Source of the DNA: an uncultured Alphaproteobacteria bacterium | GTDB taxonomy: Bacteria > Pseudomonadota > Alphaproteobacteria > ATCC43930 > CGMCC-115725 | Assembly: GCA_963721625.1 (NCBI GenBank) | Contig: CAVRKF010000012.1 | Coordinates: forward strand, 104,283-168,282 | Direction: 5' to 3' | DNA: 64,000 bases | Part shown: one piece after another, positions 1-64,000 of the stretch | Position numbering within the stretch: the stretch's first letter is position 1 | How the letters are laid out: every line of letters begins with the position of its first letter | Notes under the pieces: model-generated | What the model was told of the DNA's origin: nothing | Seen by the model: only the letters and a program-made list of their open reading frames with translations | Databases searched by the model: none | Translations under genes and position numbers: made by a program

Positions 1-420
1 ATCGCGGTAACGCTCAAGGGCCCGTTCCTGATGGCGCAGCACGTGGCGCGGCGGATGATCGCCCAGGATACGCGCGGTCGGATCGTCAATATCGGCTCGA
101 CCTCGGGTCATCGCGGCCGCGGTCGCGCCATCGCCTATTCGGCGGCGAAGGGCGGCGTCGTCAATCTCACCCGGGCCATGGCGGTGCAGCTTGCGCCTCA
201 CGGCATCCGCGTGAATTCCGTCTCGCCCAACAAGACCGGGTCTCCGGTCGGCAGGGACACGTTCGACCCGAGCCGGCCCATCACCAATCTCGTCAACCGC
301 CCGGGACAGCCGATCGAGACGGCGCGCGCGGTTCTGTTCCTGGTCTCGGACGATTTCTCGTTCATTTTCGGCGACAACATCTTCGTCGACGGCGGCGTCA
401 TGGCGATGGAGGTGCCGTGA
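1..420 (+). CDS. short-chain dehydrogenase/reductase (SDR) family oxidoreductase, 3' part (5' end lies left of the window)
   Basis: The frame of ORF 31..420 stays open back to base 1. The translation has NIGS...YSAAK (the Ser / Tyr-x3-Lys pattern of classical SDRs) and a C-terminal FVDGG. Confidence 0.85.
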   Translation: MAVTLKGPFLMAQHVARRMIAQDTRGRIVNIGSTSGHRGRGRAIAYSAAKGGVVNLTRAMAVQLAPHGIRVNSVSPNKTGSPVGRDTFDPSRPITNLVNRPGQPIETARAVLFLVSDDFSFIFGDNIFVDGGVMAMEVP

Positions 421-1298
421 TCCCCATGCCGACGCGCATCGGGACCGCCGAGACGGGCGGCACGTTTTTCACCCAGGGGCTGGCGCTCGCGAGCGTTCTC
501 GACGGCGACACCACGCTCGCCCCGGTCGAGGTGCGGGAAACGCCGGGGGCGAGCGTCGGCAACGCCGAATTGCTCGAAGCGGGCACGATCGAGTTCGGCT
601 TCATGGCCGCCAACTGGGTGGCGCGCGCCATAGGCGGCGCGCCACCCTTCGGCCGCGCGATCCCGCTGCGCACGATCGCGCCGATGAATGTGGGGCCGCT
701 CTTCTTCATCGTCCGCGCCGATTGGGCGCGCGCGACCGTCGCCGATCTCGCTGCACGGCGCGTGATCGTCGGCCCGCGGAAAAGCGGCATGGCCGAGCAT
801 GCCGGGGTCATCCTCGACGCGCTCGGGATTGTCGACGCGGTGCCGGTCCATCTCGATTTCGCCGCCGGCGCCGCGGCGCTCGAGGCGGGCGAGGCCGATG
901 CGCAGCTCCAATGCCCGATTCCGAATCAAGTCATGACCGAACTGTGCCGCCGCACCGCCGTGCGCGTCCTGCCCTATGGTCCGGGACGGCTCGAACAGGT
1001 CCTTGCCGCCGTGCCCTCCTATCGCCGCTGCGTCATGCCGGGAGGGGCGATCCCCGGCCTGGCCGCCGATCTGCCGCAGGTCGGCGTCCTCAATGTTCTC
1101 GTCGCCCATGCGCGGCTGGGCGACGAGGCGGCTGCAGCGATGGCGCGAGGGATCGTCGCAAATGCGGCAGCGCTCGAACGGCTCAACCCATTGTTCCGCG
1201 GCCTCGACCAACTGTGCCGCACGTTCTGCGCCGGCGACACGGAACGACTTCATTCCGGCGCCTTCGGCGCCTATCGCGCGCTCGGACTGGCGCCGTGA
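417..1298 (+). CDS. TAXI/NMT1-like periplasmic-binding-fold protein (TRAP-associated solute-receptor family), with no recognisable signal peptide
   Basis: ORF 417..1298. The N-terminus RIGTAETGGTFFTQGLALA and PGASVGNAELLEAGTIEFGFMAANW resemble the TAXI solute-receptor signature. The GTG at 417 overlaps the SDR stop (GTGA); an alternative ATG lies at 426. Confidence 0.55.
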   Translation: MIPMPTRIGTAETGGTFFTQGLALASVLDGDTTLAPVEVRETPGASVGNAELLEAGTIEFGFMAANWVARAIGGAPPFGRAIPLRTIAPMNVGPLFFIVRADWARATVADLAARRVIVGPRKSGMAEHAGVILDALGIVDAVPVHLDFAAGAAALEAGEADAQLQCPIPNQVMTELCRRTAVRVLPYGPGRLEQVLAAVPSYRRCVMPGGAIPGLAADLPQVGVLNVLVAHARLGDEAAAAMARGIVANAAALERLNPLFRGLDQLCRTFCAGDTERLHSGAFGAYRALGLAP

Positions 1299-2002
1299 CG
1301 AACCCGCGCGGCCGGCGCGCGCGGCGGTGGCGCACCGGCATTGTCGCCGCCCTGCTGCTCGCCGGCGCCGGCTTTCGTCCGGCGATGGCGCAGACCGATG
1401 TCGATCTCGCCCTCGTGCTCGCCGTTGATGCGTCCGGTAGCGTCGACGAAACGCGCTTCGAGCTGCAGAAGCACGGCTATGCCGCCGCCTTTCGCAATCC
1501 GCGCGTGGTCGATGCGATCGCGGCCGGACCGCGGCGCCGCATCGCCGTCGCGATGGTGCAGTGGACGGGGCCGACCCTGCATGCGCTGACGGTCGATTGG
1601 ACGTTCGTGAACGATGCGGCCTCGGCGCGGGCCCTCGCCGACGCCATCGACGCGACGCCGCGCGAGCTTTTCGGCGGCGGCACGTCGCTGAGCGGCGCTA
1701 TCGACTTTTCGGTGGCCTTGCTGGCCCGCTGCCGCTGCCGCAGCCCGCGGCGCACCATCGACATTTCGGGCGACGGCGCGAACAACCGCGGCCGCCCGGC
1801 CGAGCTGGCCCGCAACGAGGCGGTGACGCAGGGCGTGGTGATCAACGGCCTGCCGATCCTTACCCTCGAGCCCGATCTCGACGCCTATTACCGCGCCAAT
1901 GTCATCGGCGGCCCGGGGTCGTTCCTGATCACCGTGCAAAGCGACGACGCGTTCGCGCGGGCGATCCTCGACAAGCTCGTCACCGAGATCGCCCGGCGCT
2001 GA
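1295..2002 (+). CDS. DUF1194 (vWA-like) domain protein, secreted
   Basis: This is the 3' part of ORF 722..2002. The GTG at 1295 overlaps the upstream stop (GTGA). A signal-like segment IVAALLLAGAGFRPAMAQ is followed by DLALVLAVDASGSVD...ISGDGANN...VINGLPI, typical of DUF1194. The 5' part of the ORF overlaps the TAXI gene and is Arg-rich nonsense. Confidence 0.75.
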   Translation: MTNPRGRRARRWRTGIVAALLLAGAGFRPAMAQTDVDLALVLAVDASGSVDETRFELQKHGYAAAFRNPRVVDAIAAGPRRRIAVAMVQWTGPTLHALTVDWTFVNDAASARALADAIDATPRELFGGGTSLSGAIDFSVALLARCRCRSPRRTIDISGDGANNRGRPAELARNEAVTQGVVINGLPILTLEPDLDAYYRANVIGGPGSFLITVQSDDAFARAILDKLVTEIARR

Positions 2003-2020
2003 CGCCGGCGGGACGGCGCG

Positions 2021-2461
2021 TCAGCCGACGGAACGCTTGGTCGCGTAGTCGCGAATTTCCTCGAGGCTCTCGGTCATGCGCCGGCTCAGCACGTTGAAGG
2101 CGTCGGTATTCGCCTTCGTGACCAGATCGGAAATGTCGCGGACGTTGGTCATTCCCTTTTCCATCGCCGATTTGGAAAACTCGGAATGCTTCGCCACCCG
2201 GTCCTCCATCGAACCGTTGGGCTGCAGGAAGCTCGCGAACATGGACGAGAATTCCTCCATCGTGCGGCGTGCCATCTCGAGCTGATAGCGCAGGACAGCC
2301 TGGGCGCCCTCGATGGCGAGCTGGTTGGCTTGCGTCACCGCCTCGATATTCTTGCGCTGCATGGCAACGATCGTTTCGAGATCGGCTGTCGGCGCCCGCA
2401 TCTCGCCGAACATCTTTCCGATGTCCATAAGCCATTCGGACCCGGCACCCGCATTGGCCAT
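2021..2461 (-). CDS. phasin family (PHA granule-associated) protein
   Basis: ORF 2021..2521, with the start trimmed to the ATG at 2461 (MANAGAGSEW...). It is a helical, Ala/Glu/Met-rich protein of about 146 aa, with ...ETIVAMQRKNIEAVTQANQLAIEGAQAVLRYQLEMARR typical of alphaproteobacterial phasins. Confidence 0.8.
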   Translation of the reverse strand: MANAGAGSEWLMDIGKMFGEMRAPTADLETIVAMQRKNIEAVTQANQLAIEGAQAVLRYQLEMARRTMEEFSSMFASFLQPNGSMEDRVAKHSEFSKSAMEKGMTNVRDISDLVTKANTDAFNVLSRRMTESLEEIRDYATKRSVG

Positions 2462-2552
2462 GACGTCCCTCCGACTATGTTGCCAGATTGCCACCATGCG
2501 CCCCGCCTTCCGCCCCGTCAAAAGATTTCTGCCGTCGGCCGCTCAAACCGGT

Positions 2553-4706
2553 TCAGGGCGGCGGCACCTGCAGCGGCGGCAGGGTCGACCGATCGAGCAG
2601 CGCGCGGAACTGCCGCATCACCTTGTCCGTGGCATCGGTCGCGTCCGCGTCATTGCCGAGGACATAGGGCGTCAGAAACAGGATCAGTTCGGTCCGCGTC
2701 GCGTTGTTGTTGCGGTTGCCGAAGAGCGCCCCGATCACCGGGATCTCGTTGAGGAGCGGGATGCCCGCGGAATCGCGGCTGTCCTGGTCCTCGATGAGGC
2801 CGCCGAGCAAGATCGAATGGCCGCTGTCGACGCTGACCGTGCTGGTGAGCCGGCGCTGCTGGAAGGTCGGGGAATTGAGGGTGGACGAGGTGGTCGGGAC
2901 CACGTCGATCACCGACTGGTTGATCTCCATGGTGACGACGCCGCCGGCGCTGACGCGCGGCGTGACCGAGAGCACGATACCCGTTTCCTTGTATTGCACG
3001 TTGCTTAAGACCAGCGGATTCGCGGTCAGCGTGCTCGCGGCGGACTGGGTGATGATCGGCACGACGTCGCCGACTTGGAGGCGCGCCGTCTGGTTGTCGA
3101 GCACCATCAGCCGCGGCGTCGAGATGACCTTGGTCTGGGTCAGTTCCGAAAGCGCTTGCAGCACCACGCGCGGCTGCAGATTGGCGGCGGTGAACGAGAG
3201 CGAGAAGCCGGGCGTGGCCGGGGTGATGGCGGCGGTGCTGGTGCCCGTGGTGAGCAGCGTCGAGATATTGCCGCCGGCGCTGCCGCGCGAATTGAGAAAA
3301 TATTGCACGCCGTATTGCAGGGAATTGTTGAGCGTGACCTCGGCCACGGTGACCTCGATCAGCACCTGCAGCGGCGCCGTGTCGATCCCTTCGAGCACGT
3401 CGCGGATCAGGCCGTAATCGCGCGGCGTCGCCGAGATCAGCAGCGCATTATGGGCGTCGTCGGCGACGATGCGCACGCTCGGCTCGGCACCCGGCTCCGG
3501 CTGCGTCGCGGACGGCCCCGGCGGCGCCACCGGCGCGGGGCTGCCGAGCAGTGGCGGCGGCGTCGGAAACCCGGGTGCCGGCGGCGGGATCGGGTTGACA
3601 TCCGTCCCCGCGCCGCCGATGCCCATCCCCGCGGGATTGGCGGTGGTCGGCCCCTGGACCTCGATATTGATGCCAGACAGCGCGCCCTGCAGCGTTTGCG
3701 CCACTTGCGCCGCCTTGCCGTATTGCAGGTAATAGACGTAAACGCGCCGCTCATTCACGTTGCGGGTGCGATCGAGCCGCGCGACCCAGGCGCGCGCCTC
3801 GTCGAGATAATGCGGCTCGCGCGTCAGCACCATCACCGCATTGAGGCGTTCGACCGGCAGGAAGCGGATCACGTTGAGCGCCGCCTCCTTGCGCGTCGCA
3901 TCGAAAATGTTGTTGAGTTCGACGACGACGGTCGCGGCCTGGGCGTTCTGCAGCGGCAACAGCCCCACCGACAGGCCCCGCATCTGGTCGACATCGAAGA
4001 TCCGCACCGCGTCCTCGGCGAGACCAAGTTCTTCGGACGTGCCCTTCACCATGACGAGGCGCCGCGTTTCGTCGGCGAGAATGACCGCGCCCGGCGGCAG
4101 CAGCTTGTCGAGCACGTCGCGGATATCGGCAACGGTGACGTAGCGAACGGGAAACAGCTCGATTCGCTCCCCGACCGCGCCCGGCTGGGGCGACCCGATC
4201 GGCAGCGCCGCCGGCGGCTGGCCCTTGGTCCGCGCCATCATCACGCGGATGATGCCGTCCTGCTGCACCAGGGTCACGCCGCGGCTCGCGAGGATCGCCT
4301 CGAACGCCGGCAGAACCTCGTCGCGCCGCAGCGGCCGCGCAACCTTGAACGTGACCGGGCCGGCTACGTCGGGATCGATCACGTAATTGAGCTTGAGCGT
4401 CTCGCCCAGCACCGCGGCGATGACGGCGCGGATGTCGGCGCCCGAAAAATTCAGAGTCACGTCGGCCGGCGTCGTGCCGGCGGCAGCGGTTGCGCGCGGC
4501 GCCAGCACCGGCGCCTCGGGGCTCGCGCCGCGCACGATGACCGGTGCTGCCGCTTTGCTTTCGCGGCTCGCCGGCGACGGCAGCACGGCGAGCGGACGGC
4601 TCTCGCTCATGGGAGCGGCCAGCGGCGCAGCGAGCGGCGCGGCCGGCGCCGCGGCACTCGCCGGCGACAGCGGTGCCGGCGTCACACCGCACGCCGTCAG
4701 CATCAT
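2553..4706 (-). CDS. gspD: type II secretion system secretin GspD
   Basis: ORF 2553..5069 is intact. The N0/N1 region reads NFSGADIRAVIAAVLGETLKLNYVIDP...VTFKV, and the secretin core reads ...VISTPRLMVLDNQTARLQVGDVVPI...GIPLLNEIPVIGALFG. The start is uncertain. I use the ATG pair at 4706 (MMLTACG, lipoprotein-like), but a non-ATG start further upstream is possible. Confidence 0.9.
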   Translation of the reverse strand: MMLTACGVTPAPLSPASAAAPAAPLAAPLAAPMSESRPLAVLPSPASRESKAAAPVIVRGASPEAPVLAPRATAAAGTTPADVTLNFSGADIRAVIAAVLGETLKLNYVIDPDVAGPVTFKVARPLRRDEVLPAFEAILASRGVTLVQQDGIIRVMMARTKGQPPAALPIGSPQPGAVGERIELFPVRYVTVADIRDVLDKLLPPGAVILADETRRLVMVKGTSEELGLAEDAVRIFDVDQMRGLSVGLLPLQNAQAATVVVELNNIFDATRKEAALNVIRFLPVERLNAVMVLTREPHYLDEARAWVARLDRTRNVNERRVYVYYLQYGKAAQVAQTLQGALSGINIEVQGPTTANPAGMGIGGAGTDVNPIPPPAPGFPTPPPLLGSPAPVAPPGPSATQPEPGAEPSVRIVADDAHNALLISATPRDYGLIRDVLEGIDTAPLQVLIEVTVAEVTLNNSLQYGVQYFLNSRGSAGGNISTLLTTGTSTAAITPATPGFSLSFTAANLQPRVVLQALSELTQTKVISTPRLMVLDNQTARLQVGDVVPIITQSAASTLTANPLVLSNVQYKETGIVLSVTPRVSAGGVVTMEINQSVIDVVPTTSSTLNSPTFQQRRLTSTVSVDSGHSILLGGLIEDQDSRDSAGIPLLNEIPVIGALFGNRNNNATRTELILFLTPYVLGNDADATDATDKVMRQFRALLDRSTLPPLQVPPP

Positions 4707-4942
4707 TGCGATGAGGACGAAAAGCGCGGTCGGAGCGCGGCGCCGCGATGACGCCCGTCGCGGGAGCGGAAGAAGACAAACGATTGTGAAATCCCCCGCG
4801 CTTGCTGGACACAAGCGATACTTGTCCCTACGATGCACCCGCTGCGGAAAGGATGTCAACGGCGGCAGGAGCGGAAGTTCGCCTCCCTGCGCCGTGCGGC
4901 CACCGCGATGACGAGACGCGCGCCCTGACCGACCACTCGCCA

Positions 4943-6040
4943 ATGCTGGTGCTATATTTCCTCGCGATCCTGTCCGGTGCCGGCCTTGCCTTCGCTTGGC
5001 ATCTCGTGACGCCGCCGGTGCTGGCGCGAGTTGCCGCTCTGGCGCGGCCGCATCGCCACCGCCTGTCATTCGGATGGCTCAAGGCGGCCCTGGTCTCGCG
5101 GCCGGGAATCGCCATTCTGCTGCTCCTGCCCTTCGCCGGTGTCGCGACGGCTTTTTATTGGCGTGGCGGCGCGCTCGATAGCGGCGCGCACAACGCGCTG
5201 CTCGAACGTGCGCGCGAGGAGGCGCCGCACGATCTCAATGCCGCAGTCGCCGAGCTCAAGGCGCGACTGGCCAAGGAGCCCAACGACAGCGACGGCTGGC
5301 GCCTCTTATCGCGCTCTTACACCCTGCTCGGCGAGCCGCAAAAAGCCGCCGAAGCGGCGCAGCGCGCGGCCGCGCTCGGCGCCAAAAGCGGCAATGCGGA
5401 TGCGCAGTCCGCCGCGGGCGAGGATCTCGTGACCGCCAATGGCGACAAAGTCGTGCCCGAGGCCCGGCGCCTGTTCGAGGCGGCGCTCGCCGCCGATCCC
5501 AACGATCCGCGCGCCCGGTTCTATATGGGCCTCGCCGCGGCGCAGGACGGCCATGGCGACGCGGCGCTGCAACGCTGGCTCGCGCTCGAGGCCGATTCGC
5601 CCGCGGATGCACCGTGGCTCGGCGGTCTGCGCACGAATATCGACCGGCTGGCCAAGCAGATGGGCGTCGGCGCCGCCGACCTCGCCCAGCGCCGCGCCGC
5701 GCTCGCCAAGGCGGAACCGTCGTCGCCGGCCGCAGCACCCGCGCCGGCCGCCGAAGCGGTTCCGGGTCCGAGCGCCGGCGATGTCGCCGCGGCGGCGCAG
5801 ATGTCGCCCGACGACCGCGCGGCGATGATCAAGGCGATGGTGCAGCGCCTTGCCGACCGGCTCGCGCACGAACCGGGCGACGTCGACGGCTGGATGCGCC
5901 TGGGGCGCGCCTACGCGGTGCTCGGCGAACCGCAGAAATCGCTCGACGCCTATCGTCATGCGGCCGAGGCCGATCCCAAGCGCGCGGATGCGCGCGCTGC
6001 TTATGCCAACGCGCGCAATGCCGCCGGCGCGACTCCGTGA
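4943..6040 (+). CDS. ccmI: cytochrome c-type biogenesis protein CcmI/CycH (TPR)
   Basis: ORF 4802..6040, with the start set at the ATG at 4943 (MLVLYFLAILSGAGLAFAW, a TM segment). A second TM follows, then TPR-like repeats (GWRLLSRSYTLLGEPQKAAEA...; GWMRLGRAYAVLGEPQKSLDAY), which is the CycH architecture. Confidence 0.8.
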   Translation: MLVLYFLAILSGAGLAFAWHLVTPPVLARVAALARPHRHRLSFGWLKAALVSRPGIAILLLLPFAGVATAFYWRGGALDSGAHNALLERAREEAPHDLNAAVAELKARLAKEPNDSDGWRLLSRSYTLLGEPQKAAEAAQRAAALGAKSGNADAQSAAGEDLVTANGDKVVPEARRLFEAALAADPNDPRARFYMGLAAAQDGHGDAALQRWLALEADSPADAPWLGGLRTNIDRLAKQMGVGAADLAQRRAALAKAEPSSPAAAPAPAAEAVPGPSAGDVAAAAQMSPDDRAAMIKAMVQRLADRLAHEPGDVDGWMRLGRAYAVLGEPQKSLDAYRHAAEADPKRADARAAYANARNAAGATP

Positions 6041-6053
6041 GGGAGCAACCACC

Positions 6054-6508
6054 ATGAGCCGCCCTATTGCCCGCGCGATTGCCGTTTCCGCCGCGCTTGC
6101 CGTCGCCGCTGGCGCCACCGCCACGCCCGGGCGCAGGAGACGGCGCCGCCCACTGCCAGCCGGCTCGCCGGCAATACTTTGAGCGGGGTCCTCTATCTTC
6201 CCCGCGAAGGGGCCAAGGGCGAGACGCTCGACCGCGTCGTGTTCCAAGCCTTCCTGCGCGCCGACGGCACGGCGCTGATACGGCGCTGGGTGCCCGCGCA
6301 GGACCGTTACGCGCCGCCCGCCGAGCGGCACTGGAGCCTCTCGGGCAGCACGCTGTGCCTCGATTTCCCGTCCGACGAGAACGTGCCCCACCTGTGCATC
6401 GAGGCGCATGTTTGGGGCCCACGCATCGCCGGCAACACCACGCAGGGACAGTTTGCCATGCTCGACGGCAGCATCGAGCCCGGCAACACGATCGTCGCCG
6501 CGCGTTGA
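6054..6508 (+). pseudogene. small secreted hypothetical protein, reading frame broken once
   Basis: The signal peptide MSRPIARAIAVSAALAVAAGATA (ATG at 6054) is in the frame of ORF 5850..6182. The body (ORF 6179..6508 and its upstream extension RAQETAPPTASRLAGNTL) is in another frame. The junction lies in cgcccgggcg at about 6124..6133. Confidence 0.5.
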
Positions 6509-6600
6509 CAGCTTCAAGTCACGCCGGACTTTCCTTTGGCGCGGAACCCGCCTAAGGTTGGGCTTGGGAGTGCGCGCGCGTTCGAGCCAAGGAGGGCGAT

Positions 6601-7342
6601 TTGAAGGTCGAAGATGTGGTGCGCCAGGCATTCGCCATGCCGCTGACGAGCCCTTCGTTCCCGCCGGGCCCGTATCGCTTCGTCAACCGCGAATACCTCA
6701 TCATCACCTACCGCACCGATCCCAAGGCGCTCGATGCCGTCGTGCCCGAGCCGCTCAAGATCGCGGCGCCGCACGTCAAATACGAATTCATCCGCATGCC
6801 GGATTCATCGGGCTTCGGCGACTACACCGAGTTCGGGACAAGTGATCCCGGTCACCTACGAGGGCAAGTCCGGCGGCTACGTCCATTCGATGTTTCTCGA
6901 CGACGAGGCGCCGATCGCCGCCGGCCGCGAGATCTGGGGCTTTCCCAAGAAGCTCGCCAATGTCTCGTTCAAGGTCGAGACCGACACGCTGCTCGGCACG
7001 CTCGATTACGGCCGCATCCGCATCGCCACCGGCACGATGGGCTACAAGTACAAGGCACTCGACACCGCCGCCATCGCCAAGGCGATGGTCGAGCCGAGTT
7101 TTCTGCTGAAGATCGTGCCCCATGTCGATTGCACGCCGCGCATCTGCGAGCTGGTGCGGTATTATCTCGAAGACGTGACCGTCAAGGGCGCGTGGACCGG
7201 ACCTGCCGGGCTCGAGCTCGCGCGCCACGCGTTGGCGCCGCTCGCGGAGCTGCCGGTGCTGGAAGTGGTCTCGGCCGTGCATTTCCTCGCCGATCTCACC
7301 CTGGGCCTCGGCGAAGTCGTGCACGACTACATGAAGGAATAG
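6601..7342 (+). pseudogene. adc: acetoacetate decarboxylase, one frame break
   Basis: ORF 6601..7425 gives [44 protein letters not shown]... up to about 6835. ORF 6734..7342 continues with [38 protein letters not shown]...HDYMKE. The start is a TTG at 6601 preceded by aaggaggg. The junction is in gttcgggacaagtg (6831..6844). Confidence 0.85.
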
Positions 7343-7357
7343 CGCGCGGGTTGCGCG

Positions 7358-9313
7358 TCACTTGTCGTGCATCACCATTTCGACGCCGATATTGCTCTCG
7401 CGCAGCCGCTCGAGGTGAAGGGTGACGCATTTGTCGCCGGGATTCTCCCGATGCAGTTCCTCGAATAGATCGACCGCCCTGGGATCGCGCTGCTCCGCCA
7501 GCGCGTAGGCCTCGAGATAGCGCTTGATGTAGGGCGAAGCGGCGCGTTCCTCCTCGAGCGGCTCATAGATGCCCAGCGGCTCCTCCCGGCCCTTGGGCAC
7601 GACGACCGCGATCGGACGGAACGGGATGCCGGTGACGCTCGCGCAGGTCGATTCGCTGATGCAGATACGCGTGCCAAAATATTTGTTGATGCCTTCGAGC
7701 CGCGAGGCGGTATTCACGGTATCGCCGATTGCGGTGTATTGCATGCGGGTGTGCGAGCCGAAATTGCCGACCACGGCGTGGCCGGAATGGACGCCGATGC
7801 GCGTCATGCCAAGCGGAATTCCCTTGGCGCGCTGCTCGGCGCGGAAGGCTTCCGAGAATCGGTCGATCGCGAGCGCGCACGTCACGGCGCGAGTGGCGTG
7901 ATCGGACTGGTCGGCGGGCGCGTTGAAGATGGCGAACACGGCGTCGCCGATGAACTTGTCCACGGTTCCGTTGAGGCCGAGAATGACGGCGCAGACGCCG
8001 TCGAGATAGGCGTTGAGCATCTCCGCCACGTCGCGGGCCTCCATCTTCTCCGACAGCGAGGTGAAGCCTTCGATATCGGTGAAGAGAAAGGTCATCGCGC
8101 GGCCCTCGCCCTCGAGCCTCAGGCGCTTGGGGTCCTTCACCAGCTGGGCGACCACCACGGGCGACAGGTAGCGTGCGAAGGCCGTCTGGATGAAGGCGCG
8201 CTGACGGCGCTCCTGGCGCCCGGTGAGGAGATCGGTCGCCCATTGCGACATCGCGCTGGCGATGGTGGGGCTGATGAGGACGATGGACAAGCCGGTGAAG
8301 CGGAACAGCGCGAAGCCCGAGACCCACAGCAGCGTCGGCGCCAGCACCGAGAGCCCGACCCGCGGCCCGAGCGCGAGCTTGGCCGCGCCGGTCGCCGCGC
8401 CGATGCAAGCCATCACCAGGACGAGCGCCACTTCGGCACCGAGGCCCGGATCGCGGGACGGCGCACGATGGAGCAGCTGCGACACCGCGTTGGCATGGAT
8501 TTCGATGCCCGGCAGGCTGCCCTCGTTGCCGCCATAGACCGAGGCGAAGGGCGTGCGATGGCGATCGGTGAGGCTCACGATCTCGCCGATCAGGACGATC
8601 TTGTCCTTGAACCACGCCGCCGGAAGGATCGGCACGAGCTCGGCGGGGAAGATGCGGAACGGCGCGGTGGCGGCATCGGGCCGGCCGTGCCAGACCATCT
8701 CGCGCTGAACCGGCGGCGTGGCGACGCCGGCCATCTGCAACAGACCGCGGGCGAAACCAGCCAACTCGCTGCCGTCGCGCTCCTTGACGTCCGGCAGGAT
8801 CCAGCGCGCGGTGCCGAAGGCGTCCGACGCGATCTCGGCGGCGACGCGGCGGCCGGGCGGCACGAACGCATCGAGATAGGCGAGCTGCTTGGCATCGACG
8901 ATCTCGGGATTGCTGGTATAGCTCACCGCGAGCGGAACCTTGAGATCGGCGATCGTCTGCTTGAGCGCCGCGTCCTTCGCCTGCTCCGTCGGCTGGTCGA
9001 ACAGGATGTCCATGCCGATCGCGCGCGGCTGGCGCGCGGCCAGCGTCTGCAGGAGATTGCTGAGAAACTCGCGATCGACCGGCGAGCGGTAGGGAAATTT
9101 TTGAAGCGTGCTCTCTTCGACGGCCGCGATGACGATGTCGGGGTCCTGGGGCTCCGGCGGCAGCAGGGTGGCGATACGCAGATCGCCGACGAAGCGCTCG
9201 GCCTGGGTGAGAAACGCGATGTTGTGCACCATCACGACCGCCGCCAGCGTGGACAGCAGCGCCACCGTGATCTGGACCAGCACCTCCTTCGACAGGAATT
9301 GGGGCCGTCTCAT
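7358..9313 (-). CDS. CHASE2 sensor domain-containing class III adenylate/guanylate cyclase
   Basis: Intact 651-aa ORF. It has an N-terminal TM and a periplasmic CHASE2-like region ([18 protein letters not shown]...[11 protein letters not shown]...DKIVLIGE...[14 protein letters not shown]). Three TM segments follow, then the cyclase core ([43 protein letters not shown]). Confidence 0.9.
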
Positions 9314-9338
9314 CGCGATCCGCCGGCGCGCCGGAAGC

Positions 9339-10052
9339 CTATTTCTTGCTGAGCATGGCGAGGAGCGCGTTCGCCTGGTTGTCGCAGCCGACCTGGCTCA
9401 TCCAGCTCGCGCGCATGACGTCGTTGCCGACCGCCGCGGGGATGATGCGAACTGTCACCGGCGCCATCTTGCCGCCGACATTGATGATATAGCTGGTCTG
9501 ATCGCGCAGCGGCAGCGTCGCGGGCATCGACAGCTCGGCAGCGCCGGCCGGCCACCGCCCCGACACCGCCCAGCTTTGGTCGGCGGGCGCAATCGAGACC
9601 GCGGTGTCGCTGAAATCCCCGCTGCGCCACAGCACCACCGGTACGCCGAGCTGCACGCAGCTCGTCCCCGGATGCGTGACGTCGACGACCCAGGGGTTCG
9701 GCAGAATCACGTCCTTTTCGCCGCGCACCACGCCAACCTCGCTGGTGCGGGCCTTGCGCTCGGTGAGCAACGCCGCAACCGCGGTCGCGACATCGGTCGT
9801 GCCGCCGCCCGCGCGACTATCGGGTACCGCGTTCGACGGGCCTTCGAGCGTGATGAGCTGTCCGCTCGAGGACATCAGCGTGACCTCTTGACCGTCATGC
9901 AGCGAGAATGGCTTGGATCCGTCAATCTGCTGCCCCGGCGTAAGGCGAATCCCGTGCGAATTGACGACCACCAGTTGCGCGGCAGCGGCGGTCTCGGCCG
10001 CCAGCGCCGACAACCCAAGCGACAATCCCGCGAGCACGATCCAACACTTCAT
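9339..10052 (-). CDS. secreted hypothetical protein (possibly FecR- or DUF928-like accessory component)
   Basis: This is the C-terminal 237 aa of ORF 9339..10784, starting at the ATG at 10052 (MKCWIVLAGLSLGLSALAAETAAAAQ, a clear signal peptide). The ATG overlaps the stop of the CHAT gene by 4 nt (ATGA). Confidence 0.7.
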   Translation of the reverse strand: MKCWIVLAGLSLGLSALAAETAAAAQLVVVNSHGIRLTPGQQIDGSKPFSLHDGQEVTLMSSSGQLITLEGPSNAVPDSRAGGGTTDVATAVAALLTERKARTSEVGVVRGEKDVILPNPWVVDVTHPGTSCVQLGVPVVLWRSGDFSDTAVSIAPADQSWAVSGRWPAGAAELSMPATLPLRDQTSYIINVGGKMAPVTVRIIPAAVGNDVMRASWMSQVGCDNQANALLAMLSKK

Positions 10053-13000
10053 CGACGATTCTCCGAGGACGATGGATTCCGGCTGCCCGCGGCCGTGGCG
10101 ATGGATGCGCCGTCCGGCATGTCGGCGCTCGCGTGCGCGGCGCTCTGGCCACCGTCGCCGATCAGGGTGAAGGCGGCCCAGAAGAACGGATGCGCCGTCT
10201 GGGGATGGGCAATGAGGGCAAGCTGCGACTGGCGCAGCGCTTCGGCGATGCCGCCGGAAAGGTTCGGCCCCAGCCGCTGGAACAGCCCCGTCATCAGCTG
10301 CACCGTTTGCGCCGACGGCACTTCCCAATGGCTGGCAAGCACCGCGCGCGCGCCGGCATGGAAGAACGCGCCGGCCAGGCCCGACAGCGATGCGCCGCCG
10401 AACTCGCCGCCGCCCGTCGCGGTGTTGCAGGCCGAGAGCACGACCAGGTCGGCGTTGAGGTGCAGCTGGGCGACCTCGCTCGCATCGAGCACGCCATCGG
10501 CGGCGCGTGTGGTCGCGGGCTCGAGCGGCGGCGTCAGCACCAGCGCCGGTTCGGACTGACAGCGCAGCGCCGTCGGCAACAGGCCATGGGTCGCGAAATA
10601 GAGCACGCGGTATTGCGCCAGAGGCATCGCGCGGAAATGCGGCTCGGTCGCCTGTGCGCCGAGCAGGATGGAGCCGCTGTCGGCGTTGAGAATGGCGGCG
10701 ACGCGTCGCACCTCGTCGACCGTGTCGGGAAGCGGCGGCAGCGCGCGCAAGAGTTGCGGCGGCACCGGTCCCGAGTCGCGGCACGCGTTGTCGAGCCGAT
10801 CAAGACCGGACGTGGCGCCGGCGCGTGCCGACCCGCCGAAGTCGGGATCGCCGACCGCCAGCAGCGGCCGCGAGGCCGCCGCCGTGGCACCGGCCTCGCG
10901 CAATGTGGCGAAGCCGCGCGCCGACGGCACCTCGCTGATCGCGGTACGCCGCAGCAGCCACTGCACGCTGGAATAGTCATGCGCCGCGCCCGCCTTGGGC
11001 CGTTCCGTCACCAGCAACCCCAGCGGCAAACTCGCCAGCGCCCCGGTCGGAACCACGATGAGGTGATCGACGCCCGTGAGCCCGCTTTCGATCGCGCCGA
11101 AGAGCGAGCGGTAAAGACTATAGGCCGCCTCGGTATCGAAAACGCCGATCGCCCGTTGGCGCACGACGAAAGCCTTGCGCACCTGGCTGATATCGTCGGC
11201 CAGCGTTTCGCGGTCGGTGTCCATCGGCCGCGCGATCAGGCGATCCTTGCGCACCAGGAGTTCGAAGCTGCGCTCGCGGCCGGCTTCAAACAGGACCAGA
11301 GCCTCGTCGGCCCGCAGCCCCTTCTGCAACTCGGCGAGCGGAACCGGACCGGGATTGGCGAATTTCGCGTAGGCCGGGAATTCGCTGGTGATGCGCTTTT
11401 CCAGCGCGTCGGCCTTGGCGGTCGCGGCATTGATTTGGGCCATGAGCACGTTCTCGTGCTCGCTGCCGCGCCGGTCGTTGGGGAGCGAGACCTCATGGGC
11501 GAGCGCGAGCCGTGCCGCGTCCCGCTGCTGTCGCGTCGCCTCCAGCTCGTCGACGAGGCTGGCGATCGCCGGCGCGGCGGAGGCGAGCCGCGCCGCAACG
11601 CGGTTCACGGTATCGTCGACGAGGCTCTTGCCGATGAGCTGGGCCGCCTCGAACACCTCGCCATCGAGCTGCGCGCGCTGGCTCGGGTCGGCCTGCGCGA
11701 CCGCGTTCGCGGCGACGATGAACGGCGCGATCTGATCGACGATGACCGCCGAGCGCGCGACCTCGTCGTTCCTCAGGATCGCGAGCGCGAGGCGGAACGC
11801 ACGCACTGCCGCGTCGTAGCGCTTCTCCTCGGTGAAGATGCGACCGATGACGAGATCGGTGACGGCCGTGGGAGCCGTGTTGCCGAACAAGCGCTCGTCG
11901 AGGACGAGGGCGGCGCGGAAGCTTGCATCGACGGCGTCCTCGCGGCCCTGCGCGGAGCGGATCTCGGCGACCGTCGTCAGGACTTCGGGGCGCCACCACG
12001 GCGGCAGGCCGGGATCCTGGGCCACGATCCCCTCGGCCTCGGAGATCGCCGCGTCGGCGGCGGCGAGGTTGCCGGTGCGCAGCGCCATCTCCGCCTCGAG
12101 ATCGAGGGCGAAGGCGAGTTCGCCGAGCGTCGCCGTACGCGCCGCCCCCGTGACAATTTCGGCGGCCACGCCCTCGCCCTGATTGGCAAGATTGCGCCAG
12201 GCCGCGGCGGCATTGTCGGCGAATTCGAGCGCTTCGTCGAAACGGCCGCGATTCGCCGCATCGAAGGCGAGGTAGAGCTGAAGCCGGGCGCGATCGGAGG
12301 CGCTGCCGGCAGTGGTGATGATGGGTTCGGCGCGGCGGAATAGTGCCGCGGCCTCGTCGAAGCGTTCCTGATTGCTGATTTGAAGCCCGAGCTCCGCGAG
12401 CAGCAGCCCGACGCTGGCCGACCGGTCGCCGAAGACCTTGGTGAGAATGGCCAGCGCCCGGCGGTAGTCGTCCTCGGCGGCGCCAAAGTTCTTGTGGCTC
12501 GACTCGACGCGCGCCGTCTCGGTCAGCGTGGTATAGCTGTCGTAATCCCCGCCCGACGGACGCAGCCAGCGCTCGCCGCCGAGCCGCACCATCCGCGCGC
12601 GTGTCGCCGCGACCGGGCCGAACGGCGCGAGGGCGTCGGTGCCGGTGCGGCCCAGCAAGCGCGCTATCGCCTGCTCATACGCCGGCAAGCCCGAGGCCAG
12701 GCCTTCGGCACGAAACAACAGCGGCCCCGCTACGACCACCGCGAGCACCTGCGGCCATTCATTGTCGCTGAAGACGCAAGGCTGCAACATGAGGTCGATG
12801 CCGCCGGGCGTCTTGGCCCACTGCCCGGCCCTGCAGGTGAGGCGCGTGGCATCGCCGCGGCCGGCGGGCGTGTCGGCTGCCAGGCGCTCAAGCGCCTGAT
12901 GCCGCGCCGTTGCATTATCCGGCAGGCCGGACGGCACGGGCGTCGCCACGACCGAGCCGGTCGGCCGCTTCGCCGTGCCGCAGAAGATATTCGCCGGCAA

Positions 13001-13183
13001 TGGCGCGTCGCGTTCGCGCGGGAGATCGGTTCTTATCTCCCAACGGCATTTGTCGCCGTTGAAATCCGTGCCGATGACCGCGGTATTGGCGGCTGCTGAC
13101 CCGGTCTGCGCGGCCGCGCCTCCCGTTGCAGCCAGGATGACGCCGAGCGCGGCCGCTGCCGCCGGAATGCGCCATGCCCTCAT
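10049..13183 (-). CDS. secreted TPR-repeat / CHAT domain (caspase-fold peptidase family) protein
   Basis: Intact 1044-aa ORF. The signal peptide is MRAWRIPAAAAALGVILAATGGAAAQ, and the central region is a TPR-like helical repeat. The C-terminal CHAT core carries a His/Cys dyad in the motifs VLYFATHG (His codon 10586..10588) and LVVLSACNTATG (Cys codon 10427..10429). Confidence 0.88.
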   Translation of the reverse strand: MRAWRIPAAAAALGVILAATGGAAAQTGSAAANTAVIGTDFNGDKCRWEIRTDLPRERDAPLPANIFCGTAKRPTGSVVATPVPSGLPDNATARHQALERLAADTPAGRGDATRLTCRAGQWAKTPGGIDLMLQPCVFSDNEWPQVLAVVVAGPLLFRAEGLASGLPAYEQAIARLLGRTGTDALAPFGPVAATRARMVRLGGERWLRPSGGDYDSYTTLTETARVESSHKNFGAAEDDYRRALAILTKVFGDRSASVGLLLAELGLQISNQERFDEAAALFRRAEPIITTAGSASDRARLQLYLAFDAANRGRFDEALEFADNAAAAWRNLANQGEGVAAEIVTGAARTATLGELAFALDLEAEMALRTGNLAAADAAISEAEGIVAQDPGLPPWWRPEVLTTVAEIRSAQGREDAVDASFRAALVLDERLFGNTAPTAVTDLVIGRIFTEEKRYDAAVRAFRLALAILRNDEVARSAVIVDQIAPFIVAANAVAQADPSQRAQLDGEVFEAAQLIGKSLVDDTVNRVAARLASAAPAIASLVDELEATRQQRDAARLALAHEVSLPNDRRGSEHENVLMAQINAATAKADALEKRITSEFPAYAKFANPGPVPLAELQKGLRADEALVLFEAGRERSFELLVRKDRLIARPMDTDRETLADDISQVRKAFVVRQRAIGVFDTEAAYSLYRSLFGAIESGLTGVDHLIVVPTGALASLPLGLLVTERPKAGAAHDYSSVQWLLRRTAISEVPSARGFATLREAGATAAASRPLLAVGDPDFGGSARAGATSGLDRLDNACRDSGPVPPQLLRALPPLPDTVDEVRRVAAILNADSGSILLGAQATEPHFRAMPLAQYRVLYFATHGLLPTALRCQSEPALVLTPPLEPATTRAADGVLDASEVAQLHLNADLVVLSACNTATGGGEFGGASLSGLAGAFFHAGARAVLASHWEVPSAQTVQLMTGLFQRLGPNLSGGIAEALRQSQLALIAHPQTAHPFFWAAFTLIGDGGQSAAHASADMPDGASIATAAGSRNPSSSENRR

Positions 13184-13277
13184 GCGTGCATCTCCGCCCC
13201 TTGCCGCGCGTGCGCTGCCCTTCGCGGCGCCGCGCGCAGATTACCACGACCCGCGGCCATGGTCGCAACTCTGCCTG

Positions 13278-15068
13278 TCAATAGGTTACCGCCACGTTGA
13301 AGAGGATCCGCGAGTCGGTCTTTCCGGAGCTGGTCGAGCCGCCATTATTTGGCACGCCCTTCAACTGCTGCGCGAATTCTATACCACCGGTCACCCTTTG
13401 CAGCAAAGACACGCGCACGCCGAAGCCGACCGAGGCCAGCGATTGCCGATTGGGGATGGTCAGCGCGATCACCGGCCCGTCATTATTGTTCCAGGTCCGG
13501 GCGACGTCGAGAAAACTATAGAATTGCGCCGTGTCGATCGATTGATACGGATGGCGCAGGGTATAGCGCAGCTCGCTGGCAAGACCGACGCCGCTGTCGG
13601 CGGCCAGCGCCGCCGGATCGTAACCCCGCCCGATCCCCGATCCGCCGAAGCTCGTCTGCTCGCCGATGAGCAACTTGTCGAAGCCGTATTGCGCGAGCGC
13701 GTGGAAGTTGGCACTGATCGGGCCGACAATCGGCTGGTCGTGCTGCAGCACGACGGTCACCTTGTTGAAATCGGTCGGCTTGCCCGGCCCCCCGGTGCAC
13801 GGCGATGTGCTTTCGGCGCCGAAGAAGGGCAGGCCCTGCATCAGATCGACGGTGACGCCGGTCGTCGAGGCGCCGATGAGACCGCTATTCTGCACCGTCA
13901 CCGCGCCATCGACGGTACGCCAGTGATCGTCGCTGAAGTCGCAGGCGGCAGCGCCGCCGAGGTCAAGGCGGATCTTGGCGGCTTGGATCGTGAGGCCGCC
14001 GTCGACCGTAACCCGCAGCGGCCGGGTCACGATGAGAGGGTAGGCGAGGCGCGAGCCGAGCGCATAGCTGTCGCTGAGGAGGACGCTGCCGCCGGCAATG
14101 CCCGAAGGCGCGCCGTGGGCGTCGACGCCGGACAGGCTCCAAATCGCGCCCTCGTCGCCGACCGGCTTGGTGTAGTGCGCCTGGAAGAGATTGCGCTCCT
14201 GGAAGTGCGGCGTCGCCGAAGCATCGAAGGTGAACTGGCCACCGACCCAGGGCAGCGAATTCACCGCCGCCTGCGCACCCAGCGTCACCACGCCGGTCGA
14301 AGCCGCGCCGCGGTTGTCGGCATAGGCGGTTACCTGCCACGGAACCTGATCGAGCGTGACCTGCATATCCGAGGCGCCGGGTTCGGTCGGCGACGGCCGC
14401 AGCAGCCCCGAGGCGCGCGTGCCCGGCAGGTCGTTCGCCAGCAGGAGCCCGCGCTCCAAACTGTCAAGCGACGCCGGACGTTCTTTCGTCACGCCGCCGA
14501 CATAGGCATCGACCTTCGCGCGGGTGCGGGCGTCGCTGCCGGTGACCGAGACCGCTTTGACGTAGCCCTCGACGACGTCGATCGTGAATACGCCGCTGCT
14601 CACCGTCTGCGGCGGCACATAGGCGCGCGTCAACACGTAACCCTTCGCGCGGTACATCGCCTCGATCTTGTCGGCGACCGCGGTGATGTCGGACAGCTTG
14701 GCCATCTTGCCGACCAGCGGCGCGATCAGCGGACGAAACGCCGCGGCCGGAAACGCGGTGGCGCCGACGACCTTGATGTCGGTGACCGCGAACTGGATCT
14801 GATCGACGGCGCGCGGAACCGGTCCGCTGCGCGGCGAGGGAATGCTGAATTCGAACGGCGCCGGCGGCGGCGGCGGCGACGGGGCCGGTATATTGCGTCC
14901 CGGCTCGGGCTGGCCCGGGAACGGCGTCGGCGACGTCTGCGCCGTGGCAGCGGCGACGCCGCCGACGGCGGCGAGCGCGAGAGCCGCGCATCCGGCCAAG
15001 CGGCGCGGCCGCCGCGGTGCCGCAACGTGACGACCGGCACCTACGGCGCCCATCAATTGTCTCCGCAC
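13278..15068 (-). CDS. ShlB/FhaC/HecB-family outer-membrane transporter (POTRA + 16-strand-type beta-barrel)
   Basis: Intact 596-aa ORF. It has a signal-like N-terminus and a Pro-rich linker (PSPPPPPAPFEF). The POTRA region reads IKVVGATAFPAAAFRPLIAPLVGK...IEAMYRAKGYVLTRAYVPPQ...FTIDVVEGYV, and the barrel ends ...ILFNVAVTY (terminal aromatic residue). Confidence 0.85.
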   Translation of the reverse strand: MRRQLMGAVGAGRHVAAPRRPRRLAGCAALALAAVGGVAAATAQTSPTPFPGQPEPGRNIPAPSPPPPPAPFEFSIPSPRSGPVPRAVDQIQFAVTDIKVVGATAFPAAAFRPLIAPLVGKMAKLSDITAVADKIEAMYRAKGYVLTRAYVPPQTVSSGVFTIDVVEGYVKAVSVTGSDARTRAKVDAYVGGVTKERPASLDSLERGLLLANDLPGTRASGLLRPSPTEPGASDMQVTLDQVPWQVTAYADNRGAASTGVVTLGAQAAVNSLPWVGGQFTFDASATPHFQERNLFQAHYTKPVGDEGAIWSLSGVDAHGAPSGIAGGSVLLSDSYALGSRLAYPLIVTRPLRVTVDGGLTIQAAKIRLDLGGAAACDFSDDHWRTVDGAVTVQNSGLIGASTTGVTVDLMQGLPFFGAESTSPCTGGPGKPTDFNKVTVVLQHDQPIVGPISANFHALAQYGFDKLLIGEQTSFGGSGIGRGYDPAALAADSGVGLASELRYTLRHPYQSIDTAQFYSFLDVARTWNNNDGPVIALTIPNRQSLASVGFGVRVSLLQRVTGGIEFAQQLKGVPNNGGSTSSGKTDSRILFNVAVTY

Positions 15069-15281
15069 TGGGTCTGAACCAACCCGCCCCCCGAGGCAAC
15101 GTACCCAACCGCGCGCCGGCGATTATTCGTGCGGCCGTAAAGCGCAACCGCAGCAAATGAACCATAGCCGAACGCAAGGCGCGAGAAAAGCGCTGCGGCG
15201 GTGTCCGCTCATCCGCGGTTGCATCTTCGCGCACGGCCGTTTAGCTTTGCGCCTCGGCATGGCGCTTTGGTGCGGGGGGCA

Positions 15282-16646
15282 ATGAAGCGAATCCTGGTGC
15301 GCGGCATGGCCGGCGTGGCGATGTGCTGGCTCGTGATCGCGCCGCCGCCGCCAGCCGCCGCGCAGGCTGCGGCGCCGGCGCGACCGACCGACTCGGTTCA
15401 TCTCGGTGTCGCATCCTGCGCCGGCAGCACCTGTCACGGCGCTGTCGAGCGGCTCAAAGGCTCGTCGGTCGCGCAGAACGAATACATCATCTGGTCGCGC
15501 AAGGACAAACACGCCAAGGCCTATGCCGTGCTCGGCGAGCCGCGCTCGCAGCGCATCGCCCGCAATCTCGGTCTCGGCGACGCGCGCACCGCCCCGATCT
15601 GCCTCGATTGCCACGCCGACAACGTACCGCCCGACATGCGCGGCCCGCAGTTCCAGATTTCGGACGGAGTCGGATGCGAGGCCTGTCACGGCGGCGCCAA
15701 GAGCTGGCTCGGCGTGCACATCTCGGGGGCAACCCACCGCGAGGACGTCGCCGCGGGCATGTATCCGACCGACGACCCGAAAGCGCGGGCAGAGAAATGC
15801 CTGTCCTGCCATTTCGGCGACGACCAGCGCTTCATGACGCATCGTATCATGGGCGCCGGACATCCCCGGCTCAGCTTCGAGCTCGACACCTTCACCGCCG
15901 CCGAACCCGCGCATTTCGTCGTCGACAAGGTCTATATCCAGCGCAAAGGCCCGGTGAACGACGTCCGGGTCTGGGCGGTGGGACAGGCGGTCAGCCTGGT
16001 GAAGCATATGGATGCGCTGCTCGATCCCAAGCGCGCGCCCAAGGGGCTGTTCCCGGATCTCGTGCTGTTCGACTGCACGGCCTGCCACCATTCGATGAAT
16101 AACTTGCGCTGGCAGCCCGATCCCGCAACCGGGCTGCCGCCCGGCACGCCGACGCTTGAGGATGCGAACGCGGTCATGCTGCGCATCATCGCTGCCCGTG
16201 TCGCCCCGGCCGCAGCCGAGACCATCGCCGACCACATGCTCGCGCTGCATCGCGCCACCACGGCGAACTGGGCCGCCGTGCGTGCGCGAGGCGCGCGCGG
16301 TGCGCGATGCGGCAAACCAGCTCATCCCGGTGCTCGAGAGCCACGACTTCACCCGCCAGGACACGCGCGCGCTGGGCGACGCTCTTATCGCCGCCGGGCT
16401 CGAGCACCACGCCGGTAGCTATCCCGATGCCGAGCAGGCGACGATGGCGCTCTCATCGATCGTCAGCGAGATGAAGCTCTCCGGTTCCGTCAACGATCAG
16501 CGCAGGCCAAGGCGATGTACGGGTCGCTCAACGGCCTCTATGACGCGCTCGCGAACAACGACAGCTACCGGCCGGAAGCGTTCGTGACGGCGCTGCAGCA
16601 ATTCCGCAAGGTGATGGACCAGGCTCAGCCGAAGAGCGGGCCGTAA
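15282..16646 (+). pseudogene. periplasmic multiheme cytochrome c (one CX4CH plus four CXXCH motifs), two frame breaks
   Basis: ORF 15201..16418 from the ATG at 15282 gives MKRILVRGMAGVAMCWLVIAPPPPAAAQ (signal) and the motifs CAGSTCH, CLDCH, CEACH, CLSCH, CTACH. Sense continues in the frame of ORF 16156..16587 (REARAVRDAANQLIPVLESHDF...) from about 16280. It then returns to the original frame from about 16500 (AQAKAMYGSLNGLYDAL...KVMDQAQPKSGP, stop at 16644..16646). Confidence 0.75.
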
Positions 16647-17443
16647 AGCCAGACCACCCACCCGGCGGCGGCAAGAAACGGACCGAACGGCACGCGGTCG
16701 AGACGCGACATCGCGCGCCCGCGGCGCAGCCCGCCGATGAGCGCCACGACCAGGGCCAGCGCCGCCGCCACCAGGACCACGCTCGGCAGGCCGCTGCCGC
16801 CGACCCAGGCGCCGAGCCCGGCGAGCAGCTTGGCATCGCCGGCGCCCAATCCATCGCGTCCGCGCCAGCGCCGATAGGCCCAGGCGACGGCGGCAAAGAC
16901 GAGATAGCCGCCGACCGCACCGGCGACATCGTCGATAAGCGCCGCCGGTGCGGCAAACCAGGCAACCGCCAATCCTGCCGGCACCAGCGGCAGCGTCAGC
17001 ACGTCGGGCAAAATGAAATGGCGCCAATCGATGAGGGCGAGCGCGAGCAGGGTCCATCCGAAGACGCAGCTCGCCCACACCAGCCAGCCCGATTCGGTGG
17101 CGAAAGCCCAGAGCGCGATGGCCAGCGCTGCGAGTTCGACCACCGGGTAATAGACGCCGATCGATTCGCCGCAATAGCGGCAGCGGCCGCCTTGCATCAT
17201 CCAGCTCGCCAGCGGCACGAGATCGCGCACACCGAGCACATGGCGGCAATGCGGGCAATGCGAGCGCCCGCCGAGGCTTTCGCCCGCGGGGAGGCGCAGC
17301 GCCAGGGTGGCGACGAAACTGCCGATCACCACGCCGACGCATGCGAGAAGGACGAGCGTGAAGCCGTCAAACGCCGTTATCACTGTTCCGTAACCAATCG
17401 CGGCGAGAATGCCAAACGTGGCGAAGCGGCGGCCGGCGCGCAA
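16625..17443 (-). CDS. A24-family prepilin peptidase (GspO/PilD type)
   Basis: Intact 272-aa ORF. It has the Zn-finger-like CPHCRHVL...CRYCGESI, multiple TM segments and the catalytic-region motif GAGDAKLLAGLGAWVG. Confidence 0.9.
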   Translation of the reverse strand: MRAGRRFATFGILAAIGYGTVITAFDGFTLVLLACVGVVIGSFVATLALRLPAGESLGGRSHCPHCRHVLGVRDLVPLASWMMQGGRCRYCGESIGVYYPVVELAALAIALWAFATESGWLVWASCVFGWTLLALALIDWRHFILPDVLTLPLVPAGLAVAWFAAPAALIDDVAGAVGGYLVFAAVAWAYRRWRGRDGLGAGDAKLLAGLGAWVGGSGLPSVVLVAAALALVVALIGGLRRGRAMSRLDRVPFGPFLAAAGWVVWLYGPLFG

Positions 17444-17617
17444 GTTTTTGTCGTTGCGGTGGTCCCGTCCCTGCCCATAAGATGATTATACCCTCACCGC
17501 CCCGGGCCGTACCCGGTGGTGCCCAAGCGCGGCGGCGATTATTCGGTTTTCGATCAGTTTCCGCGGGCAGCCCGCATCGGGCCGCAATGCCACGCGAAAT
17601 TCCAATGGAGGCGCATC

Positions 17618-18447
17618 ATGGCCACCATGTCTACCGCAAAGACGGCAAGTTCCGGTGCGCCTTCGCTCGCCGGCAAGGCGGCGATCGTCACCGGGTCGAC
17701 CAGCGGCATCGGCCTCGGCATCGCCCAGGCGCTGGCGCAGGCGGGAGCCGACATCATGCTCAACGGCTTCGGCGATGCCGGCGAGATCGAACGCATTCGC
17801 GCCGAACTCGCCGCCGAGCACAAGGTCGAAGGCCGTCTATGACGGCGCCGACATGAGCAAGCCCGACGCGATCGCGGCGATGGTCGCAAACGCAACGAAG
17901 GCGTTCGGCAAGGTCGACATCGTCGTCAACAACGCCGGCATCCAGTTCGTGGCACCGATCGACGAATTCCCGGTGGCGCAGCTGGGACGCGATCATCGCC
18001 ATCAACCTGTCCTCGGCGTTCCATACCACCCGCGCCGTGCTGGCCGGCATGAAGCAGCGCAAATGGGGACGCATCATCAACATCGCCTCCGCCCACGGCC
18101 TCATCGCCTCGCCGTTCAAATCCGCCTATGTCGCCGCCAAGCACGGCATGGTCGGCCTGACCAAGGTGACCGCGCTCGAGGTCGCCGAACTCGGCATCAC
18201 CTGCAATGCCATCTGCCCCGGCTATGTCTGGACGCCGCTCGTGGAAGGCCAGCTCGACGGCCAGGCCAAGGCGCACAACATGACGCGCGAGCAGGTCATC
18301 CACGACGTGCTTCTGGCGCAGCAGCCGAACAAGCGCTTCGCCACGGTCGAGGAGATGGGCGCGCTCGCGGCATTCCTGTGCAGCGACGGCGCCGCCTCCA
18401 TCACCGGCGCCGCGCTGCCGGTCGATGGCGGCTGGACCGCGCACTAA
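17618..18447 (+). pseudogene. bdhA: 3-hydroxybutyrate dehydrogenase (SDR), two frame breaks
   Basis: The ATG at 17618 gives MATMST...GKAAIVTGSTSGIGLGIAQALAQAGADIMLNGFG (ORF 17516..17842). Next comes AVYDGADMSKPDAIAAMV...VVNNAGIQFVAPIDEFP (frame of ORF 17655..18818). The last part reads AIIAINLSSAFHTTRAVLAGMKQRKWGRIINIASAHGL...YVAAKHG...PVDGGWTAH (ORF 18037..18447 frame). Junctions are near 17830 and 17985. Confidence 0.85.
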
Positions 18448-18477
18448 TAATTCGAGAACCGATCGAGGGAGCCGAGC

Positions 18478-19573
18478 ATGGACGACATGCACGAGCACGA
18501 GCCGGCGCCCAAGAGGGCGCCGGGCGCGAAGGCGTCGCGTCAGGCGGCGAGCCCTTCCCCGGTCAAGGTCGTGAATCTTGCGCTTCAGGGCGGCGGCGCG
18601 CACGGCGCCTTCACCTGGGGCGTGCTCGACCGCCTGCTCGAGGAGCCCGGCATCGGCTTCGAGGGGATCAGCGCCACCAGCGCCGGCGCGATGAATGCGG
18701 CGGTACTCGCCTATGGATTGACGATCGGCGGCCGCGAAGGCGCGCGCAAGGCGCTCACCGCCTATTGGCGGCGCATCAGCCACGCCGCCATGATCGAGTC
18801 CGTTGCAGCCGAGCCTGATGGATCGGCTGATCCACGATCATTCTCTGCGCTGGTCGCCGGCGTTCCAGTTCTTCGACATCATGACGCGGCTGATGTCGCC
18901 TTACGAATTCAATCCGATGAACCTGAACCCGCTGCGCGATGTGCTCGACCAATCGGTCGATTTCGAGGTGCTGAAGCGCCCCGACTGCCCGGTCAAGCTG
19001 TTCCTGTCCGCGACCAACGTCCGCACCGGCAAGGTCAAGATCTTCGAGCATCACGAGTTGAGCGCGTCGGCGGTGCTCGCCTCGGCCTGCCTGCCCTTCA
19101 TGTTCCAGGCGGTGGAGATCGACGGCGAGGCCTATTGGGACGGCGGCTATATGGGCAATCCGGCGCTCTATCCGCTGATCTATTCGTGCAAGAGCCCCGA
19201 TGTCGTCATCGTCCACATCAATCCGCTGAACCGCACCGAGGTGCCGCGCACCGCCGCCGAGATTCTCAACCGCATCAACGAGATCAGCTTCAACTCGTCG
19301 CTCATGCGCGAGATGCGGGCGATCAGCTTCGTTACCCGCCTCATCGCCGATCATCACATCGATGACGCGGAGCTGAAGCACGTGCTGATCCACGGCATCT
19401 CCGACGATCAGCTCATGACCGGGCTCGGCGTCGCGAGCAAACTCAATGCCGACTGGGAATTCATCACGCATCTGCGCGACGTCGGGCGCGCCCGCGCCGA
19501 CACGTGGCTGACCGAGAACCTCGCCAAGGTGGGCGTCGAATCGACGGTGGACATCCACACCAAATTCCTCTGA
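18478..19573 (+). pseudogene. patatin-like phospholipase family protein, one frame break
   Basis: ORF 18478..19365 gives LALQGGGAHGAFTWGVLDRL...GISATSAGAMNAA (oxyanion GGG and the GxSxG nucleophile). ORF 18803..19573 continues with ...EAYWDGGYMGNPALYPLI (catalytic Asp-Gly region). The junction is near 18795. Confidence 0.8.
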
Positions 19574-19613
19574 GTGCGCCCGGGTCGCTCCCGGGCACGA
19601 CGCGCTTGCGGCC

Positions 19614-21291
19614 ATGGAGCTGGTTGATTTCCTTGTGACGCGCGGCCGCCTCGACGCGGTGCATCGCGAGCGCGTGCTGGCGCTGCGCCGCGAGCGCGGC
19701 GAGAGCGAAAGCGTGATCATCACCCGGCTCGGCATGATGAGCGAGCGCGAGATGGCCGAATGCCTCGCGGCGTTCCTCGACGTCCCGCTCGCCGCGCAAC
19801 GCGACTATCCCGCAGCGCCGCTGTTCGCCGCCGCCTTGCGGCCGGATTTCCTCGCCCGCGCCCGCGCCGTGCCGCTCCAAGACACGCCCCAGGGATTGGC
19901 GTTGGCGATGGCCGATCCGACCGACGACTACACGATCAAGGCGGTGCGCATCGCCGCCGGCCGTCCCGTGCTGCCCTGGGCCGCGGTGCCGAGCGAGATT
20001 GGCCGCGCGCGCTCGAGCGCCTCTACGGCGGCGGCGCCGGCGCGGCGGCACCACACGGCGTGTCGGCAGCGCGCGCCGCTGCCGCCGCGCCCGACGACGT
20101 GCGGCGCCTCGCCGATCTGGCCAGCGAGGAGCCGGTCATCCGCTACGTCAACCGGCTCATCGCCCATGCCGCGGCGGCGCGCGCCTCCGACATTCACATC
20201 GAGGCCAGTCCCGACCGCGTCGTGCAGCGGCTGCGCATCGACGGCATGCTGCGCGACATCGAGCCGCCGCCCGCGGGCCTTCACGACAACATCGTCAGCC
20301 GCATCAAGGTGATGGCCGTCGCTCAACATCGCCGAGCGCCGGCTGCCGCAGGACGGCCGCTTCCGCATGGTCGTCGAGGGCCGCGAGATCGACCTGCGCA
20401 TCTCGATCGTGCCGACGCTGCATGGCGAGAGCGTGGTCATGCGGCTGCTCGACCGCGAGCGCGCGCCGCTCGATCTCGCCGGCGTTGGGCTTCGGTGCCG
20501 TGCTGCGGCGCGACTTCGAAGCGCTTCTGGCGCTGCCGAGCGGCATGCTGCTCGTCACCGGCCCGACCGGCAGCGGCAAGACATCGACACTCTATGCCGC
20601 GCTGTCGCTGCTCAATACGCGCGAGCGCAAGATTCTCACCGTCGAGGATCCGGTCGAGTACCAGCTTCCCGGCGCCAACCAGATTCCGGTGCGGCCGGCG
20701 ATCGGGCTCGGTTTCGCCAATCTGCTGCGCTCGCTGCTGCGCCAGGACCCGGACATTCTGCTGGTCGGCGAGATCCGCGACCTCGAGACGGCGCGGATCG
20801 CGGCGCAGGCGAGCCTCACCGGCCATCTGCTGCTGTCGACGCTCCACACCAACGACGCCGTCAGCACGATCGTCCGCCTCCTCGATATGGGGCTCGAGGA
20901 TTATCTCATGGCCTCGGTGCTGCGCGGCGTCATGGCGCAGCGCCTGGTGCGCTGTCTCTGCCGTCTCTGCCGCGAGGCTTACGTGCCGCCGCCGGCGCTG
21001 GTCGAGCGGTTCGGCCTCGCGCCGCCCGCCGATGGGACGATGCGGCTCTACCGCGCCAAAGGCTGCGAGGCCTGCGGCGGTACCGGCTATCACGGCCGCA
21101 CCGCCATCGCCGAGCTGCTCGTGGTGGACGAGCGGTTCCAGCCCTTGATTCTCGGGCGCGCCGATGCGCGGGCATTGCACGAGGCGGCGCGCGCCGGCGG
21201 GCTGGTCGATCTGCGCCGCGACGGGCTGGCGAAGGCGTGCGCCGGCGTCACCTCGCTCGACGAGGTGCTGCGCGTGACCGGAGCCTCCTGA
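19614..21291 (+). pseudogene. gspE: type II secretion ATPase GspE, three frame breaks
   Basis: Joined from ORFs 19614..20312, 19760..21148, the frame of 20367.. and 19999..21291. It shows the N-terminal GspE domain, [14 protein letters not shown], Walker [11 protein letters not shown], the Asp/His boxes ([20 protein letters not shown]) and the tetracysteine motif CxxC...CxxC. Junctions are near 20005, 20320 and 20480. Confidence 0.9.
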
Positions 21292-21292
21292 C

Positions 21293-22501
21293 ATGCCGCG
21301 CTTCCGCTATCGCGCGCTGCGCCCGGTCGGCGGCGAGGTCGCAGGCGAGCTGGTCGCCGACGATGCCGGCGCGGCGGCGAGCCAACTCCAGTCCGCCGGC
21401 AGCTTTCCGATCGAGATCGCGCCGGTTTCCGGCGCTTCCTTCGCGTGCCCGCCGTCGCCCGACAGCGGCGCTTGGCGCAGCGCGAGCTCATCCTCTTCAC
21501 GCGCCAGCTCGCCGCGCTGCTCGCCGCCGGCGTGGCGCTCGACCGCGCGCTGGGGCTGATCGCGGGCGAGCGTGGAAGCTCGCGCCGTGCGCTCCTCGCT
21601 GCGGCGCTGCGCGCGGCGGTCAATCGCGGCGAGAGCCTGTCGCGCGCGACGATCGAGCACAACGTCTATACCCCCGCGCATGCCATGGTGATCGCCGCCG
21701 GCGAGGCGCGCGGCGATGTCGCCGGCGCGCTGGAGCGGCTCGCCGCCGTCCTCGAGCGCAACCGCACGATCAGCCAGTCGCTCATCGGCGCGCTCATCTA
21801 TCCCGCGAGCGTGCTGGTCGTCGCCTGCCTGTCGGTCTCGTTCCTGCTCGGCTTCGTCGTGCCGCGCTTCGCGACCCTGCTCGAAGGGTTCCGGCGCGAG
21901 CCGCCGCTGTTGATGCAGGCGATTGCTCGATTTCTCGCGCCTCGTTCACGATTACGGCGCGCCCGTTGCCGCGGTCATCTTTGCGCTCGCCGCGCTCTAC
22001 GTGTTCAAGCGGCGGGATGCCTCGTTCCGCGTCGCGGTCGACCGCCGCCTTTTCGCGCTGCCGGCGGTGGGGACGCTGTTACGCAAGATCGAGACCGAGC
22101 GCCTTGCCTTTCTCCTCGGCACCATGGTGGCGGCGGGCGTGCCCGTGCCTTCGGCGGTGGCGGCCGCGCGCGCGGCGGCGACGAATGCGGCGCTGCGCGA
22201 GGGGCTTGCCGAGGCCGAGCGCGCGATCGAGCGCGGCGACGGCGTGGCCCAGGCGCTCGCCGCGCCGCGCCTCCTGCCTGAGCTCACGCTCGAACTGATC
22301 CGGGTCGGCGAGGAGACGGGCGACCTCGCGCCCATGCTGCTCAAGGCGAGCGACATGCTGCGCCAGGAGATCGAGGCCACCGCCAGCGCATGGGTCGCGC
22401 TGGTGGCGCCGTTGAGCATCGTCATCCTGGGGCTCATCATCGGCGCCATCGCGCTTGCCATCTTCAGCACCGTGCTCGAGGTCTATGACGTTGCCACCTG
22501 A
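21293..22501 (+). pseudogene. gspF: type II secretion inner-membrane platform protein GspF, two frame breaks (net frame restored)
   Basis: Joined from ORFs 21293..21559, 21445..22281 and 21923..22501. It shows two GspF repeats (FTRQLAALLAAGVALDRAL...; LAFLLGTMVAAGVPVPSAV...) and the C-terminal TM ...IILGLIIGAIALAIFSTVLEVY. Junctions are near 21450 and 21925. Confidence 0.9.
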
Positions 22502-22911
22502 CACGCGCCGCGGCGGCGGCTTCACGCTGCTCGAATTGCTGATCGTGCTGGCGATCTTGAGCCTTGTCGTGGCGCTGGCCGTGCCGCTCTACGGCCGGCG
22601 CAGCGCGAGCCGCAACACTCGCCGGCGCCACCCAGGAGGTTCGCGCAGCGCTGGCGGCGGCGCGTTCCGCGGCGATCGCCGAGGACCGCGACATCGTCTT
22701 CAGCGGCGGCGCCGACGGCTACAGCGTCGACGGCCGGCGGCATCGATTCCCGCCGGCGGCGGCGCTGTCCATCGAAGTGCGCGGCGGCACGCGCATTTCC
22801 TTCTTCCCCTCGGGCGGCTCCTCGGGCGGAAGCGTGATCCTGCGCCGCGCCGCCGCGCGGCGCGAAATCGCGATCGAAGCGATCACCGGCCGTGCCGTCC
22901 TGCTCCGGTGA
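22485..22911 (+). pseudogene. gspH: minor pseudopilin, GspH-like, one frame break
   Basis: The ATG at 22485 lies in the frame of ORF 22455..22937. The prepilin leader and hydrophobic helix read RRGGGFTLLELLIVLAILSLVVALAVP. ORF 22564..22911 continues with ATQEVRAALAAARSAAIAEDRDIVF...ISFFPSGGSSGGSVIL, which is typical of GspH/FimT and not of GspG. The junction is near 22600. Confidence 0.7.
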
Positions 22912-23299
22912 CCGCCGCGCGGCGGGATTCTCCCTGATCGAGGTGCTGTTCGCCCTCGCCGTCGTCGGGATCGCGCTCGGCACGGCCGCCAGCGTGTTCG
23001 GCAATGGCATTCTCGGATATGCGGCGGCACGCGATGTCGATACCGCGCTGGCGCTGGCGCAGGGAAAGCTCGCCGCGGCCGGCGTCACCGCGCCGCTGCA
23101 GCCGGGCGTATCCGACGGCGTCTTCGCCGGCCGCTTCGCCTGGCGCCTTTCGGTCGCGCGCTTCGACGACAGCGCCGCTCCGCCGCCGCCGGCCCCGTTC
23201 GGGCTCTATCGCATCGACGCCAGCGTGGCGTGGCGCGAGGGGCCGCGCCGGCGCGAGATCGCGCTCTCGACGCTGCGGCTGGTCGCGGCGCCGCCATGA
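22892..23299 (+). CDS. gspI: minor pseudopilin GspI
   Basis: Intact ORF with a GTG start. The prepilin motif is AAGFSLIEVLFALAVVGIALG, the size is about 135 aa, and the gene overlaps the end of gspH. Confidence 0.75.
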   Translation: MPSCSGDRRAAGFSLIEVLFALAVVGIALGTAASVFGNGILGYAAARDVDTALALAQGKLAAAGVTAPLQPGVSDGVFAGRFAWRLSVARFDDSAAPPPPAPFGLYRIDASVAWREGPRRREIALSTLRLVAAPP

Positions 23300-23890
23300 G
23301 CGGCAGCGCGCGCCGGCACGGCTTCACGCTGGTCGAGGTGCTGATCGCGCTCGCCCTCACCGGCATCGTCGCGATGCTGCATGCTCGAGGGCATGCGCTT
23401 TGCCACGGCCGGGCTGGAGCGCGCCGCGGACCGCGCCGACCGGCTCGAAGCGCGCCGCAGCTTCGAGGCGCTGTTGCAGCGCGAGCTCGGCGTCACCTTC
23501 GTCGCACCGCTCCTGCCCAACGCTCCGGCGCTGGTCGGCGGCAGGCAGAGCCTGCGCTTCCTCACGCTCGCCGAGGACGGCGGCGCCGGGCTCTATCGCG
23601 TCGACGCTCGACGGTCGAGACGCGCGGCGGCGCGCCGGCGCTGGTCGAGACGCGGCGGCGGGTCGGCGGCTTGCGAGCGCTCGACACGGCACGCGCTATT
23701 GTGGTGCCGCGGCTCCGCCACCTGCGCATCGCCTATTTCGGCAGCACCACGCCCAACGACGCGCCGCAATGGCACGAACAGCTGGAACGGGCCGCTCTAC
23801 CCGCCGACGCTCGTTCGCATCGACCTCGACAGCGGCGACGGGCTCGCGCAGCCGCCGCTCGTCGTGCGGCTGTGGGCCGCGCCGGGCTGA
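23297..23890 (+). pseudogene. gspJ: minor pseudopilin GspJ, several frame breaks
   Basis: The ATG at 23297 gives MSGSARRHGFTLVEVLIALALTGIVAML (frame of ORF 23230..). ORF 23381..23890 supplies MLEGMRFATAGLERAADRADRLEARRSFEALLQREL... and the C-terminus ...YPPTLVRIDLDSGDGLAQPPLVVRLWAAPG. A middle stretch (ALVETRRRVGG...RIAYFGSTTPNDAPQWHEQ) is in a third frame. Confidence 0.6.
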
Positions 23891-23891
23891 G

Positions 23892-24798
23892 ATGCGCGAC
23901 CCGGCGAACCATAATGCGATCGAGCGCGAGCGCGGCTCGGTCACCATCCTCGTGCTGTGGGGCGTGGCGATCATGTTCGTGCTGCTGGCCGCGGCCGGCT
24001 TCACCACCCGCACCGAGATTCTCGTGGCGCGCAACGCGGTCGCGGCGATGCGCGTGCGCGAGGCCGCCGAAGGCGGCACGCAGCTCGGCCTGGCACGCCT
24101 GCTCGCGCGGCACGCTGCCGGCACCGCGATCTTCGACGGCAAGCCGCGAGACGTGGCGGGACGGAACCGTGTCCGTGGCGCCATCGCGATCGCGGACGAG
24201 GCCGGCAAGATCGACCTCAACCAGGCGCCGCTCGAACTGCTTGCGGGCCTGTTCGAGGCGGTGGGGCGGCCGGAAGCGGACGCGATGCTGCTCGCCTGCC
24301 GCATCGTCCAGCGCCGCGGCAGCCCCGCCCCGGACTGTCCGCAGCCGAACGACGCGCGATCAGGCGCCGTTTCAGCCGGCGCTCTTCACCGCGCCCGAGG
24401 AACTGGCCGGGCTGCCGGGGATGGACGACCGCCTCTATGACGCGGTCGCCGACAGCGTCACCGTCGCGACCGGCGCCGCGGCGATCGATCCCGCGGTCGC
24501 GCCGCGCACGGTGCTGCTCGCGCTGCCCGGCGCCACGCCGGACATGGTCGACGCCTATCTCGCGGCACGAAGTACGTGGCGCGCGATGGCGCCCGAGGAC
24601 AGCGGCTTCGAAACGCTGCCGGGCTTTCCCTATCTCATGGTGAGCCCGGATCGCGATTTCACCGTGAGCGCGATCGCGGCGGCGCCCGACGGCGCGCGCT
24701 TCCGCGCCGATCTGCAGATTCGCCTGACCGGCCTGGCGACCCACCCTTACCAGATCATGGCGTGGCGGACGCCGCCGCTGCGCGCAGGACGGCGCTAG
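23892..24798 (+). pseudogene. gspK: minor pseudopilin GspK, one frame break
   Basis: The ATG at 23892 (frame of ORF 23004..24440) gives ERGSVTILVLWGVAIMFVLLAAAGF...IADEAGKIDLNQAPLELLAGLFEA. The C-terminal half (FTAPEELAGLPGMDDRLYDAVADSVTV...) is in the frame of ORF 23230..24798. The junction is near 24360. Confidence 0.75.
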
Positions 24799-24875
24799 AC
24801 ATACCGGCCGCGAGCGATGCAAGCCGGCGCGGCATCTGATATGGTTCGCCGCGATCGCCGCCGAGAGCTTGCCCC

Positions 24876-25967
24876 ATGACCGTCGCCGCCGACGAGCCGA
24901 AACCGCGGGCGCGCGCCCGTTCGCTGGCGCGCGCGCTGCGGTGGTGGCTCGGCGAACTGCGCGGGCTTTGCGCGCGATGTGGCGCGGCAATTCGATCGGC
25001 GGCCGCAATGCGATCGTCATCGAGGTCGGCGAGCGCTATTGGATCGTGCGGCAGCGCCGGACGCCTGCTCGGGCAGATCGACCGCGCCGCCGCCGATGCG
25101 GCCGCAGCGCGGCGCAGCCTGCGGCGCCTTGCCGCAACCGGCGGCCGGTCTGGGGCGGTCGTGGTCGAGATCCCGCCAGAGCGCGTGCTGGCCAAGCGCA
25201 TCAGGCTGCCGGCGCATGGCGCAGCGCGAGATCGAGCGCGTCGCTGCATTTCGAGATCGCGCGCCACTTCCCCTTTCCGGCCGAGCGCGTCCATTTCCGC
25301 CATCGCGTCATCGGCCGCGCCACCGCGGCACGATCGAGGTCGAGATCGTCGCGGTGCCGCGCGAGATCGTCGCCGAGATCTGCGCCGAGCTCGGCCGGCG
25401 CCGGGTTGCGGCATCAGGGCCGTCGTCGCCGCGGGCGGCGCCGGCGCGCCGGCGCTTGCGCTGCCGGTCGCGGCGATCGGCGCCGGCGCTCGGCCTCGCG
25501 CGCGGCGCGCGCTGGCTCGTCGCGCTGCTGCGGTGCTCGCCGTCGCGGCGCTGGCCGCGCCGATCGTCCACGACCGGATGCGGCTCGCCGCAGTCGACGC
25601 GCGAGATCGCGGCGCTGCACAGCCGCGTGGTGGCCAGGCGTCGCCGCCGCGCACGCAGCAGCACCAGCCGCGAGCCGAGCGCGCCGCCGGGTCCGCTGCG
25701 CCTCAAGGCGGCGCGGCCGCCGCTCGTCGCCGTGCTCGACGCGCTGACCCAGGCGGTGCCGGACGGGTCGTGGCTCGCCTCCCTCGACGTGACCGGGCAC
25801 GAGATCGTCATGAGCGGGCTGTCGCCTTCGGCGGCGACGGTCGCGCTCGCGCTCGAGAACAGCCGCGCCTTCGCCAACGTCGTGTTCCGCTCGCCGATCC
25901 TGCGCGATCCCGCCACCGGGCTCGAGCATTTCGAGCTCGCGGCTGCCATCTCGAGCCGAAACCGTGA
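24876..25967 (+). pseudogene. gspL: type II secretion protein GspL-like, many frame breaks
   Basis: Position after gspK. Recognisable pieces are spread over ORFs 24876.., 24869.. and 24979..: LRWWLGELRGL; VVVEIPPERVLAKRIRLPA; FEIARHFPFPAERVHF; EVEIVAVPREIVAEICAEL; LDALTQAVPDGSWLASLDVTGHEIVMSGLSPSAATVALALENS. The assignment rests on order and general resemblance. Confidence 0.55.
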
Positions 25968-26491
25968 CCGCGGCGCGCGCGGCGGCGCTTCTCATCCTGG
26001 TGGCCTGCTCGCCGGGCTGTGGATCGGGCCGGTCGCGGCCTATCGCGGTTTCGTCGCTGACGGCGCCGATGCGGCTCGCCGCGGCCGAGCAGAAGCTTCT
26101 GCGCTATCGCGCGCTGCTTCGCGCGCCGCAGCCGGCGGCGGCGCCGATCGATGCGACAGGCAGCGCTCTTCCCCGCGGCTTCCGCCGCCCAGGCGGACGC
26201 GCTCCTGCAGCAGACGCTGAAGGCCGCGGCAGCGGCGGCGCAGGTCGAGATCGAGGGACTTCAGGTGCTGCAGCCCGCGTCGCTCGGAGGCGCGAGCCGG
26301 ATCGGCGTGCGGCTCAAGGGACGCGCCGACATCGCCGCGCTCGACCGTCTGCTCTATGCCATCGAGACATTCGCGGCCGCTGCTCTATCCCGACAATCTG
26401 CAGATCCAGTCGCGCGCGGGCGGCCGCAGCGCCGGCGCCGCTCGAATTCCAGGTCGACGTGTCGGGGTTCACGTCCGGGGCCGCGGCATGA
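25964..26491 (+). pseudogene. gspM: type II secretion protein GspM-like, several frame breaks
   Basis: The GTG at 25964 overlaps the gspL stop. A TM piece LLAGLWIGPVAAY is followed by ...ADALLQQTLKAAAAAAQVEIEGLQVLQPASLGGASRIGVRLKGRADIAALDRLLYAIE (ORF 26151.. frame) and the end ...APLEFQVDVSGFTSGAAA (ORF 25964.. frame). Confidence 0.5.
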
Positions 26492-26981
26492 CCGCCGCGA
26501 TGCGCGCGCCGCGCTTGCTCACTTTCGTCCTCGCGGCCGCCAATGTGGCGATGGCGGCGCTCGCGCTGTGGCCGTCGCTGCCGCAAGCGCGCGGGCGGCG
26601 TATTCCCGCGCCGTATCCGCGGCACAGCGACGAATGCCCGCCGCTGGCCGCCTGCCGCCTTTGCCGATTATGCCGCGACGGTCGAACGGCCGCTGTTCTC
26701 GCCGTCGCGCCGGCCGCCGCCGGGCGGCACGGCACACGCCCTGCGGCGGCGACGGCCGCTACCGCCTGCAAGGCCTCGTCATCGCCGGCACGACGCGGCA
26801 CGCGCTTATCGCCGAGATCGCGAGCGGCCGCAGCGTCGAACTCGGCGAAGGTCGAGGCGATCGAAGGCTGGATGGTGAAGCGGATCGACGCTGGATGGCG
26901 TGGTTCTCGCCTCGCCCGCCGGCGACAGCGACGCTCACCTTGGGCACCACGGGCGCGCTCCCGCCGACGGCCAAGCCGTGA
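26488..26981 (+). pseudogene. gspN: type II secretion protein N (GspN/GspC-like), several frame breaks
   Basis: The ATG at 26488 overlaps the gspM stop (ATGA). The TM reads MRAPRLLTFVLAAANVAMAALALWP. Pieces FADYAATVERPLFSPSRRPPP and YRLQGLVIAGTTRHALIAEIASGRSVEL resemble GspN. The stop is at 26979..26981. Confidence 0.4.
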
Positions 26982-26984
26982 CGC

Positions 26985-29900
26985 TCAGCGGCTGACGCGG
27001 CCCGTCTGCCGCAGCGGCGCGGGCACGGGCGGGCACGAAATTCTTCGGTGTCGACGCCGTCGGTCACGGTGTAGAGCTTGCCGTCCGGCCCGATATAGAA
27101 CTTCTGCATCTCGGCGAGCGGTGAAGGGGCGCGAGCCGATGCGACCGAAGACCGCGATCTGATGGCCGGTCTCGTCGACGCCGCGGTCGCGTTCGAGCCC
27201 GCGCGAAAGCGCCAGCGCCGGCGACGCGGTCGTGATACCAGGCGATCAGCGCGGGCTTCGGATCGGGCGAGAAGCCGTAGAAATTCGGGCTGCGCTGTCG
27301 GGCGAGGTGAGCTGGATCACCTTCAGCCCGTTGCGCCGTCGGCGACATAGGCGAAGAGCGAGGCGTTGGTCGCGCCGACGACCACGTCGCGGGCGTCGTC
27401 GAGCTTGCCGCCGGCGGTATATTGCATGTAGAGCTGCGGATGGTCCGGCCGCTCCACGTCGATGATCGCAAGCCCGTCGCTTGCCGTCGGCGACATAGGC
27501 GTAGGTGCGCGCCACGAACACGCGGTTGGCATGGGCGAGCGGCACGTGCGCGCCCTTGACCACGACGCGGCTGCAGCGGATCGGTGACGTCGACGACATC
27601 GAGCCCGTCCGCGTCGGCGACGAAGAGATAGCGGAACTGCACCGCCGTCGCCGCGCGCGCCGGCGATCGGGATCACCGCCATGACCTTGGGATGGAGCGG
27701 GTCGTCCATGTCGAGCTCGACCACGCCGGCATCGGCGCTGACATAGAAATGCGTTCCCGCGATCGTCAGGTGGCGCGCGCCCTTGAGGATGTCGCCCTCG
27801 TTCCAGGTCAGCGCGCGGGTGAGGAAGTTGTTGCGCGGCTCGCCGTCCTGCAGCGTGTCGACATTGGTGAGGATCAGGCCTTCCTCCGCATCCGTGATGA
27901 AGGCGTAGTTGTAGATCGGATGCATCGGCTGCTCTTCATTGTCCTCGCGCATCACCTTGGCGAAATCGACATCGGGCAGCAGGGTCTCGTCCTTGCCGGC
28001 GTTGCGCAGCGGGTTGATCGGCTGGTTGGTCGGCAGCGCGACGCAGGTGGCGTCCTTCGAGGCGATATGGGTGTCCTGGCCCAGCGGCGAGACCGGCGCG
28101 GTGATGATGCGCTCGGAGACGTCCTTGTTGGCGATGCTGGCGACGTCATAGACGCGCATGCCGCGCGTGCCTTCGGCGACGTAGAGATATTCGCCGCGCA
28201 GCTGGATGCACTGCGCGTCGTTCGAGTTGTGGCCATAGGCTTCCTTCAGCTCGCGGCCGTTGGCGAGATGCGCCTTGTAGTCAGTCGGGATAGGCGTATT
28301 TCTGCAGATAGCTGCCGATCACCGCCTGCGGCTCGTCCCATTCGGTGACGCGCACCGCCTCGATGTCGTGCGCCTCGCCGACCCAGGCATTGTAGCCGAC
28401 GAAATTGACGAAATTGGTGCCCAGCAGCAGGAGCTGCGCCATGATCGCGTTGTTGTCGTTGGCCGCGGAGACGTGGCAGTCGGTGCAGGTCTTGGTCTCG
28501 GTCGTGCGCTCGGTGTGCGGGTAATGCGGCGAGAAGGCCTGGCTCGAGAAGCCCGACGGAGGAGATCGGCGGCTGCTGCACGTAGATGTGGCTCGCGGTT
28601 GATGTTGGTCGATGACAGCACCAGCGCCGAGCGCGAGCGCGATCGGCGCGATGATGTTGCCCTTGAGCGTGCCGGCGATGCCGAGCTGGAACATGTCCTC
28701 GCGCGCGACCTGGGGATTGTAGGTCGCGAAGTTGCGGGTCTCGCCGCCTTCGTAGTGGTGGCGCGTCGGTCTTCCAGTTCGCCTCGATCGGCAGGTGGCA
28801 GCCGGCGCAGCTCGTGGTCCAGGACAGATGGCAGGTGAAGCACGCCATCTTGTCGTTGTGGGCGAGCTGCGGTTCGCGGCACGCCCGGTCCCCACTTCAT
28901 CGAGTGCGTCGTTCGACATGAGCTTGGCGCGCGCCGCCGCGGGATTGTATTTGGGGCTCGCCGGATCGACCGTGTCCTTGACCAGCGTCACCTCCCATTC
29001 GAGGTTGGGATAGACCGCCGAGCGCTGATAGAGCTTGCCGTCGCGCCATTCGAAGCGCTTGCGGCCGTCGGTGGTGCGCAGCAGCGACAGATCGGTGCCG
29101 CCGGGCGGCGCGGCGGGACCGCTGGTGCGCAGAGTTGGGATAGGCCGTCGACGGTGCCGTGGCAGTCGACGCAGGTGATCTCGATCGCGCCCTGCACCTC
29201 GCCATAGATATGGCCGCTGCCGTGCGCGTCCTGCGCGAAATGGCAATCGACGCATTGCATGCCGTAATCGACATGGATCGATCGAGATGCACCGCCTTCT
29301 TGAACTTCTCCGGATCGTCGTTCGCGACGATGTTGTTGGCGTCGTCGAGCAGGTTGCCCTTGCGGTCGCGCTTGAAGACGGCGCGGAAGTTCCAGCCATG
29401 GCCGTGATAGTCGGCGAACTGGGTGTCCTTGATCTGGGGATTGAGCGTCGCTCGACATCGGCGCTGAAATCGGGATCGGCCCAATTGCCGCGCGGCGCCG
29501 CGCCTTCGGGATTGCGGTCGTTGACGGCGCGGATTCTCGGCGGCGGTCGGATATTTCTGCTTCTCCGGCCACATCTGCGGCGCCGCCGTCTCGTAGTCCC
29601 ACATCGTGTAGCCGAGCATAGGTGTTCATGAACAGGTTCGGCTGATGCATGTGGCAGATCATGCATGGCTCGGTCGGGATCGCGTCGGTCATGACGTGGC
29701 GCAGCGGATGCGCCGCATTCGTCTTGGGGAATGGTCGGATCGACGCTGGCGCTGGTGCCGCCGTTGCCGAACTTGGCGTAGGGGCCGGACGCCTCGATGT
29801 CGCGGTCGTTGGCATAGACCACGTGGCACGCGGCGCAGCCGGAATTGCGATAATCGCCGGGATGGTCGTTGGTGCCGATGAACCAGGTGAAGGGATCGTT

Positions 29901-30822
29901 GAGCCGCGTCTTGGTGATGTTGAGGACCGGGATCGACGACGCGCAGGCCGGTGCCGGGCCCGCGATTGGACTGGCGGATGTCGGGCCGGCCCGGCTCCTC
30001 CAGACGCTCGAATCTCGCCGGTCGAATCGGGCAGGCCGATCTCGGGAAACTGCGTGCCGATGTTGCGGCCGCCGCGCTCGAACACGCGGAAGATGTCGCC
30101 GGGCGGCGTCACCTCCCACGCCGGCAGCGGGTAGAGCTGGGCGATGATGCCGTGATCGTGGGTCATCTCCGGCGTCGGCTTCACCGGCGCGACGAGGCTC
30201 GCGGGCTTGCCGTCGCGCGTATAGGCCTCGCCGAGGATCGCAGTGCTTGAACGGCACGATGCCGTTGTTGTAGGCGGCCGCCGCCCAGAAATGCGCCGCC
30301 GTCGCCATCAGGCTGCGCTCGGCCGCCTGGATGATGGCGAGATGGCAGGCGCCGCAGGCCTCGCGCGCGACGCGGTAATCGGACGGATTGACGAAGCGGA
30401 TGAACTCCGGCGCCTCGCGGTTGAGCAGCGTGTAGCTGTCGCTCGCGGCTTGGCGCTCGACGGCCAGTTCCACGCCTTGGGATAGCGCGGCTGGACATGC
30501 GCCTCGTCCTCGAGACGTGCGATATTCGTCGCTGCCCGGCTGCGATGATGCCCGCGCGCATCACGCCGGGATCGCCGCCATGGCAATCGGCGCAGCCGAG
30601 ATTGATGCCGACGCTGGTATGCATCGTCGGCGAGTCGGTCGCGGTGTGGCAGGTGATGCAGCCCGCGCTCTTGGCCGCGGCCGCGGCCGGCGTCTGCATC
30701 GCCGGCGCCGGCGGGAACGGCGTAGTGCGCGCGCGCTTCCGCTCGCGTCGGCACGGCACGCCGATCGCCGCCACGGCGAGGATCAGCGCGAAGGATGAAG
30801 CTATGATCGCTTTCGGCACCAT
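26985..30822 (-). pseudogene. multiheme (10 x CXXCH) cytochrome c fused to a C-terminal LVIVD-repeat beta-propeller; many frame breaks
   Basis: The ATG at 30822 gives MVPKAIIASSFALILAVAAIG (signal/anchor). Heme motifs seen in the ORF-track translations are CITCH and CADCH (30181..30822); CGACH, CAACH and CTDCH (28281..30473); CMICH and two CVDCH (28988..30184); CFTCH and CAGCH (28246..28848). The LVIVD-type repeats are GMRVYDVAS, GLILTNVDT, GVVELDMDDPLHP, GLDVVDVTDPLQP, GLAIIDVERPDHP and GLKVIQLTSPDS (ORFs 27323..28159, 27064..27642, 27246..27599). The propeller frame is open up to 28282 and overlaps the apparent cytochrome stop at 28281..28283. Confidence 0.7.
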
Positions 30823-30829
30823 CGGTCAC

Positions 30830-32694
30830 TCAATATGTCAGGACCACGTTGACGAGAACAGAATAGAGAAAGTTGCCGCCTGAAACGGGCGTCGAGTTCC
30901 CGGTCTGATAGAGCGCCGTCAAGCCCGGCGCCCGGCGCGAGCACCGCGCCCGACAGCCGCAGCACGATGTTCTGGGTGTCGAGCGGCCGGTAGGTGAAGG
31001 CGACCGACAGGTCATAGCCGATGCGTGTTGGGAATGTCGGCCTGGTGGCGCAGGAACTCGAGCGTCGCGGTGTTGACGAAGCGCAGATAGTTGAAGTTCG
31101 CCGAGATGCGCAGCTCCGGCAGGACGTCGAAATCCGCGCCCGACGCCGAGCAGCTCGAGCCCGGGATTGGTGAAGTTCGACTGGCCCTCGTCCTTCGAGG
31201 AGCGCAGATCGGCGAGGATGCCGTTGGGCTGGGTCAGCGCGACGCCGCCGCCGCCGATCAGCGGAATGCCCTGGCGGATCCAGTAGCTCGAATCGGCGCC
31301 GGCGAATTGCGGGTTCTCGAAGATCGCGTCGAAGCCCGTGGCGCGGCCGCCCTGCGGGTTGCCGTCGCCGCTGGCGTAGAGCGCGGAGGCGCGGACGCGG
31401 AACCAGTCGAAATCGATCGACGGCTCGGCCGCGAAGAAGAAGGCATCGATGAATTGCGGGGTCTTGGTCGGCGCCGCCGCTGAACTCGTTGTTGTCCTGA
31501 TGGCCGAGCGCCCAATAGGTCGACAGCGTCAGGTTGAGGCGGCCGAAATGCCCGTCGCCGTTATAGCCGAGATAATTGACGTCGTAGTTGTAGCCTTGGA
31601 AGTTCCCGACCGGCAGCGGCCGCACCAGGAAGCCGTTATTGTCGTAATAGATCTCGCCGCCCTCGTGGTTGGTGTTGCGGACATAGGTGATCTGCGAGGT
31701 GAAGCCGGGAACCGGCAGGTCCTGGCGATAGAGATTGGCGACGAAGACGTCGTCCTTGCGCAGCTGCTTGCCGATGTCGTTGAGGCCGCTGTTGGTGTCC
31801 TTCTCCAGCCGGCGGAAATAGGCGAGGTTGTATTGCCAGCGGTTGTTGTCGCGGTTGCCGAACAGGCGCACGCCGAGCTGGCTGTCCTGGAACAGGAAGC
31901 CGCGGAAATCGGTCGAGAAAGGCTGGATGCCGACGCGCACCGAATCGAAATCGTAGCGCTCGGACGACGTTGCGGAGGTGATAGTCGACGAACGCCTCCT
32001 GCAGCGCCGGGAACGAATCGTCGCGCGTCGGTCCCGTGCGCCGGATTGACGTTGACGACGCCCAGCTCCTCGACGTCGGTGTGGTTGAAGTTGAAGGCCG
32101 GCGTCAGGCTGAATTCGAGATCGGGCGGCTTGAAGGCCGTGTCGCCCTTGATGAGATCGAGAGTCTGAGGATGCCGGTCTGGCTCACCAGCGTGCGCCCA
32201 TATTGGCCGAAGACGCTGTTCGAGCCGGGACGGGCGCTTGCCTGCGGCGCCACCGGCGTCGGCACGCGCGCCGGCTCGTAGAGCGTGTCGCTGATGGCGC
32301 CGAAGCTGAAGAACCAGTCATTGCCGAAGATCGGCTTGTCGCCCTTCAAGCGTGTTGGTGTTGTAGGGATCGAACATGTTTTCGTTGCGCCCGAGCGCAT
32401 CGAGGATGCGCCAGCGGTCGGGCACGGGGATGAAATCGTCGCTGGTCGTAGGCTGCGGCGGCGGGACGGCGTTGGGATTGCCGAGCTCGGGCGGCGGCGC
32501 CACCGGCGGCGGCGGCTCGCCCGGGAATGCGCCGCTCCTCGTCCGGCAGCGCCGTCTGGTCGTCGCCAGTACCGGGCATCTGTGCCGTTGCCGGCGGTCC
32601 CGCGACATCGCCGCCAGCGCCAAGGCCAGCACGCCGCATCGCCCGATGCGCCGCGCCGCATGCGGAGCGGGCGGCGCTGCGCCCTCAATCGCAT
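30830..32694 (-). pseudogene. outer-membrane beta-barrel (porin-like) protein, several frame breaks
   Basis: Pieces are in ORFs 32318..32770 and 32104..33492 (signal-like GVLALALAAMS; DFIPVPDRWRILDALG; KGDKPIFGNDWFFSFGAISDTLYEP). ORF 30801..31940 adds FSTDFRGFLFQDSQLGVRLFGNRDNNRWQYNLAYFRRLEKD...NYLGYNGDGHFGRLNLTLSTYWALG. ORF 30830..31015 gives the end, ...GGNFLYSVLVNVVLTY (terminal aromatic residue). The stop lies 7 nt before the start of the cytochrome-propeller gene. Confidence 0.6.
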
Positions 32695-34700
32695 GGCGTC
32701 TGCTCGCGCGAGGTGAGGAACGGCGCCGGCGGGCAGGTGACGTAAAGCGGCGTGAACGGCTGCGAGCCAACCTGCGGCGTGAGCGAGACGCGCGCCGGGT
32801 TGTCGGCGCGGATGGCGGCGGGCGCGTTGGCGAGATTTCCCGCTCCCAGCGCGCCCACGCTCGCGTCGCCCTGGATGCCGAGATAGGCGATCAGCGCGTC
32901 CTGCTGCATGCCGTCGCCGGAAATGCCGAGCGCGCCGACCAGTTCGCCGTTGCGATAGATCGGGATAGCCGCCGGAGAAAATCTGCAGTCCGTTGGCGAT
33001 CTGCGGTCTTGGCTTCGGGGCAGGCATTGGCCGGGCCACGGCCCACGATTGCGCTGCCGCAGCCGGCCGCCGGTCGCCGCGCCACCGCCGAGAATGTTCA
33101 CGAGATCGGCCTTGATGAGATCGATCTGAAGCCCGGTCGAGAACACGCTCCACGAGCCGATCGGCAGGCTGAGCGGCCGTTCGCCTTCGCCGTCCTGGCC
33201 GTCCGGGAAAAAGGGCCGCGCGAGGTTGCCGATCGCGAGCTCGGAAAACGCCGTGCCGCTGGCTGAACAGGGTCGGACGCGTCGACGCTCTCCGCGTTGG
33301 CGTAATAGGAGAACTTGCCGGTCGGCGCTGCTCGGCGCGCGGCGGCGCGCCGACGGGCTGCCGATGATGCTCGATCGTGAAGGCGCTCTGTCGCGTCGCT
33401 GCGCGAGAAGAACACCGCCGAGCGCGCCTTCTGCAGCGACACGTCGGCGCCGAAGACCGGGGCATCGGGCGTGCGCGCCATCGCCAGCACATTGCCGTCG
33501 AGATCGACGACGCTGGCCGTCACCTGCGCATTCGAATTGGCTCGGGATGCGGATGCCGGCGCGGGCTGCCTGCGGCGACCGTGAGCGCGTTGCCGACCAG
33601 CCTGGTCGCCTCGGCCGCGGTGATGGCGTGGCCGTCGGCGGGCGCATGTGCCGGTCGTCGGCGGAAAGCGGTTCGCCGCCGTGCCGGTGCCGACAGTCAT
33701 AGGCGTTGAGATTCGGCCGGATAGGACGCCGCCCCGCCGGCAGCGACGCGTCGGGGAAAATGCCCGAGCCGCCGCGGTGCCATAGGTCATGCCCCGCCAA
33801 TGCCGCGGCGCCGGCGAAGAAGCCGGGCACCGGCGATGAGCGTCGGCGGCGTTATGGCGGCGACGCCCGGCTCGATGCACCGTCGATGGTCCGAGGTAAT
33901 CGAGATTGGCGCCGTTGACCGCGACGTTTGGCGCCTGAATTTGCGCCGGCGCCGCGAAGCCGACCGCCCCGGCGAGCGCGATCCCCTCGTCGTTGCTGTC
34001 GCCGAGGTGGTGCTGGGATTGAGCGAATAGGTCGCGGTGCTCATCACGCCGATGCCGCCGACCAGCACGCCGTTGATATAGAGCGGCAGGCCGCCGGGAT
34101 CGGCCGCCAGCCCGAGCGGCGCATGCATGCGGCCCCGCCGCGGCGCCCCGCCCGTCAGGCCGCGGCTGAAGTCGGAGCACGGCAACTGGCTGAACTGCAC
34201 GCCGAAGAGCGGGCCCGACCGGGTAGCCGTTGACGCCGAGCGGGAAATGCTGCTGGATGATCTGGTTGGCGGTGCGGGTCGAAAAGGCATTGCCGCCCGA
34301 TGAGAGATAGGCGCCGGTGATCGCCTTGGAGATCGCCGCGAGGGTGGTCGGGACCGCCGTATCCTCGAGCCCGGTCGTCGACGCCGGCGTTCGAGGTGAT
34401 CGGTGGCCATCGGCTCGGCGCGCCGGTCATGACTGCGCCACGGCGAGCACGTTGCCGACGCGGTCGACGACCGCGATGATCGCCGGCGTCCCCCTGACGG
34501 TCGCCTCGTTGGCCGCCTGGTTGAGGATCTGTTGCACCTGCGTCGGCGCTGAGCGCCGTCGTGGTCTGGTCGGGAACCGTATAGTTCGCTGCCGGAGAGC
34601 CCGCCGCCGCCGCCGCCGCAATCGGACGGCGCCGCGCACAGCACCGACAGCACCGCCATCGCCGCCTTGAACGCAGGATGCGACAGCAGCGGCCAGCGCC
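32685..34700 (-). pseudogene. secreted protein with two GlcG/HbpS-like (DUF336, heme-binding-type) domains, many frame breaks
   Basis: Copy 1: QVQQILNQAANEATVRGTPAIIAVVDRVGNVLAVAQS (ORF 34427..34639) plus GGLPLYINGVLVGGIGV (ORF 33787..35220). Copy 2: VTASVVDLDGNVLAMARTPDAPVFGADVSLQKARSAVFFS (ORF 33098..34180) plus IPIYRNGELVGALGISGDGMQQDALIAYLG (ORF 32685..33830). The N-terminus is hydrophobic (AMAVLSVLCAAPSDC). The 5' end is approximate. Confidence 0.6.
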
Positions 34701-34718
34701 GGCGGAGTGCCGTGGCCG

Positions 34719-36459
34719 CTATCGGTCCCGCCGCATCATTTGCGCGGCGCTCGCGGTCTTCATCGGGCCCGAACTCCTGGCGGTGGAAGAGATGGCAGGA
34801 GGTGCAGGTCGAGCGCGTCTTGAGCACGGCGCGCTCGGCGCCGTGGCAGGCGACGCAGGTCGCGATGCCCGGCAGCAGCACGTCGCTGCTCTTTTCGGAA
34901 TGCCGCGCGTCGTGGCAATGCGGCGCATGGCGAGCGCCGCATGCTTGGCGTGATCGAATTGCGCCTCGGGCAGGAAGCGGGCGCGCAGGAAGACGGGCGC
35001 CACGGTGAAATTGCCGCCGCTGCGGTCGGTCACGTGGCAATAGGCGCAGCCGCGCTTGGCGTCGAAGATGATGCGCCAGCGCGTCGTTGGCGCGCTGCGC
35101 CGCCCAGGCGAGGGCGTCGCGGCGCTCCGGTCTCGGTCGGCGGCCGGCAGCGGCGTGCCCACCGGGCGCCGCACGACCGCCGGCGCATCGGGATCGTGCA
35201 CGCCGCCCTGCGAGCGCCATGCGGGCATAGAAATCCTCGACCGCGTGTCTTCACGCGCGCCAGCGTCGCCATGCGGCACTTCCCGCCACGGCAGGTCGGC
35301 ATCGAATTTGAGGTCGTGGCAGGAATGGCACTGGCCCTCGAAGGTGATCAGGCTGGAATCCCTGCCCGCTCGGCTCGGGCACATGGCAGTCGGCGCAGGC
35401 CATGACCTTGTGCCCCGCGGGCGTGAGGAAACCGGTCGCGATGAGATGCGCCGCATGCGAGAAGACGAGATTGGAACGGTCCACCGGTTTCGGCGGTGCG
35501 CGCCGAGCAGCATGCGCGCGAAGCGCGGTTTCGCGGCATCGGCGACCACCGTCGCGCGGAACTGCGGGATGGCCGGCGGGAAATCCCGCCACGTCCCGGA
35601 CCCCGGCCTTGGGCGCGGTCGCGGCGAGCGTGGCATGGCAATCGACGCACAGCGCATCCGCCTTGATCACCATGCCGCTGAGGCCGCGATGCTCCTCGTG
35701 GCAATCGGCGCAGCGCAGTCGCGGCGAAATCCTGGCGCGAGGTCGCCGACATCCGCGCCGGCGGCGACGTGACTGCCGATGCCGGCATGGCAGCCGAGAC
35801 AGGCCGTGTCGGATACGCTGGCGAAGGCGCCGCGGTGGCAGGTCGCGCAATTCTGCGCGAAGAAGCGGTGCGGGTTGGAGATGGCGCCGGCGTTCCACGA
35901 CAGGTTGACGAAGTTGACGCGGCACCGAGCGGCGCGGACCGGCTTGCCCAAGGTCGCGACCTGGCCGAAGGAATAAACCGCGACCGGCAGCGCGCAAGCC
36001 CGAGGATGGCGACCAGCGAGAAACAGCACCCACGACCAGCGCCGCCGGCTCCATCCCGCCTGCGCCAGCCCGATGCGGCTTTCGCCGACGAGCCGCTCGA
36101 AGCGCATCGCCCAGCGGCTGCACGAGCTCGACCGTGAGCGCCGCATCGGCGCCCTGGGGCGGCGCGATGACGATGACCTCATAGGGACCGATATGGATCC
36201 GGTCGCCCGGACCGCCACGGTCGCGCTCGTCGGTGCTCTCGCCGTTGACGCGCAGCGGCTCGTCGCCGGCCTGCTGCACGAACAGCCCGCCCTCGCGCTC
36301 GGCCAGCACCGCCGCGTGCAGGCCGACGCGGATGTCGGGAAGCTGCACCTCGTTGTCGCTGCCGCGGCCGAAGCGGAGACTCTCCGCCGTCACGGTCTGC
36401 GACTTGCGCATGATCGCGTCGGCGCCGCGCCGGGTGAGGAAGGTGACCTCAACCTGCAT
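34719..36459 (-). pseudogene. FHA domain - transmembrane - multiheme (9 x CXXCH) cytochrome c3-family protein, several frame breaks
   Basis: The ATG at 36459 gives an FHA-like N-terminus (SLRFGRGSDNEVQLPDIRVGLHAAVL...LRVNGES...IHIGPYEVIV, ORF 35251..36459). A TM follows (WSWVLFLA...). The heme motifs are CATCH and CLGCH (ORF 35667..36218); CADCH, CVDCH and CADCH (35251..36459); CHSCH and CAYCH (34719..35657); CVACH and CTSCH (33787..35220 frame). The 3' end is uncertain to within tens of nt. Confidence 0.7.
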
Positions 36460-36523
36460 CGGCGCCGCTCCGTGTGGAAATGCTTGACGTTCACGGGAGG
36501 CTCACGGTGCGGACGGACGCCGC

Positions 36524-37346
36524 TCACCAATAGAAGAAGACCGAGAAGACATGGGCGAGCGAGCGCCGCCAAGCAGCGCGAAGGACAGCGGCACGTGGAA
36601 ATAGAGCCAGAGATCCATCATCGCCTTGTAGCTGACGTCGCGCCGGGCGCGGGTCAGAAGCTGCGCCTTCTCGTCGAGCAGCACGCGAACCTGCCGGTAG
36701 GCGGCCTGCGTCCTCGGGCGGGCTGCGGGCGGCGATCGCATCGACGCCGCTGAGCGCCGCCGCCGTCGTGCAATGGGGATAGCGCGCGCTCACCTGCTGC
36801 CACACCGAGCCGCCGATCTCGGTATGCTCGATCGCCCGCGTCACCAGCCGCGCCGTCGGCGTCGTCGAGCGCCATGGCGCCGGCGCGCAGCTCGTCGTTG
36901 AGCGCCGGCGATCCGGCCGAGCATCTGCGGCATCGTCGTGCTCGCCGCGGTTGCGGGTCATGAGCCGCGGGTAATGGACATAGCAATAGATGCCGAAGGC
37001 GCCGCTCGCGATGACGAGGCACATCAGCGCATAGGCGAGCGGTGTGGATGTTCCAGCCGAAATGAAAGCCGGTGTGCGAGCGTGGCGACGACGAGGAGCG
37101 CCAGGCCGAGATAGACATGCGCCGACAGCCACGCCTCGAGCTTGCCCTGATTGCTGCGATAGCAGCGCTTGCGGTAGCCGAACCACATCAGCCACAGGAT
37201 CAGCAGCGCGCCCGCCGTGCCGAGGACGTAGCCGACCCAGGTACCGCCATAGCGGCTCGTTGAGCGGCCGCTCGCCGAAATAGAGCACGATGGAAACGAC
37301 GCACCGCCGCCGCCGCGATCTTGAGATAGAAAAAGCGGCGGTACAT
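36524..37346 (-). pseudogene. integral membrane protein of unknown function (about 4 hydrophobic segments, conserved His residues), several frame breaks
   Basis: The ATG at 37346 gives MYRRFFYLKIAAAAV. Hydrophobic pieces appear in three frames: WVGYVLGTAGALLILWLMWF; AWLSAHVYLGLALLVVATL.HTGFHFGWNIHT; AYALMCLVIASGAFGIYCYVHYPRL; MDLWLYFHVPLSFALL; and the end ...AHVFSVFFYW (ORF 36524..37288). Confidence 0.45.
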
Positions 37347-37425
37347 CAGGAACGGCGTATGCCGGTCCTCCTCGTGCGCCAGCGGCGCGCGGCGGCTCCT
37401 CGGCGCGCGGCCGGGTGCGCGCGCA

Positions 37426-39876
37426 TTACCGCGCGCTCCGGATGACGGAGATGAACTGCTCGGGATTGACGCGGATCGCGGCGCCCGTGGGGCAGGCCCG
37501 GACGCAGGCCGGGCCGCCGGCGATGCCCTTGCACATGTCGCACTTGACCGCGTGCTTGCTCCCGGTCCGCCGGGCCAGGCCGTCGGGCGTCTTGTCCTCG
37601 CCCGGACCGTTGCCCGCGCCCGAACAGGAGCCAGCTCAGGAGCCCCGGCTTCGCCGCCGGCACCGCCGCCATCTGGATCACGCCATAGGGGCAGTTGCGC
37701 TCGCAATTGCCGCAGCCGATGCATTTGTCGTCGATGAACACCTCGCCGTTGGGCGCGCGGTGGATGGCGTCGGCGGGGCAGTCCTTCATGCAATGGGGGT
37801 GCTCGCAATGCCGGCACGAGGTCGGCACGTGGAGCGTGTCGTAGGTCGGGCCGGCCTCGCGGTTGAGGCGGCTCACGCCGTGATGGGTCTCGGCGCAGGC
37901 CTTCTCGCAATTGTCGCAGCGCACGCACAGCGCTTCGTCGATGAGCAGCACATCGGTCGCCTCGCCAAGACCCTGGCGGATGAGGAACTCGATGATCCCG
38001 CCCTCGGTCGCGCCATGCTCCATCCGGCGCTGTTCCATCATGCGCTGCTCGAGCCGCTCCTCGACCTCGCGGCGCAGCTCCGGGACGCGGTCGAGCAGCG
38101 CGCGGAAGGCGGCGCTGTCGATCTTGATCGCCTCGGTGGCGACCGCGGCCTTGACCGTGGCGGAGCGCTTGGACTTGGTCAGCATCGCCATTTCGCCGAC
38201 ATAGTTGCCGGCCGGGAGATAGGCCAGCACGATGTCCTTGCCGGCGATGCGGCGCGACACCGTCACCGAGCCCGTGCGCACGAGATAGACGGGATCGTCC
38301 TCGGCCCCCTCCGCGATCAGCGTGTCGTTGGGCTTGAACTCGACGACCTGCGGCGGTGCGCAGCACGTCGGCGAGCAGCGCGTCCTCGACTCCCGGCGCG
38401 AGATACGTCTTGATCTGGCGCACGACGGCGGCGCCATCGACGATCCGCTTGATCTCGGGCACCGAGCGCACCAGGCGGACCATGATGTTGCGGTCGACCT
38501 CGAGCAGCAGCGAGGGCGCGGTGGCGACCGTCGTCGCGGTGCGCCGGCGCCCGGAGATGAGGCCCATCTCGCCGAAGAACTGGCCCGGGCCGAGCCGCAC
38601 CAGGGTGGCCGGATTGGCGGGGTCGATCTCGATGCCGACCTCGCCGTCGAGCACCGAATAGAGCGAGTTGGTGTAGTCGTTGCGCTGGAAGATCACGTCG
38701 CCCGGGTTGGGCTGATGGATCTCGGAATGGATGCAGGAATTCGCGGATCTGCAGCGGCGTGAGCGCGGCGTAGAGCGGCAGCCGCTCGCGCACGGCGGTG
38801 ACGAGTTCCGTCACCGTCATGCGCACCCCGGCGCTGGTCGAGCTTGTCCTGGATCAGCGGCTCGTCAGCCGGCGGGATGCGGTTGCCGAGGATGTATTCG
38901 ACGACCTCATAGCCCTGGTTGAGGCAGTGCTTGATCAGCGGATACCCGGCCAGCGCGCCGATGATGTAGAGCCCCGGAATTTCCGACTCATAGGTTTCGG
39001 ACACTTGCGGGAAGGCGGTCGGGCTGTCGCTGGGAAAATGGATGCCGCAGGATCTCGACGAATTTGCGCGGCGGCAACGCACCGATGCGGGCGATGATGC
39101 GGTCGCATTTGACGCGCGCCTCGCCGTCCGCGGTATCGAGGACGAGAAAGCCGGGCTCGACGCGCTTGGGCTCGGAATTGGAGAAGGCCGTGATCGCGCC
39201 TTTGTTGATCGCCCCTTGCATCAGTGCCGCGTTCGCGGGCTTGGCATAAGGGAAGTCGGCGACCCGGTTGATGATCGAGACGTTGTTGTTGAGCGAGAGC
39301 GCCAGCGCGTTCTCGATCCCGGCATCGCCGGTGCCGATGACGATGATCTCCTCGCCTTTGTACTCGTCGGGATCATCGAGCTGATACTGGACGAAGGGAA
39401 GCTCGGCGCCGGGGATGGTGAGCTTGCGCAGATTGCCCTGAACCCCGATCGACAGCACGACATGTTCGGCCGTGAGCGTCTCGCCGCCGGCGAGGCCGAT
39501 CTCGAAGGCGCCGCGCTGGCCCTTGATCGCGGTGACCTCGGCATTGAGGCGGAGATTGACCTTGGCGCCCCCGATGCCCTGCATCCAGGTGTCGATCACC
39601 TCCTCGCGCGAGCTCTCCTTGAAGCCGAGTTCGCTGCGCAATGGCAGGAATTCCGGCGTCGCCATGACATGCTTGCGCTTCTGGTACTTGAAGATGGTGT
39701 CGTTGACGTGGGCGGTGCGCTCGATCAGGATGTGCTTCTGACCGTCCTCGCGCCGCGCGCGCCGCAGCGCTCAGCCCTGCCGGCCCCGATCCGACAATGG
39801 CGATCGCATAATCAGCGGCCACCGCATCCCCCACATCAAAGCGAACGCGCCTCACTCTCCCCGCGCGTTCTTGCAC
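37426..39876 (-). pseudogene. multidomain oxidoreductase: FAD/NAD(P)-binding (thioredoxin-reductase-like) + two cyclic-nucleotide-binding domains + 4Fe-4S ferredoxin domain; several frame breaks
   Basis: FAD motif YAIAIVGSGPAGLSAAARAA (ORF 39373..39876). Second Rossmann motif EEIIVIGTGDAGIENALAL (38988..39665), and PGLYIIGALAGYP (38693..39082). cNMP motifs GQFFGEMGLISGRRRTATTVA (37200..38696) and GNYVGEMAMLTKSKRSATVKA (37346..38437). Fe-S motifs CVRCDNCEKAC, CRHCEHPHCMKDCP and CIGCGNCERNCP, plus CDMCKG...ACVRACP read from the last frame. The stop is at 37426..37428. The start may be an internal GTG near 39834. Confidence 0.75.
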
Positions 39877-39968
39877 TCATGCAATACCATATCGGCGATT
39901 GGCACAACAGGTTCTGATTGCTCTGGGGAGCGGAAAAACGCGGCCGCAGGCAGCGCCCGAGCCTCGCC

Positions 39969-40743
39969 TCAATCGACCCCGACCGCCGTCCCCAGCGCCG
40001 CGCCGATCGCCTGGTGAACGACGACGTCGGCGAGCGCGTCGAGAGGGGTGGGGTCGCGATTGACGATGGCGAGCGCCGCGCCGTTGCGCTTGGCGCGCTC
40101 GGGAAAGCCGGCGGCCGGATAGACGACGAGCGACGAGCCGACGACGACGAAGACATCGGCCGCCAGCGTCGCTTCGTGCGCGCGCCGCATCGCCGCTGCG
40201 GGCATCGCCTGTCCGAACGACACGGTCGCGGTCTTGACCAGGCCGTTGCAGCGCGCGCAGCGCGGCGCCGCCCCGTTACACTCGAAGGCGGGGCGCAGCG
40301 CCTCGATCTCGTAACGCTCCGCGCAGTCGAGGCAATGGGCGTAGGTCGTGTTGCCGTGCAGCTCGACCACCTGGTCCTCGCCGAGACCCGAGGCCTGATG
40401 CAAGCCCGTCGATGTTCTGCGTGATCACCGCGGCGATGCGGCCGCGCCGGACCAGTTCGGCGACCGCACGGTGGCCGCGATTGGGCCGGGCCGCGCGAAA
40501 CACGGCGTCGCCCTCGAACTGCCGCCGCCACGATTCGCGCCGTGCCGCCTCCGAGGCGAGGAAGGCCTCGAAATCGATCGGCGCCATGCGCGTCCACAGC
40601 CCGCCCGGGCTGCGGAAATCAGGGATGCCCGATTCCGTGCTGATCCCGGCGCCGGTAAAAACGACGCCCCGCCGCGCACCGGCGAGCAGGCGCTCGAGCG
40701 CGGTAAGATCGTGATCGTCGAATATCGAATCCGTCCCCGCCAT
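39969..40743 (-). pseudogene. cobB: NAD-dependent protein deacylase, Sir2/CobB family, one frame break
   Basis: The ATG at 40743 gives MAGTDSIFDD...VVFTGAGISTESGIPDFRSPGGLW...AVITQNIDGL (frame of ORF 40276..41238). ORF 39969..40403 continues with HQASG...VVELHGN...CLDC...CARC...VVVGSSLVVYPAAG. The junction is near 40405. Confidence 0.85.
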
Positions 40744-40759
40744 CGCCGCTTCGCCTTCG

Positions 40760-41290
40760 TCAGCCCGACCGCGCTTCGACCCGGCTCGCCAGCCCCATGC
40801 TCCCGGCCGTGTTCGCCACCGCGGCAAGACAAGTCTGCGCCCGCTCCGGCAGCAGCCACACGGCAAACCGCGTGACATAGCGGCCGCCTTCGGCCTCGGG
40901 CAGCTTCTGCGCGTCGAGTCGCACGATATTGGCACCGTATTGCGCGAAAATCTCGGCAAGCCGGGCAATGAGGCCGAGCTGGTCGCCGCCTTCGATCTCG
41001 ACGCGATGGGTGATGCGCCCCATCGCGCCCGGCACGGGATCGAACGGATAAGGCACCACGCGAATCGCCGCGCCCTCGAGCTCCGCCACCAGCGCGAGGC
41101 TGTCCTCGAGCGCCGCCGGCGATAGCAGCGGCGGTAGCTCGCAGATCGCGGTGAACTCGGCGCCTTTGCCCAGCGCGGCAAAAGTGGTGTCGCGAAGATT
41201 GATGCCCTGCGCGAAGAGGTGGTCGGCGATCGCCGCAACGAGACCGACCTGGTCCTGACACAGGATCGACACCAGCGCGACGGAAGTCAT
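40760..41290 (-). CDS. tandem ACT-domain protein (GcvR-like)
   Basis: Intact 176-aa ORF. It has two ACT-like halves (VSILCQDQVGLVAAIADHLFAQGINL...; VEIEGGDQLGLIARLAEIFAQYGANIV...). Confidence 0.65.
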   Translation of the reverse strand: MTSVALVSILCQDQVGLVAAIADHLFAQGINLRDTTFAALGKGAEFTAICELPPLLSPAALEDSLALVAELEGAAIRVVPYPFDPVPGAMGRITHRVEIEGGDQLGLIARLAEIFAQYGANIVRLDAQKLPEAEGGRYVTRFAVWLLPERAQTCLAAVANTAGSMGLASRVEARSG

Positions 41291-41312
41291 GGGCGCCGCT
41301 CCCTTCTCGCGC

Positions 41313-43068
41313 CTACCGGTTGGGCGAAGCCGTGGCCGCGTCCAGCTTCGCCTTGATCTCCTCCATGTGGGCCACGGTATATTCGTAGCCTTTGCCCATC
41401 GACGCCTCGAGCCCCTTCCAATCGAGCAGCCCGATCGAGCCGATATCCGGTTTCAGCAGCACGTCGGGCCGGAACCGCGCCGAGCCATAGGTCGCGGCCG
41501 CGTTGATCGTCGCAACCCGCCACAACACCTGGAAGATCGTGGGACCCGGCGGCGAACGCCACAGGCCGAAGGCGCGCGACTTCCGCTCCTTGTCCGCGGT
41601 GAAAGGGGTATCGGAATGGATGTCCACCGCGATCACCGGACCGCGCCCGATCTCGCGCATGACATCCACGGGCATGTTGTTGATGACGCCGCCATCGACA
41701 TAGATCTGCCCCTCGTCGTCGACGAGCGGGGGCAGGACGCCGGGAATGGCGATCGAGGCGCGAATCCAGGTCGTCAGCATGCCGCGATTGTGGATGGCCG
41801 GCCCGGTGACGGTGAGGTTGGTGGAAAGGCAAAAAAAGGTCAGCGGCAAGTCCTCGATGGCGGTGCCGCCGAACCATTTCTCCAGCCACTGGCCGAGACG
41901 GCGCCCGGCGAGCAGCGCCACGGTGGGGATGGTGAAATCGGTGAGCGGACTGCGGCCGCTGAAAGTGTCGCGATAGCAAAGGATCATCTTGTCGCGCTGC
42001 CACTCGGCCGCAACCATCGCCGCCACGATCGAGCCGATGCTGGTGCCGCCGACGATATCGACCGGGATGCCGTGGTCGCGCAAGGCCCAGATTACGCCGT
42101 AATGGGCGACGCCGCGCGCACCCCCGCCGGCAAGCACGAGGCCGACCGCCTTGCCCGTCATGAGCCGCGCCAATCGCTCCAGGTCGGCGTCGGCGCGAAG
42201 ATGATGGTGCATCTTGAAATCGTGGAGCGCGAGCCAGCCTGCCGTGCCGTTGATGGTCGCGCCCTCATCCCACAACAGCGCGAGATCCATCGGGCGAATG
42301 GTTTCGGGCGTGCTGTCGAAGCGCAGCGCGTCGAACGGCGACGCGGGCCGGCCGCCGCGCGCGACAAGCAGCAGAGAATCCGCCTGGCGCAGACATATCT
42401 GCGTCCACGGCGTCGGTCCGGCCTCGGCCAGATATACCACGATGTTGTGCTCGGCCTCGAGCTCGCGGAACCAGTCGAGCGAACGACCTGCCGCCAACTC
42501 GCGCGTGACGCAGGCCACGCTGTGATACGCCCCGAGCGCCGCCGTCAGCCGCCGCGCAAGGCTCTCGCCGTCGATGGCGGGATCGTGGGGAACGATCGCG
42601 AGCGAGCGATCGAAACGCTTGGGCGCCGGGTCGCTTTGCGCCGCGCGCAGGCGGCTGATCAGCGTCTTGGTGATCGCCAACAGCGCCCCGGGATGGCGTT
42701 CGGCAAAGGCATCCCAGTCGCGCTTGGAAATGGCGAGACATTCGGCGTCGCGCAGGCAGCGCACGGTCGCGGAGCGCGGCTCGCCGCTGATCAGTCCCAT
42801 CTCGCCGACCACCTCGCCGGGCGGGATGCGTCCGATGAAGCGTTCATCGCCCGTGGTCGGTGCGGATGTAAACCCCGAGGGCGCCGCTTACGACGATGAA
42901 CAGTTCATCGGAGGGATCGTTCTGGTGAATTAATGTCTTGCCGCCCAGCGCCGTAAACCAAGTAAAACTGTCCGATATTTCTAACACTTCGTCTTCGGAG
43001 AGGTAAGAAAACGGCGCCACTTTCGATATCAGCGCGACCCATTGATTGTCGTCTGTTCCGCGAGCCAT
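41313..43068 (-). pseudogene. cyclic-nucleotide-binding domain + patatin-like phospholipase (NTE-like) protein, one frame break
   Basis: ORF 42844..43095 (ATG at 43068, MARGTDDNQW...LFIVVSGALGVYIRTD) runs into ORF 41313..42812 (VGEMGLISGEPRSATVRCL, then GLVLAGGGARGVAHYGV...GTSIGSIVAA...VDGGVINNMP). The junction is near 42840. Confidence 0.85.
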
Positions 43069-43459
43069 GGTTGTTATGCTCGGTCCGCCGCGCAATTTGG
43101 TCTCAGGTGATCAACGTTATTGGGGCCGCTCGTGGTTAACAATAACATACGCCGTCTGCCCTGCTCAAGCCGGGTTGCGTACATACTGCGCACGCAAGCC
43201 GGCCGCAACAAAGTGCGGCAGAAATGACGCAGATTGCGGGAAAGGCGCCCGCAGGGTGGCCGCATCACTGCCGCGAAAGAGGAAATCACCCTGTGATATC
43301 AACGCTTGCAGCCAAAGCAATAATCGTTTACGTGTCATTGACAGCAACGCGGTTCAGTGCAATTGTCGTTAACGGGGGTTCAACGTGATTGGGGGGGGTT
43401 TCCAAATTCTTCCAAGCCACGCCTCCAGCGGACTGAGCACAATAAGGGAGATTTCACCA
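43069..43459. other. AT-richer divergent intergenic region (likely promoter space for 43068<- and ->43460)
   Basis: Roughly 390 nt without a credible ORF, visibly lower in G+C than the rest of the window. It contains two GTTAAC sites, a TGTGATATCAAC element and a G8 run (43391..43398). An aagggag Shine-Dalgarno sequence lies at 43444..43450. Confidence 0.4.
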
Positions 43460-43882
43460 ATGGCGCGATTCTTGCCCATGTTGACGACCATCGCCTCGGT
43501 GGGTGTCATCGCAGTTGCATTATCAGCCCTGCCGGCGCGCGCGGCAGGCCCGTTCGATGGCAGCTGGGTCATCGATGCTCCACCGGCAGGCGGCGCCATC
43601 GGTGCCGAAGGGGAGTACACATGCCCGGCGCTGCGTCTTCCCTTCACCGTCAGAGACGGCCAGGTGATCGGCGAGTTGCATCGCACCCCCGGCAACTCGA
43701 TTGTGGCTGGCAAGGCCTCCAATTCCTCTCCGGTCACCGGATCGGTCTCGCCCGATGGCAGCGTCGACGTCACGTGGCAGAACTTCCACGCCACCGGCAA
43801 GCTGAGCGGCAGCTCGGGCCAAGTCGGCTGGGCCGGTGAGTGCGGTCCCCGCACCGCGACCGCGACGAAGGTTGGTGGCTGA
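43460..43882 (+). CDS. secreted hypothetical protein
   Basis: This is the 3' part of ORF 43385..43882, starting at the ATG at 43460 behind aagggag. The signal peptide is MARFLPMLTTIASVGVIAVALSALPARAAGP, followed by a small Gly/Ser-rich domain with two Cys residues. Confidence 0.6.
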   Translation: MARFLPMLTTIASVGVIAVALSALPARAAGPFDGSWVIDAPPAGGAIGAEGEYTCPALRLPFTVRDGQVIGELHRTPGNSIVAGKASNSSPVTGSVSPDGSVDVTWQNFHATGKLSGSSGQVGWAGECGPRTATATKVGG

Positions 43883-43977
43883 TTTGATGCCGATGCCGTC
43901 GGTACGAGCGGCAGACCACGCCTGCTCGTGCTGATGGACTGCACCGCCTCGATCCTTCATCGCCAACGTCGAACCCT

Positions 43978-44011
43978 GTACGACCGCCCCCTTTGACGGG
44001 AGCGGTCGTAC
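43978..44011 (+). terminator. perfect 10-bp stem hairpin downstream of 43460..43882 (candidate terminator; no U-tract)
   Basis: gtacgaccgc (43978..43987) pairs with gcggtcgtac (44002..44011) across a 14-nt loop. Confidence 0.3.
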
Positions 44012-44078
44012 GTGCTTGCTCGACCCCCTGGGCTCGGCTCCGCTAAGCCTAGGCTCGGCGGCGAGGGAGAGGTTGATC

Positions 44079-44879
44079 ATGCGCGAGAATAAGGTCAGGA
44101 CGATCTGGGCGGCGGGCGGCGCGGTCATCAACGGCTGGTGCGCGATCCCCAGCGGATTCGCTGCCGAGCTGATGGCACATATGGGCTGGGACTCCTTGGT
44201 CATCGACACGCAGCATGGGCTGGTCGATTACCAGGTGATGGTGTCGATGCTTCAGGGCATCTCGACCACGTCGGTCATGCCGATGGTGCGCGTGCCTTGG
44301 AATGACCCGGCGCCGGTCATGAAGGCGCTCGATGCCGGCGCCTATGGCATCATTTGTCCGATGGTGAACAGCCGCGCCGATTGCGAGCGCTTCGTTGGCG
44401 CGTGCCGCTACGCCCCGCGCGGCTATCGCAGCTCGGGGCCGACGCGTGCCGTGCTTTACGGCGGCGCCGATTATCCCGCCAAAGCCAACGACACCGTTCT
44501 GGCGCTGGCGATGATCGAGACGCGCGAGGCGCTCGGCAATCTCGACGCCATCCTCTCGACCCCCGAACTCGACGGGATCTATGTCGGCCCGTCGGACCTT
44601 TCGGTCTCGCTCGGCCTGCCGCATGGGCTCGACCGGGACGAAGAGCAGGTGATGACGGCGCTGCGCAGCGTGCTCGAAGGCTGCCGCCGGCATCGCGTCC
44701 GGGCCGGCATTCACACCGGCAGCACCGCCTATGCCAAGCGCATGATCGCCATGGGCTTCGACCTGGTGACGGTGCTCGGCGACACCCGCCTGCTCACGCT
44801 CGCGGGGAACCAGGCGGTAAAGGAGATGCGCGCCGGCACGGCCGCAGCCGCGCCGGCCAAGCCCGCATCGCCTTATTGA
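44079..44879 (+). CDS. HpcH/HpaI-family aldolase (2,4-dihydroxyhept-2-enedioate-type)
   Basis: ORF 44016..44879 from the ATG at 44079. The motifs are GWCAIPSGFAAELMAHMGWDSLVIDTQHG, ...PMVRVPWNDP..., ...ALAMIETREAL... and GIYVGPSDLS. Intact. Confidence 0.85.
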   Translation: MRENKVRTIWAAGGAVINGWCAIPSGFAAELMAHMGWDSLVIDTQHGLVDYQVMVSMLQGISTTSVMPMVRVPWNDPAPVMKALDAGAYGIICPMVNSRADCERFVGACRYAPRGYRSSGPTRAVLYGGADYPAKANDTVLALAMIETREALGNLDAILSTPELDGIYVGPSDLSVSLGLPHGLDRDEEQVMTALRSVLEGCRRHRVRAGIHTGSTAYAKRMIAMGFDLVTVLGDTRLLTLAGNQAVKEMRAGTAAAAPAKPASPY

Positions 44880-44894
44880 GCCCGCGAGCCGGTC

Positions 44895-45842
44895 ATGGCG
44901 GCGCGCCGGATCGACGTCCACCTGCACATCATCCCGTCCTTCTATCGCGACGCGGTTTATGAGGCGGGTACCGGTCCGGCTCTTGGCCGCTACCCCGACT
45001 GGTCGCCCGAGATGGCGCTCGAACTGATGGACCGGAGCGAGATCGCGACCGCGATCACCTCGCTCGCCCAGCCGGGCGTGCAGTTCGCCGCCGGGGAGAC
45101 GGCACGGCGTCTCGCCCGGCGCTGCAACGAATATGCGGCCGAGCTCAACCAGCGCTGGCCGCGACGTTTCGGCGCCTTCGCGCTGGTGCCGATGCACGAC
45201 CGCGACGATGCCATCGCCGAGATCGACCACGCTTATGACGCGCTGGGCTTCGCCGGCGTCTGCCTGTTCGCAAGCTACGGCGAGAAGTTTCTCGGCGATT
45301 CGCATTTCGATCCGGTGCTCGAGGCGCTCGACCGGCGCGGCGCCGTGGTGTTCGTCCACCCCGCCTATCACCCCTCGAGCCGAGGCCTCGACCTGCCCTG
45401 GCCGGGGTTCATGATGGAGTATCTGTTCGACACCACGCGCGCCGCCGCGAACCTGCTCATGTCGGGCGCGCTCGAGCGCTTTGCGCGCATCAAGTTCATT
45501 CTCGCCCATGCCGGCGGCGTCCTGCCGTATTTCGCCTGGCGCCTGTCGGTCGCGCCGATGATCGACGCGCGCATGCAGCAAAGGCCGCGTACAGAGATTC
45601 TCGCCGGCCTCAAGCATTTCTGGTACGACACGGCGCTGGCGCCCGGCGCCACGACGATGGGCGCGCTCGCGACCGTGGCGGCACCCGAGCGCATCGTCTT
45701 CGGCAGCGACTGGCCCTTCGCCAATGCGCGCGTCGTCGCCGAAGCGCTCGCGGCCCATACCGAGCCCGGATTGCACAGACCCGACCGGCTCGCCGCGATC
45801 GACCGCGGCAACGCGCTCGCGCTTTTTCCGCAGTTCGCCTGA
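44895..45842 (+). CDS. amidohydrolase-2 (ACMSD/LigW-like) family protein
   Basis: Intact ORF. The N-terminal metal motif is RIDVHLHIIP, with later ...FVHPAYH... and ...FILAHAGG...FGSDWPF. Confidence 0.8.
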   Translation: MAARRIDVHLHIIPSFYRDAVYEAGTGPALGRYPDWSPEMALELMDRSEIATAITSLAQPGVQFAAGETARRLARRCNEYAAELNQRWPRRFGAFALVPMHDRDDAIAEIDHAYDALGFAGVCLFASYGEKFLGDSHFDPVLEALDRRGAVVFVHPAYHPSSRGLDLPWPGFMMEYLFDTTRAAANLLMSGALERFARIKFILAHAGGVLPYFAWRLSVAPMIDARMQQRPRTEILAGLKHFWYDTALAPGATTMGALATVAAPERIVFGSDWPFANARVVAEALAAHTEPGLHRPDRLAAIDRGNALALFPQFA

Positions 45843-45851
45843 GGCCGCCGC

Positions 45852-46828
45852 TTACGCGTCGAGGACGAGGCGCGTGCCCTTGAGCCGCGAGACGCAGATG
45901 CAGAGATGGTCGCCGCGCTCCTCGGTGCCGAGGAAATGGTCGCGGTGCTCGATCGGCCCGTCGGCCTCCAGCACCGGCAGCGGGCAGAACCCGCACTCGC
46001 CGCGCCCGCAATAGAATTGCGCCTGATAGCCCGTCGGCGAGCAGCGTCTCGAGAATGCTGGCATCGGTCGGCACGGTCGCGACGATGCCGGAGCGGCGCA
46101 GCTCGACCTCGAATTCGACGTCCTCATTGGGCGGCGGCGGCAGCTGGCGGATCGAAGCATGCCTGCAGGATCTGCAGACGCGACAACCCGTTTTCGAGTG
46201 CCTGTGCCGACGAGCGCCTGATTCATCGGCCGCTGGCCACAGATATAGACCTCGGCCGGATAGTCCAGCGCCGCGAATTCCGCATCGAGATCGAGCCGGC
46301 CGCCTTCGTAATGGAAATGCGCGCTGGCGCCGCACAGACGCTCGAGCTCGGCACAATAGGCCATCTCGTCGCGGCCGGGACCGGCATAATGCAGCGCGAA
46401 CGGGATCCCGCGGCGGACCAGCCCGCGCGCCATCGCGTAGATCGGCACGATGCCGATGCCGCCGGCGATGAGCAGGCGGTCGGCCTGATGATAATGCAGC
46501 GGAAAATCGTTGCGCGGCGGCGCAATCGAAAGCCGGTCGCCGACCGCGACGCGATCATGGAGAAAGCGCGACCCGCCGCGGCTCTCAACCTTGCGCTCGA
46601 CCGCGATGCGGTAGGTATCGGCGGGATCGTCACGCGTCCTCGCTGCCGCCGACCAGCGCATAGGCGCGTGGCTCGGTCGCGCCGCCATCGAGCCGGCACG
46701 TCGAGCGCGACATGGGCGCCCGGCTCCCACGGCGGCAGCGCCGCGCCGTCGGCGGCGACCAGCACCAGCTCGCGGATGGACGGCGTCAGCGCGCGCGCCT
46801 CTTTCACCGTCACGTCGATCTCGCCCAT
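45852..46828 (-). pseudogene. phthalate-dioxygenase-reductase-type oxidoreductase (flavin + NAD + plant-type 2Fe-2S), about three frame breaks
   Basis: ORF 46223..46828 N-terminus: MGEIDVTVKEARALTPSIRELVLVAADGAALPPWEPGAHV. ORF 45852..47696 gives YRIAVERKVESRGGSRFLHDRV...LLIAGGIGIVPIYAMA... and the C-terminal GRGECGFCPLPVLEADGPIEHRDHFL. Confidence 0.75.
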
Positions 46829-46885
46829 CTCCCGCTCCTTGCCGCGCGTCGCCGCCTCTGATGATAGGGCGCGCCGCCCGCCCGC

Positions 46886-47653
46886 TCAATGCATGCTCGA
46901 GCCGCCATCCACGACGAGCGTCTGGCCGGTGACGAAATCGCTGTCGGCCGAGGCGAAGAACAGGATCGCGCCGACCAGGTCCTCGGGCTTCTCGACCCGG
47001 CGCAGCGCGCGGTCCGACAGCGCGGCATTGCGCATCTTGAGCGTGTCGGCGTCGGGCGCCTCTTCGCTCAGCGTGCTGCCCGGGGCGATGCAGTTGACGC
47101 AGATGCCGTGGCCGCCGACCTCGCGCGCGAGCGTGCGGGTGAAGCCCAGTATGCCGGCCTTCGAGGTCACGTAGTGGATGCGGCTGGCGCTGCCCTTGAG
47201 CGCGGTGCCGGAGCTGATATTGATGATCTTGCCATAGCCCTGCTGCTTCATCTGCGGCACGACGGCGCGGCAGGCGAACCACGTGCCCTTGAGATTGACC
47301 GCCATCATGCGGTCCCATTCGGCCGGATCGATCTCGTCGAAGGGCGCGCGCGACATCGGCACGGTGGCGAAGATCGCGGCGTTGTTGACCAGCACCTCGA
47401 TACGCCCGAAGGCGTCGAGCGTGCGCCTGGCCATCGCCGCGACGCTGTCCCATTGCGACACGTCGGTCTCGACCGCGAGCGCCTTGAACCCCTCCTGCAC
47501 CAGCGCGCCCGCCACGGCGTTCGCCGCCGCGCCGTCGATCTCGGCGATGACGACGCTCGCGCCCTCGGCCGCGAGGCCGCGGGCATAGGCCTTGCCGATG
47601 CCGTGCCCGCCGCCGGTGACGATCGCGACGCGGCCCTCCAGTCTTCCGGCCAT
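46886..47653 (-). CDS. SDR family oxidoreductase
   Basis: ORF 46886..47674, intact, with a likely start at MAGRLEG (47653). The motifs are VAIVTGGGHGIGKA, NNAA and YVTSKAG. Confidence 0.85.
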   Translation of the reverse strand: MAGRLEGRVAIVTGGGHGIGKAYARGLAAEGASVVIAEIDGAAANAVAGALVQEGFKALAVETDVSQWDSVAAMARRTLDAFGRIEVLVNNAAIFATVPMSRAPFDEIDPAEWDRMMAVNLKGTWFACRAVVPQMKQQGYGKIINISSGTALKGSASRIHYVTSKAGILGFTRTLAREVGGHGICVNCIAPGSTLSEEAPDADTLKMRNAALSDRALRRVEKPEDLVGAILFFASADSDFVTGQTLVVDGGSSMH

Positions 47654-47751
47654 TTCGCTCTCCCTTCGGTTCAATTCCCGCCCCCTTGCCCATCAAAGCA
47701 GCCTACGCTCTATTACCGCAAGGGATCAGAACGCTGCGCCAAGGGGACGAA

Positions 47752-48957
47752 ATGCCACGGACACCACGCGTCGCCATTATCGGCGGCGGCATCGGCGGCC
47801 TCGCCGCGGCGGTTGCGCTCCACCGCCGCGGCGTCGAGGTCGAGGTCTACGAGCAATCGGCGAAGCTCAGCGAGATCGGCGCCGGCCTCAATCTGAGCCC
47901 CAACGCGATCAAGGCGTTTCGCGCGCTGGGCCTGGAGAAGGAGATCGCGGCGATCGGCTTCGAATCCGATTTCCAGGTCATCCGCAACTGGCGCAACGGC
48001 CACGTCATTTCGCGCCAGCCGCGCAAGGGCCGGTTCAGCGCGCAGTTCGGCGCGCCGCATCTGACGCTCCACCGCGCCGATCTGCTCGAGGTTCTGTCCC
48101 GTCCCCTGCCCGATCGGGTCTTTCGCCTCGGTGCGCGCTGCGTCGCGGTCGTGCCGGGCGAGAACTCCGCCCGCGCGCGCTTTGCCGATGGCAGCGCGAT
48201 CGAGGCCGACGTCGTTGTCGGCGCCGACGGCATCCGCTCGGCCGTCCGCACCAGCCTGTTCGGTCCCGAGGCGCCGCGCTTCACCGGCTGCGTGTGCTGG
48301 CGCGGCCTCGTGCCGTTCGAGGCGGTGCCGCGCGGCCTCATCTCCACCGACGGCACGATGTACTGGGTCCTCACGGCCATGTCGTGCATTACATCGTGCG
48401 GCGCGGCGAGCTGGTGAACTTCGTCGCGCATTACGACAGCGATGCCTGGACCGAGGAATCGTGGACGCATGAATGCGACAAGGCCGAGGTGCTGGCGACC
48501 TATGCGGGCTGGCACGAGCCGCTGCTGCGTCTCTTCGAATGCGCCGATCACTACTACAAATGGGCGCTTTATGACCGCGATCCGCCCGCGCATTGGAGCC
48601 AGGGCCGGGCGACGCTGCTCGGCGATTCCGCGCACGCGATGCTGCCCTATCTCGGCCAGGGCGCGTGCATGGCGATCGAGGACGGCTATATCCTCGCCGC
48701 GGCGATCGCGGCGATGCCGGACGATCTCGGCCGCGCGCTGCGCGAGTACGAGCGGCTGCGCATGCCGCGCACGCAACAGCACCGTGCTCGGCTCGCGCGC
48801 CCGCGCCAAGGAGAACCACCTGGCGTCGCCCTGGGCGCGGCTCAAGCGCAACGCCAAGATCGCGCTGCGCGGCCGGCTCGGCATCGACCGCACCGTGTTC
48901 CAGGCCGACTGGCTCTACACCTACGACGTCGCGGCCGAGGCGCGGTTTGCGGCGTGA
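47752..48957 (+). pseudogene. FAD-dependent aromatic monooxygenase (salicylate-hydroxylase-like), two frame breaks
   Basis: The ATG at 47752 gives RVAIIGGGIGGLAAAVAL... and GADGIRSAVR (ORF 47686..48417). Sense continues with HVVHYIVRRGELVNFVA...LLGDSAHAMLPYLGQGACMAIEDG (frame of ORF 47592..) and then ...NHLASPWARLKRN...DWLYTYDV (ORF 48442..48957). Junctions are near 48365 and 48780. Confidence 0.8.
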
Positions 48958-49025
48958 GCGCCGCGCGCGATTGCGCCGCCCCTGGCCGCGTGCCAGACTG
49001 GTCGCGCCGCAGCGGGAGGACAACG

Positions 49026-49484
49026 ATGGATGCGAACGAGACGCGCCTGATCCAGGACGAATGCCGCGAGCTGGTGGTCCGGCTCACCCATTGCAGCGAT
49101 CACGGCGAGCACGCGCAGGCGGTCGATCTCTTCACCGCCCGACGGCACCTGGATTCGCGGCGGCAAGCCCTATACCGGGCGCGCCGAGATGCTGCAGTCG
49201 TTCAACCGCGGCACGGGCACGACGGTGATCCGGCACATCACCTCGAACATCCTGATCGACGTGAAGGACGGCGCAGCGCCGAGGGCGTGACCTATTACAT
49301 CGCCTTCAACCAGGACCCCGGCACCGCCACGCCGAAGCCTGCCGCTGCCGCTTCGGCCCGCCCTTCAGCCTCGGCGAATGGCACGACAGTTCGTGCGCAC
49401 GCCGTCCGGCTGGCGCTTCGCGCGGCGCGAGGTGAAGCGCCTGTTCCAGCGCGCCGGCGGACCATTGATCCGCCGCCGCGATGA
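49026..49484 (+). pseudogene. SnoaL/NTF2-like small protein, several frame breaks
   Basis: The ATG at 49026 gives MDANETRLIQDECRELVVRLTHCSDHGEHAQAVDLFT. Further pieces are DGTWIRGGKPYTGRAEMLQSFN...VIRHITSNILIDV, VTYYIAFNQDPGT and FVRTPSGWRFARREVKRLFQRA, in different frames. The 3' end is uncertain. Confidence 0.5.
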
Positions 49485-50626
49485 CGAACGCCCGCCCCGA
49501 CCCGCGCCGCGGCACCAATCCGCTGTTCAACGACAACCGAATGAAGCTCGGCACCTTCGGCACCAATGTCAGCAATGGCTGCGCCATCACCACCGCGCCC
49601 GAAGCGCTCGTCACGCTCCTGGCCGAACACGCTGGCGATCGCCCAGGCGGCCGACCGGCTCGGCTTCGAGGCGCTGGTGCCGGTCGCGCGCTGGAAGGGC
49701 TTCGGCGGCGAGTCGAATTTCAACGGCACGCAATTTCGAGACCTATACCTGGGCCGCCGGCCTCGCCCAGGCGACGAAGCAGCGCCTGCGTCTTCACCAC
49801 CTCGCACGTGCCGACCGTCCATCCGATCATGGCGGCCAAGCAGGCGACCACCGTCGACCACATCAGCAACGGCCGCTTCGCCCTCAACATCGTCTGCGGC
49901 TGGTTCGCGCCCGAACTCGAAATGTTCGGCGCGCCGATCATGGAGCACGACACCCGCTACGACTATGCGGCGGAGTGGATCGAGATCATGAAGCTGCTGT
50001 GGACGCGCGAGGAGGAGTTCGATTACGAGGGCAAGTTCCTGCAGGTACCAAGGGCTTCTCGATGCCGAAGCCGATCCAGAAGCCGTTCCCGCCGCTGATG
50101 AACGCGGGCGCGTCGGGCAAGGGCCAGCATTTCGCCGCCAAATACGCCGACATGGCTTTCATCACCTTCGATCCCGACGACCTCGAGCGGTCGCGCGCGC
50201 ATATCGACATCCTATCGCCGCCTCGCGCGCGAGGAATATGGGCGCGAGCTGCAGACTGTGGTGCAACGGCACCGTGGTCCAGCGCGACACGCAGAAGGAG
50301 GCCGAGGACTATCTCACTATTACGTCGTCGAGAAGGGCGACGACGCGGCGGTCGACAACCTCCTCGCGGTGCAGAGCCGGCAGATGCAGCGCCTGCATGC
50401 CGCGTCAGCGCGGAAGCGCTCGCTTCAGCCTCAAGGCCGGATGGAGCGGCCATCCGCTGGTCGGTACGCGCCGATCACATCGTCGCCAGGATCGCAGAAG
50501 ATCGCCGATCTCGGCATCGACGGCATGATCCTCAACTGGGTCGATTACATCGACGGGATGCAGCGCTGGGAAAAGGACGTGATGCCGCGCCTCGAACAGG
50601 CGGGGCTGCGCCGCCCGCGACAGTGA
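49481..50626 (+). pseudogene. LLM-class (luciferase-like) flavin-dependent monooxygenase, at least six frame breaks
   Basis: Pieces: NPLFNDNRMKLGTFGTNVSNGCAITT; LAIAQAADRLGFEALVPVARWKGFGGESNFNG; TSHVPTVHPIMAAKQATTVDHISNGRFALNIVCGWFAPELEMFG; KPFPPLMNAGASGKGQHFAAKYADMAF; KIADLGIDGMILNWVDYIDGMQRWEKDVMP. They are spread over ORFs 49481.., 49566.., 49378.., 50238.. and 50258... Confidence 0.75.
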
Positions 50627-50651
50627 TGCGGCGGCGGCAGGGAGCGCGATC

Positions 50652-51711
50652 ATGGCGGAGATTCTCGGACTCGGCACCACCCATCGGCCGCTGATGCTGC
50701 GGCGCGACGAGGGCTGGACCTTCGGATTGAAGCTCGCGCTCGCCGACCCCGACCTGCCGGCGGAATGGAAGGACCCGGCGCGCTGGCCCGCCCGGATGCG
50801 CGCGGAACTCGGCAACGATTTCGGCGTCGCCGAGGCCGGGCGCCAGCGCCAGATCTTGCGCGGCCACTTCGCCGAGGCGCGGCGCGCGCTCGACGAATTC
50901 GAGCCCGACGTCATCATCATGTGGGGCGACGACCAGCACGAGAATTTCCAGGAGGACCTGATCCCGCCTTTCGCGGTGCTGGCCTATGACGACCAGACGA
51001 TCGAGCCGTGGAAGGAGCGCAACAACACCGAGAATCCGTGGGGCGAGCCGGTCGATTTCGCCTATCGCGTCCGCGGCCACCGCGACGCCGGGAAGTATCT
51101 CGCCACGGGCCTGATCGAGGCGGGCTTCGACATGCCCTACGCCTTGAAGCCGCTCCATCACAGTCTCGCGCACGCGTTCAAGAACACGGTGCTGCTGCTC
51201 GACGACGCACGGACGCGGGTTCGACTATCCGCTCGTGCCCTTCCACGTCAATTGCTACGGGCGGCGGGTCAACGCGGCCGCAGGGGCTGCGCCTGCCGCT
51301 GGCGATGCGCGACCGCTTGAAGGACCTCGATCCGCCCTCGCCCAATCCGCGCCGCTGCATGGAAGTGGGCGCGGCGGTGGCGAAGATCATGGCGGCGAGC
51401 CCGTGGCGCGCCGCGCTCGTCGCCTCGTCGAGCTGGTCCCATTCCTTCCTGACCGAGAAGCATTATCAGCTTTGGCCCGACGTCGCCCGCCGACAAGCGC
51501 TTCTACCAGGCGCTCGATGACGGCGACTACGATACCTGGCGCCGCACCACGACCGACGCAGATCGAGGACAGCGGCCATCACGAGCTCTTGAACTGGTTC
51601 TGCCTCCTCGGCGCGATGGAGGAACTCGGCCGCCGCACGCCCGACCGCAGCATCTTCCTCGAGACCTACGCCTTCGTCTCCTGCGCCGTCTTCGCGTACT
51701 ATCGCGCGTAG
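50652..51711 (+). pseudogene. class III (LigB-type) extradiol ring-cleavage dioxygenase family protein, three to four frame breaks
   Basis: ORF 50652..51320 gives MAEILGLGTTHRP...DVIIMWGDDQHENF...KPLHHSLAHAF. It continues in ORF 51235.. (FDYPLVPFHVNCYG), ORF 51008.. (LDPPSPNPRRCMEVGAAVAKIMAASPWRAALVASSSWSHSFL) and ORF 51235..51711 (IEDSGHHELLNWFCLLGAM...). Confidence 0.6.
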
Positions 51712-51730
51712 GCGCACGGCCTTGCCGGCA

Positions 51731-52744
51731 TCAGGCTGCGAGGCCGAGGCCGAAAAACGCGTCGGCGTTGCGCCACAGGATTTTTTCCTTGTCGGCGGCC
51801 GAGATCGGCAGCTTCAGCACGATGTCGATATGCTCCTCGGGGTCGATCGGCACCGGCCCGTAATCGGTGCCGAGCATGACGCGGTCGGCGCCGAACACCT
51901 CGACCGCCTCGCGCACATGCGGCGCCCAGATGCCCATCGTGTCCACCGACAGCAGCGACAGATACTCGCTCGGCAGGCGCCGGCACTTGATCTTGGCCCG
52001 CTCGGGCATGCCGTCGCTGCCGAGCCGCCAGCCGAAATCGAGCCGCCCCATCACCGGCAACAGCCCGCCGCCCATATGCGCGACCGCGATCTTGAGGCGC
52101 GGGAAGCGGTCGAACAGGCCCGACAGGATCATGCGCGCGAGCGCCATAGCGGTGTCGAACGGCCGCCCCACCAGCTCGTCGAGCTTGTACTGGTCCATCT
52201 CCTGCTCGAAGCCGATCGGCACGCGCGGCGGATGGATGAAGATCGGCACCTGCTTGTCCTGCGCCCACTCCCAGAATGGATAGGCGTCCTCGTGATCGGG
52301 GTAGCGGCCGTGCCAGCTCGAGCACACCATGACGGATTTGAAGCCGAGCTGCTCCATGCAGCGCTCGGCCTCGGCAATGTGGCTCTTGTCGAGAGGGTTG
52401 ACGTTGCCCATGCCCCAGGTCGTGTCCGGGGCCTTCGCCACGACCGCGGCGACCTCGTCGTTGCAATGCTGGACCACGTCGAGCGCGGGCTTGCTCGAGA
52501 TCGCGGTGAAGACTTCGGCCGAAAACGGATTGCTCATGAGACGGCGGGTGATGCCCGCCCTGGCGCTCACCTCCTGCTGCAAGTCGAAATCGGTGAGCTC
52601 GTAATACATCACGGCGGGAAGGCCGCGATACGTGCTGATCATGTTGCGGCCGTAGAACTGCCCGCGCATCGCCTCGGCGACGCCGAGCTTGTCGTCCTTG
52701 GACGGCAATACGCAGTGAGTGTGGATGTCGACCTTATGCGACAT
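51731..52744 (-). CDS. amidohydrolase-2 family protein (decarboxylase/hydrolase type)
   Basis: ORF 51731..52861, with the start at the ATG at 52744 (MSHKVDIHTHCV). Motifs are ...IFIHPP..., ...AVAHMGGG... and ...LGTDYGP. Intact. Confidence 0.85.
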   Translation of the reverse strand: MSHKVDIHTHCVLPSKDDKLGVAEAMRGQFYGRNMISTYRGLPAVMYYELTDFDLQQEVSARAGITRRLMSNPFSAEVFTAISSKPALDVVQHCNDEVAAVVAKAPDTTWGMGNVNPLDKSHIAEAERCMEQLGFKSVMVCSSWHGRYPDHEDAYPFWEWAQDKQVPIFIHPPRVPIGFEQEMDQYKLDELVGRPFDTAMALARMILSGLFDRFPRLKIAVAHMGGGLLPVMGRLDFGWRLGSDGMPERAKIKCRRLPSEYLSLLSVDTMGIWAPHVREAVEVFGADRVMLGTDYGPVPIDPEEHIDIVLKLPISAADKEKILWRNADAFFGLGLAA

Positions 52745-52892
52745 GGGCGGCGTCTCCTCCCGTTCCGGTCCTGCGATCACGACACTGCGCCGCGCGCGGC
52801 TTGCCCCAAGCATAGCCGAGCCGGAGAATGGGGTGGAAGACCTGCCGCCGGCATCGTCCACAACCTCGCCGGCCGGCGCTGAACGACGGAGA

Positions 52893-53744
52893 ATGCCAGT
52901 GCTCTATCGCGGCATGGACAAGATTGCGCTCGACGCCGCCTACAACAACGGGGCGGCGGTAGGGATCGAGCGGCGCAACCGCTATCTCGCCGAATGGACC
53001 GCCCGCACAAATGCGCTGGCGGCGAGCGCGACGGCGCGGCTCGATCTGCGCTATGGCGACGGGGCGCGGCACCGCATCGACTTCTTCCCCTGCGGGCATA
53101 CCGCGCGGCCGACGCTCGCCTTCATTCACGGCGGCTATTGGCAGATGTCCGACAAGGAGAATTACGGCTGCCTGGCCGCGGGTCCGCTCGCTCGGGGCAT
53201 CAATGTCGCCATGATCGAGTACACCCTTGCCCCGGTCATCCGCATGGACGGCATCGTCGCGGAAATCAAGGCCGCGCTCGCCTGGCTACGCCAGCGGCTC
53301 GTTGAGCTCGGGGCGGCGCGCAGCGGGCTCGTCGTCGCCGGCCATTCGGCCGGCGGCCATCTCGCCGCGATGGTGATGGCCGAGCCCGGCGTCACCGGCG
53401 CGCTGGCGATCAGCGGCCTCTACGAACTCGAGCCGATCCGGCTCGGCGCGCTCAACGACAAGGTCGGGCTCGATGAAGCCGAAGCGCAGCGCAACAGCCC
53501 GATCGCGCACATTCCCGCGACGGCCCCGCCCTCGATCATCGCCGTCGGCGGCGCGGAGCTGCCCGAGTTGCGCCGCCAATCGGCCGATTATCACGCCGCC
53601 TGCGTCGCGCACGGCCTCAATTCGCGGCTGCTCGTGCTCGACGGCCTCGACCATTTCAGCGTGCTCGAGGAGCTGGCGCAGCCGCAGGGCAAGCTGACGG
53701 CGGCACTCCTCGAACTCGTCGCCGCTTCGGCCGCGGCCGGATAA
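52893..53744 (+). CDS. alpha/beta hydrolase (arylformamidase/esterase-like)
   Basis: ORF 52719..53744 from the ATG at 52893. It has the HGGYW oxyanion motif, the nucleophile elbow GHSAGGH and a C-terminal DHF. Intact. Confidence 0.8.
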   Translation: MPVLYRGMDKIALDAAYNNGAAVGIERRNRYLAEWTARTNALAASATARLDLRYGDGARHRIDFFPCGHTARPTLAFIHGGYWQMSDKENYGCLAAGPLARGINVAMIEYTLAPVIRMDGIVAEIKAALAWLRQRLVELGAARSGLVVAGHSAGGHLAAMVMAEPGVTGALAISGLYELEPIRLGALNDKVGLDEAEAQRNSPIAHIPATAPPSIIAVGGAELPELRRQSADYHAACVAHGLNSRLLVLDGLDHFSVLEELAQPQGKLTAALLELVAASAAAG

Positions 53745-53793
53745 GCACTCGCGACGCGACCGCCGCAGCATGCGATCGGCGCGGCGCCTTCGT

Positions 53794-55053
53794 TCAGGCG
53801 GCTTGGCGCGGCCGCATGGCTGCCGCCGGCGTCGCCGGGCGCTTGGGATAGGGATAGCGCCCGAGCGGCGCGATCAGAACGCAGGTCACGACAAGGAAGC
53901 CCTCGAAGATCAGAAAGGCCGGGTGGTAGGAGTGAAAGCGGTCGTAGGACCAGCCGGCGATCGACGCGCCGAAGCCTTGGGCGAACGAGAACACCGCGAA
54001 CATCACGGCATAGATCGTGCCGTAGGCCTTGAGCCCGAAATAGCGGCTCACCATGAAGGCCATGATGTCGACCTCGGCGCCCACGCCGAGGCCGCAAAGG
54101 ATGGCGCCGGCGACCGGCACAGGCCCTCCCGCCCCGCTGGCGAGGAGCGCGATCCCGACCATCGGAATGACGAAAAAGCCGATCGCGACATAAGGCGCAA
54201 ACCACCGGTCGATGCACCAGCCGGAAATGACGCGCCCCGCGATCAAGGCGAGGCCGGCGGCGGACAGCGCACCGATCGCCGCCGACAGCGGAACGCCGCG
54301 GTCGGTCAGGAACGCCACGATGTGGGTGAGCGTGCCGTTGATCGCCATGATCGCGACGAAGAACGCGATCGTCAGCGCCCAGAACCGCCACGATCCGAGA
54401 AAGGCTTCCCGCGCGGTCATGCCGGGAAGGTTGCCTTGAACGGAAATGTCGCTGTGTCGCGCCGCGTCCTTGGCGCTGGGCTCGCGCACGAAGAGCGTGA
54501 CCGGCAGCCATGCGATCGCGAACACCGTGAGCGCGAGCACGAGATAGGCGGTGCGCCAGCCGAAATGGCGGATATAGAACTCGGCGATGTGCGGCACGAG
54601 GGCGACCCCGAGCCCGACGCCCGCCATGGCGATGCCGATGGCGAGGCCGCGCAAACGGTCGAACCACAGCGAAATCGCGACGCCATAGGGAACCGGCGAG
54701 CCGATGCAGCCGAAAATCCCCGCCAGGCCGAAGGCGAGGTAAATCATCGCCGGCGCGGGTGTCATCAGCGCGTAGCCCGCCACCCCCAGCGAATAGAAGA
54801 TGAGCCCGACGACCATCACCCGCCGCACGCCCCAGCGGTCGAGGAGCCGGCCGAGCGGCAAGGTGCCGAGCGCGGTCAGGGTCGAGGTCAGAATGAGGCC
54901 GGTCGAAAAGAATTCGCGCCCGACATGAAGATCCTGGGTTACCGGCTTCAGGAAGACGCCGAACGCGAACACATTGATCGAGCCGGCACCGACGAGGAGC
55001 CCGCAGATCGACGCAAACACGATCCACCAGCGATTGCCGAATAATCCACCCAC
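53794..55053 (-). CDS. MFS transporter
   Basis: Intact 419-aa ORF with about 12 hydrophobic segments and the GRLLDRWGVRR motif between TM2 and TM3. Confidence 0.9.
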   Translation of the reverse strand: MGGLFGNRWWIVFASICGLLVGAGSINVFAFGVFLKPVTQDLHVGREFFSTGLILTSTLTALGTLPLGRLLDRWGVRRVMVVGLIFYSLGVAGYALMTPAPAMIYLAFGLAGIFGCIGSPVPYGVAISLWFDRLRGLAIGIAMAGVGLGVALVPHIAEFYIRHFGWRTAYLVLALTVFAIAWLPVTLFVREPSAKDAARHSDISVQGNLPGMTAREAFLGSWRFWALTIAFFVAIMAINGTLTHIVAFLTDRGVPLSAAIGALSAAGLALIAGRVISGWCIDRWFAPYVAIGFFVIPMVGIALLASGAGGPVPVAGAILCGLGVGAEVDIMAFMVSRYFGLKAYGTIYAVMFAVFSFAQGFGASIAGWSYDRFHSYHPAFLIFEGFLVVTCVLIAPLGRYPYPKRPATPAAAMRPRQAA

Positions 55054-55177
55054 TGCGTTTCTCCCGGGTTCAGACCTTGATGCGCCGCCTCCGGAATATC
55101 CCGGTTGAACGGCCGATTTTGGCCTTGTGATAGTGGCTTGCGCCGATCGATGCAGCTAAATAATTCGCCAGCGTCGG

Positions 55178-57379
55178 TCACGGCGCGGCCGCGCCCGCTC
55201 TCAGCACCACCAGCGCATCGAGCGCCATCCCGCCTTGTCCCTGCGGCAAGGCGACGAAGGGGTTGAGGTCGATCGATTCCAGCGCGTCGCCGAGATCGAC
55301 CGCGATCCGGCCCAGCGCCACCAGCGCCGCCACAACCGCGGCGACATCGCAAGGCGGCGCGCCGCGATAGCCATCGAGGAGACGCGCCGCCCGCGTCGCG
55401 CCGATGAGCGATTGCGCCCGCGCCGCGCTCAAAGGCGGGGGCGCAAAGGCGACATCGCGCATGAGCTCGAGCAGCACGCCGCCGGCACCGGCCATGACCA
55501 CGAGCCCCATCTCGGGGTCCCGGTGCAGCCCCAGCGCCAGCTCCACGCCGCCCTTGATCTGCCGGCACACCAGCATCCCCTCGAGCGTCTGAGCGAGCCC
55601 ATGCGCGCCGAGATTGGCGACGATCCGGTCCCACGCCGCGGTCACCGCCGCCGCGTCATCGAGGCCGAGCATGACGCCACCCGCCTCCGATTTGTGCTGA
55701 ACCGCAGCCGACACGGCCTTGAGCACCACCGGATAGCCGATCGTGGTCGCGGCCCGTACCGCCGCCGCGGGCGAGGTCGCGAGCATCTCGGGCGGCGCGG
55801 CAATACCATAACGGCGCAACACCTCCTTTGATCGCGCTTCGTTCAGCGCCAGCGGTTCCGCGCTGTCCATTGCCAAGGTCCGCAACCTGGCGAGCGCGGC
55901 CGCGTCTTCGAGGCCAGGCACGACGCCGCTCGCGGCGGCTTCAAGCCGATCCCGGCGCAGCTCGTCGCGACGGACGGCGCGGTCGATCACGCGCAAGGCC
56001 TTGTCGGATTCGTTGAGGAAGGAAAGATGCGGCAGTTCCGTGCGCAAGGTACGGCTGTAGTCGCTCTGGCTATGACTCAGCACCGAGACGAAGGCGATCG
56101 GCTTCGCCGCGCGCGTCGCGGCGTAGTCCTCGACGGCGCGCAGATAAGCCTCGGTGCGGTCGCCGCCCGTACCGCGCGGCAGCTCCTCCTGCAGCAGCAG
56201 CAGGTCGATGGTCGGGTCACGGTCGAGCGCTTCGACGCAAGCGAGATAGGTCGCCGCGCTCGACAGCACGCCGAAGCCGCCGTCGAGCGGATTGCCGACC
56301 AGCGAGCCGACCGACAACAGCGACCGCAGCCGCGCATCCGTCGCGGGCGCCAGCGCGGGAAAGAGCAGCCGGTTCCGCTCGGCGGCGTCGAGCAACAGGC
56401 CGCGATAGGCGCCCGACAGCGTGATCGCGCCGAGCCGCCGCCCGCGCGGCGCGCCGGTATGCAACAGCAGCTCGATGATCTCCACCGCATCGTCGAGCGT
56501 ATCGACGCGAATGACGCCAAGCTCGCCGGCGACGGCGTCGAACACCTCGGCGCTGCCCGCGAGCGAGCCGGTATGGGCCATGGCCGCCTGTTTGCCGGCT
56601 TCGGAGCGGCCGAGCTTGTGGACGATGACGGGCTTGCCGGCGTCCGCCGCGAGCCGGCACGCGGCGGCGAACTTGTCGGGATGCGCCACCGCCTCGATGT
56701 AGCAGAGGATGATGCGGATCGCGGGATCGGCGGCGAAGAAGGCGATGTAATCGGCGGTGCCGAGGCCGATCTCGTTGCCGCTGGTGATGACATAGCCCGC
56801 GTGATGGCCGCGCTCCTGCAGCACGGTCTGGGTGAAGATCATGACGCCGCCGCTCTGGCCCACCATCGCGACCGGCCCGGGGCCAACCTGCATCGGGCGA
56901 TAATCGGTCAGCGTGACGAGCCGGCTCGCGCCGCAAACATTGCCCATGCAATTGGGACCCGAAACGGCGAGCCCCGTCGCCGCGATGATCGCTTCGAGTT
57001 CGCGCCGCCGCGCGCGCCCGTCGGCGTCGCCGGCCTCGCCGAACCCCGCCGAGAAAACGGTGGCGCTGCGCGCGCCGCTTGCGGCAGCCCCGCGCAGCGC
57101 GGCATTGACCGCCGGCGCCGGCACCAGCACGGCGAGATGATCGGGCGGCTCGGGCAGGGCGCGAAAATCGGGATAGCACTTCCCGCCCCAGATTTCGGCG
57201 CGATTGGGATTGAGCGGATAGATCGCGCCGGCGAAGCCGTAGCGCGTGAGATTGGCATAGACGCGCGCGGCCCAGCTTCCGGCGCGATCGCTTGCGCCGA
57301 CCAGCACGACGTTGCGCGGCTGCGTCAGCGCCGCCACGCCTTGCTTTCCCCGCTCGAGCGCCGCCGCGATGTCGCTCAT
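55178..57379 (-). CDS. ADP-forming acyl-CoA synthetase (CoA-binding + succinyl-CoA-synthetase-like + ATP-grasp); FerA-like feruloyl/hydroxycinnamoyl-CoA synthetase candidate
   Basis: ORF 55178..57880 trimmed to the ATG at 57379 (MSDIAAALERG...NVVLVGASDRAGSWAARVY). It also has GPNCMG and a C-terminal ATP-grasp (KEVLRRYGIAAP...GYPVVLKAVS). Intact. It is divergent from an HCHL gene, as in the SYK-6 ferA/ferB arrangement. Confidence 0.8.
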   Translation of the reverse strand: MSDIAAALERGKQGVAALTQPRNVVLVGASDRAGSWAARVYANLTRYGFAGAIYPLNPNRAEIWGGKCYPDFRALPEPPDHLAVLVPAPAVNAALRGAAASGARSATVFSAGFGEAGDADGRARRRELEAIIAATGLAVSGPNCMGNVCGASRLVTLTDYRPMQVGPGPVAMVGQSGGVMIFTQTVLQERGHHAGYVITSGNEIGLGTADYIAFFAADPAIRIILCYIEAVAHPDKFAAACRLAADAGKPVIVHKLGRSEAGKQAAMAHTGSLAGSAEVFDAVAGELGVIRVDTLDDAVEIIELLLHTGAPRGRRLGAITLSGAYRGLLLDAAERNRLLFPALAPATDARLRSLLSVGSLVGNPLDGGFGVLSSAATYLACVEALDRDPTIDLLLLQEELPRGTGGDRTEAYLRAVEDYAATRAAKPIAFVSVLSHSQSDYSRTLRTELPHLSFLNESDKALRVIDRAVRRDELRRDRLEAAASGVVPGLEDAAALARLRTLAMDSAEPLALNEARSKEVLRRYGIAAPPEMLATSPAAAVRAATTIGYPVVLKAVSAAVQHKSEAGGVMLGLDDAAAVTAAWDRIVANLGAHGLAQTLEGMLVCRQIKGGVELALGLHRDPEMGLVVMAGAGGVLLELMRDVAFAPPPLSAARAQSLIGATRAARLLDGYRGAPPCDVAAVVAALVALGRIAVDLGDALESIDLNPFVALPQGQGGMALDALVVLRAGAAAP

Positions 57380-57514
57380 GCCCAGCCTCCGCGTTCTCCC
57401 CGCGCGAGCCGTAGCAGAACGGGGCCGGCTGCGCCATGCCCCAGCACCTCGACAAACCCGCCGCGCGCGCGTATGCGGTAGGGCGAGCAACGACGATCGC
57501 GAGAGGAGGATGCG

Positions 57515-58351
57515 ATGCCGGCCGACAAACCCTACGAGACCATCCGCGTCGAGAAGGAGGACCGCATCGCCTGGGTCATCCTGAACCGCCCGGAAAAGCG
57601 CAACGCGATGAGCCCGCAGCTCCATCGCGAAATGGACGCCGCGCTCGACGATCTCGCCTATGACGCCGAGACCGACATTCTCGTTCTCACCGGCGCGGGC
57701 GACGCTTTCTGCGCCGGCCAGGACATCCGGCTCTTCTTCCGCGAGGCCGGCAAGGACCCGGCCGCCATGCACCGCGCGCGCCAGGCCTCGAGCAACTGGC
57801 GCTGGCACAAGCTCTCCGCCTTTCCCAAGCCGACGATCGCGATGATCAACGGCTTCTGCTTCGGCGGCGCCTTCACCCAAGCTTGCGCCTGCGACTTCGC
57901 CATTGCCGCCGACGAGGCGGTGTTCGGCCTGTCAGAGGTGAACTGGGGCATTCTGCCGGGCGGCATCGTGTCGTGGAACGTGGCACAGGTGCTGAACTTC
58001 CGCGACGGGCTCTATTACGCCATGACCGGCGACACGTTCGACGGCAAGAAGGCCAAGGAGATCGGCTTCGTCAATTTCTCGGTGCCGAAGGCCGAGCTCC
58101 GCAACGCGACCGTCGCGCTCGCCAAGAAGCTGATGCAGAAGAGCCCGGCGGCGATGCGCTACACCAAGGAGGCGATCCGGGCCGTGCGCTTCATGAGCGA
58201 GCCGCAGGCCGCCGACTACCTGGCCGCCAAGAGCGATGCGCTGCGCTTCAACGACAAGGAGCAGGGCCGCGAGCAAGGCATGCGGCAATTCCTCGACGAG
58301 AAGCGCTATCGCCCCGGTCTCAGCGAATTCGAGCGCGAGCGGAAGGAATGA
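57515..58351 (+). CDS. crotonase-fold hydroxycinnamoyl-CoA hydratase-lyase (HCHL / FerB / Ech-like)
   Basis: Intact 278-aa ORF: VEKEDRIAWVILNRPEKRNAMSP...LTGAGDAFCAGQD...INGFCFGGAF...SEVNWGILPGG...FLDEKRYRPGL, closely resembling characterised HCHL enzymes. Confidence 0.85.
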   Translation: MPADKPYETIRVEKEDRIAWVILNRPEKRNAMSPQLHREMDAALDDLAYDAETDILVLTGAGDAFCAGQDIRLFFREAGKDPAAMHRARQASSNWRWHKLSAFPKPTIAMINGFCFGGAFTQACACDFAIAADEAVFGLSEVNWGILPGGIVSWNVAQVLNFRDGLYYAMTGDTFDGKKAKEIGFVNFSVPKAELRNATVALAKKLMQKSPAAMRYTKEAIRAVRFMSEPQAADYLAAKSDALRFNDKEQGREQGMRQFLDEKRYRPGLSEFERERKE

Positions 58352-58352
58352 C

Positions 58353-58763
58353 TCAGTCGGCTTCGGCGGCCTCGACGCGCTTCTTTCGCTGGGCGACCTT
58401 GTCCTTGTCCTTGAGCCCTTCCTCGGAAAGGTCGAACCAGTTGCCTTCGGGATCGACGGCGCGGAATTCGGCATAGGGCCGGTCGCCGGGCCGCGCCTTG
58501 GGCGTCTCGAGGCCATAGGAAGCGAGCTTCTGCTTCACCGCCTCGAGGTCCTCGAGGTTGAACCCGAAATGATTGAGGCCGACGGCCGCCTCGCCCTCGA
58601 GCCGGTGCGGTAGAAGCGCGAGCATGAGGTAGCCGTCGGTGAGGAAATAGGCGCGGCCGTTGGTGGCGGCAACCTCCATGTCGAAGACGCTGGTGTAGAA
58701 GTCGGCGAGCTTCTTGGGATCCCGCGCGAACAGGGCAAGGTGACGAATCTTCGGCTTGGCCAT
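58353..58763 (-). CDS. VOC/glyoxalase-family protein
   Basis: ORF 58353..58865 from the ATG at 58763 (MAKPKIRHLALFARDPKKLADFYTSVFDM...LNHFGFNLEDLE...). Intact. Confidence 0.75.
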   Translation of the reverse strand: MAKPKIRHLALFARDPKKLADFYTSVFDMEVAATNGRAYFLTDGYLMLALLPHRLEGEAAVGLNHFGFNLEDLEAVKQKLASYGLETPKARPGDRPYAEFRAVDPEGNWFDLSEEGLKDKDKVAQRKKRVEAAEAD

Positions 58764-59045
58764 CGTGATCCTCCGCGACCGCTGTCGGACGAAGTCTAGT
58801 CGGCGGCGCCGGCGGGTCAAGAACGCGGGCCGAATGTGCTTGACCGTTCGGGGTCGGAACTTCACAGTGGCCGCGCGTCAATCATAATAAGCTTGCTCGG
58901 GAGGCGCTCCGACCACACGATTTCCGGGTCCTGGCGCCGCTTCGGCGCCGCGCGCCAAGGCGGCGGTTCCGGCGCGTCGAAGCCGCGGCGCGCGGTCGCG
59001 TCCCGACGCAAATACAACCCACGGCCACAACAGGAGGGGAACGCG

Positions 59046-60447
59046 ATGACGACGAGGAAGACGGTAACGTTCGGCGCCGCGCCGCAACGCCGGCGCGTGC
59101 TGCGCACGATCGCCACAGCGGGTGCGGTCGCACTCGCACTTGGCGTGCCGCGCCCGCCGGCGCAGGCGGCCGATTCGATCAAGGTCGGCGTTCTGCTGCC
59201 GCTGTCCGGGAATTTCGCTGAGAATGGCAAGCAGACCCTGACCGGGATCAAGATGTATCTGGACAAGGTCGGCAACAAGGCTGGCGGCCGCAAGATCGAT
59301 CTCATCGTCGAGGATACGCAGGGCAAGCCTGACGTCGCCGTGACCAAGGCCCACAAGGAGGTGGAGCGCGACGGCGCGCAGGTCCTCACCGGCCTCGTCT
59401 TGTCCAGCGAAGCGCTCGCCGTCAACGACTACTCGCGCCAAGACAAGGTGCCCTTGGTCATGTCCGGGGACGCGGGCGTCGACGAGGTCACCATGCCCGG
59501 CCCGCTCGCCAACCCCTATCTCGTCCGCACCTCGCAGAATGGCCGCACGGTCGCGGCCGCTGCGGCCGAATGGGCCTACAAGGCCAAGGGCTGGCGCAAG
59601 ATCGTGGTGCTCGGTTCCGACTACGCCGGCGGCGTCGACACGAATTACTCCTTTGCACAGACGTTCTGCAAGCTCGGTGGAAAAATTGTCCAGGAGGAGT
59701 GGCCGCCGCTCAACAACGTCGATTATGGGCCCTATTTGACCAATCTGGACCGCGATGCGGATGCACTCGAGGTGTTCACGCCGGGCGCAGATGGCCTCAG
59801 GCTGGGGCAGCAATATGCCCAGTTCGGCCTCAAGGGTAAGATGCCGGTGATCGATGTCTACGCCGGCATTGCCTATGAGCCGAACCTGCCGCAGCTCGGC
59901 GACGCCGCGCTCGGGGTCTATTCCAGCCTGCTCTACTCCCCCATGATCAAGACGCCCGAGAACGAACGTTTCGTCGCGGAATTCAAGAAGAGAATGGGCT
60001 CCATGCCGGCCAATGAGGGGCCGAACGGCTATGTCGGCATGCACGCGATCGTTGATGCGATCAATGCGGTCCACGGCGATCTCTCGGACAAGTTGAAGTT
60101 CATGGCGGCGCTCAAGGCCGTCAAGTTCAACTCCCCCAAGGGCGAAATCTCGATCGACAAGTACGGCCAGGTCATCCAGACCATGTATATCCGCGAGGTC
60201 GAGAAGGTGGACGGCCAGCTCGCGAACGTGCCGATCGCGAGCTATCCGAATGTCGACCAGTTCTGGCCCTTCACCCTCGCGGAGTCTCGACTCATTCAAG
60301 TACTCGTGGAAGCAGATGAAAGGGTCGCTGACCGATTGCGCCAAGCTGCTTGGCGAAGAAGTAGGCCTGCGACACGGCCCGGCGCCGGCCGCGAGGCGGG
60401 CGCCGGACCGCGTTCGTCGCTCCTCCGCGAACGGTGCCGATCCATGA
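59046..60447 (+). pseudogene. ABC transporter periplasmic substrate-binding protein (LivJ/CouP-like family), frame break near the 3' end
   Basis: The ATG at 59046 in ORF 58836..60533 is followed by a Tat-like RRRVLRTIATAGAVALA and then IKVGVLLPLSGNFAENGKQ.... The C-terminal piece DSFKYSWKQMKGSLTDCAKLLGEE is in the frame of ORF 60250..60447. The junction is near 60285. Confidence 0.8.
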
Positions 60448-61294
60448 TCTGGGTTATTCACACCTCAACGGCGTCGCGTTCGGGATGCTGCTGTTCCTCC
60501 TCGCCGCCGGGCTGTCGCTCATTTACGGGCTGATGAAGATCCTGAACCTGACGCATGGCTCGTTCTATCTCGTCGGCGGCTATATCGGCCTCTCGGTGAT
60601 GCAGCTCACCGGCAGCTTCGTGCTTGCGCTCATCGTCGCCGCGATCGCAATCGCGGCGATCGGCGCGGTGATCGAGCGGTTCTTCCTGAGGCGCTTTCAT
60701 CTCGACGAGTTGCCGCAGACGCTGCTGACGTTCGGGTTCCTGTTCATTTTCGCCGATCTGTCGCTGTGGATCTGGGGCGGCGACCCGATCATGATCGCCA
60801 TGCCGCAGATTTTCCAGCACTCGGTGCCGATGGGTTATCTCGCCTATCCGGTCTACCGGCTGTTTCTGATCGCGGTCGGGCTCGTCATTGCCGGCGGCTT
60901 GTGGTGGTTTCAGGAACACACGCGGCTCGGCACCATGCTGCGCGCCGGCGTGGACGATGCCGAGATCGCCCGCGCGCTCGGCATCAACGTATCGCTCCTG
61001 TTCACGCTGGTCTTCGCCGTCGGCGCGGCGCTCGCGGCCCTGGGCGGCGTGCTCGCCGCGCCGGTCCTGAGCCTCTATCCCGGCGCCGATTTCGACACCC
61101 TCATCCTTGCCTTCGTCGTGGTGATCGTCGGCGGCCTCGGCAGCCTCAGGGGCGCGCTCGCCGGCTCGCTGCTCGTCGGCATTCTCGACGATTTCGGCAA
61201 GACGTTCTTCCCCCAATTCGCGCTCTTCACCGTGTTCGTGCCGATGGCCGTCATCCTCGTGGCCCGGCCGACCGGGTTGTTCGGCCGCCGATGA
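60434..61294 (+). CDS. branched-chain-amino-acid-type ABC transporter permease (LivH family)
   Basis: Intact ORF with a GTG start: GMLLFLLAAGLSLIYGLMKILNLTHGSFYLVGGY...VGGLGSLRGALAGSLLVG. The start choice is uncertain by a few codons. Confidence 0.85.
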   Translation: MPIHDLGYSHLNGVAFGMLLFLLAAGLSLIYGLMKILNLTHGSFYLVGGYIGLSVMQLTGSFVLALIVAAIAIAAIGAVIERFFLRRFHLDELPQTLLTFGFLFIFADLSLWIWGGDPIMIAMPQIFQHSVPMGYLAYPVYRLFLIAVGLVIAGGLWWFQEHTRLGTMLRAGVDDAEIARALGINVSLLFTLVFAVGAALAALGGVLAAPVLSLYPGADFDTLILAFVVVIVGGLGSLRGALAGSLLVGILDDFGKTFFPQFALFTVFVPMAVILVARPTGLFGRR

Positions 61295-62234
61295 CGGGAC
61301 GCATCGGCTCGCTCGCCGCTTCGGTCGCGGTCCTGGCGCTGCTCATCGCGCTGCCGCACGCGCTGCGCCCCGTATTATGTCGGCCTCACCACCAAGATGC
61401 TGATCTTCGCGCTGTTCGCGATGAGCCTCGACCTCCTTCTCGGCTATGCCGGGCTCGCCTCGCTCGGGCACGCGGCGTTCTTCGGCGTGGCGGCCTATGC
61501 GATCGCGCTCCTGATCCTGCGCGCCGGTCTGGGCAGCGCGATCGCCTTTCCGGCGGCGCTCGTTGCCGCCGCCACGACGGGCGCGGTGTTCGCCGTGCTG
61601 GCGCTGAGGGCGCGCGGCAGCTACTTCCTGATGATTACTTTCGCGCTCTCCCAGGTGGTGTGGAGCATCGCCTTCGGGTGGCGCACGCTCACCAACGGCG
61701 ACGACGGCATGCCCGGCGTTCCGCGCCCGAATTTCGGCTGGTCGCTCGACAACCCGCAATCGTTCTACTACTTCGTCCTGGCGATCGTCGCGCTCGCCAC
61801 GCTGCTGCTCGTCGCCATCGTCAAGTCGCCGTTCGGCCGCGCGCTGCGCGGCATTCGCGAGAGCGAATTGCGGATGCAGGCGCTGGGCTATGACGTATGG
61901 CGCTACCAGTTCGTGGCGTTCGTCCTGGCCGCAACTTTCGCCGGTCTCGCAGGGGCGCTCTACGCCTATCTCAACCGCTTCGTCAGCCCGGATTACTGCT
62001 TCGTCATCCAGTCGGCCGAGGCGCTGATCATGGTGATTCTGGGTGGCCCCGGCACCTTGATCGGGCCGGCGATCGGCGGCGCGCTGATCGTGTTCCTGGA
62101 GGACTATCGTCAGCTCGATGACCGAGCATTGGCTGCTGGTCCTCGGCGTCATCTATGTCCTGGTCACGCTGTTCGCGCCGCGCGGCCTCATCGGGCTGGT
62201 GGTCGCCTGGCGCCAGCGCGCCGCCGAGTCATGA
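61291..62234 (+). pseudogene. ABC transporter permease (LivM family), two frame breaks
   Basis: The ATG at 61291 overlaps the livH-like stop (ATGA). The core is in ORF 61397..62572 ([34 protein letters not shown]...[18 protein letters not shown]). The tail [24 protein letters not shown] is in another frame. Junctions are near 61365 and 62110. Confidence 0.8.
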
Positions 62235-62973
62235 CCGCGCTCGCCGTCGCAGATCTTTCCAAGAATTTCGGCGGCGTCGCCGCGCTGGCGGACCTGTCGC
62301 TCGAGATCGGCATTGGCGAGCGCCGCGTTCTCCTGGGCCCGAACGGCGCGGGCAAGACGACCCTGTTCCACACGATCGCCGGCTACGTCATGCCGTCGTC
62401 GGGCCGGATCAGCCTGTTCGGCCGCGACATCACGCGGCTCAGGCCCGACCGGCGCGCGCGGCTCGGCCTCGCGCGCACCTTCCAGATCACCAATCTGTTT
62501 CCGCGACTTGACGGTGCTCGACAGCGTGCTGCTCGCGGTCGGCGGCGACGAGCGGGACCCGGCTGCGGCTGATCCGGCCGATGTCGAGCTATCGCGGCAT
62601 GTATGACGAGGCCCGCCGTCTCCTGGAGCAATGGGGCCTGGCGGGGACGGAGCGGCGCATCGTGCGCAACCTCTCCTATGGCGAGCAGCGCCAGCTCGAG
62701 CTCGTGCTCGCGCTTGCCGGCGCGCCCAAGCTGCTCCTGCTCGACGAGCCGACGGCCGGCCTCTCGCCCGCCGAGACGAGCCGCGTCGTCGCGATGGTGC
62801 AGCTTCTGCCGCGCGACATGACCATCCTGATGATCGAGCACGACATGGACGTCGCCTTCGAACTCGCCGACCGCATCGCCGTCATGCATCAGGGGCGGCT
62901 CATCGCCGAGGGCGACGAGGCCGCGATCCGGGCCAACCGGCAGGTGACCGAAATCTATCTCGGAGCGGAATGA
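62231..62973 (+). pseudogene. ABC transporter ATP-binding protein (LivG family), two frame breaks
   Basis: The ATG at 62231 overlaps the upstream stop. Walker A is GPNGAGKTT (frame of ORF 61397..). The signature LSYGEQRQLEL and Walker B LLLLDEP are in ORF 62581..62973. Junctions are near 62500 and 62570. Confidence 0.8.
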
Positions 62974-62977
62974 CGCC

Positions 62978-63675
62978 GTGCTCGCGGTCGAGGACATCCA
63001 CACCTATTACGGCGCGAGCCACATCCTGCAGGGCATGTCGCTCACCGTGGAGCGCGGCGAGGTGGTCGCCGTCATCGGCCGCAACGGCGTCGGCAAGACG
63101 ACGCTGGTGCGCTCGATCGTCGGGCTGACCCCGCCGCGGCGCGGGGCGCATTCTGTTCAAGGACACCGACATCACCCGCATGCCCGCGCATCGCATCGCC
63201 CGCATGGGCGTCGGGCTGGTGCCGCAGGGACGGCGCGTCTTTCCCTCGCTGTCGGTGCGCGAGCATCTCGAAGTCACGGCGCGGCGCCGCGGCGCCATCG
63301 CCCTGGACGCTCGAGCGGATGATCGCGCTCTTTCCCAATCTCGGCGCGCGGCTGGCCCAGACCGCGAACAAGCTTTCGGGCGGCGAGCAGCAGATGCTGG
63401 CGGCTGGCCGCGCCCTCGTCGGCAATCCCGATCTTCTGCTGATGGACGAGCCGACCGAGGGGCTGGCGCCGCTCATGGTGCGCGAGCTCGGCCGGCTCAT
63501 CGCGACGCTCAAGGAGACCGGCGCCTCGATCCTCCTGGTCGAGCAGCAACTCGCCTTCGTGCTGCGCCACGCCGACCGCATCTATATCGTCAGCAAGGGC
63601 CAGATCGTGCATCACTGCCGCCCGGCCGAGCTCGCCGAGGACCACGAAACCAAGTCACGGTATCTTGGCGTATAG
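62978..63675 (+). pseudogene. ABC transporter ATP-binding protein (LivF family), two frame breaks
   Basis: ORF 62978..63322 has Walker A GRNGVGKTT. ORF 63180.. gives GVGLVPQGRRVFPSLSVREHLE. ORF 63319..63675 has LSGGEQQMLA and [13 protein letters not shown]. Junctions are near 63140 and 63300. Confidence 0.8.
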
Positions 63676-63687
63676 AGCGGTAGCCGA

Positions 63688-64000
63688 TTACGCCGCCCGT
63701 GCCGCGCGGATCGCCTGCCACACCCGCTCAGGCGTGGCGGGCATGTCGATATGCGTGATGCCGAGCGGCGCGAGCGCATCGACCACGGCGTTCATGATCG
63801 CGGCGAGCGCGCCGACATTGCCGGCCTCGCCCGCGCCTTTGACGCCCAAGCGGGTTGGTCTTGGTCGGCACCGGGTTTTCCTCGGTATCGAACGAGCACA
63901 TATCGGCCGCGCGCGGCATGCCGTAATCCATGAACGAGCCGGTGAGCAACTGGCCCGATTGCGGATCGTAAACGAGATGCTCGGTGAAGCACTGGCCGAT
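63688..64000 (-). pseudogene. molybdopterin-dependent hydroxylase large subunit (xanthine dehydrogenase / aldehyde oxidase / CoxL family), 3' end; one frame break; gene continues right of the window
   Basis: ORF 63728..63949 gives [35 protein letters not shown]. Sense then shifts to [45 protein letters not shown]. The stop is at 63688..63690 and the junction is near 63845. Confidence 0.7.

Follow-up and report, generated by a model that had tools for sequence, protein, structure and literature searches.

The four co-directional minus-strand genes at positions 7358-15068 of the window, a 64-kb stretch of DNA from a soil alphaproteobacterium, make up a real, intact operon that represents a TpsA-less variant of a widespread, uncharacterised envelope module. 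The full module comprises a TpsB transporter, a giant TpsA, a Sec-exported periplasmic TPR-CHAT protease, a periplasmic protein of about 240 aa with two beta-sandwiches, and a CHASE2 adenylate cyclase. With some reservation, we propose that it acts as a signalling relay across the envelope, with the cyclase under the control of the protease and the small protein. Such a module may reveal how CHASE2 sensors get switched on.

Layout and integrity of the operon

The operon consists of the genes for TpsB (13278-15068, 596 aa), the CHAT protein (10049-13183, 1044 aa), the small protein (9339-10052, 237 aa) and the cyclase (7358-9313, 651 aa), all on the minus strand. The intergenic distances are 94 nt, -4 nt and 25 nt, the second being an overlap in which the ATG start of the small-protein gene and the CHAT stop form ATGA; this arrangement had been described from the letters alone and was confirmed. 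In the TpsB-CHAT spacer (13184..13277, minus strand) a GGAG ribosome-binding site precedes the CHAT ATG, and the terminator scan found no terminator-like site there. A G+C-rich hairpin, weakly terminator-like, lies immediately 3' of the cyclase stop (7343..7357, minus strand), which is only suggestive because such sites are no commoner than in shuffled sequence.

The 7.7 kb of the operon is free of frame breaks, whereas comparison with an 88%-identical relative revealed frameshifts in the flanking genes, as the sequence-only reading had claimed. The dN/dS values against the relative L001 were 0.13-0.26 across the four genes (0.26 for TpsB); all four are under purifying selection, the absence of TpsA notwithstanding. 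Each of the four proteins has a hydrophobic N-terminal segment, and three of these resemble cleavable signal peptides. Together with the predicted transmembrane (TM) layout, these segments agree with the earlier view that all four products are directed to the envelope, and Pfam recovered every domain previously named (POTRA_2, ShlB, CHAT, TPR_12, CHASE2, Guanylate_cyc).

Properties of the encoded proteins

The first gene encodes an outer-membrane transporter of the ShlB/FhaC type, with POTRA and 16-strand-barrel ShlB domains (POTRA_2, 6e-21; ShlB, 1e-17), and by its domains it is a bona fide TpsB of two-partner secretion (TPS; type Vb, FhaB/FhaC and ShlA/ShlB). The start codon is GTG at 15068 or ATG at 15053, the hydrophobic segment spans aa 24-42, the predicted signal peptide ends ...AAATA/QT, and the L6-type motif IGRGY is present. 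Most related loci pair TpsB with a giant TpsA that has both a TPS domain and MBG_2/YDG repeats, whereas the window and its six closest relatives (L001-L006) have no adjacent TpsA. In line with the sequence-only reading, Pfam and a local TPS HMM found no TPS domain in the CHAT protein, and no TpsA homologue is encoded within the window. Outside this clade, a canonical TpsA (Pfam TPS domain, 1e-23 to 1e-36) adjoins the transporter and CHAT genes, and in some relatives a giant MBG_2-repeat protein takes its place. In contrast to the FhaB/FhaC and ShlA/ShlB systems, the module embeds the TPS pair among a protease, an accessory protein and a cyclase, an arrangement of which we found no description in the searchable literature.

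The second gene encodes a TPR-CHAT caspase-fold protease that is predicted to be Sec-exported (Pfam CHAT, 3e-58, plus TPR_12). It comprises a predicted signal peptide (aa 1-25), a Cys-rich N-terminal domain (aa ~35-180, nt 12647-13081), a helical/TPR scaffold (nt 11174-12580) and the CHAT domain (nt 10142-11143), all on the minus strand. In the AF2 model (pLDDT 82.6) the N-terminal domain is an alpha/beta fold of about 140 aa, not a beta-helix. Foldseek placed DdvA, the TPR-CHAT of Csx29 and separase at the top of the matches; DdvA was the best of these and also the sole PDB sequence match of the CHAT-domain profile. The proposed catalytic dyad is intact: His866 (codon 10586..10588, minus strand; VLYFATHG), at the end of the predicted strand 858-864, and Cys919 (codon 10427..10429, minus strand; LVVLSACNT) occur without exception in 26 homologues, whose identities go as low as 25%. 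Alignment with the catalytic residues of CHAT and caspase models had been named beforehand as the test of this dyad, and in the profile alignment Cys919 falls onto Cys907, the dyad Cys of DdvA (PMC11506125). C68, C117, C136, C801 and C875 are likewise invariant. The signal peptides, the six invariant Cys of this protein and the two of the small protein count toward a periplasmic location, and we infer that the CHAT protein is periplasmic, not surface-located.

The 237-aa product of the third gene (9339..10052, minus strand), predicted to be exported, belongs to an unnamed family of 1423 representatives. It had no match in Pfam or NCBIfam, and the two families that the sequence-only reading had put forward for checking, DUF928 and FecR, were both rejected. 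In the AF2 model (pLDDT 82), a small beta-sandwich and a helix follow the signal peptide; a flexible linker then leads to a second beta-sandwich, and two helices close the C terminus. The PDB gave only generic beta-sandwich matches. The pair Cys132 and Cys223 is conserved. In the linker, the motif G107-x-x-R110 (9723..9734, minus strand) is a candidate site for cleavage or recognition by a clan-CD protease, putatively the CHAT protein: G107 and R110 do not vary among 42 sequences with identities as low as 27%, a variable insertion comes after them, and distant members retain them, within a linker that is indel-rich and modelled with low confidence (pLDDT <50 at residues 107-112). Stand-alone paralogues encoded among metabolic genes (L007-L011) keep GxxR too, which counts against this reading, and the motif may therefore be structural.

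The fourth gene encodes a CHASE2 receptor adenylate cyclase (Pfam CHASE2, 1e-30; Guanylate_cyc, 9e-19). Its predicted 1+3 TM segments flank CHASE2: the periplasmic CHASE2 domain follows TM1 (nt 8189-9313, minus strand), and the cytoplasmic class III cyclase domain follows three further segments (nt 7517-8131, minus strand). The architecture is that of Sinorhizobium meliloti CyaK (and of CyaD1/CyaD2), with which the protein shares 31% identity over its full length and the catalytic motifs. The sequence-only reading had suggested cAMP or cGMP as the output; the class III assignment holds, and a Lys/Thr purine-type residue pair points to cAMP rather than cGMP. At least 10 loci have a gene for a cNMP-binding or Crp protein within the module or next to it.

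Conservation of the gene set

Conserved synteny had been named beforehand as a test of the four-gene grouping, and it was found in both genome and metagenome loci. Its recurrence in dozens of independent loci puts the arrangement far outside what chance would produce, and the set is kept over a GC range of 40% to 70%. Its core is the CHAT and small-protein pair, usually accompanied by the CHASE2 cyclase and TpsB. Of 23 genome loci, 18 have the small-protein gene immediately after CHAT, as do 20 of 29 metagenome loci. Among metagenome loci anchored on this CHAT subfamily, the small protein was present in 20 of the 29 evaluable and CHASE2 in 14 of 24, whereas CHAT loci lacking the N-terminal domain showed almost no association (2/14 and 2/9, respectively). 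TpsB was encoded in every long-flanked metagenome locus that also carries the small protein, and its orthologues adjoin CHAT in L001-6, L018, L020-22, L025 and many metagenome loci.

The four-gene order of L001-L006 is identical to that of the window. Elsewhere the order varies and the membership is kept (TpsB-TpsA-CHAT-small-cyclase, TpsA-TpsB-CHAT-small-cyclase, CHAT-small-cyclase-TpsB and, in Sphingobium, CHAT-cyclase-small-TpsB-giant); outside the clade, the module adds the canonical giant TpsA, a cNMP-binding gene is often present as well, and some loci include a tetrahaem cytochrome. Niveispirillum cyanobacteriorum TH16 and Sphingobium sp. TomMM7A are carriers that can be cultured. At L026 and L110 the small protein and the CHASE2 cyclase stand beside a Peptidase_C14 caspase instead of CHAT, with no TPS genes. 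Small-family genes also accompany CHASE2 receptors where no protease gene is present: at L114 the receptor is a histidine kinase, and at L112 the CHASE2 gene begins 13 nt after the small-family gene. Fusion proteins exist as well: one is Pkinase-CHASE2-TPR-CHAT, and another, described in the literature (PMC2853523), joins a metacaspase to CHASE2. Synteny, the Peptidase_C14 pairs and the fusions thus support by context the earlier proposal that a caspase-fold protease is linked to a CHASE2 cyclase and cAMP. The searchable literature yielded no functional work on these genes in combination.

Proposed relay and alternative readings

In the proposed relay, the CHASE2 domain would receive its periplasmic input from the protease and the small protein acting together. 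The protease would be activated by something that happens on the outer membrane or cell surface, at TpsB and at TpsA in loci that have it, and would then cleave or release the small protein, possibly at the invariant GxxR of its linker; the cleaved or released protein would shift the state of CHASE2 and thereby change the rate of cytoplasmic cAMP synthesis, to be read by cNMP-binding or Crp proteins. The interactions between these proteins, the direction of information flow and the cleavage of the small protein are assumptions of this scheme, as is a signalling or anchoring role of TpsB in the clade lacking TpsA. Several observations count against the relay: TpsA, its presumed surface component, is missing in the window; CHAT-small pairs occur with no CHASE2 nearby (L012, L013, L015-17, L023, L031); some distant CHAT orthologues lack both partners; and the topology of the fusion P0331 may put its CHAT domain in the cytoplasm.

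Known systems resemble parts of this scheme, and two of them, NsrA-CyaK and DdvA, count as precedents in its favour. In NsrA-CyaK of S. meliloti, the outer-membrane NsrA, encoded just upstream, is required for CyaK to perceive a protein signal, a host ribosomal protein, and cAMP is read by the Crp-type Clr, just as many loci of the module come with a cNMP-binding or Crp gene. NsrA also carries TPR repeats and reaches the outer membrane; however, it is a single FecR, TPR and beta-barrel protein that is not homologous to the ShlB-type transporter, and the system has no CHAT protease. A tblastn search of plasmids with the CHAT protein gave no Sinorhizobium among the organisms listed and so found nothing comparable on pSymB, and no small-family gene lies beside S. 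meliloti cyaK. In the Burkholderia 'BiofilmReg' operon, a CHASE2 histidine kinase adjoins an exported accessory gene, which would fit the view that CHASE2 receptors as a rule act together with partner proteins in the periplasm, although this accessory is a LysM-FecR protein rather than a small-family member, the output is a kinase, and protease and TPS genes are lacking. Separase with securin and Craspase (Csx29 TPR-CHAT with Csx30) have the TPR-CHAT fold of the window protease and combine a large protease with a smaller substrate or inhibitor, resembling CHAT and the small protein. Separase cleaves after Arg, which parallels the invariant Arg110. Unlike the module, both are cytoplasmic or nuclear and are gated by RNA or the cell cycle, and no similarity of the small protein to Csx30 or securin could be detected. 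DdvA is the one solved periplasmic TPR-CHAT and is proposed to use proteolysis to turn a signal from outside the cytoplasm into a response within it (PMC11506125). It lacks three active-site helices, is anchored in the membrane and carries its output in the same polypeptide (a zinc anti-sigma domain, whose partner is an ECF sigma factor), whereas the window protein is predicted to be separate, soluble and exported, with a CHASE2 adenylate cyclase as output.

The same genes could alternatively serve secretion, CHAT being a dedicated maturation or release protease for a neighbouring TpsA and the small protein its inhibitor or chaperone. A TpsA or giant MBG_2/GLUG repeat protein does adjoin CHAT in most relatives outside the clade, TpsB is encoded in every long-flanked module locus, and processing of FhaB by dedicated proteases (SphB1, CtpA, DegP) is established. 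The cyclase would then merely regulate expression of the secretion system, and the operon would be a remnant left after loss of TpsA. We consider both parts of this explanation unlikely, as seven genomes (the window and L001-L006) keep four intact, selected genes with no adjacent TpsA, and both the TPS-free loci L026 and L110 and the protease-free loci L112 and L114 run counter to it. It is less probable still that in this clade TpsB exports CHAT or the small protein to the surface or medium. The position of TpsB directly upstream of CHAT, its purifying selection and the lack of TpsA within 64 kb favour such a role; however, known TpsB transporters recognise a TPS domain, which CHAT lacks, and its N-terminal alpha/beta domain is identical in kind whether or not a real TpsA is encoded next to it. 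The earlier suggestion that CHAT is the cargo was therefore not upheld: the canonical TpsA that had been set beforehand as evidence against it does accompany the transporter outside the immediate clade, although not in the six closest relatives.

A role in defence or programmed death, with a Pycsar-like cyclase or a DdvA-like phage sensor and the caspase-like protease as effector or trigger, appears very improbable. CHAT proteases do function in type III-E CRISPR systems, a CBASS/CRISPR island is under the control of DdvA, and the cyclase domain matches PADLOC PycC models (best 7e-30), but these PycC matches reflect the class III fold common to both, and the cyclase is homologous over its full length to CyaK, which produces cAMP, and has the purine-type pair. 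PADLOC found no other family at the operon beyond a marginal BovA match, no Pycsar effector lies beside it, export takes the protease and small protein away from phage nucleic acids, and the module is linked with TPS adhesin-type genes rather than defence islands. An accidental adjacency of four envelope genes is scarcely credible: promoter and terminator scans of the operon were indeed at background level, but the 4-nt overlap and 25-nt gap speak against it, and it is already contradicted by the recurrence of these families, in shuffled order, across many lineages.

A possible accessory component is encoded divergently from the operon by a gene for a tetrahaem (4 x CxxCH) cytochrome c554-like protein (15168..16643, plus strand). 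Its 3' part is frame-broken in the window; Pfam Cytochrome_C554 matches the L001 orthologue. The gene lies beside the module in the window, L001-6, L025, L099 and L103-105, which represent two distant clades.

Operon layout and integrity

Four open reading frames, found at exactly the positions and spacings given by the sequence-only reading, form an operon on the minus strand: a TpsB transporter gene (13278-15068, 596 aa; Pfam POTRA_2 6e-21, ShlB 1e-17), a TPR-CHAT gene (10049-13183, 1044 aa; CHAT 3e-58 and TPR_12), a small-protein gene (9339-10052, 237 aa), and a CHASE2 cyclase gene (7358-9313, 651 aa; CHASE2 1e-30, Guanylate_cyc 9e-19). Successive genes are spaced by 94 nt, -4 nt and 25 nt, the ATG of the small-protein gene overlapping the CHAT stop codon as ATGA, and the CHAT start codon is preceded by GGAG. 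NCBIfam added no further domain to the four proteins. As read from the sequence, the N-termini of TpsB, the CHAT protein and the small protein have a basic n-region and a hydrophobic core, and then a site of the Ala-X-Ala type; the signal peptide of TpsB, which includes a hydrophobic segment, reads ...LAGCAALALAAVGGVAAATA/QT. The G+C content of the window is about 68%, and its proteins are identical or nearly identical to those of Stellaceae (Alphaproteobacteria) metagenome-assembled genomes (MAGs). Compared with L001, one of the six closest related loci (L001-L006), the dN/dS values were 0.26 for TpsB, 0.22 for the CHAT protein, 0.23 for the small protein and 0.13 for the cyclase; all four genes are constrained despite there being no TpsA gene nearby.

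The intact 7.7 kb amid broken flanks, noticed earlier, was also observed here. In 1-7357 and 15069-40000, isolated insertions of 1 nt outside homopolymers (e.g. at 6831, 16280, 17828, 17980, 18452/18466 and 18795) shift the reading frames of genes by comparison with L001, which is 88% identical; the genes hit are those for acetoacetate decarboxylase, an SDR and a patatin-like protein, and the cytochrome gene described below is broken at its 3' end. Open reading frames of consistent GC3 make up only 54% of the window, compared with 83-92% in relatives; the figure drops to 12-35% between positions 16 and 40 kb and is 91% in the operon bin. Assuming a uniform rate of about 0.7 breaks per kb, a stretch of 7.7 kb free of breaks would have a probability of about 0.4%. 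The frameshifts may be due to assembly error, pseudogenisation or another cause. Just past the cyclase end of the operon lie an intact gene for an 838-aa GspD-type secretin (2553-5069, minus strand; Secretin, Secretin_N and N0 domains in the L001 orthologue) and a gene for a CcmH-like TPR protein (about 4387-5980, plus strand).

Properties of the encoded proteins

TpsB scored 74.4 bits for POTRA_2 and 65.1 bits for ShlB, against Pfam gathering cut-offs of 24 and 22.7, and carries the sequence GIGRGYDP, which from general knowledge of Omp85 proteins, and from sequence rather than a structural alignment, we take to be the conserved L6 motif of the (V/I)RG(Y/F) type. Neither the 64-kb window nor the 5 kb upstream of TpsB in L001-L006 yielded a TpsA with a TPS domain. 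The sequence-only reading had suggested that the CHAT protein itself might be the cargo, but this idea was not supported: the protein gave no PF05860 match at E<=0.01 and no match to a local TPS HMM, and in the AlphaFold2 model its N-terminal domain is an alpha/beta domain of ~140 aa, as against the ~250-aa TPS beta-helix expected of a TpsA. Because loci that have TpsA and loci that lack it share this domain, it is not a replacement secretion signal. A canonical TpsA beside the transporter in relatives, which the earlier reading had held to speak against its proposal, does occur in loci outside the window's clade; the related loci with TpsA are L015, L021, L024, L036, L038, L047, L049, L054, L058, L076 and L098, a lower bound because the local TPS HMM, built from two sequences, is weak, as is the local cytochrome HMM. 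In the window's clade, TpsB has either a TpsA partner elsewhere in the genome or a function inside the module itself.

The CHAT protein matched PF12770 with 197.8 bits over model positions 3-289 of 289. Its AlphaFold2 model (pLDDT 82.6, pTM 0.80) consists of a disordered signal peptide, the alpha/beta N-domain, a long helical/TPR scaffold and a C-terminal alpha/beta domain, and the best Foldseek matches in the PDB were DdvA (a transmembrane anti-sigma factor), Csx29 (a type III-E TPR-CHAT protease) and separase, all with E<=1e-9. With phmmer, the full protein retrieved only TPR proteins from the PDB; DdvA came up only when a CHAT-domain profile was used, and then as the sole match, LVVLSAC(919) being aligned to LVVLAAC(907). 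The dyad of DdvA is H862/C907, and its CHAT domain is described as periplasmic (PMC11506125). The intact His/Cys dyad claimed from the sequence alone holds, because His866 and Cys919 are invariant among 26 aligned homologues with identities as low as 25%, follow the predicted strands 858-864 and 913-917 of the C-terminal domain, and, in the case of Cys919, align with the catalytic C907 of DdvA. The protein is thus a predicted caspase-fold peptidase with an intact dyad. In the same 26 homologues Cys68, Cys117, Cys136, Cys801 and Cys875 are invariant and Cys46 nearly so, cysteines of the paired kind that would be expected in an oxidising compartment.

The small protein could not be assigned to any named family. 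Neither it nor 20 relatives matched a Pfam family even at E<=10, which includes PF06051 (DUF928), suggested for it earlier, and PF04773 (FecR); hhalign against the FecR region of NsrA, the outer-membrane partner of the Sinorhizobium meliloti CHASE2 adenylate cyclase CyaK, gave a probability of 0.3%. Weak matches to VMAP-C (0.058) and Inhibitor_I66 within the family were isolated and were discarded. In the model (pLDDT 82) two beta-sandwiches are connected through a helix and a linker of low confidence, and two helices form the C-terminus; a Foldseek search of the PDB returned only generic Ig/FN3/cupredoxin-like sandwiches with TM<=0.31. The family is large and unnamed: a full HMMER scan against 1.84 billion representatives gave 1423 cluster representatives at E<=1e-3. 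Only seven positions are invariant among 42 members reaching down to 27% identity; two of these, Gly107 and Arg110, form a G-x-x-R motif (GxxR) that directly precedes a hypervariable, indel-rich stretch coinciding with the segment of pLDDT<50, and that is retained by all distant members examined. Cys132 is invariant and Cys223 nearly so. A second copy of the small protein, 53-60% identical and with GxxR kept, was seen in the MAGs of L002-L006, which also carry the module; these copies (L007-L011) stand without the other module genes among genes for a Rieske oxygenase, a molybdopterin oxidoreductase, a TPP enzyme and other metabolic enzymes.

In the cyclase, PF05226 (CHASE2) was matched with 107.5 bits at aa 23-306, and transmembrane segments lie at aa 11-29 and in a cluster at about 295-352; with one helix before CHASE2 and the cluster after it, CHASE2 would be periplasmic and the cyclase domain cytoplasmic. 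The protein aligns end to end with CyaK (31% identity, E 1e-52), and the two have in common the motifs FxDxxGFT, DK(F/Y)IGD, R..IG....G..VVGN.GS and Y(T/S)A(I/L)GD.VN.ASRLEG, which presumably, from what is known of class III cyclases, supply the two metal-binding Asp, the Lys/Thr purine-type pair, and the transition-state Asn and Arg. Where the sequence-only reading proposed a CHASE2 cyclase making cAMP or cGMP, both domains were confirmed and the Lys/Thr pair favours cAMP, adenylate cyclase being the likely activity. A Pycsar defence system was considered and rejected: the PADLOC matches to PycC reflect the common cyclase fold, the specificity pair is of the purine type, and no cNMP-binding effector adjoins the operon, the nearest cNMP-binding ORF lying 29 kb off. 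The latter is a fragment (38451-38717, minus strand; Pfam 8e-18) in the frame-broken region.

Two further comparisons with S. meliloti were negative. NsrA consists of FecR, TPR and barrel parts and has no similarity to the window's TpsB or small protein, and SMb20495, the 'large TPR protein', showed no detectable relationship to the CHAT protein in a tblastn search of all plasmids. With the CHAT protein as query, Sinorhizobium was absent from the main organisms listed, unlike in the corresponding search with the cyclase, which matched 66 Sinorhizobium records.

The module in other genomes

The sequence-only reading had proposed comparing gene order across genomes, and the arrangement was indeed found elsewhere. 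A scan anchored on the small protein, taking one genome per species, yielded 23 loci, which were then searched with the four proteins of the window: the full gene order of the window is present in L001-L006 at 58-91% identity, depending on the protein, and CHAT is immediately upstream of the small gene in 18 of the 23. Outside the window's clade a giant gene adjoins CHAT. In L015 it encodes a 1899-aa protein with a TPS domain (9e-34), and a 1-Mb plasmid of the cultured Niveispirillum cyanobacteriorum TH16 encodes TpsB, TpsA (2937 aa; TPS 3e-23, nine MBG_2 repeats), the CHAT protein, the small protein and the CHASE2 cyclase. Among the other giant neighbours are more TpsA proteins confirmed by Pfam (L036, 2e-36) and MBG_2-repeat proteins with no recognisable TPS domain. 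Sphingobium plasmids carry CHAT, the CHASE2 cyclase, the small protein, TpsB, a 2207-aa protein and a multihaem cytochrome.

A second scan, anchored on CHAT, covered 80 metagenome loci scored with local HMMs built from the collected sequences. Many of the contigs are truncated, and the loci, selected by similarity, are not phylogenetically independent. Counted over evaluable loci, partners were distributed as follows: where the CHAT protein has the Cys-rich N-terminal domain (n=34), the small protein was present in 20/29 and CHASE2 in 14/24, versus 2/14 and 2/9 where an evaluable N-terminus lacks that domain (n=16). The loci that have the domain and miss the partners hold the most distant orthologues (27-31% identity). 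TpsB was found in every long-flank locus with a small gene. The genes of the module are linked, and between lineages their order is shuffled while membership is kept, in loci of 40% to 70% G+C; at least ten loci have cNMP-binding genes, among them one for a Crp-type regulator, within the module or next to it.

A tetrahaem (4 x CxxCH) cytochrome c554-like gene adjoins the module in two distant clades: in the window, where it runs divergently from TpsB (15168-16643, plus strand), and in L001-L006, L025, L099 and L103-L105. Sphingobium-type loci have it downstream of the small gene. This distribution hints at the cytochrome being a redox-linked sixth component.

In the Tagaea MAGs (L018, L020 and L021, at about 5600-6900) two genes lie between the divergent TpsB and CHAT genes, encoding a conserved exported protein of ~245 aa with no Pfam match and a cNMP-binding protein of ~170 aa; these are lineage-specific additions. 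The 3.5-kb contig L014 (DATGZW010000516.1), whose CHAT protein, small protein and CHASE2 cyclase are 43-71% identical to those of the window, is assigned to a 'Patescibacteria group' MAG. Since the module occurs otherwise in proteobacteria and requires an outer membrane, this contig was probably misbinned.

The small family and CHASE2 also occur together in loci where CHAT is absent. On a plasmid of Azospirillum ramasamyi (L026; NZ_CP029832, 342112-360723) a fusion of the small family with DUF4384 precedes a CHASE2 cyclase, which is followed by a Peptidase_C14-Big_9-SH3-FGE-sulfatase protein and, nearby, a Crp/Fnr regulator. This locus, a different build of the same idea, also has an ECF sigma factor with a zf-HC2 anti-sigma factor, DUF4399 proteins and a PG_binding-DUF4384 protein, after which come an OmpA-family protein and the fusion. 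A distant family member in L110 is accompanied by a TPR protein, a DUF4347-Peptidase_C14 protein, a CHASE2 cyclase and a cNMP-binding protein; in L112 the CHASE2 gene starts 13 nt after the small gene, and in L114 a CHASE2 hybrid histidine kinase adjoins it. The kinase near the small gene in L113 carries CHASE, not CHASE2. Fusions are also found, Pkinase, CHASE2, TPR and CHAT being joined in one 1816-aa protein of a JGI metagenome (P0331), and a Trichodesmium metacaspase being fused to CHASE2 (PMC2853523). Caspase-fold proteases and CHASE2 receptors thus have the small protein as their common element.

A possible relay across the envelope

TPR-CHAT proteases are paired with a smaller substrate or inhibitor protein in separase/securin and Csx29/Csx30. 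CHASE2 cyclases of S. meliloti perceive a protein signal only via NsrA, encoded just upstream of cyaK (PMC7529298, PMC13001267), and the periplasmic TPR-CHAT protein DdvA was proposed to signal by proteolysis (PMC11506125). Given the gene linkage and these precedents, with NsrA as an analogue and not a homologue of TpsB, we favour by analogy a trans-envelope relay linking the protease, the small protein and the CHASE2 cyclase. We infer the interactions among these proteins and the direction of signalling as follows: TpsB, and TpsA where present, would act at the outer membrane, the TPR-CHAT protease and the small protein in the periplasm, and the CHASE2 cyclase at the inner membrane, with cNMP-binding proteins as readers, and the GxxR linker of the small protein would be the candidate cleavage site. 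The most specific form of this relay, which as a whole we consider rather unlikely, is that CHASE2 receptors are switched by periplasmic proteolysis: a caspase-fold protease (CHAT here, Peptidase_C14 elsewhere), gated by a two-partner-secretion complex at the outer membrane, would cut the dedicated ~240-aa accessory protein at the invariant GxxR, and the fragment cut off or set free would be the true CHASE2 ligand, converting a surface event into cAMP. The main rival holds that CHAT is a maturation protease of TpsA and the cyclase merely a regulator; it accounts for the linkage of the module to TpsA, but leaves unexplained both the clade without TpsA and the TPS-free modules of caspase, small protein and CHASE2.

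Every component family is already known, and the use of envelope partner proteins by CHASE2 cyclases has precedent. Among the papers searched, none joined CHASE2 with 'CHAT domain', or 'CHAT domain' with two-partner secretion, and for CHASE2 together with two-partner secretion CHASE2 was absent among the matches listed. CHASE2 is a common bacterial sensor domain, and we know of no signal or ligand identified for it since the domain was defined; the sole case studied, CyaK/NsrA, points to protein partners and not to small molecules. The module would be a second, far more widespread set of CHASE2 partners, with an unnamed family of more than 1400 representative clusters repeatedly joined to caspase-fold proteases. 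It offers a concrete, testable activation mechanism and a real chance of exposing one general to CHASE2 receptors. If the relay is true, a caspase-like protease would act as a signalling enzyme in the periplasm, something that until now has been no more than a proposal for DdvA, and two-partner secretion, usually viewed as a pure export route for adhesins and toxins, would be tied to second-messenger signalling. Culturable carriers of the module are N. cyanobacteriorum TH16 and Sphingobium spp.

Follow-up and report, generated by a model that had tools for sequence, protein, structure and literature searches.

A conserved six-gene cluster of uncultured soil bacteria that may encode a regulated electron-transfer chain from the cytoplasm to the outer membrane

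Six minus-strand genes, A to F, were located at positions 39822–26985 of a 64,000 nt stretch of DNA from an uncultured Alphaproteobacteria bacterium (the window), and their products combine multiheme cytochromes, an outer-membrane barrel and signalling domains in reading frames that are repeatedly broken. The locus raises the question of whether these genes are intact in this organism and, if so, what they do together. The best explanation, with a probability of roughly 0.55, is that the cluster encodes a regulated electron-transfer chain from the cytoplasm to the periplasm and outer membrane, and that the genes are intact here, the breaks being sequence errors.

Gene limits and the origin of the frame breaks

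A first-pass annotation of the window had described six co-directional minus-strand genes, and these were present with nearly all of the domains it named. Gene limits were placed by orthology to an intact locus in a Stellaceae MAG (L001):

Gene A, 37426..39822, minus strand: Pyr_redox, two cNMP-binding domains and a four-cluster ferredoxin (796 aa in the orthologue)
Gene B, 36524..37426, minus strand: inner-membrane protein with 5 TM helices (296 aa)
Gene C, 34736..36459, minus strand: FHA-like domain, 1 TM helix and decaheme c-type cytochrome (565 aa)
Gene D, 32685..34739, minus strand: exported protein with repeated HbpS/GlcG/PduO-C (DUF336) domains (666 aa)
Gene E, 30830..32694, minus strand: outer-membrane beta-barrel (616 aa)
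Gene F, 26985..30822, minus strand: Sec-exported decaheme c-type cytochrome with a C-terminal LVIVD beta-propeller (1270 aa)

In the intact orthologue A and B overlap by 1 nt, B and C lie 61 nt apart, C and D overlap by 4 nt, D and E overlap by 10 nt, and a gap of 7 nt separates E from F. The start of A had previously been set at 39876, which is an upstream GTG located 54 nt from the orthology-based start at 39822; the gap of ~80 nt reported between A and B was produced by insertions in the 5′ end of B, and the two genes abut. Nine CXXCH motifs had been counted in C, where a tenth (CAHCH, near 34.92 kb) is masked by two insertions, and the heme motif total of nineteen is corrected to twenty (ten in C and ten in F).

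GC3 frame plotting and codon-usage Viterbi analysis showed a single unbroken minus-strand coding signal from ~39.8 kb to 26.98 kb that switches frame ~50 times. Relative to the 89%-identical Stellaceae MAG there were 101 single-base insertions and 11 deletions (p≈2e-19 for the imbalance), and 75 of the 101 insertions had no identical neighbouring base, most being outside homopolymers. Following removal of the insertions all six genes were open throughout, with zero in-frame stops and conserved stop codons, and dN/dS was 0.09–0.32 in the six repaired genes compared to 0.10–0.27 in intact flanking genes; gene A, for example, carries six single-base insertions, and its repaired product shares 95.9% amino acid identity with the L001 orthologue (dN/dS 0.09). 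Frame switching occurs in blocks over the whole window, beyond the six-gene locus. The 9:1 excess of insertions, the absence of stops after repair, dN/dS values like those of intact neighbours and the block-wise frame switching indicate that the frame breaks are almost certainly insertion-type sequence errors and that the genes are intact in this organism. Of the two alternatives left by the first-pass annotation, an error-prone assembly is therefore retained and a dead locus is not. True pseudogenisation would account for about 110 frame-changing indels within six genes, and for an indel density of 7–19 per kb in the cluster versus about 1 per kb in the patatin, ACT and SIR2 genes next to it, yet it is extremely improbable: not one nonsense substitution was found, substitution divergence in the indel-rich block is no higher than elsewhere, and other indel-rich blocks of the window span unrelated genes, including T2SS and housekeeping-type genes. 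Natural bacterial indels, moreover, have the opposite bias, being neither insertion-heavy nor homopolymer-depleted.

Distribution and modularity of the cluster

Whether the gene order is conserved in other genomes had been left as a check, and the order A-B-C-D-E-F on one strand was found in at least 22 loci using strict ORF criteria, with a few more detected by tblastn. The six-gene loci belong to Pseudomonadota, Myxococcota and Acidobacteriota, and the genes around them are unrelated; an order shared by several phyla with unrelated flanks is more than chance. As the genes overlap or are tightly spaced, and all six recur in order in these loci, the cluster is a real operon. Hosts are mostly Stellaceae, Acidobacteriota and Myxococcota from soil, with relatives in Gallionella and Methylococcaceae MAGs, and the operon is widespread in uncultured soil bacteria.

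Parts of the cluster also occur separately. Gallionella has A-B-C alone, flanked by genes for a DUF1924 protein and a NirK-like protein, whereas one genome has C-D-E-F with neither A nor B nearby. Since Gallionella holds the trio alone, and in agreement with a 2026 preprint (10.64898/2026.01.22.701106), A-B-C is proposed to be a self-standing module for electron exchange between cytoplasm and periplasm that has other periplasmic partners in the Gallionellaceae. E and F are adjacent in every locus holding both except L070, including most rearranged variants, and F is the most conserved member, with 53–57% identity where C has just 27–30%.

The description of the cluster as undescribed applies to D-E-F, for which a literature search found no published description, and not to A-B-C. 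Two studies had already recorded the trio in Gallionellaceae: it is listed in Supplementary Table 6 of He et al. 2017 (PMC5566968), and it is the novel FHA-nonaheme cytochrome cluster of the 2026 preprint (10.64898/2026.01.22.701106); function was not assigned in either. Profile searches had been suggested as a means of detecting an already characterised pathway, and no NCBIfam family reached its cut-off for the cluster proteins (MtrA/DmsE, 15.9 bits against a cut-off of 192; ExtM, 59 against 800). The six-gene system thus corresponds to no characterised pathway.

Predicted properties of the six proteins

Protein A matches Pfam Pyr_redox_2/3, two cNMP_binding domains and a four-cluster Fer4 ([4Fe-4S]) module. 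It opens directly with a Rossmann GxGxxG motif, has no signal peptide and is predicted to be cytoplasmic. An A–B fusion protein exists (P0410). The flavin domain is missing from A in the Bryobacterales-type variant, which rules out NAD(P)H as the donor in all cases. Protein B had been noted as a polytopic membrane protein with conserved histidines, which is borne out by an AF2 model with 5 TM helices (pLDDT 78) and a cytoplasmic helical insert between TM4 and TM5. It contains two WX3HX13H motifs (TM3 and TM5) and an SGXXG motif (TM4), a motif class defined in PMC5566968; invariant residues in a 52-sequence alignment include H102, H116, H274, H288, S139, G140, G143 and W270, and W98 is ≥90% conserved. 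As B has no Pfam family above threshold (sub-threshold matches were just Ni_hydr_CYTB and DUF4405) and no PDB relative by sequence or fold, it is from these motifs that B is predicted to hold a transmembrane stack of two b-type hemes.

Protein C consists of an FHA-like domain (residues ~26–103), a TM helix (~140–160) with RRR on its cytoplasmic side, and cytochrome c3/c7 domains. All ten CXXCH motifs are present in 54 of 59 orthologues, together with about 10 further conserved histidines. The FHA-like domain matches PDB FHA domains by profile (E≈3e-4), scores 16.8 bits against the Pfam FHA cut-off of 20.7, and lacks the conserved Ser and His at pThr-contact positions. C is accordingly best described as a predicted inner-membrane-anchored periplasmic decaheme cytochrome with a divergent cytoplasmic FHA domain. 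Protein D, annotated earlier as a secreted protein with two GlcG/HbpS-type domains, is indeed exported and HbpS-like (DUF336, 70 bits), with three matched stretches. Its PDB sequence matches were 2a2l, 5cx7 (PduO), 6bws (EfgA) and 4nkp, and its orthologues have lipobox-type N-termini, making it a lipoprotein in most lineages. Members of the family include EfgA, a formaldehyde sensor, and HbpS, a component of a redox-stress sensor, and DUF336-type proteins are known to bind heme.

In protein E a signal peptide is followed by a Pro-rich linker, the conserved PVPDRWRI...DPYNTNTLKGDKP segment and a barrel of ~18 strands, and the protein ends in ...VVLTY. The AF2 model shows 18 long strands, with pLDDT of about 75–92 in most barrel blocks and a moderate-confidence mean of 67.8; segment 440–508 of the model could hide two more strands. 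The best Foldseek match was AlgE (E 5e-14), followed by Occ/OprD porins, chitoporin and LamB/ScrY, and MtrB was absent from the top 50 structural matches. E belongs to no Pfam family, and nothing related to it by sequence was found in the PDB; of 8,000 scored candidates 7,994 were significant, and the named ones among the matches listed are all 'hypothetical protein'. E is thus predicted to be an 18-strand AlgE-like outer-membrane channel, which argues against an MtrB-type cytochrome sheath. The earlier assignment of an outer-membrane barrel with an aromatic end therefore stands, whereas a barrel large enough to house a cytochrome is not what the model suggests.

Protein F was correctly identified as a ten-CXXCH cytochrome with an LVIVD propeller (CXXCH at residues 57, 79, 157, 329, 386, 522, 549, 659, 670 and 776; Pfam LVIVD, 72 bits, and Cytochrome_C554/c3). 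A plain SPase-I-type signal peptide with no lipobox is found in all lineages, and no PDB sequence relative was found. Among 34 orthologues from different phyla, about 30% of positions reach ≥90% conservation, and this full-length conservation resembles that of an enzyme, or of a subunit fitted tightly into a complex, more than that of a generic heme wire.

Proposed electron route, its alternatives and regulation

The products are distributed over the cytoplasm, inner membrane, periplasm and outer membrane, as the first-pass annotation had anticipated, and the chain would probably carry electrons from the cytoplasm to ten-heme F at the outer membrane. Judging from its domains, A would pass electrons from NAD(P)H through FAD to four [4Fe-4S] clusters. 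Electrons would then cross the inner membrane via the b hemes of B, with H102/H274 on the cytoplasmic and H116/H288 on the periplasmic side according to the invariant motifs and predicted topology, and C would relay them into the periplasm via ten bis-His c-type hemes. F would be the end point, most likely a terminal oxidoreductase paired with channel E, and its substrate would arrive at E or by way of it; alternatively, F may be exposed on the cell surface. D would be an accessory component that serves as a heme/redox chaperone or as a bridge. Observations that count against the chain model include A without its flavin domain in the Bryobacterales-type variant, C-D-E-F without A and B in one genome, and the sub-cut-off FHA domain of C.

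Electron transfer towards the outer membrane is kept from the earlier proposal, and an Mtr-type conduit through the barrel is not favoured. A true MtrCAB/Pcc-type conduit, in which part of F (or C) would thread barrel E, with the LVIVD propeller on the outside, and pass electrons to electrodes, humics or insoluble Fe(III)/Mn(IV), is considered unlikely. The barrel gene does lie 7 nt upstream of the decaheme gene in a nearly invariable pair, the heme motifs number twenty, and LVIVD repeats are a feature typically found in surface proteins. The putative PCC3/PCC4 clusters contain inner-membrane proteins of the same class as B, and upstream of the present cluster is a pfam13247 Fe-S gene, an arrangement shared with PCC4 subgroup II. 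F has ~78 residues per heme, a ratio like that of surface decahemes and unlike that of MtrA. However, the cluster proteins have no homology to MtrA/DmsE, MtrB/PioB or MtrC in Pfam and NCBIfam profiles, E resembles 18-strand AlgE/Occ/LamB-type channels and not 26-strand MtrB, and simple barrel geometry suggests that an 18-strand lumen would be too narrow for an MtrA-like multiheme domain. F, moreover, lacks a lipobox, and its very high conservation differs from that of known surface cytochromes.

Outward flow is the direction favoured here, whereas in the proposal made by the authors of the Gallionellaceae study (10.64898/2026.01.22.701106) electrons would move inward, from Fe(II) oxidases to quinone. 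Electron uptake, with F or a partner oxidising Fe(II), Mn(II) or a reduced S or N compound and passing electrons through C and B to the quinone pool or A, would fit the occurrence of A-B-C in Fe(II)-oxidising Gallionellaceae, where that preprint ties the trio to quinone reduction, the relatives in Gallionella and Methylococcaceae MAGs, and the proposal that HX13H membrane proteins exchange electrons with quinone (He et al., PMC5566968). It is nevertheless quite improbable. Inward electrons would oppose the membrane potential, reduction of NAD(P)+ from Fe(II)-level donors would be strongly uphill, and the NAD(P)H/FAD domain and ferredoxin wire of A are more typical of electron input. The soil Stellaceae, Acidobacteriota and Myxococcota that make up most hosts are not known as lithotrophs. 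Expression of the trio in Ferrigenium was seen under every condition and was not specific to Fe(II) oxidation (10.64898/2026.01.22.701106).

In the preferred outward chain, domain shuffling and gene neighbourhoods suggest that cNMP binding to A would gate the flux, together with a module made up of FHA, Ser-Thr kinase and PP2C. Regulation by phospho-Thr and cyclic nucleotides, as initially suggested, gains comparative support from Bryobacteraceae locus L061, where A rather than C carries the FHA domain (71 bits) and where Pkinase (157 bits) and PP2C genes lie inside the cluster. Kinase and PP2C homologues occupy the same position in several Bryobacterales-type loci and lie upstream of the cluster in L051. 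Genes related to cNMP are also found upstream: one for a patatin-cNMP protein, both in the window and in L001, and one for a guanylate cyclase, in L003. The many signalling domains (two cNMP, FHA, Pkinase, PP2C), the sensors in the family of D and a sigma-70-family gene near the Gallionella trio would also suit a redox-sensing complex, rather than a bulk pathway, that informs the cytoplasm of redox or iron/heme stress in the periplasm or outside the cell. This is highly unlikely: twenty c-type and two b-type hemes, four Fe-S clusters and a dedicated channel exceed known sensors, the components are arranged as one uninterrupted wire between cytoplasm and outer membrane, and a Pfam search of the cluster revealed neither a DNA-binding domain nor any other output domain.

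Two further features of the window may bear on the cluster:

Candidate G, 15258..16634, plus strand: c554-like cytochrome (Pfam Cytochrome_C554) with 4 CXXCH and 1 CX4CH, mosaic translation of the window
T2SS genes (GspE, F, pseudopilins, K, L, M), 19570..26975, plus strand: convergent on F, mosaic translation

G lies ~10 kb from F here and directly beside the cluster in 24 non-Stellaceae loci. It is 47% identical to the proteins that adjoin the cluster in L034 and L042, and is a possible seventh component. The T2SS gene set converges on F in alphaproteobacterial loci, which would favour surface display of F as in a conduit, but this adjacency is limited to one clade and any link with the cluster is tentative. 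Pfam matches to T2SS M and L were found at the same position in L001, where a small ORF lies directly after F and before the T2SS genes; this ORF recurs in 9 loci, all alphaproteobacterial.

Sequence quality of the cluster region

The window is ~68% G+C and, due to this high GC content and to frame breaks, plain ORF lists were swamped by spurious frames; they were replaced by a GC3 frame plot and a codon-usage Viterbi analysis with frame switches, followed by alignment-guided repair. This showed a single unbroken minus-strand coding signal from ~39.8 kb to 26.98 kb, in which there were ~50 frame changes, each abandoned frame being closed by stop codons. The 'mosaic' proteins obtained by joining the frames had sensible sequence and contained the domains named in the first-pass annotation (Pfam), confirming with small corrections the six-gene minus-strand cluster that it had described:

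39822-26985, minus strand: gene cluster A to F, encoding a Pyr_redox/cNMP/Fer4 protein (A), a 5-TM membrane protein (B), an FHA-like/TM/decaheme cytochrome (C), an HbpS-like (DUF336) exported protein (D), an outer-membrane beta-barrel (E) and a decaheme cytochrome with an LVIVD propeller (F)

C has its best homologue, intact and 565 aa long, in a Stellaceae MAG, and the contig that carries it (L001, used here as the reference locus) encodes intact A (796 aa), B (296), C (565), D (666), E (616) and F (1270), with cluster genes that overlap or are <=61 nt apart. DNA alignment of the window to the L001 locus (89.2% identity) identified 101 single-base insertions and 11 single-base deletions in the window (binomial p≈2e-19). 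In bacteria, natural frameshifts are biased towards deletions and cluster in homopolymers. The inserted base was unlike either neighbouring base in 75 of the 101 insertions and, since these insertions have no identical neighbour, homopolymer errors (454, Ion Torrent, Nanopore-type) and natural slippage were both rejected as the source of the frame breaks. Frame-changing indels occurred at ~1 per kb at 40–43 kb compared with 7–19 per kb at 26–40 kb, and substitution divergence was alike in the two blocks.

Projection of the six genes onto the L001 reading frame gave no in-frame stop in any of them (6/6), with conserved stop codon positions and 82–96% amino-acid identity to the L001 orthologues. 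The dN/dS values were 0.09–0.32 in the six genes and 0.10–0.27 in three intact flanking genes. The first-pass annotation had allowed for either assembly error or a dead locus; the insertion bias and dN/dS values favour the former, and decay is not credible because ~100 independent indels have accumulated without any nonsense mutation. That the frame breaks are real, and the cluster genes pseudogenised in this organism, is therefore highly improbable despite the number of breaks. We conclude from these alignments that the record probably consists of accurate sequence interspersed with insertion-error-rich sequence, that the six genes are most likely intact in the organism, and that the window copy is a poor-quality sequence of a probably functional locus.

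Frame switching was also seen at 15.4–26.9, 47.7–51.2 and 60.4–63.6 kb of the window, with the other genes clean. Switch-rich blocks (15.4-40.4, 47.7-51.2 and 60.4-63.6 kb) alternate with clean blocks (2.5-14.8, 41.3-45.8 and 51.7-60.3 kb), and the clean genes among them measure 2–3 kb. Where alignment was possible (one block), errors were nearly all single-base insertions outside homopolymers. The window record resembles a mixture of polished and unpolished stretches, or the product of some other corruption; within its blocks of insertion errors, gene calls need homology-guided repair.

Conservation, gene order and neighbouring genes

A scan of one genome per species found a relative of C in at least 424 genomes, the best 80 of which were all MAGs. 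The best genomes were mostly from Stellaceae and other Alphaproteobacteria, and other hosts include Gallionella, Burkholderiales, Methylococcaceae, other Gammaproteobacteria, Myxococcota, Binatia, Thermoanaerobaculia and other Acidobacteriota, Bryobacterales, Planctomycetota and Verrucomicrobiae. All-versus-all ORF clustering of loci was polluted by shadow ORFs, and only Pfam-verified clusters were kept. A tblastn search of the six proteins against the C-relative loci showed A-B-C-D-E-F to be colinear on one strand in ~29 distinct loci; by strict ORF criteria the same order was present in 22 loci, each spanning 12.6–15.1 kb, bearing out the six-gene synteny that had been proposed as a check on the cluster. 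E and F are 7 nt apart and are neighbours in every locus holding both, with one exception (L070), and the genes flanking the cluster vary among lineages. A to F is a conserved operon, and its products are an envelope-spanning set of predicted redox proteins.

Several lineages carry partial or altered forms: A-B-C only in Gallionella, the cluster without D in a Methylococcaceae locus, and shorter A, B and C with a rearranged E-F in Bryobacterales- and Planctomycetota-type loci. On a 1 Mb contig of an alphaproteobacterial MAG (L010 1-21701), C-D-E-F lies directly downstream of kdpA/kdpB, and A and B are absent within 10 kb, indicating that the input module can be unlinked from the rest. The junction of C and D is also variable. 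A small spacer ORF of 105–167 aa with no Pfam match occurs there in some Stellaceae-like loci (L003 11878-12195, L004 11698-12195, L010 11710-12213), and is not present in the window or L001, and 0.5–1 kb of unexplained sequence separates C and D in Myxococcota loci.

Two features on the opposite strand of the window lie downstream of F:

15258-16634, plus strand: G, a c554-like cytochrome with 4 CXXCH motifs and 1 CX4CH motif, two frame switches
19570-26975, plus strand: T2SS set (GspE, GspF, pseudopilins, GspK, L, M), convergent on F, frame switches throughout

In 24 non-Stellaceae loci, a member of the G family directly adjoins the cluster, following F or preceding A. The window G shares 47% identity with these cluster-adjacent proteins and may be a detached seventh component, with the T2SS gene set placed between G and F. 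No secretin gene was seen within window 19570-26975. Outside the window, the T2SS genes were confirmed in L001 and L002 only, and a small ORF directly after F (ahead of the T2SS genes in L001) was present in nine loci, all alphaproteobacterial. As the adjacency is confined to alphaproteobacterial loci, the T2SS was not accepted as an integral part of the system and is a lead only.

Predicted proteins and related systems

The A protein (Pfam, mosaic protein) contains Pyr_redox_2/3, two cNMP_binding domains and a poly-ferredoxin module with four Cys-cluster motifs of the NrfC/HybA/DmsB ferredoxin type; its N-terminus opens directly on a Rossmann GxGxxG motif, a signal peptide being absent. Searching the cluster proteins against NCBIfam returned nothing above any cut-off, leaving the first-pass view that they do not belong to an already characterised pathway in place, and ExtM, DmsE, AegA and HmcB were rejected as assignments because their partial NCBIfam matches were far below threshold.

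B is a member of a family of ~2,700 clusters at 50% identity, none of which is annotated among the strong matches listed from the representative library. A 52-sequence alignment showed two invariant His pairs, H102/H116 and H274/H288, the members of each pair lying 14 residues apart, a Trp four residues before each pair (W98 at least 90% conserved, W270 invariant) and an invariant S139-G140-x-x-G143. The AF2 model (pLDDT 78) has five TM helices with a helical insert between TM4 and TM5; by the positive-inside rule, the insert and H102/H274 would be on the cytoplasmic side and H116/H288 on the periplasmic side. Pfam matches were sub-threshold only (Ni_hydr_CYTB, E 1.4e-3; DUF4405), and no PDB relative was found by sequence or fold search (best Foldseek E 0.38), so that the fold of B cannot be tied to the cytochrome b561/FRD families. 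One 1110-aa protein of the representative library (P0410) consists of a whole A (Pyr_redox, two cNMP, Fer4) fused to a B membrane domain, and could be a true Rosetta-stone fusion or an artefact of gene calling, the latter being possible because the A and B genes overlap by 1 nt.

The combination of WX3HX13H on TM3 and TM5 with SGXXG on TM4 is the signature of the PCC3/PCC4 inner-membrane protein, which its authors related to the two-heme-b ferric-reductase and cytochrome b folds, although the PCC3 and PCC4 membrane proteins share no overall homology with each other (He et al. 2017, PMC5566968). B carries this exact signature in a protein of ~300 aa with five TM helices (AF2), and likely belongs with the HX13H membrane-protein class as a putative di-heme b protein. 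PCC3 and PCC4 are themselves uncharacterised, putative clusters that, like the present one, bring together porin and multiheme cytochrome genes, and in PCC4 subgroup II a pfam13247 Fe-S gene lies upstream of the membrane protein gene, as A (Fer4_11, PF13247) lies directly upstream of B. However, PCC4 has periplasmic 4-, 5- and 10-heme cytochromes and PCC3 has heme-rich wires with medians of 21 and 34 hemes, whereas the set here is two decahemes (C and F) and the distant 5-heme G, and FHA, cNMP, HbpS-like and LVIVD components were not reported for PCC3 or PCC4 (PMC5566968).

C has cytochrome c3/c7 domains (Pfam, mosaic protein), an RRR sequence just before its TM helix and ~10 conserved His residues beyond its CXXCH motifs. 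The first-pass count of nine CXXCH motifs in C holds for the raw sequence, and repair exposed a tenth, CAHCH, which is conserved in 54 of 59 orthologues; the count of ten in F stands. The N-terminus of C is FHA-like, scoring 16.8 bits against Pfam FHA (cut-off 20.7) and 21.9 bits against Yop-YscD_cpl (cut-off 33.2), and the C profile matched the FHA domains of Rv1747, GarA and OdhI in PDB (E≈3e-4). With motifs mapped by eye on a 45-sequence alignment, G31-R32 was invariant and N72-G73 at least 90% conserved, and the canonical Ser and His positions were not conserved.

The A-B-C half of the cluster has counterparts in Gallionellaceae. In Gallionella capsiferriformans ES-2, three neighbouring genes of 796/308/544 aa, with similar trios in two further Gallionellaceae (He et al. 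2017, Suppl. Table 6, PMC5566968), encode a redox protein, a membrane protein with five TM helices and two HX13H motifs, and a cytochrome with nine hemes; they were classed as 'without a porin' and considered less likely to take part in extracellular electron transfer (PMC5566968). In Ferrigenium straubiae, an FHA-containing nonaheme cytochrome, a 5-TM protein and a [4Fe-4S] protein, called novel by the authors, are encoded between nirK and an SHP-like gene and were expressed in all conditions tested, and no redox motif was recognised in the TM protein (2026 preprint, 10.64898/2026.01.22.701106). The Gallionellaceae trio has the same order and closely matching sizes as A-B-C (796/308/544 aa in ES-2, 796/296/565 aa for A/B/C) and the same parts, including FHA, one TM helix and 9–10 hemes. 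Two Gallionella loci (L030 and L064) gave full-length tblastn matches to A (46–47% identity), B (36–37%) and C (31–32%), and the L030 A protein does not differ from A in Pfam architecture. The Gallionellaceae loci differ in lacking D, E and F, and are flanked by an SHP-like/DUF1924 gene and a NirK-like gene. In the Gallionella MAG locus (L030 5747-13081), A-B-C stands alone between an upstream DUF1924 protein and, downstream, a monoheme cytochrome c and a NirK-like two-cupredoxin protein of 344 aa, which matches the nirK/SHP surroundings reported in Ferrigenium. No description of D, E, F or the six-gene form was found in the literature searched; the inner-membrane half has been noticed before without an assigned function, and the outer half appears undescribed. 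The orphan Gallionellaceae cytochrome is now tied to a six- or seven-gene system and to a likely di-heme-b partner, which provides a testable framework.

Among the outer components, D matched the HbpS-like domain in three stretches (Pfam, 70 bits against a cut-off of 25), with 2a2l, PduO-C 5cx7, EfgA 6bws and 4nkp as PDB relatives, and its signal peptide is of the lipoprotein type in most lineages. Heme is bound by members of the DUF336/HbpS/GlcG family (PMC4923194, PMC3754957). Neither B nor E belongs to a Pfam family, and PDB sequence searches gave nothing useful for B, E or F.

In E, a signal peptide and a Pro-rich linker are followed by a pre-barrel segment of high conservation and then by the barrel, whose family has thousands of members, none annotated among the matches listed. 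The AF2 model of an E orthologue (mean pLDDT 67.8, most barrel blocks ~75–92) has 18 long strands, with two more possible. Its best PDB folds by Foldseek were AlgE (E 5e-14), Occ/OprD porins, chitoporins and LamB/ScrY; MtrB was not among the top 50 matches. The AlgE likeness extends to 18 strands and a target-normalised TM-score of 0.57–0.63 at ~10–12% sequence identity. However, E gave no Alginate_exp match in Pfam even at E <= 1, no alginate or sugar-uptake genes were found near the cluster, and E has a long conserved N-terminal extension that AlgE, OprD/Occ and LamB/ScrY lack. In one E orthologue (P0121), the segment PVPDRWRILDALGR.EN.FDPYNTNTLKGDKPIFG (residues ~88-122, corresponding to window ~32.43-32.33 kb) precedes the first barrel strand and is nearly invariant in 54 sequences, yet its modelled pLDDT is <50; it may serve as a plug or in binding a partner.

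The signal peptide of F is plain in every lineage; its ten CXXCH motifs are spread widely over residues 57–776, and an LVIVD propeller forms its C-terminus. F is the most conserved member of the cluster, with 53–57% identity where C has only 27–30%, and ~30% of its positions are at least 90% conserved in 34 orthologues, including blocks outside the heme motifs. This conservation pattern suggests that F may be an enzyme. The non-heme motifs TQF.D.HGHGW, NDNNA..AQL and DEPQAVIGS (L001 F ~465-475, 785-795 and 823-833) are strictly conserved, hinting at a possible catalytic or metal-binding site.

Proposed electron route and its control

The system is of the kind in which multiheme cytochrome and outer-membrane barrel genes are clustered. 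A to F may encode a regulated electron chain from the cytoplasm to the periplasm or outer membrane, a reading to which we give a probability of roughly 55%. Electrons from NAD(P)H would enter at A via FAD (or from another donor in the flavin-less variant), pass through the four Fe-S clusters of A to the two putative b hemes of B and across the membrane, and then via the ten hemes of C to F. The outer-membrane step is the weak point of this model.

The first-pass annotation had interpreted the cluster as a trans-envelope system of the porin-cytochrome type, with a barrel that should be large enough to host a cytochrome. The conserved envelope-spanning redox set was retained from this interpretation, and the Mtr-type conduit is disfavoured. 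MtrCAB, MtoAB and PioAB resemble the predicted A-F arrangement in having a decaheme gene beside an outer-membrane barrel gene and parts in each envelope layer. However, C scored 15.9 bits against the MtrA/DmsE family (TIGR03508, cut-off 192.2) and F had no match, no MtrB/PioB-type family was matched (Pfam), MtrB has 26 strands compared with 18 in the E model, and the input of MtrCAB is a CymA/NapC-type quinol dehydrogenase rather than a cytoplasmic flavo-Fe-S protein with a putative di-heme b protein. By simple geometry, an 18-strand AlgE-like barrel as modelled would be too narrow to sheathe an MtrA-like decaheme domain, and a true trans-outer-membrane conduit is consequently doubtful, although a thin segment might still be threaded through the barrel, D might play a part, or F might be displayed on the surface by way of the T2SS. 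The narrow lumen of the modelled 18-strand barrel and the enzyme-like conservation of F favour E as a channel or docking partner over a cytochrome sheath, and an access or export channel, or docking partner, for F is the favoured role of E in the predicted chain.

The direction of flow also bears on the model. The Ferrigenium authors proposed a tentative electron route from Fe(II) oxidases to quinone (10.64898/2026.01.22.701106). Outward flow would be the easier direction thermodynamically, starting at −320 mV and assisted by the membrane potential, and inward electron uptake through the cluster is unlikely. With outward flow, A-B-C could act as an electrogenic, non-conserving 'valve', which would explain heavy regulation, by analogy with NOX enzymes.

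Enzymes of the NOX/FRE type pass electrons from NADPH to FAD and on to two b hemes across a membrane, a logic that A and B would share with putative bis-His b hemes at the HX13H pairs; their tight regulation by phosphorylation or ligand binding would be a further parallel. The four-His motif of two HX13H pairs, invariant in the 52 B sequences, is compatible with such b hemes, and the parallel between HX13H proteins and ferric reductases was drawn by He et al. (PMC5566968). There was, however, no Ferric_reduct (PF01794) match in B even at E <= 1. NOX/FRE are also one polypeptide with an FNR-like fold and six TM helices, whereas A and B are separate, apart from the rare fusion P0410, and have a Pyr_redox fold, an inserted four-cluster Fe-S relay and five TM helices; electrons from NOX/FRE go directly to O2 or Fe(III), and here they would go to a c-type multiheme chain.

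A tentative extension of the electron-chain reading is a quinone-independent, NOX-like export system, in which electrons from NAD(P)H or ferredoxin would pass through the flavo-Fe-S protein, a new di-heme-b family and a decaheme relay to F-type proteins, a new family of terminal decaheme/beta-propeller oxidoreductases with their own outer-membrane channel, switched by cNMP and Ser/Thr phosphorylation. Such a system would be common among uncultured soil and sediment bacteria, including Stellaceae, Acidobacteriota and Myxococcota, and would constitute an unrecognised reduction route for extracellular or periplasmic oxidants. If A-B-C export does bypass the quinone pool, it would be a bacterial NOX/FRE counterpart wired to multiheme chains, and relevant to iron, humic-substance and N-oxide turnover. 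The redox system is abundant yet uncharacterised in soil, peat and groundwater bacteria, and its frequency in uncultured soil bacteria makes experimental follow-up worthwhile.

The Hmc/Tmc complexes of sulfate reducers likewise join the cytoplasmic and periplasmic redox pools, using an Fe-S protein in the cytoplasm, a cytochrome b in the membrane and a multiheme cytochrome c in the periplasm. Their families matched the ferredoxin module of A only, below cut-off (HmcB 31 bits against 420, DsrO 43 against 200), and they have other subunit families and no outer-membrane component.

Control by phospho-Thr and cyclic-nucleotide signalling had been suggested from the FHA and cNMP domains, and was examined in a variant cluster and in the genes upstream of A:

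L061 6671-19880: variant cluster of Bryobacteraceae, with similar clusters in L057, L073, L078, L080 and L081
43068-39969 of the window, minus strand: genes for a patatin/cNMP-binding protein, an ACT-domain protein and a SIR2 deacetylase, directly upstream of A

The L061 gene order is A', B, C (without FHA), a PP2C phosphatase, a Ser/Thr kinase, a c554-like cytochrome, E and F, where A' has two cNMP domains, Fer4 and a clear FHA domain (71 bits) and lacks the flavin domain, and the kinase (Pkinase, 157 bits) is Hanks-type, carrying a zinc ribbon and, at its C-terminus, a TM helix. In the Bryobacterales-type variant, the stretch between C and E showed no D homologue; in L061, a weak, partial D-like match lies downstream of F. 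PP2C and kinase homologues follow C in several other Bryobacterales-type loci, both are upstream of the cluster in the alphaproteobacterial locus L051, and the kinase is upstream in L054. The relocation of FHA between C and A, along with the kinase and phosphatase found in association, supports control that depends on phospho-Thr; in the FHA-like region of C itself, the canonical Ser and His positions are not conserved. The cluster is associated with FHA, kinase, phosphatase and cNMP elements, and post-translational control of electron flux by cNMP and phospho-Thr has received little study in extracellular or periplasmic electron transfer. These signalling elements are also pertinent to a sensor complex, which is nevertheless considered quite unlikely next to the regulated electron chain.

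The patatin-cNMP, ACT and SIR2 genes also precede A in L001, where their products share 86–93% amino-acid identity with those of the window. A distant relative (L003) has a gene for a guanylate-cyclase-domain protein upstream instead, such that cyclic-nucleotide genes recur near the cluster.

Follow-up and report, generated by a model that had tools for sequence, protein, structure and literature searches.

A decaheme cytochrome–LVIVD beta-propeller fusion gene, interrupted by probable sequence errors, in a putative electron-transfer module of an uncultured alphaproteobacterium

The decaheme cytochrome and the LVIVD beta-propeller that are read in two different frames in the window (the whole 64,000-nucleotide stretch of DNA analyzed here, from an uncultured alphaproteobacterium) very probably belong to a single fusion gene, g4, in which an extra T is a probable sequence error and whose product may be part of an electron-transfer module. 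That one g4 gene underlies the split is supported by alignment with orthologues in which both domains are encoded by a single ORF, and the apparently split gene is best treated as one. The decaheme-propeller architecture is already present in public databases under the names "hypothetical protein" or "multiheme c-type cytochrome." A literature search retrieved no published description of a decaheme-LVIVD fusion, and neither a curated model nor a solved structure of the family was found.

The Junction Between the Cytochrome and Propeller Frames

Features and their coordinates are given in Table 1. Reverse-complement translation of the minus strand bears out that the cytochrome frame ends ...YLQKYAYPD at a TGA (codons TAT CTG CAG AAA TAC GCC TAT CCC GAC TGA), as the original prediction had it. 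Shifted by one base, the frame opens after an upstream stop near 28318, reads NTPIPTDYKAHLANGRELKEAYGHNSNDAQCIQLRGEYLYVAEGTRGMRVYDV and, again as predicted, runs straight on past the TGA as DYKAHLANG.... According to the ORF listing, the first ATG, GTG, or TTG in this propeller frame lies at 28159, where the ATG of a 278-aa ORF (27323..28159) is found; the first propeller blade is therefore not preceded by a start codon, which had also been claimed. It had further been proposed that a single 1-nt change would join the two frames. At the junction this is accurate, the T in cccgac[t]gactacaag being exactly the difference from the orthologue, but further breaks in the gene had been missed. Once the extra T is removed, the window reads ...YAYPD-DYKAH... 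across the junction, where orthologues read through with PDDYKAH, PDWYQDH, or PDYYEAH.

Table 1. Positions of the fusion gene, its domains and motifs, and the surrounding genes in the window.
Feature	Position	Strand	Basis
g4, decaheme cytochrome/LVIVD beta-propeller fusion gene, 1270 aa indel-corrected	26985..30822	-	L002 alignment
g4 N-terminal Sec-type signal peptide (MVPKAIIASSFALILAVAA...)	30743..30822	-	sole hydrophobic segment of the protein
Ten CxxCH heme-binding motifs, span	28473..30660	-	corrected translation mapped to window
CxxCH 1-5, first-to-last bases	30660-30646, 30594-30580, 30356-30342, 29837-29823, 29665-29651	-	
CxxCH 6-10, first-to-last bases	29254-29240, 29173-29159, 28842-28828, 28809-28795, 28487-28473	-	
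Junction, extra T (ATCCCGAC[T]GACTAC) creating TGA at 28281..28283	28281..28284	-	orthologue alignment
g4 C-terminal LVIVD beta-propeller, residues about 844-1270	26985..28282	-	PF08309, AF2 of homologue
Invariant His848	28270	-	propeller domain conservation
Invariant Cys868/Cys923 pair	28210, 28045	-	propeller domain conservation
g3, outer-membrane beta-barrel, about 616 aa, ends ...NVVLTY, directly upstream of g4	30830..32694	-	orthologue mapping
g2, lipoprotein with two HbpS-like/GlcG domains, about 685 aa	32685..34798	-	L002 PF03928
g1, cytoplasmic FHA + one TM helix + periplasmic decaheme domain, about 565 aa	34736..36459	-	Pfam matches
Inner-membrane protein, 5 predicted TM helices, putative diheme cytochrome b	36524..37346	-	L043, L002 motifs
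Cyclic-nucleotide-binding + 4Fe-4S dicluster protein	37426..38600	-	PF00027, PF13247/PF12838
Type II secretion genes GspE, GspF, pseudopilin, GspL, GspM	19614..26491	+	Pfam on intact L002 orthologues
Tetraheme c554-like cytochrome	15201..16418	+	orthologue of multiheme gene near g4 elsewhere

The closest orthologue, from a Stellaceae MAG (L002; 90% nucleotide identity), is one intact 1270-aa ORF with an ATG start. By global alignment its start and stop (ORF 7685..11497) map to the two ends of g4, 30822 and 26985, so that the outer limits given in the original prediction coincide exactly with those of the orthologous ORF. A single ORF encompassing cytochrome and propeller is likewise present in Marinobacter sp. 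S6332 (L043; 1260 aa from a TTG start, 1249 aa in RefSeq, WP_247116097.1) and in Sinimarinibacterium flocculans DSM 104150 (L071; 1241 aa), and the predicted polypeptide of roughly 1270 aa with ten c-hemes and a propeller thus has whole counterparts; the Stellaceae 1270-aa and Marinobacter 1249-aa products are deposited in NCBI as single proteins. Among 80 fetched loci, about 68 have a stop-to-stop ORF of at least 1233 codons through the junction with exactly 10 CxxCH, cultured Marinobacter and Sinimarinibacterium among them, the loci falling short being contig-end cuts or fragmented assemblies.

Searches with a 282-aa query joined at the junction find homologues at E = 5.6e-165, well outside what chance would give, with 93-100% of the query covered uninterrupted, and 1172 homologues are matched, many of them over 93-100% of its length. 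A relative that aligns in one segment with query residues 1-281 is encoded in at least 594 species genomes. The junction is itself the peak of conservation (0.79-0.87), an invariant His is found 5 residues past it, and an AF2 model has a pLDDT of 88-94 on either side.

It is scarcely credible that there are two real genes here, with a genuine stop and a propeller translated separately from a downstream start. While a public gene call begins at the ATG at 28159, no start codon exists between about 28318 and that position, and the ATG lies inside the first blade (GMRVYDV), in sequence that is internal and conserved in all homologues. With a propeller-only query, long proteins are matched only over their C-terminal ~480 aa; none of the matches is a complete propeller orthologue standing alone, the short ones beginning at residue 1-2 and being fragments. 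With the cytochrome domain alone as query, the best 120 matches are nearly all 1216-1347 aa long and have PF08309 LVIVD repeats. The two-gene reading is already contradicted. A shorter stand-alone gene, suggested by matches of up to 493 aa, was likewise dismissed, full-length proteins of ~1250 aa dominating by look-up and by the cytochrome-domain search.

Hardly any probability attaches either to programmed +1 frameshifting or stop recoding at GAC-UGA-C (prfB-like or by selenocysteine). A UGA followed by C does resemble a shifty-stop context, but the orthologues lack the extra T and hold a single frame through the site, about 30 more recoding events would be required in g4, and reading TGA as a sense codon leads into a frame without homology. 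Recoding is already contradicted by the alignments, as the shift site is absent from every orthologue examined.

Frameshifts Across the Region and Their Origin

The extra T is one of many. Relative to the Stellaceae orthologue, frameshifting indels in g4 number about 30 (MAFFT counts 32, BLASTN 37), 27 one-nt insertions and 2 one-nt deletions among them, and the true frame of g4 hops about every 100-300 nt over the whole length of the gene. Indel sites in g4 other than the junction include 27651, 28593, 29150, and 30242. Between 17.6 and 38.6 kb, where window and orthologous locus are colinear over 21 kb, about 190 frameshifting indels are found, mostly 1-nt insertions; over the 21 kb compared, 144 one-nt insertions stand against 22 one-nt deletions, about 6.5:1. 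No homopolymer signature of the insertions was found (40 of the 144 are next to the same base). All 13 compared genes are frameshifted, including GspE, a short-chain dehydrogenase, and a patatin-like gene, the genes neighboring g4 having 2-42 frameshifts each, and tblastn splits each type II secretion gene in the window over 2-4 frames. A public sequence record has the same frameshifts, one entry being exactly the window ORF 27323..28159. Elsewhere in the window genes hold one frame for 2-3 kb, and a sequence error would therefore have to be regional. After correction of the indels, g4 is stop-free and 87.7% identical to the Stellaceae orthologue, with all ten CxxCH motifs kept at the orthologue's positions, and the mismatches by codon position number 107/69/208.

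On this comparison of sequences, the extra T and the ~190 other, mostly 1-nt, insertions are likely to be consensus or sequencing errors in the assembly and not mutations. A real, decaying pseudogene cluster, whose frameshifts exist in the organism and in which the fusion protein is no longer made, is improbable. It would account for the number of frameshifts in g4 and its neighbors, for their presence in deposited public sequence, and for the frame stability of the remaining parts of the window. Bacterial pseudogenes, however, are known to have a deletional bias, contrary to the ~6.5:1 excess of 1-nt insertions observed here. Corrected g4 is free of nonsense substitutions, retains its ten CxxCH, and has third-position-biased mismatches, which together show purifying selection up to the present. 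The unrelated genes that are also struck (the T2SS ATPase, the short-chain dehydrogenase, and the patatin-like gene) speak against gene decay as well. The stretch from 17.6 to 38.6 kb has to be regarded as indel-ridden throughout, its gene calls being unreliable.

Domain Architecture and Family of the Fusion Protein

The family is large and highly conserved and comprises secreted proteins of ~1250 aa in which a ten-CxxCH domain of 840 residues meets an LVIVD beta-propeller without a linker. Its public relatives form at least 7697 clusters at 90% identity. Uncharacterized orthologues of g4 include HUZ74622.1 (Stellaceae MAG, 1270 aa), WP_247116097.1 (Marinobacter sp. S6332), and WP_216008067.1 (M. 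salexigens), the latter two of 1249 aa. These match g4 in length, signal peptide, the positions of the ten CxxCH, and the C-terminal propeller, and have the genes for the barrel, the lipoprotein, and the FHA-decaheme upstream as g4 does; their amino-acid identity is 59-88%. The window copy is set apart from them solely by its about 30 frameshifting indels and, as deposited, lacks the uninterrupted ORF of ~1230-1350 codons that characterizes the family.

In the N-terminal cytochrome domain of about 840 aa, the positions of the ten CxxCH are invariant across 58 full-length homologues, and 13 non-motif His and 3 Met are invariant among g4 homologues. There are ~84 residues per heme in g4 vs. ~37 in g1. 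The lipobox cysteine is absent from the orthologues of the Stellaceae MAG, Marinobacter sp. S6332, and S. flocculans. The propeller scores 71.8 bits against PF08309 in the Stellaceae orthologue and 91 in that of Marinobacter (cut-off 20.2), and an AF2 model built for the 492-aa C-terminus of a homologue is all-beta (pLDDT 85.4, pTM 0.89). Foldseek searches with this propeller model match 7/8-blade propellers, all of a generic kind (WD40, AztD, and designed propellers). Neither g4 nor a 19-sequence cytochrome-domain profile found a match among PDB sequences, and g4 is given a function neither by a curated family nor by a PDB sequence or a fold match.

Several apparent identities and variants were rejected. 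The selenite/tellurite-operon cytochrome ExtM (NF040943) is matched at 57-70 bits against a cut-off of 800, by a local motif of 50 residues only, and the scores for the NCBIfam identities ExtN and ExtO are far under their cut-offs. A barrel-cytochrome-propeller triple fusion in two loci (L057 and L074, ORFs of about 1841 codons) reflects off-frame readings over g3 in GC-rich DNA, an ORF with 14 CxxCH (L047) spans a run of masked N, and one locus (L001), cut down to a remnant by transposases and an integrase, was discarded as evidence of gene structure.

Gene Neighborhood

The conserved order of the module is Fe-S/cNMP protein, diheme-b-type membrane protein, g1, g2, g3, and, last, g4; the g1-g2-g3-g4 synteny is present in the window, which is colinear with the Stellaceae locus, and is conserved across the fetched loci. 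The barrel gene that had been recognized upstream of the cytochrome proves to be one on the evidence of an AF2 model and Foldseek. The g3 product carries a signal peptide, lacks TM helices, and has a model of moderate confidence (pLDDT 66) with about 18 long strands; the best Foldseek match is the 18-strand barrel AlgE (E 2e-13, TM 0.62), OccD/OprD porins are also matched, and a PDB sequence search with g3 gave no match. The lipoprotein gene g2, kept in most fetched loci, has two stretches of PF03928 in the Stellaceae orthologue (E 2.8e-19) and a lipobox, LLTAC, in that of Marinobacter. Upstream of it in nearly all fetched loci is g1, with Pfam matches to FHA (PF00498) and cytochrome c7/c3, a TM helix at about residues 139-160, and 10 CxxCH. 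The inner-membrane protein (gene present in 52 loci) has two WX3HX13H and one SGXXG motif, at residues 78/271 and 119 in Marinobacter and at equivalent residues in the Stellaceae MAG, and a weak Ni_hydr_CYTB match; the gene for the cNMP/4Fe-4S protein is present in 45 loci. The type II secretion genes are convergent with g4, and their adjacency to the module is limited to a subset of alphaproteobacterial loci. In 42 other loci, an orthologue of the tetraheme cytochrome lies immediately downstream of g4.

Relation to Known Porin-Cytochrome Systems

With its 20-plus hemes, the conserved module has features typical of electron transfer that is extracellular or trans-envelope, and it looks like an undescribed conduit of the porin-cytochrome type. 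It agrees with PCC4 in its inner-membrane protein (about 300 aa, 5 TM, two WX3HX13H, SGXXG) and, like PCC4 subgroup II, in which a PF13247 Fe-S gene is located upstream of the membrane protein, it has such a gene directly upstream as well as a porin gene (He et al., 2017; PMC5566968). As in PCC4 and PCC3, several multiheme cytochromes are present. However, the three periplasmic cytochromes of PCC4 have 4, 5, and 10 hemes, an extracellular cytochrome being absent, and those of PCC3 are wire-like, low-complexity proteins with 21-63 hemes (He et al., 2017), whereas the module has 10 (g1), 10 (g4), and 4 CxxCH (downstream cytochrome). By their published description PCC4 and PCC3 are also set apart in lacking the FHA-anchored decaheme, the propeller-fused decaheme, and the HbpS-like lipoprotein; that paper mentions neither a propeller nor an FHA domain (He et al., 2017). 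A 10-heme "Forkhead-associated protein" cluster is listed, without interpretation, in a Gallionellaceae pangenome paper.

The logic of the module is also that of MtrCAB (and of MtoAB/PioAB), with a g1 of MtrA-like heme density, the g3 barrel, and a larger second decaheme, g4. Type II secretion genes are near the module, and export of MtrC in Shewanella requires a T2SS. The differences are nevertheless several. The barrel has about 18 strands, with AlgE and OccD as best matches (pLDDT 66), vs. ~26 in MtrB; g1 scores 27 bits against MtrA/DmsE (TIGR03508, cut-off 192.2); and the Marinobacter g4, which has no lipobox, scores 18.8 bits against the MtrC/OmcA domains (PF22113, cut-off 30). Unlike MtrCAB, the module has a membrane-anchored g1 with an FHA domain and a non-lipoprotein g4 with a propeller. 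An outer-membrane barrel, multiheme cytochromes, and beta-propellers (NHL repeat) are likewise brought together in Uet, a putative electron-uptake cluster of 'Ca. Tenderia electrophaga' (bioRxiv 10.1101/2022.05.06.490989). In Uet, however, the propellers UetH and UetI, of another repeat family, are encoded by separate genes, and the large cytochrome is an undecaheme; an LVIVD protein in the same paper is unlinked to Uet and has no heme (bioRxiv 10.1101/2022.05.06.490989).

Proposed Location and Function

The odds are about even that the g4 protein serves as the distal redox component of an electron-transfer module that is conserved and spans the envelope. The cNMP-binding Fe-S protein and the diheme-b-type membrane protein would relay electrons between the periplasm and the quinone pool or cytoplasm, and the membrane-anchored decaheme with its cytoplasmic FHA domain (g1) would ferry them across the periplasm. 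The 18-strand outer-membrane barrel and the decaheme-propeller fusion would form the outer end, where the propeller may be the face that binds a substrate, mineral, or partner. Through the adjoining type II secretion genes, the fusion protein may reach the cell surface, as MtrC does in Shewanella.

A possible but somewhat doubtful alternative is that the g4 protein is periplasmic, an enzyme or electron sink and not a surface conduit, the AlgE/OprD-like barrel just admitting a soluble substrate (Fe2+, Mn2+, or a small redox compound) and the propeller providing the site of binding or catalysis, in the manner of cd1 nitrite reductase or hydrazine synthase. The g3 barrel is indeed in the 18-strand substrate-channel class and not MtrB-like, the Sec signal of g4 is a plain one that lacks a lipobox, the heme density of g4 is that of a globular enzyme when compared with g1, and the PCC4 model likewise has periplasmic multiheme cytochromes only (PMC5566968). 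On the other hand, the 13 invariant non-motif His and 3 invariant Met suffice for six-coordinate ligation of all ten hemes, and no open catalytic heme is therefore evident; Foldseek with the propeller gave no propeller enzyme. Proteins of the LVIVD and choice-of-anchor-B kinds are typically located on the surface, and T2SS genes adjoin the module in Stellaceae-type loci. As for the conduit, the 26-strand MtrB sheathes MtrA, and the AlgE/OprD-like g3 barrel, with about 18 strands, is narrower. The lack of a lipobox in g4 and the restriction of T2SS adjacency to some alphaproteobacterial loci also weigh against a conduit.

Distribution and Significance

Carriers of the module include Stellaceae, Steroidobacteraceae, Rhodanobacteraceae, Burkholderiales, Methylococcales, and Marinobacter. 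These are common aerobes of soil and water and are not known for respiring metals. Tentatively, and with somewhat less than even odds, the module may be a widespread, undescribed envelope-spanning electron conduit of mostly aerobic soil, freshwater, and marine Proteobacteria, in which the propeller fused to the terminal decaheme would dock minerals, metals, or partner proteins and whose activity would be controlled from the cytoplasm through phosphothreonine (FHA/PP2C) and cyclic-nucleotide signaling. Since several cultured isolates carry the module (in Marinobacter and Sinimarinibacterium), the conduit idea is directly testable. If it is true that electrons cross the envelope by this route, more organisms and mechanisms would take part in the redox cycling of Fe, Mn, or humic substances.

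Continuity of the cytochrome and the propeller

The gene g4, encoding the decaheme cytochrome and LVIVD beta-propeller, is the last gene of a conserved minus-strand module (see table). Read as its reverse complement, 28260..28310 gives TAT CTG CAG AAA TAC GCC TAT CCC GAC TGA, so that the cytochrome frame does end after YLQKYAYPD with a TGA at 28281..28283 (plus-strand coordinates), as originally predicted. The frame one base off opens at about 28318 and is translated as ...PTDYKAHLANGRELKEAYGHNSNDAQCIQLRGEYLYVAEGTRGMRVYDV. The first ATG, GTG or TTG in it is the ATG at 28159, inside a conserved blade, which agrees with the earlier remark that no start codon precedes the first LVIVD-type repeat and contradicts a separate downstream start.

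Homologues were sought with a 282-aa query in which the two frames were joined over the stop (71 residues of the cytochrome C-terminus and 211 of the propeller). The 1172 homologues found (best E = 5.6e-165), many covering 93-100% of the query, are continuous across the junction, with ...SYLEKYAYPDDYKAHLAAGRELKEAYGH in P0001 and PDWYQDH or PDYYEAH in others. When one genome was scanned for each species, relatives turned up in at least 594 genomes, typically as one segment matching residues 1-281. No protein listed for this query exceeds 493 aa, and frameshifted stretches occur in several (P0001, P0018, P0021, P0093, P0102). As the collection searched is rich in full-length proteins of about 1250 aa, the short lengths seem to reflect how the search ranks or selects hits rather than biology.

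The closest locus in the scan, L002 from a Stellaceae MAG, aligns colinearly with window positions 38617 to 17595 (88% nucleotide identity). There, the g4 orthologue is one ORF of 1270 aa with an ATG start, and its ends map to 30822 and 26985, precisely the limits and size proposed for the fusion. Single ORFs are also found in the isolates Marinobacter sp. S6332 and M. salexigens (1249 aa; WP_247116097.1 and WP_216008067.1, named 'hypothetical protein' or 'multiheme c-type cytochrome') and in the cultured Sinimarinibacterium flocculans DSM 104150 (1241 aa). A stop-to-stop ORF of at least 1233 codons with exactly ten CxxCH runs through the junction in about 68 of 80 loci; in the remaining ones it is cut by contig ends or the assembly is fragmented. 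Among the best 120 of at least 7697 clusters matched by the cytochrome domain alone (773 aa), nearly all proteins are 1216-1347 aa long with PF08309 LVIVD. With the propeller alone, searched against 1.8 billion representatives, long proteins matched at their C-terminal ~480 residues only, and short matches, beginning at residue 1-2, are fragments.

In 58 full-length homologues, conservation, scored in 50-residue windows, peaks around the junction (0.79-0.87), with an invariant His five residues past it. An AlphaFold2 model of the C-terminal 492 aa of a homologue (pLDDT 85.4, pTM 0.89; 88-94 on either side of the junction) places the junction in short helices after a beta-hairpin, with no linker. 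Thus, the single-ORF orthologues and uninterrupted homologues support the predicted fusion rather than separate genes.

Origin of the frameshifts

Aligned with the L002 gene (90% nucleotide identity), g4 shows 34 gaps: 27 one-base and two two-base insertions, two one-base deletions, one seven-base deletion and two in-frame gaps. The break at the junction is a one-base insertion, ATCCCGAC[T]GACTAC, and removing this extra T joins the frames, the single-nucleotide change that had been anticipated. The original prediction did not mention frame switching beyond the junction; according to both a GC3 phase plot and translation in three frames, the true coding frame changes every 100-300 nt along all of g4 and most of 19.6-38 kb. 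The stretch 45800..51500 is also phase-unstable; elsewhere a single phase is kept for 2-3 kb (e.g., 2.5-4.6, 7.5-9.4, 10.1-13.1, 41.3-42.9, and 55.1-57.4 kb). Over the ~21 kb of 17595..38617, 205 gaps separate the window from the L002 contig, including 144 one-base insertions and 22 one-base deletions. The insertions are not tied to homopolymers, the same base adjoining only 40 of the 144. All 13 genes compared, including the T2SS ATPase, a short-chain dehydrogenase and a patatin-like gene, carry 2-42 frameshifting indels each.

Once corrected for indels, g4 has no internal stop, all ten CxxCH and 87.7% identity to L002; its mismatches at codon positions 1, 2, and 3 (107/69/208) are a signature of purifying selection. 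Real bacterial pseudogenes are known to gather deletions and nonsense changes. Genuine decay at this locus, the chief rival explanation for the frameshifts, is therefore improbable, as insertions dominate here and correction leaves no stop. The pattern being the opposite of pseudogene decay, a regional consensus error is with good confidence the cause, and the stop at the junction is most likely an artefact. Programmed frameshifting is contradicted by orthologues without the site, as is selenocysteine at the TGA, past which the in-frame continuation moreover has no homology. The deposited public record has the same frameshifts (P0032 is identical to the window ORF 27323..28159), and its gene calls within 17595..38617 are unreliable.

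Protein and gene neighbourhood

The g4 protein begins with a Sec signal peptide without lipobox. Its cytochrome domain with the ten CxxCH has 840 residues, about 84 per haem. Outside the CxxCH motifs, 13 His and 3 Met are invariant in homologues, sufficient to make all ten haems six-coordinate. The last ~430 residues form the propeller, in which a pair of Cys is invariant. Curated Pfam and NCBIfam models match nothing in the cytochrome domain past local c3/c554/c7 motifs, scores against ExtM are 57-70 bits (cut-off 800), and PDB sequence and profile searches gave no match to it. The propeller model matched generic 7/8-blade propellers only.

Features of the module and its surroundings (window positions)
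Feature	Position	Strand	Description
GspD secretin	2553..5069	-	intact; 15 kb away
CHASE2-domain adenylate/guanylate cyclase	7358..9313	-	
CHAT-TPR protein	10049..13183	-	1044 aa
ShlB/FhaC-type two-partner-secretion transporter	13278..15068	-	
Tetraheme c554-like cytochrome	15201..16418	+	intact; about 11 kb from g4, opposite strand
Type II secretion (T2SS) set	19614..26491	+	GspE, GspF, pseudopilin, GspL, GspM; convergent with g4
g4	26985..30822	-	decaheme cytochrome and LVIVD propeller
g3	32694..30830	-	signal peptide, no TM helix, C-terminal ...VLTY
g2	34798..32685	-	lipoprotein, two HbpS-like domains
g1	36459..34736	-	cytoplasmic FHA domain, one TM helix, periplasmic decaheme, about 37 residues per haem
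Inner-membrane protein	37346..36524	-	about 270-300 aa, five TM helices, two WX3HX13H motifs, SGXXG motif
Fe-S protein	about 38600..37426	-	cyclic-nucleotide-binding domain, 4Fe-4S dicluster

Directly before g4, the AF2 model of g3 has about 18 long strands, with the 18-strand AlgE and OccD/OprD barrels as best fold matches, which confirms the dedicated barrel gene that had been predicted there. A tetraheme c554-like cytochrome lies directly downstream of g4 in 42 loci, and its window orthologue lies farther off. Between this gene and the cyclase, the CHAT-TPR gene adjoins the two-partner-secretion transporter. The cyclase shares its neighbourhood with the Fe-S protein, and the two may constitute a cyclic-nucleotide regulatory link. 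In seven gammaproteobacterial loci (L043, at 12811..14755, L019, L044, L054, L066, L071, and L079), the module is followed by a PP2C phosphatase and a double-FHA protein; considered along with the FHA domain of g1, they suggest control by Ser/Thr phosphorylation. The family member P0018 (L001, 1..21461) is a remnant truncated at its 5' end, and several transposases, AlpA genes and a phage-type integrase flank it; mobile elements can evidently disrupt the module. The T2SS set also adjoins g4 in six related alphaproteobacterial loci (L002, L003, L005, L008, L009, and L063) and may be devoted to exporting the cytochromes.

Relation to known conduits and possible role

The membrane-protein motifs and upstream PF13247 Fe-S gene match the description of the putative PCC3/PCC4 clusters (He et al., 2017; PMC5566968). 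However, PCC4 as described there has 4-, 5-, and 10-haem periplasmic cytochromes with neither propeller nor FHA domain, in contrast to g4 and g1. The module does not belong to MtrCAB, from which it differs in barrel size, and its two cytochromes (g1 and g4) both score below the cut-offs of the corresponding families. In the putative electron-uptake (Uet) cluster of 'Ca. Tenderia electrophaga', separate NHL propeller genes stand beside an undecaheme (bioRxiv 10.1101/2022.05.06.490989), unlike the propeller fused to the decaheme in g4. A Gallionellaceae pangenome paper lists a 10-haem 'Forkhead-associated protein' cluster without comment, and our literature search found no paper on a decaheme-LVIVD fusion.

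In its composition, the module follows the logic of porin-cytochrome electron conduits: a quinone- or cytoplasm-linked membrane component would form the inner end, a haem wire would span the periplasm, and an outer-membrane barrel with a large distal cytochrome would form the outer end. On this basis, g4 is proposed as the distal redox protein, with its propeller as binding face. In Shewanella, MtrC is exported by T2SS; there is an even chance that g4 would likewise reach the cell surface through the adjacent T2SS. More tentatively, g4 could stay periplasmic, with a soluble substrate entering through the narrow AlgE/OprD-like barrel.

The module would be of a known kind, the porin-cytochrome type; its decaheme-LVIVD architecture is already in databases and appears new to the literature. 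The window g4 is unremarkable within its family, which is large, conserved and uncharacterised.
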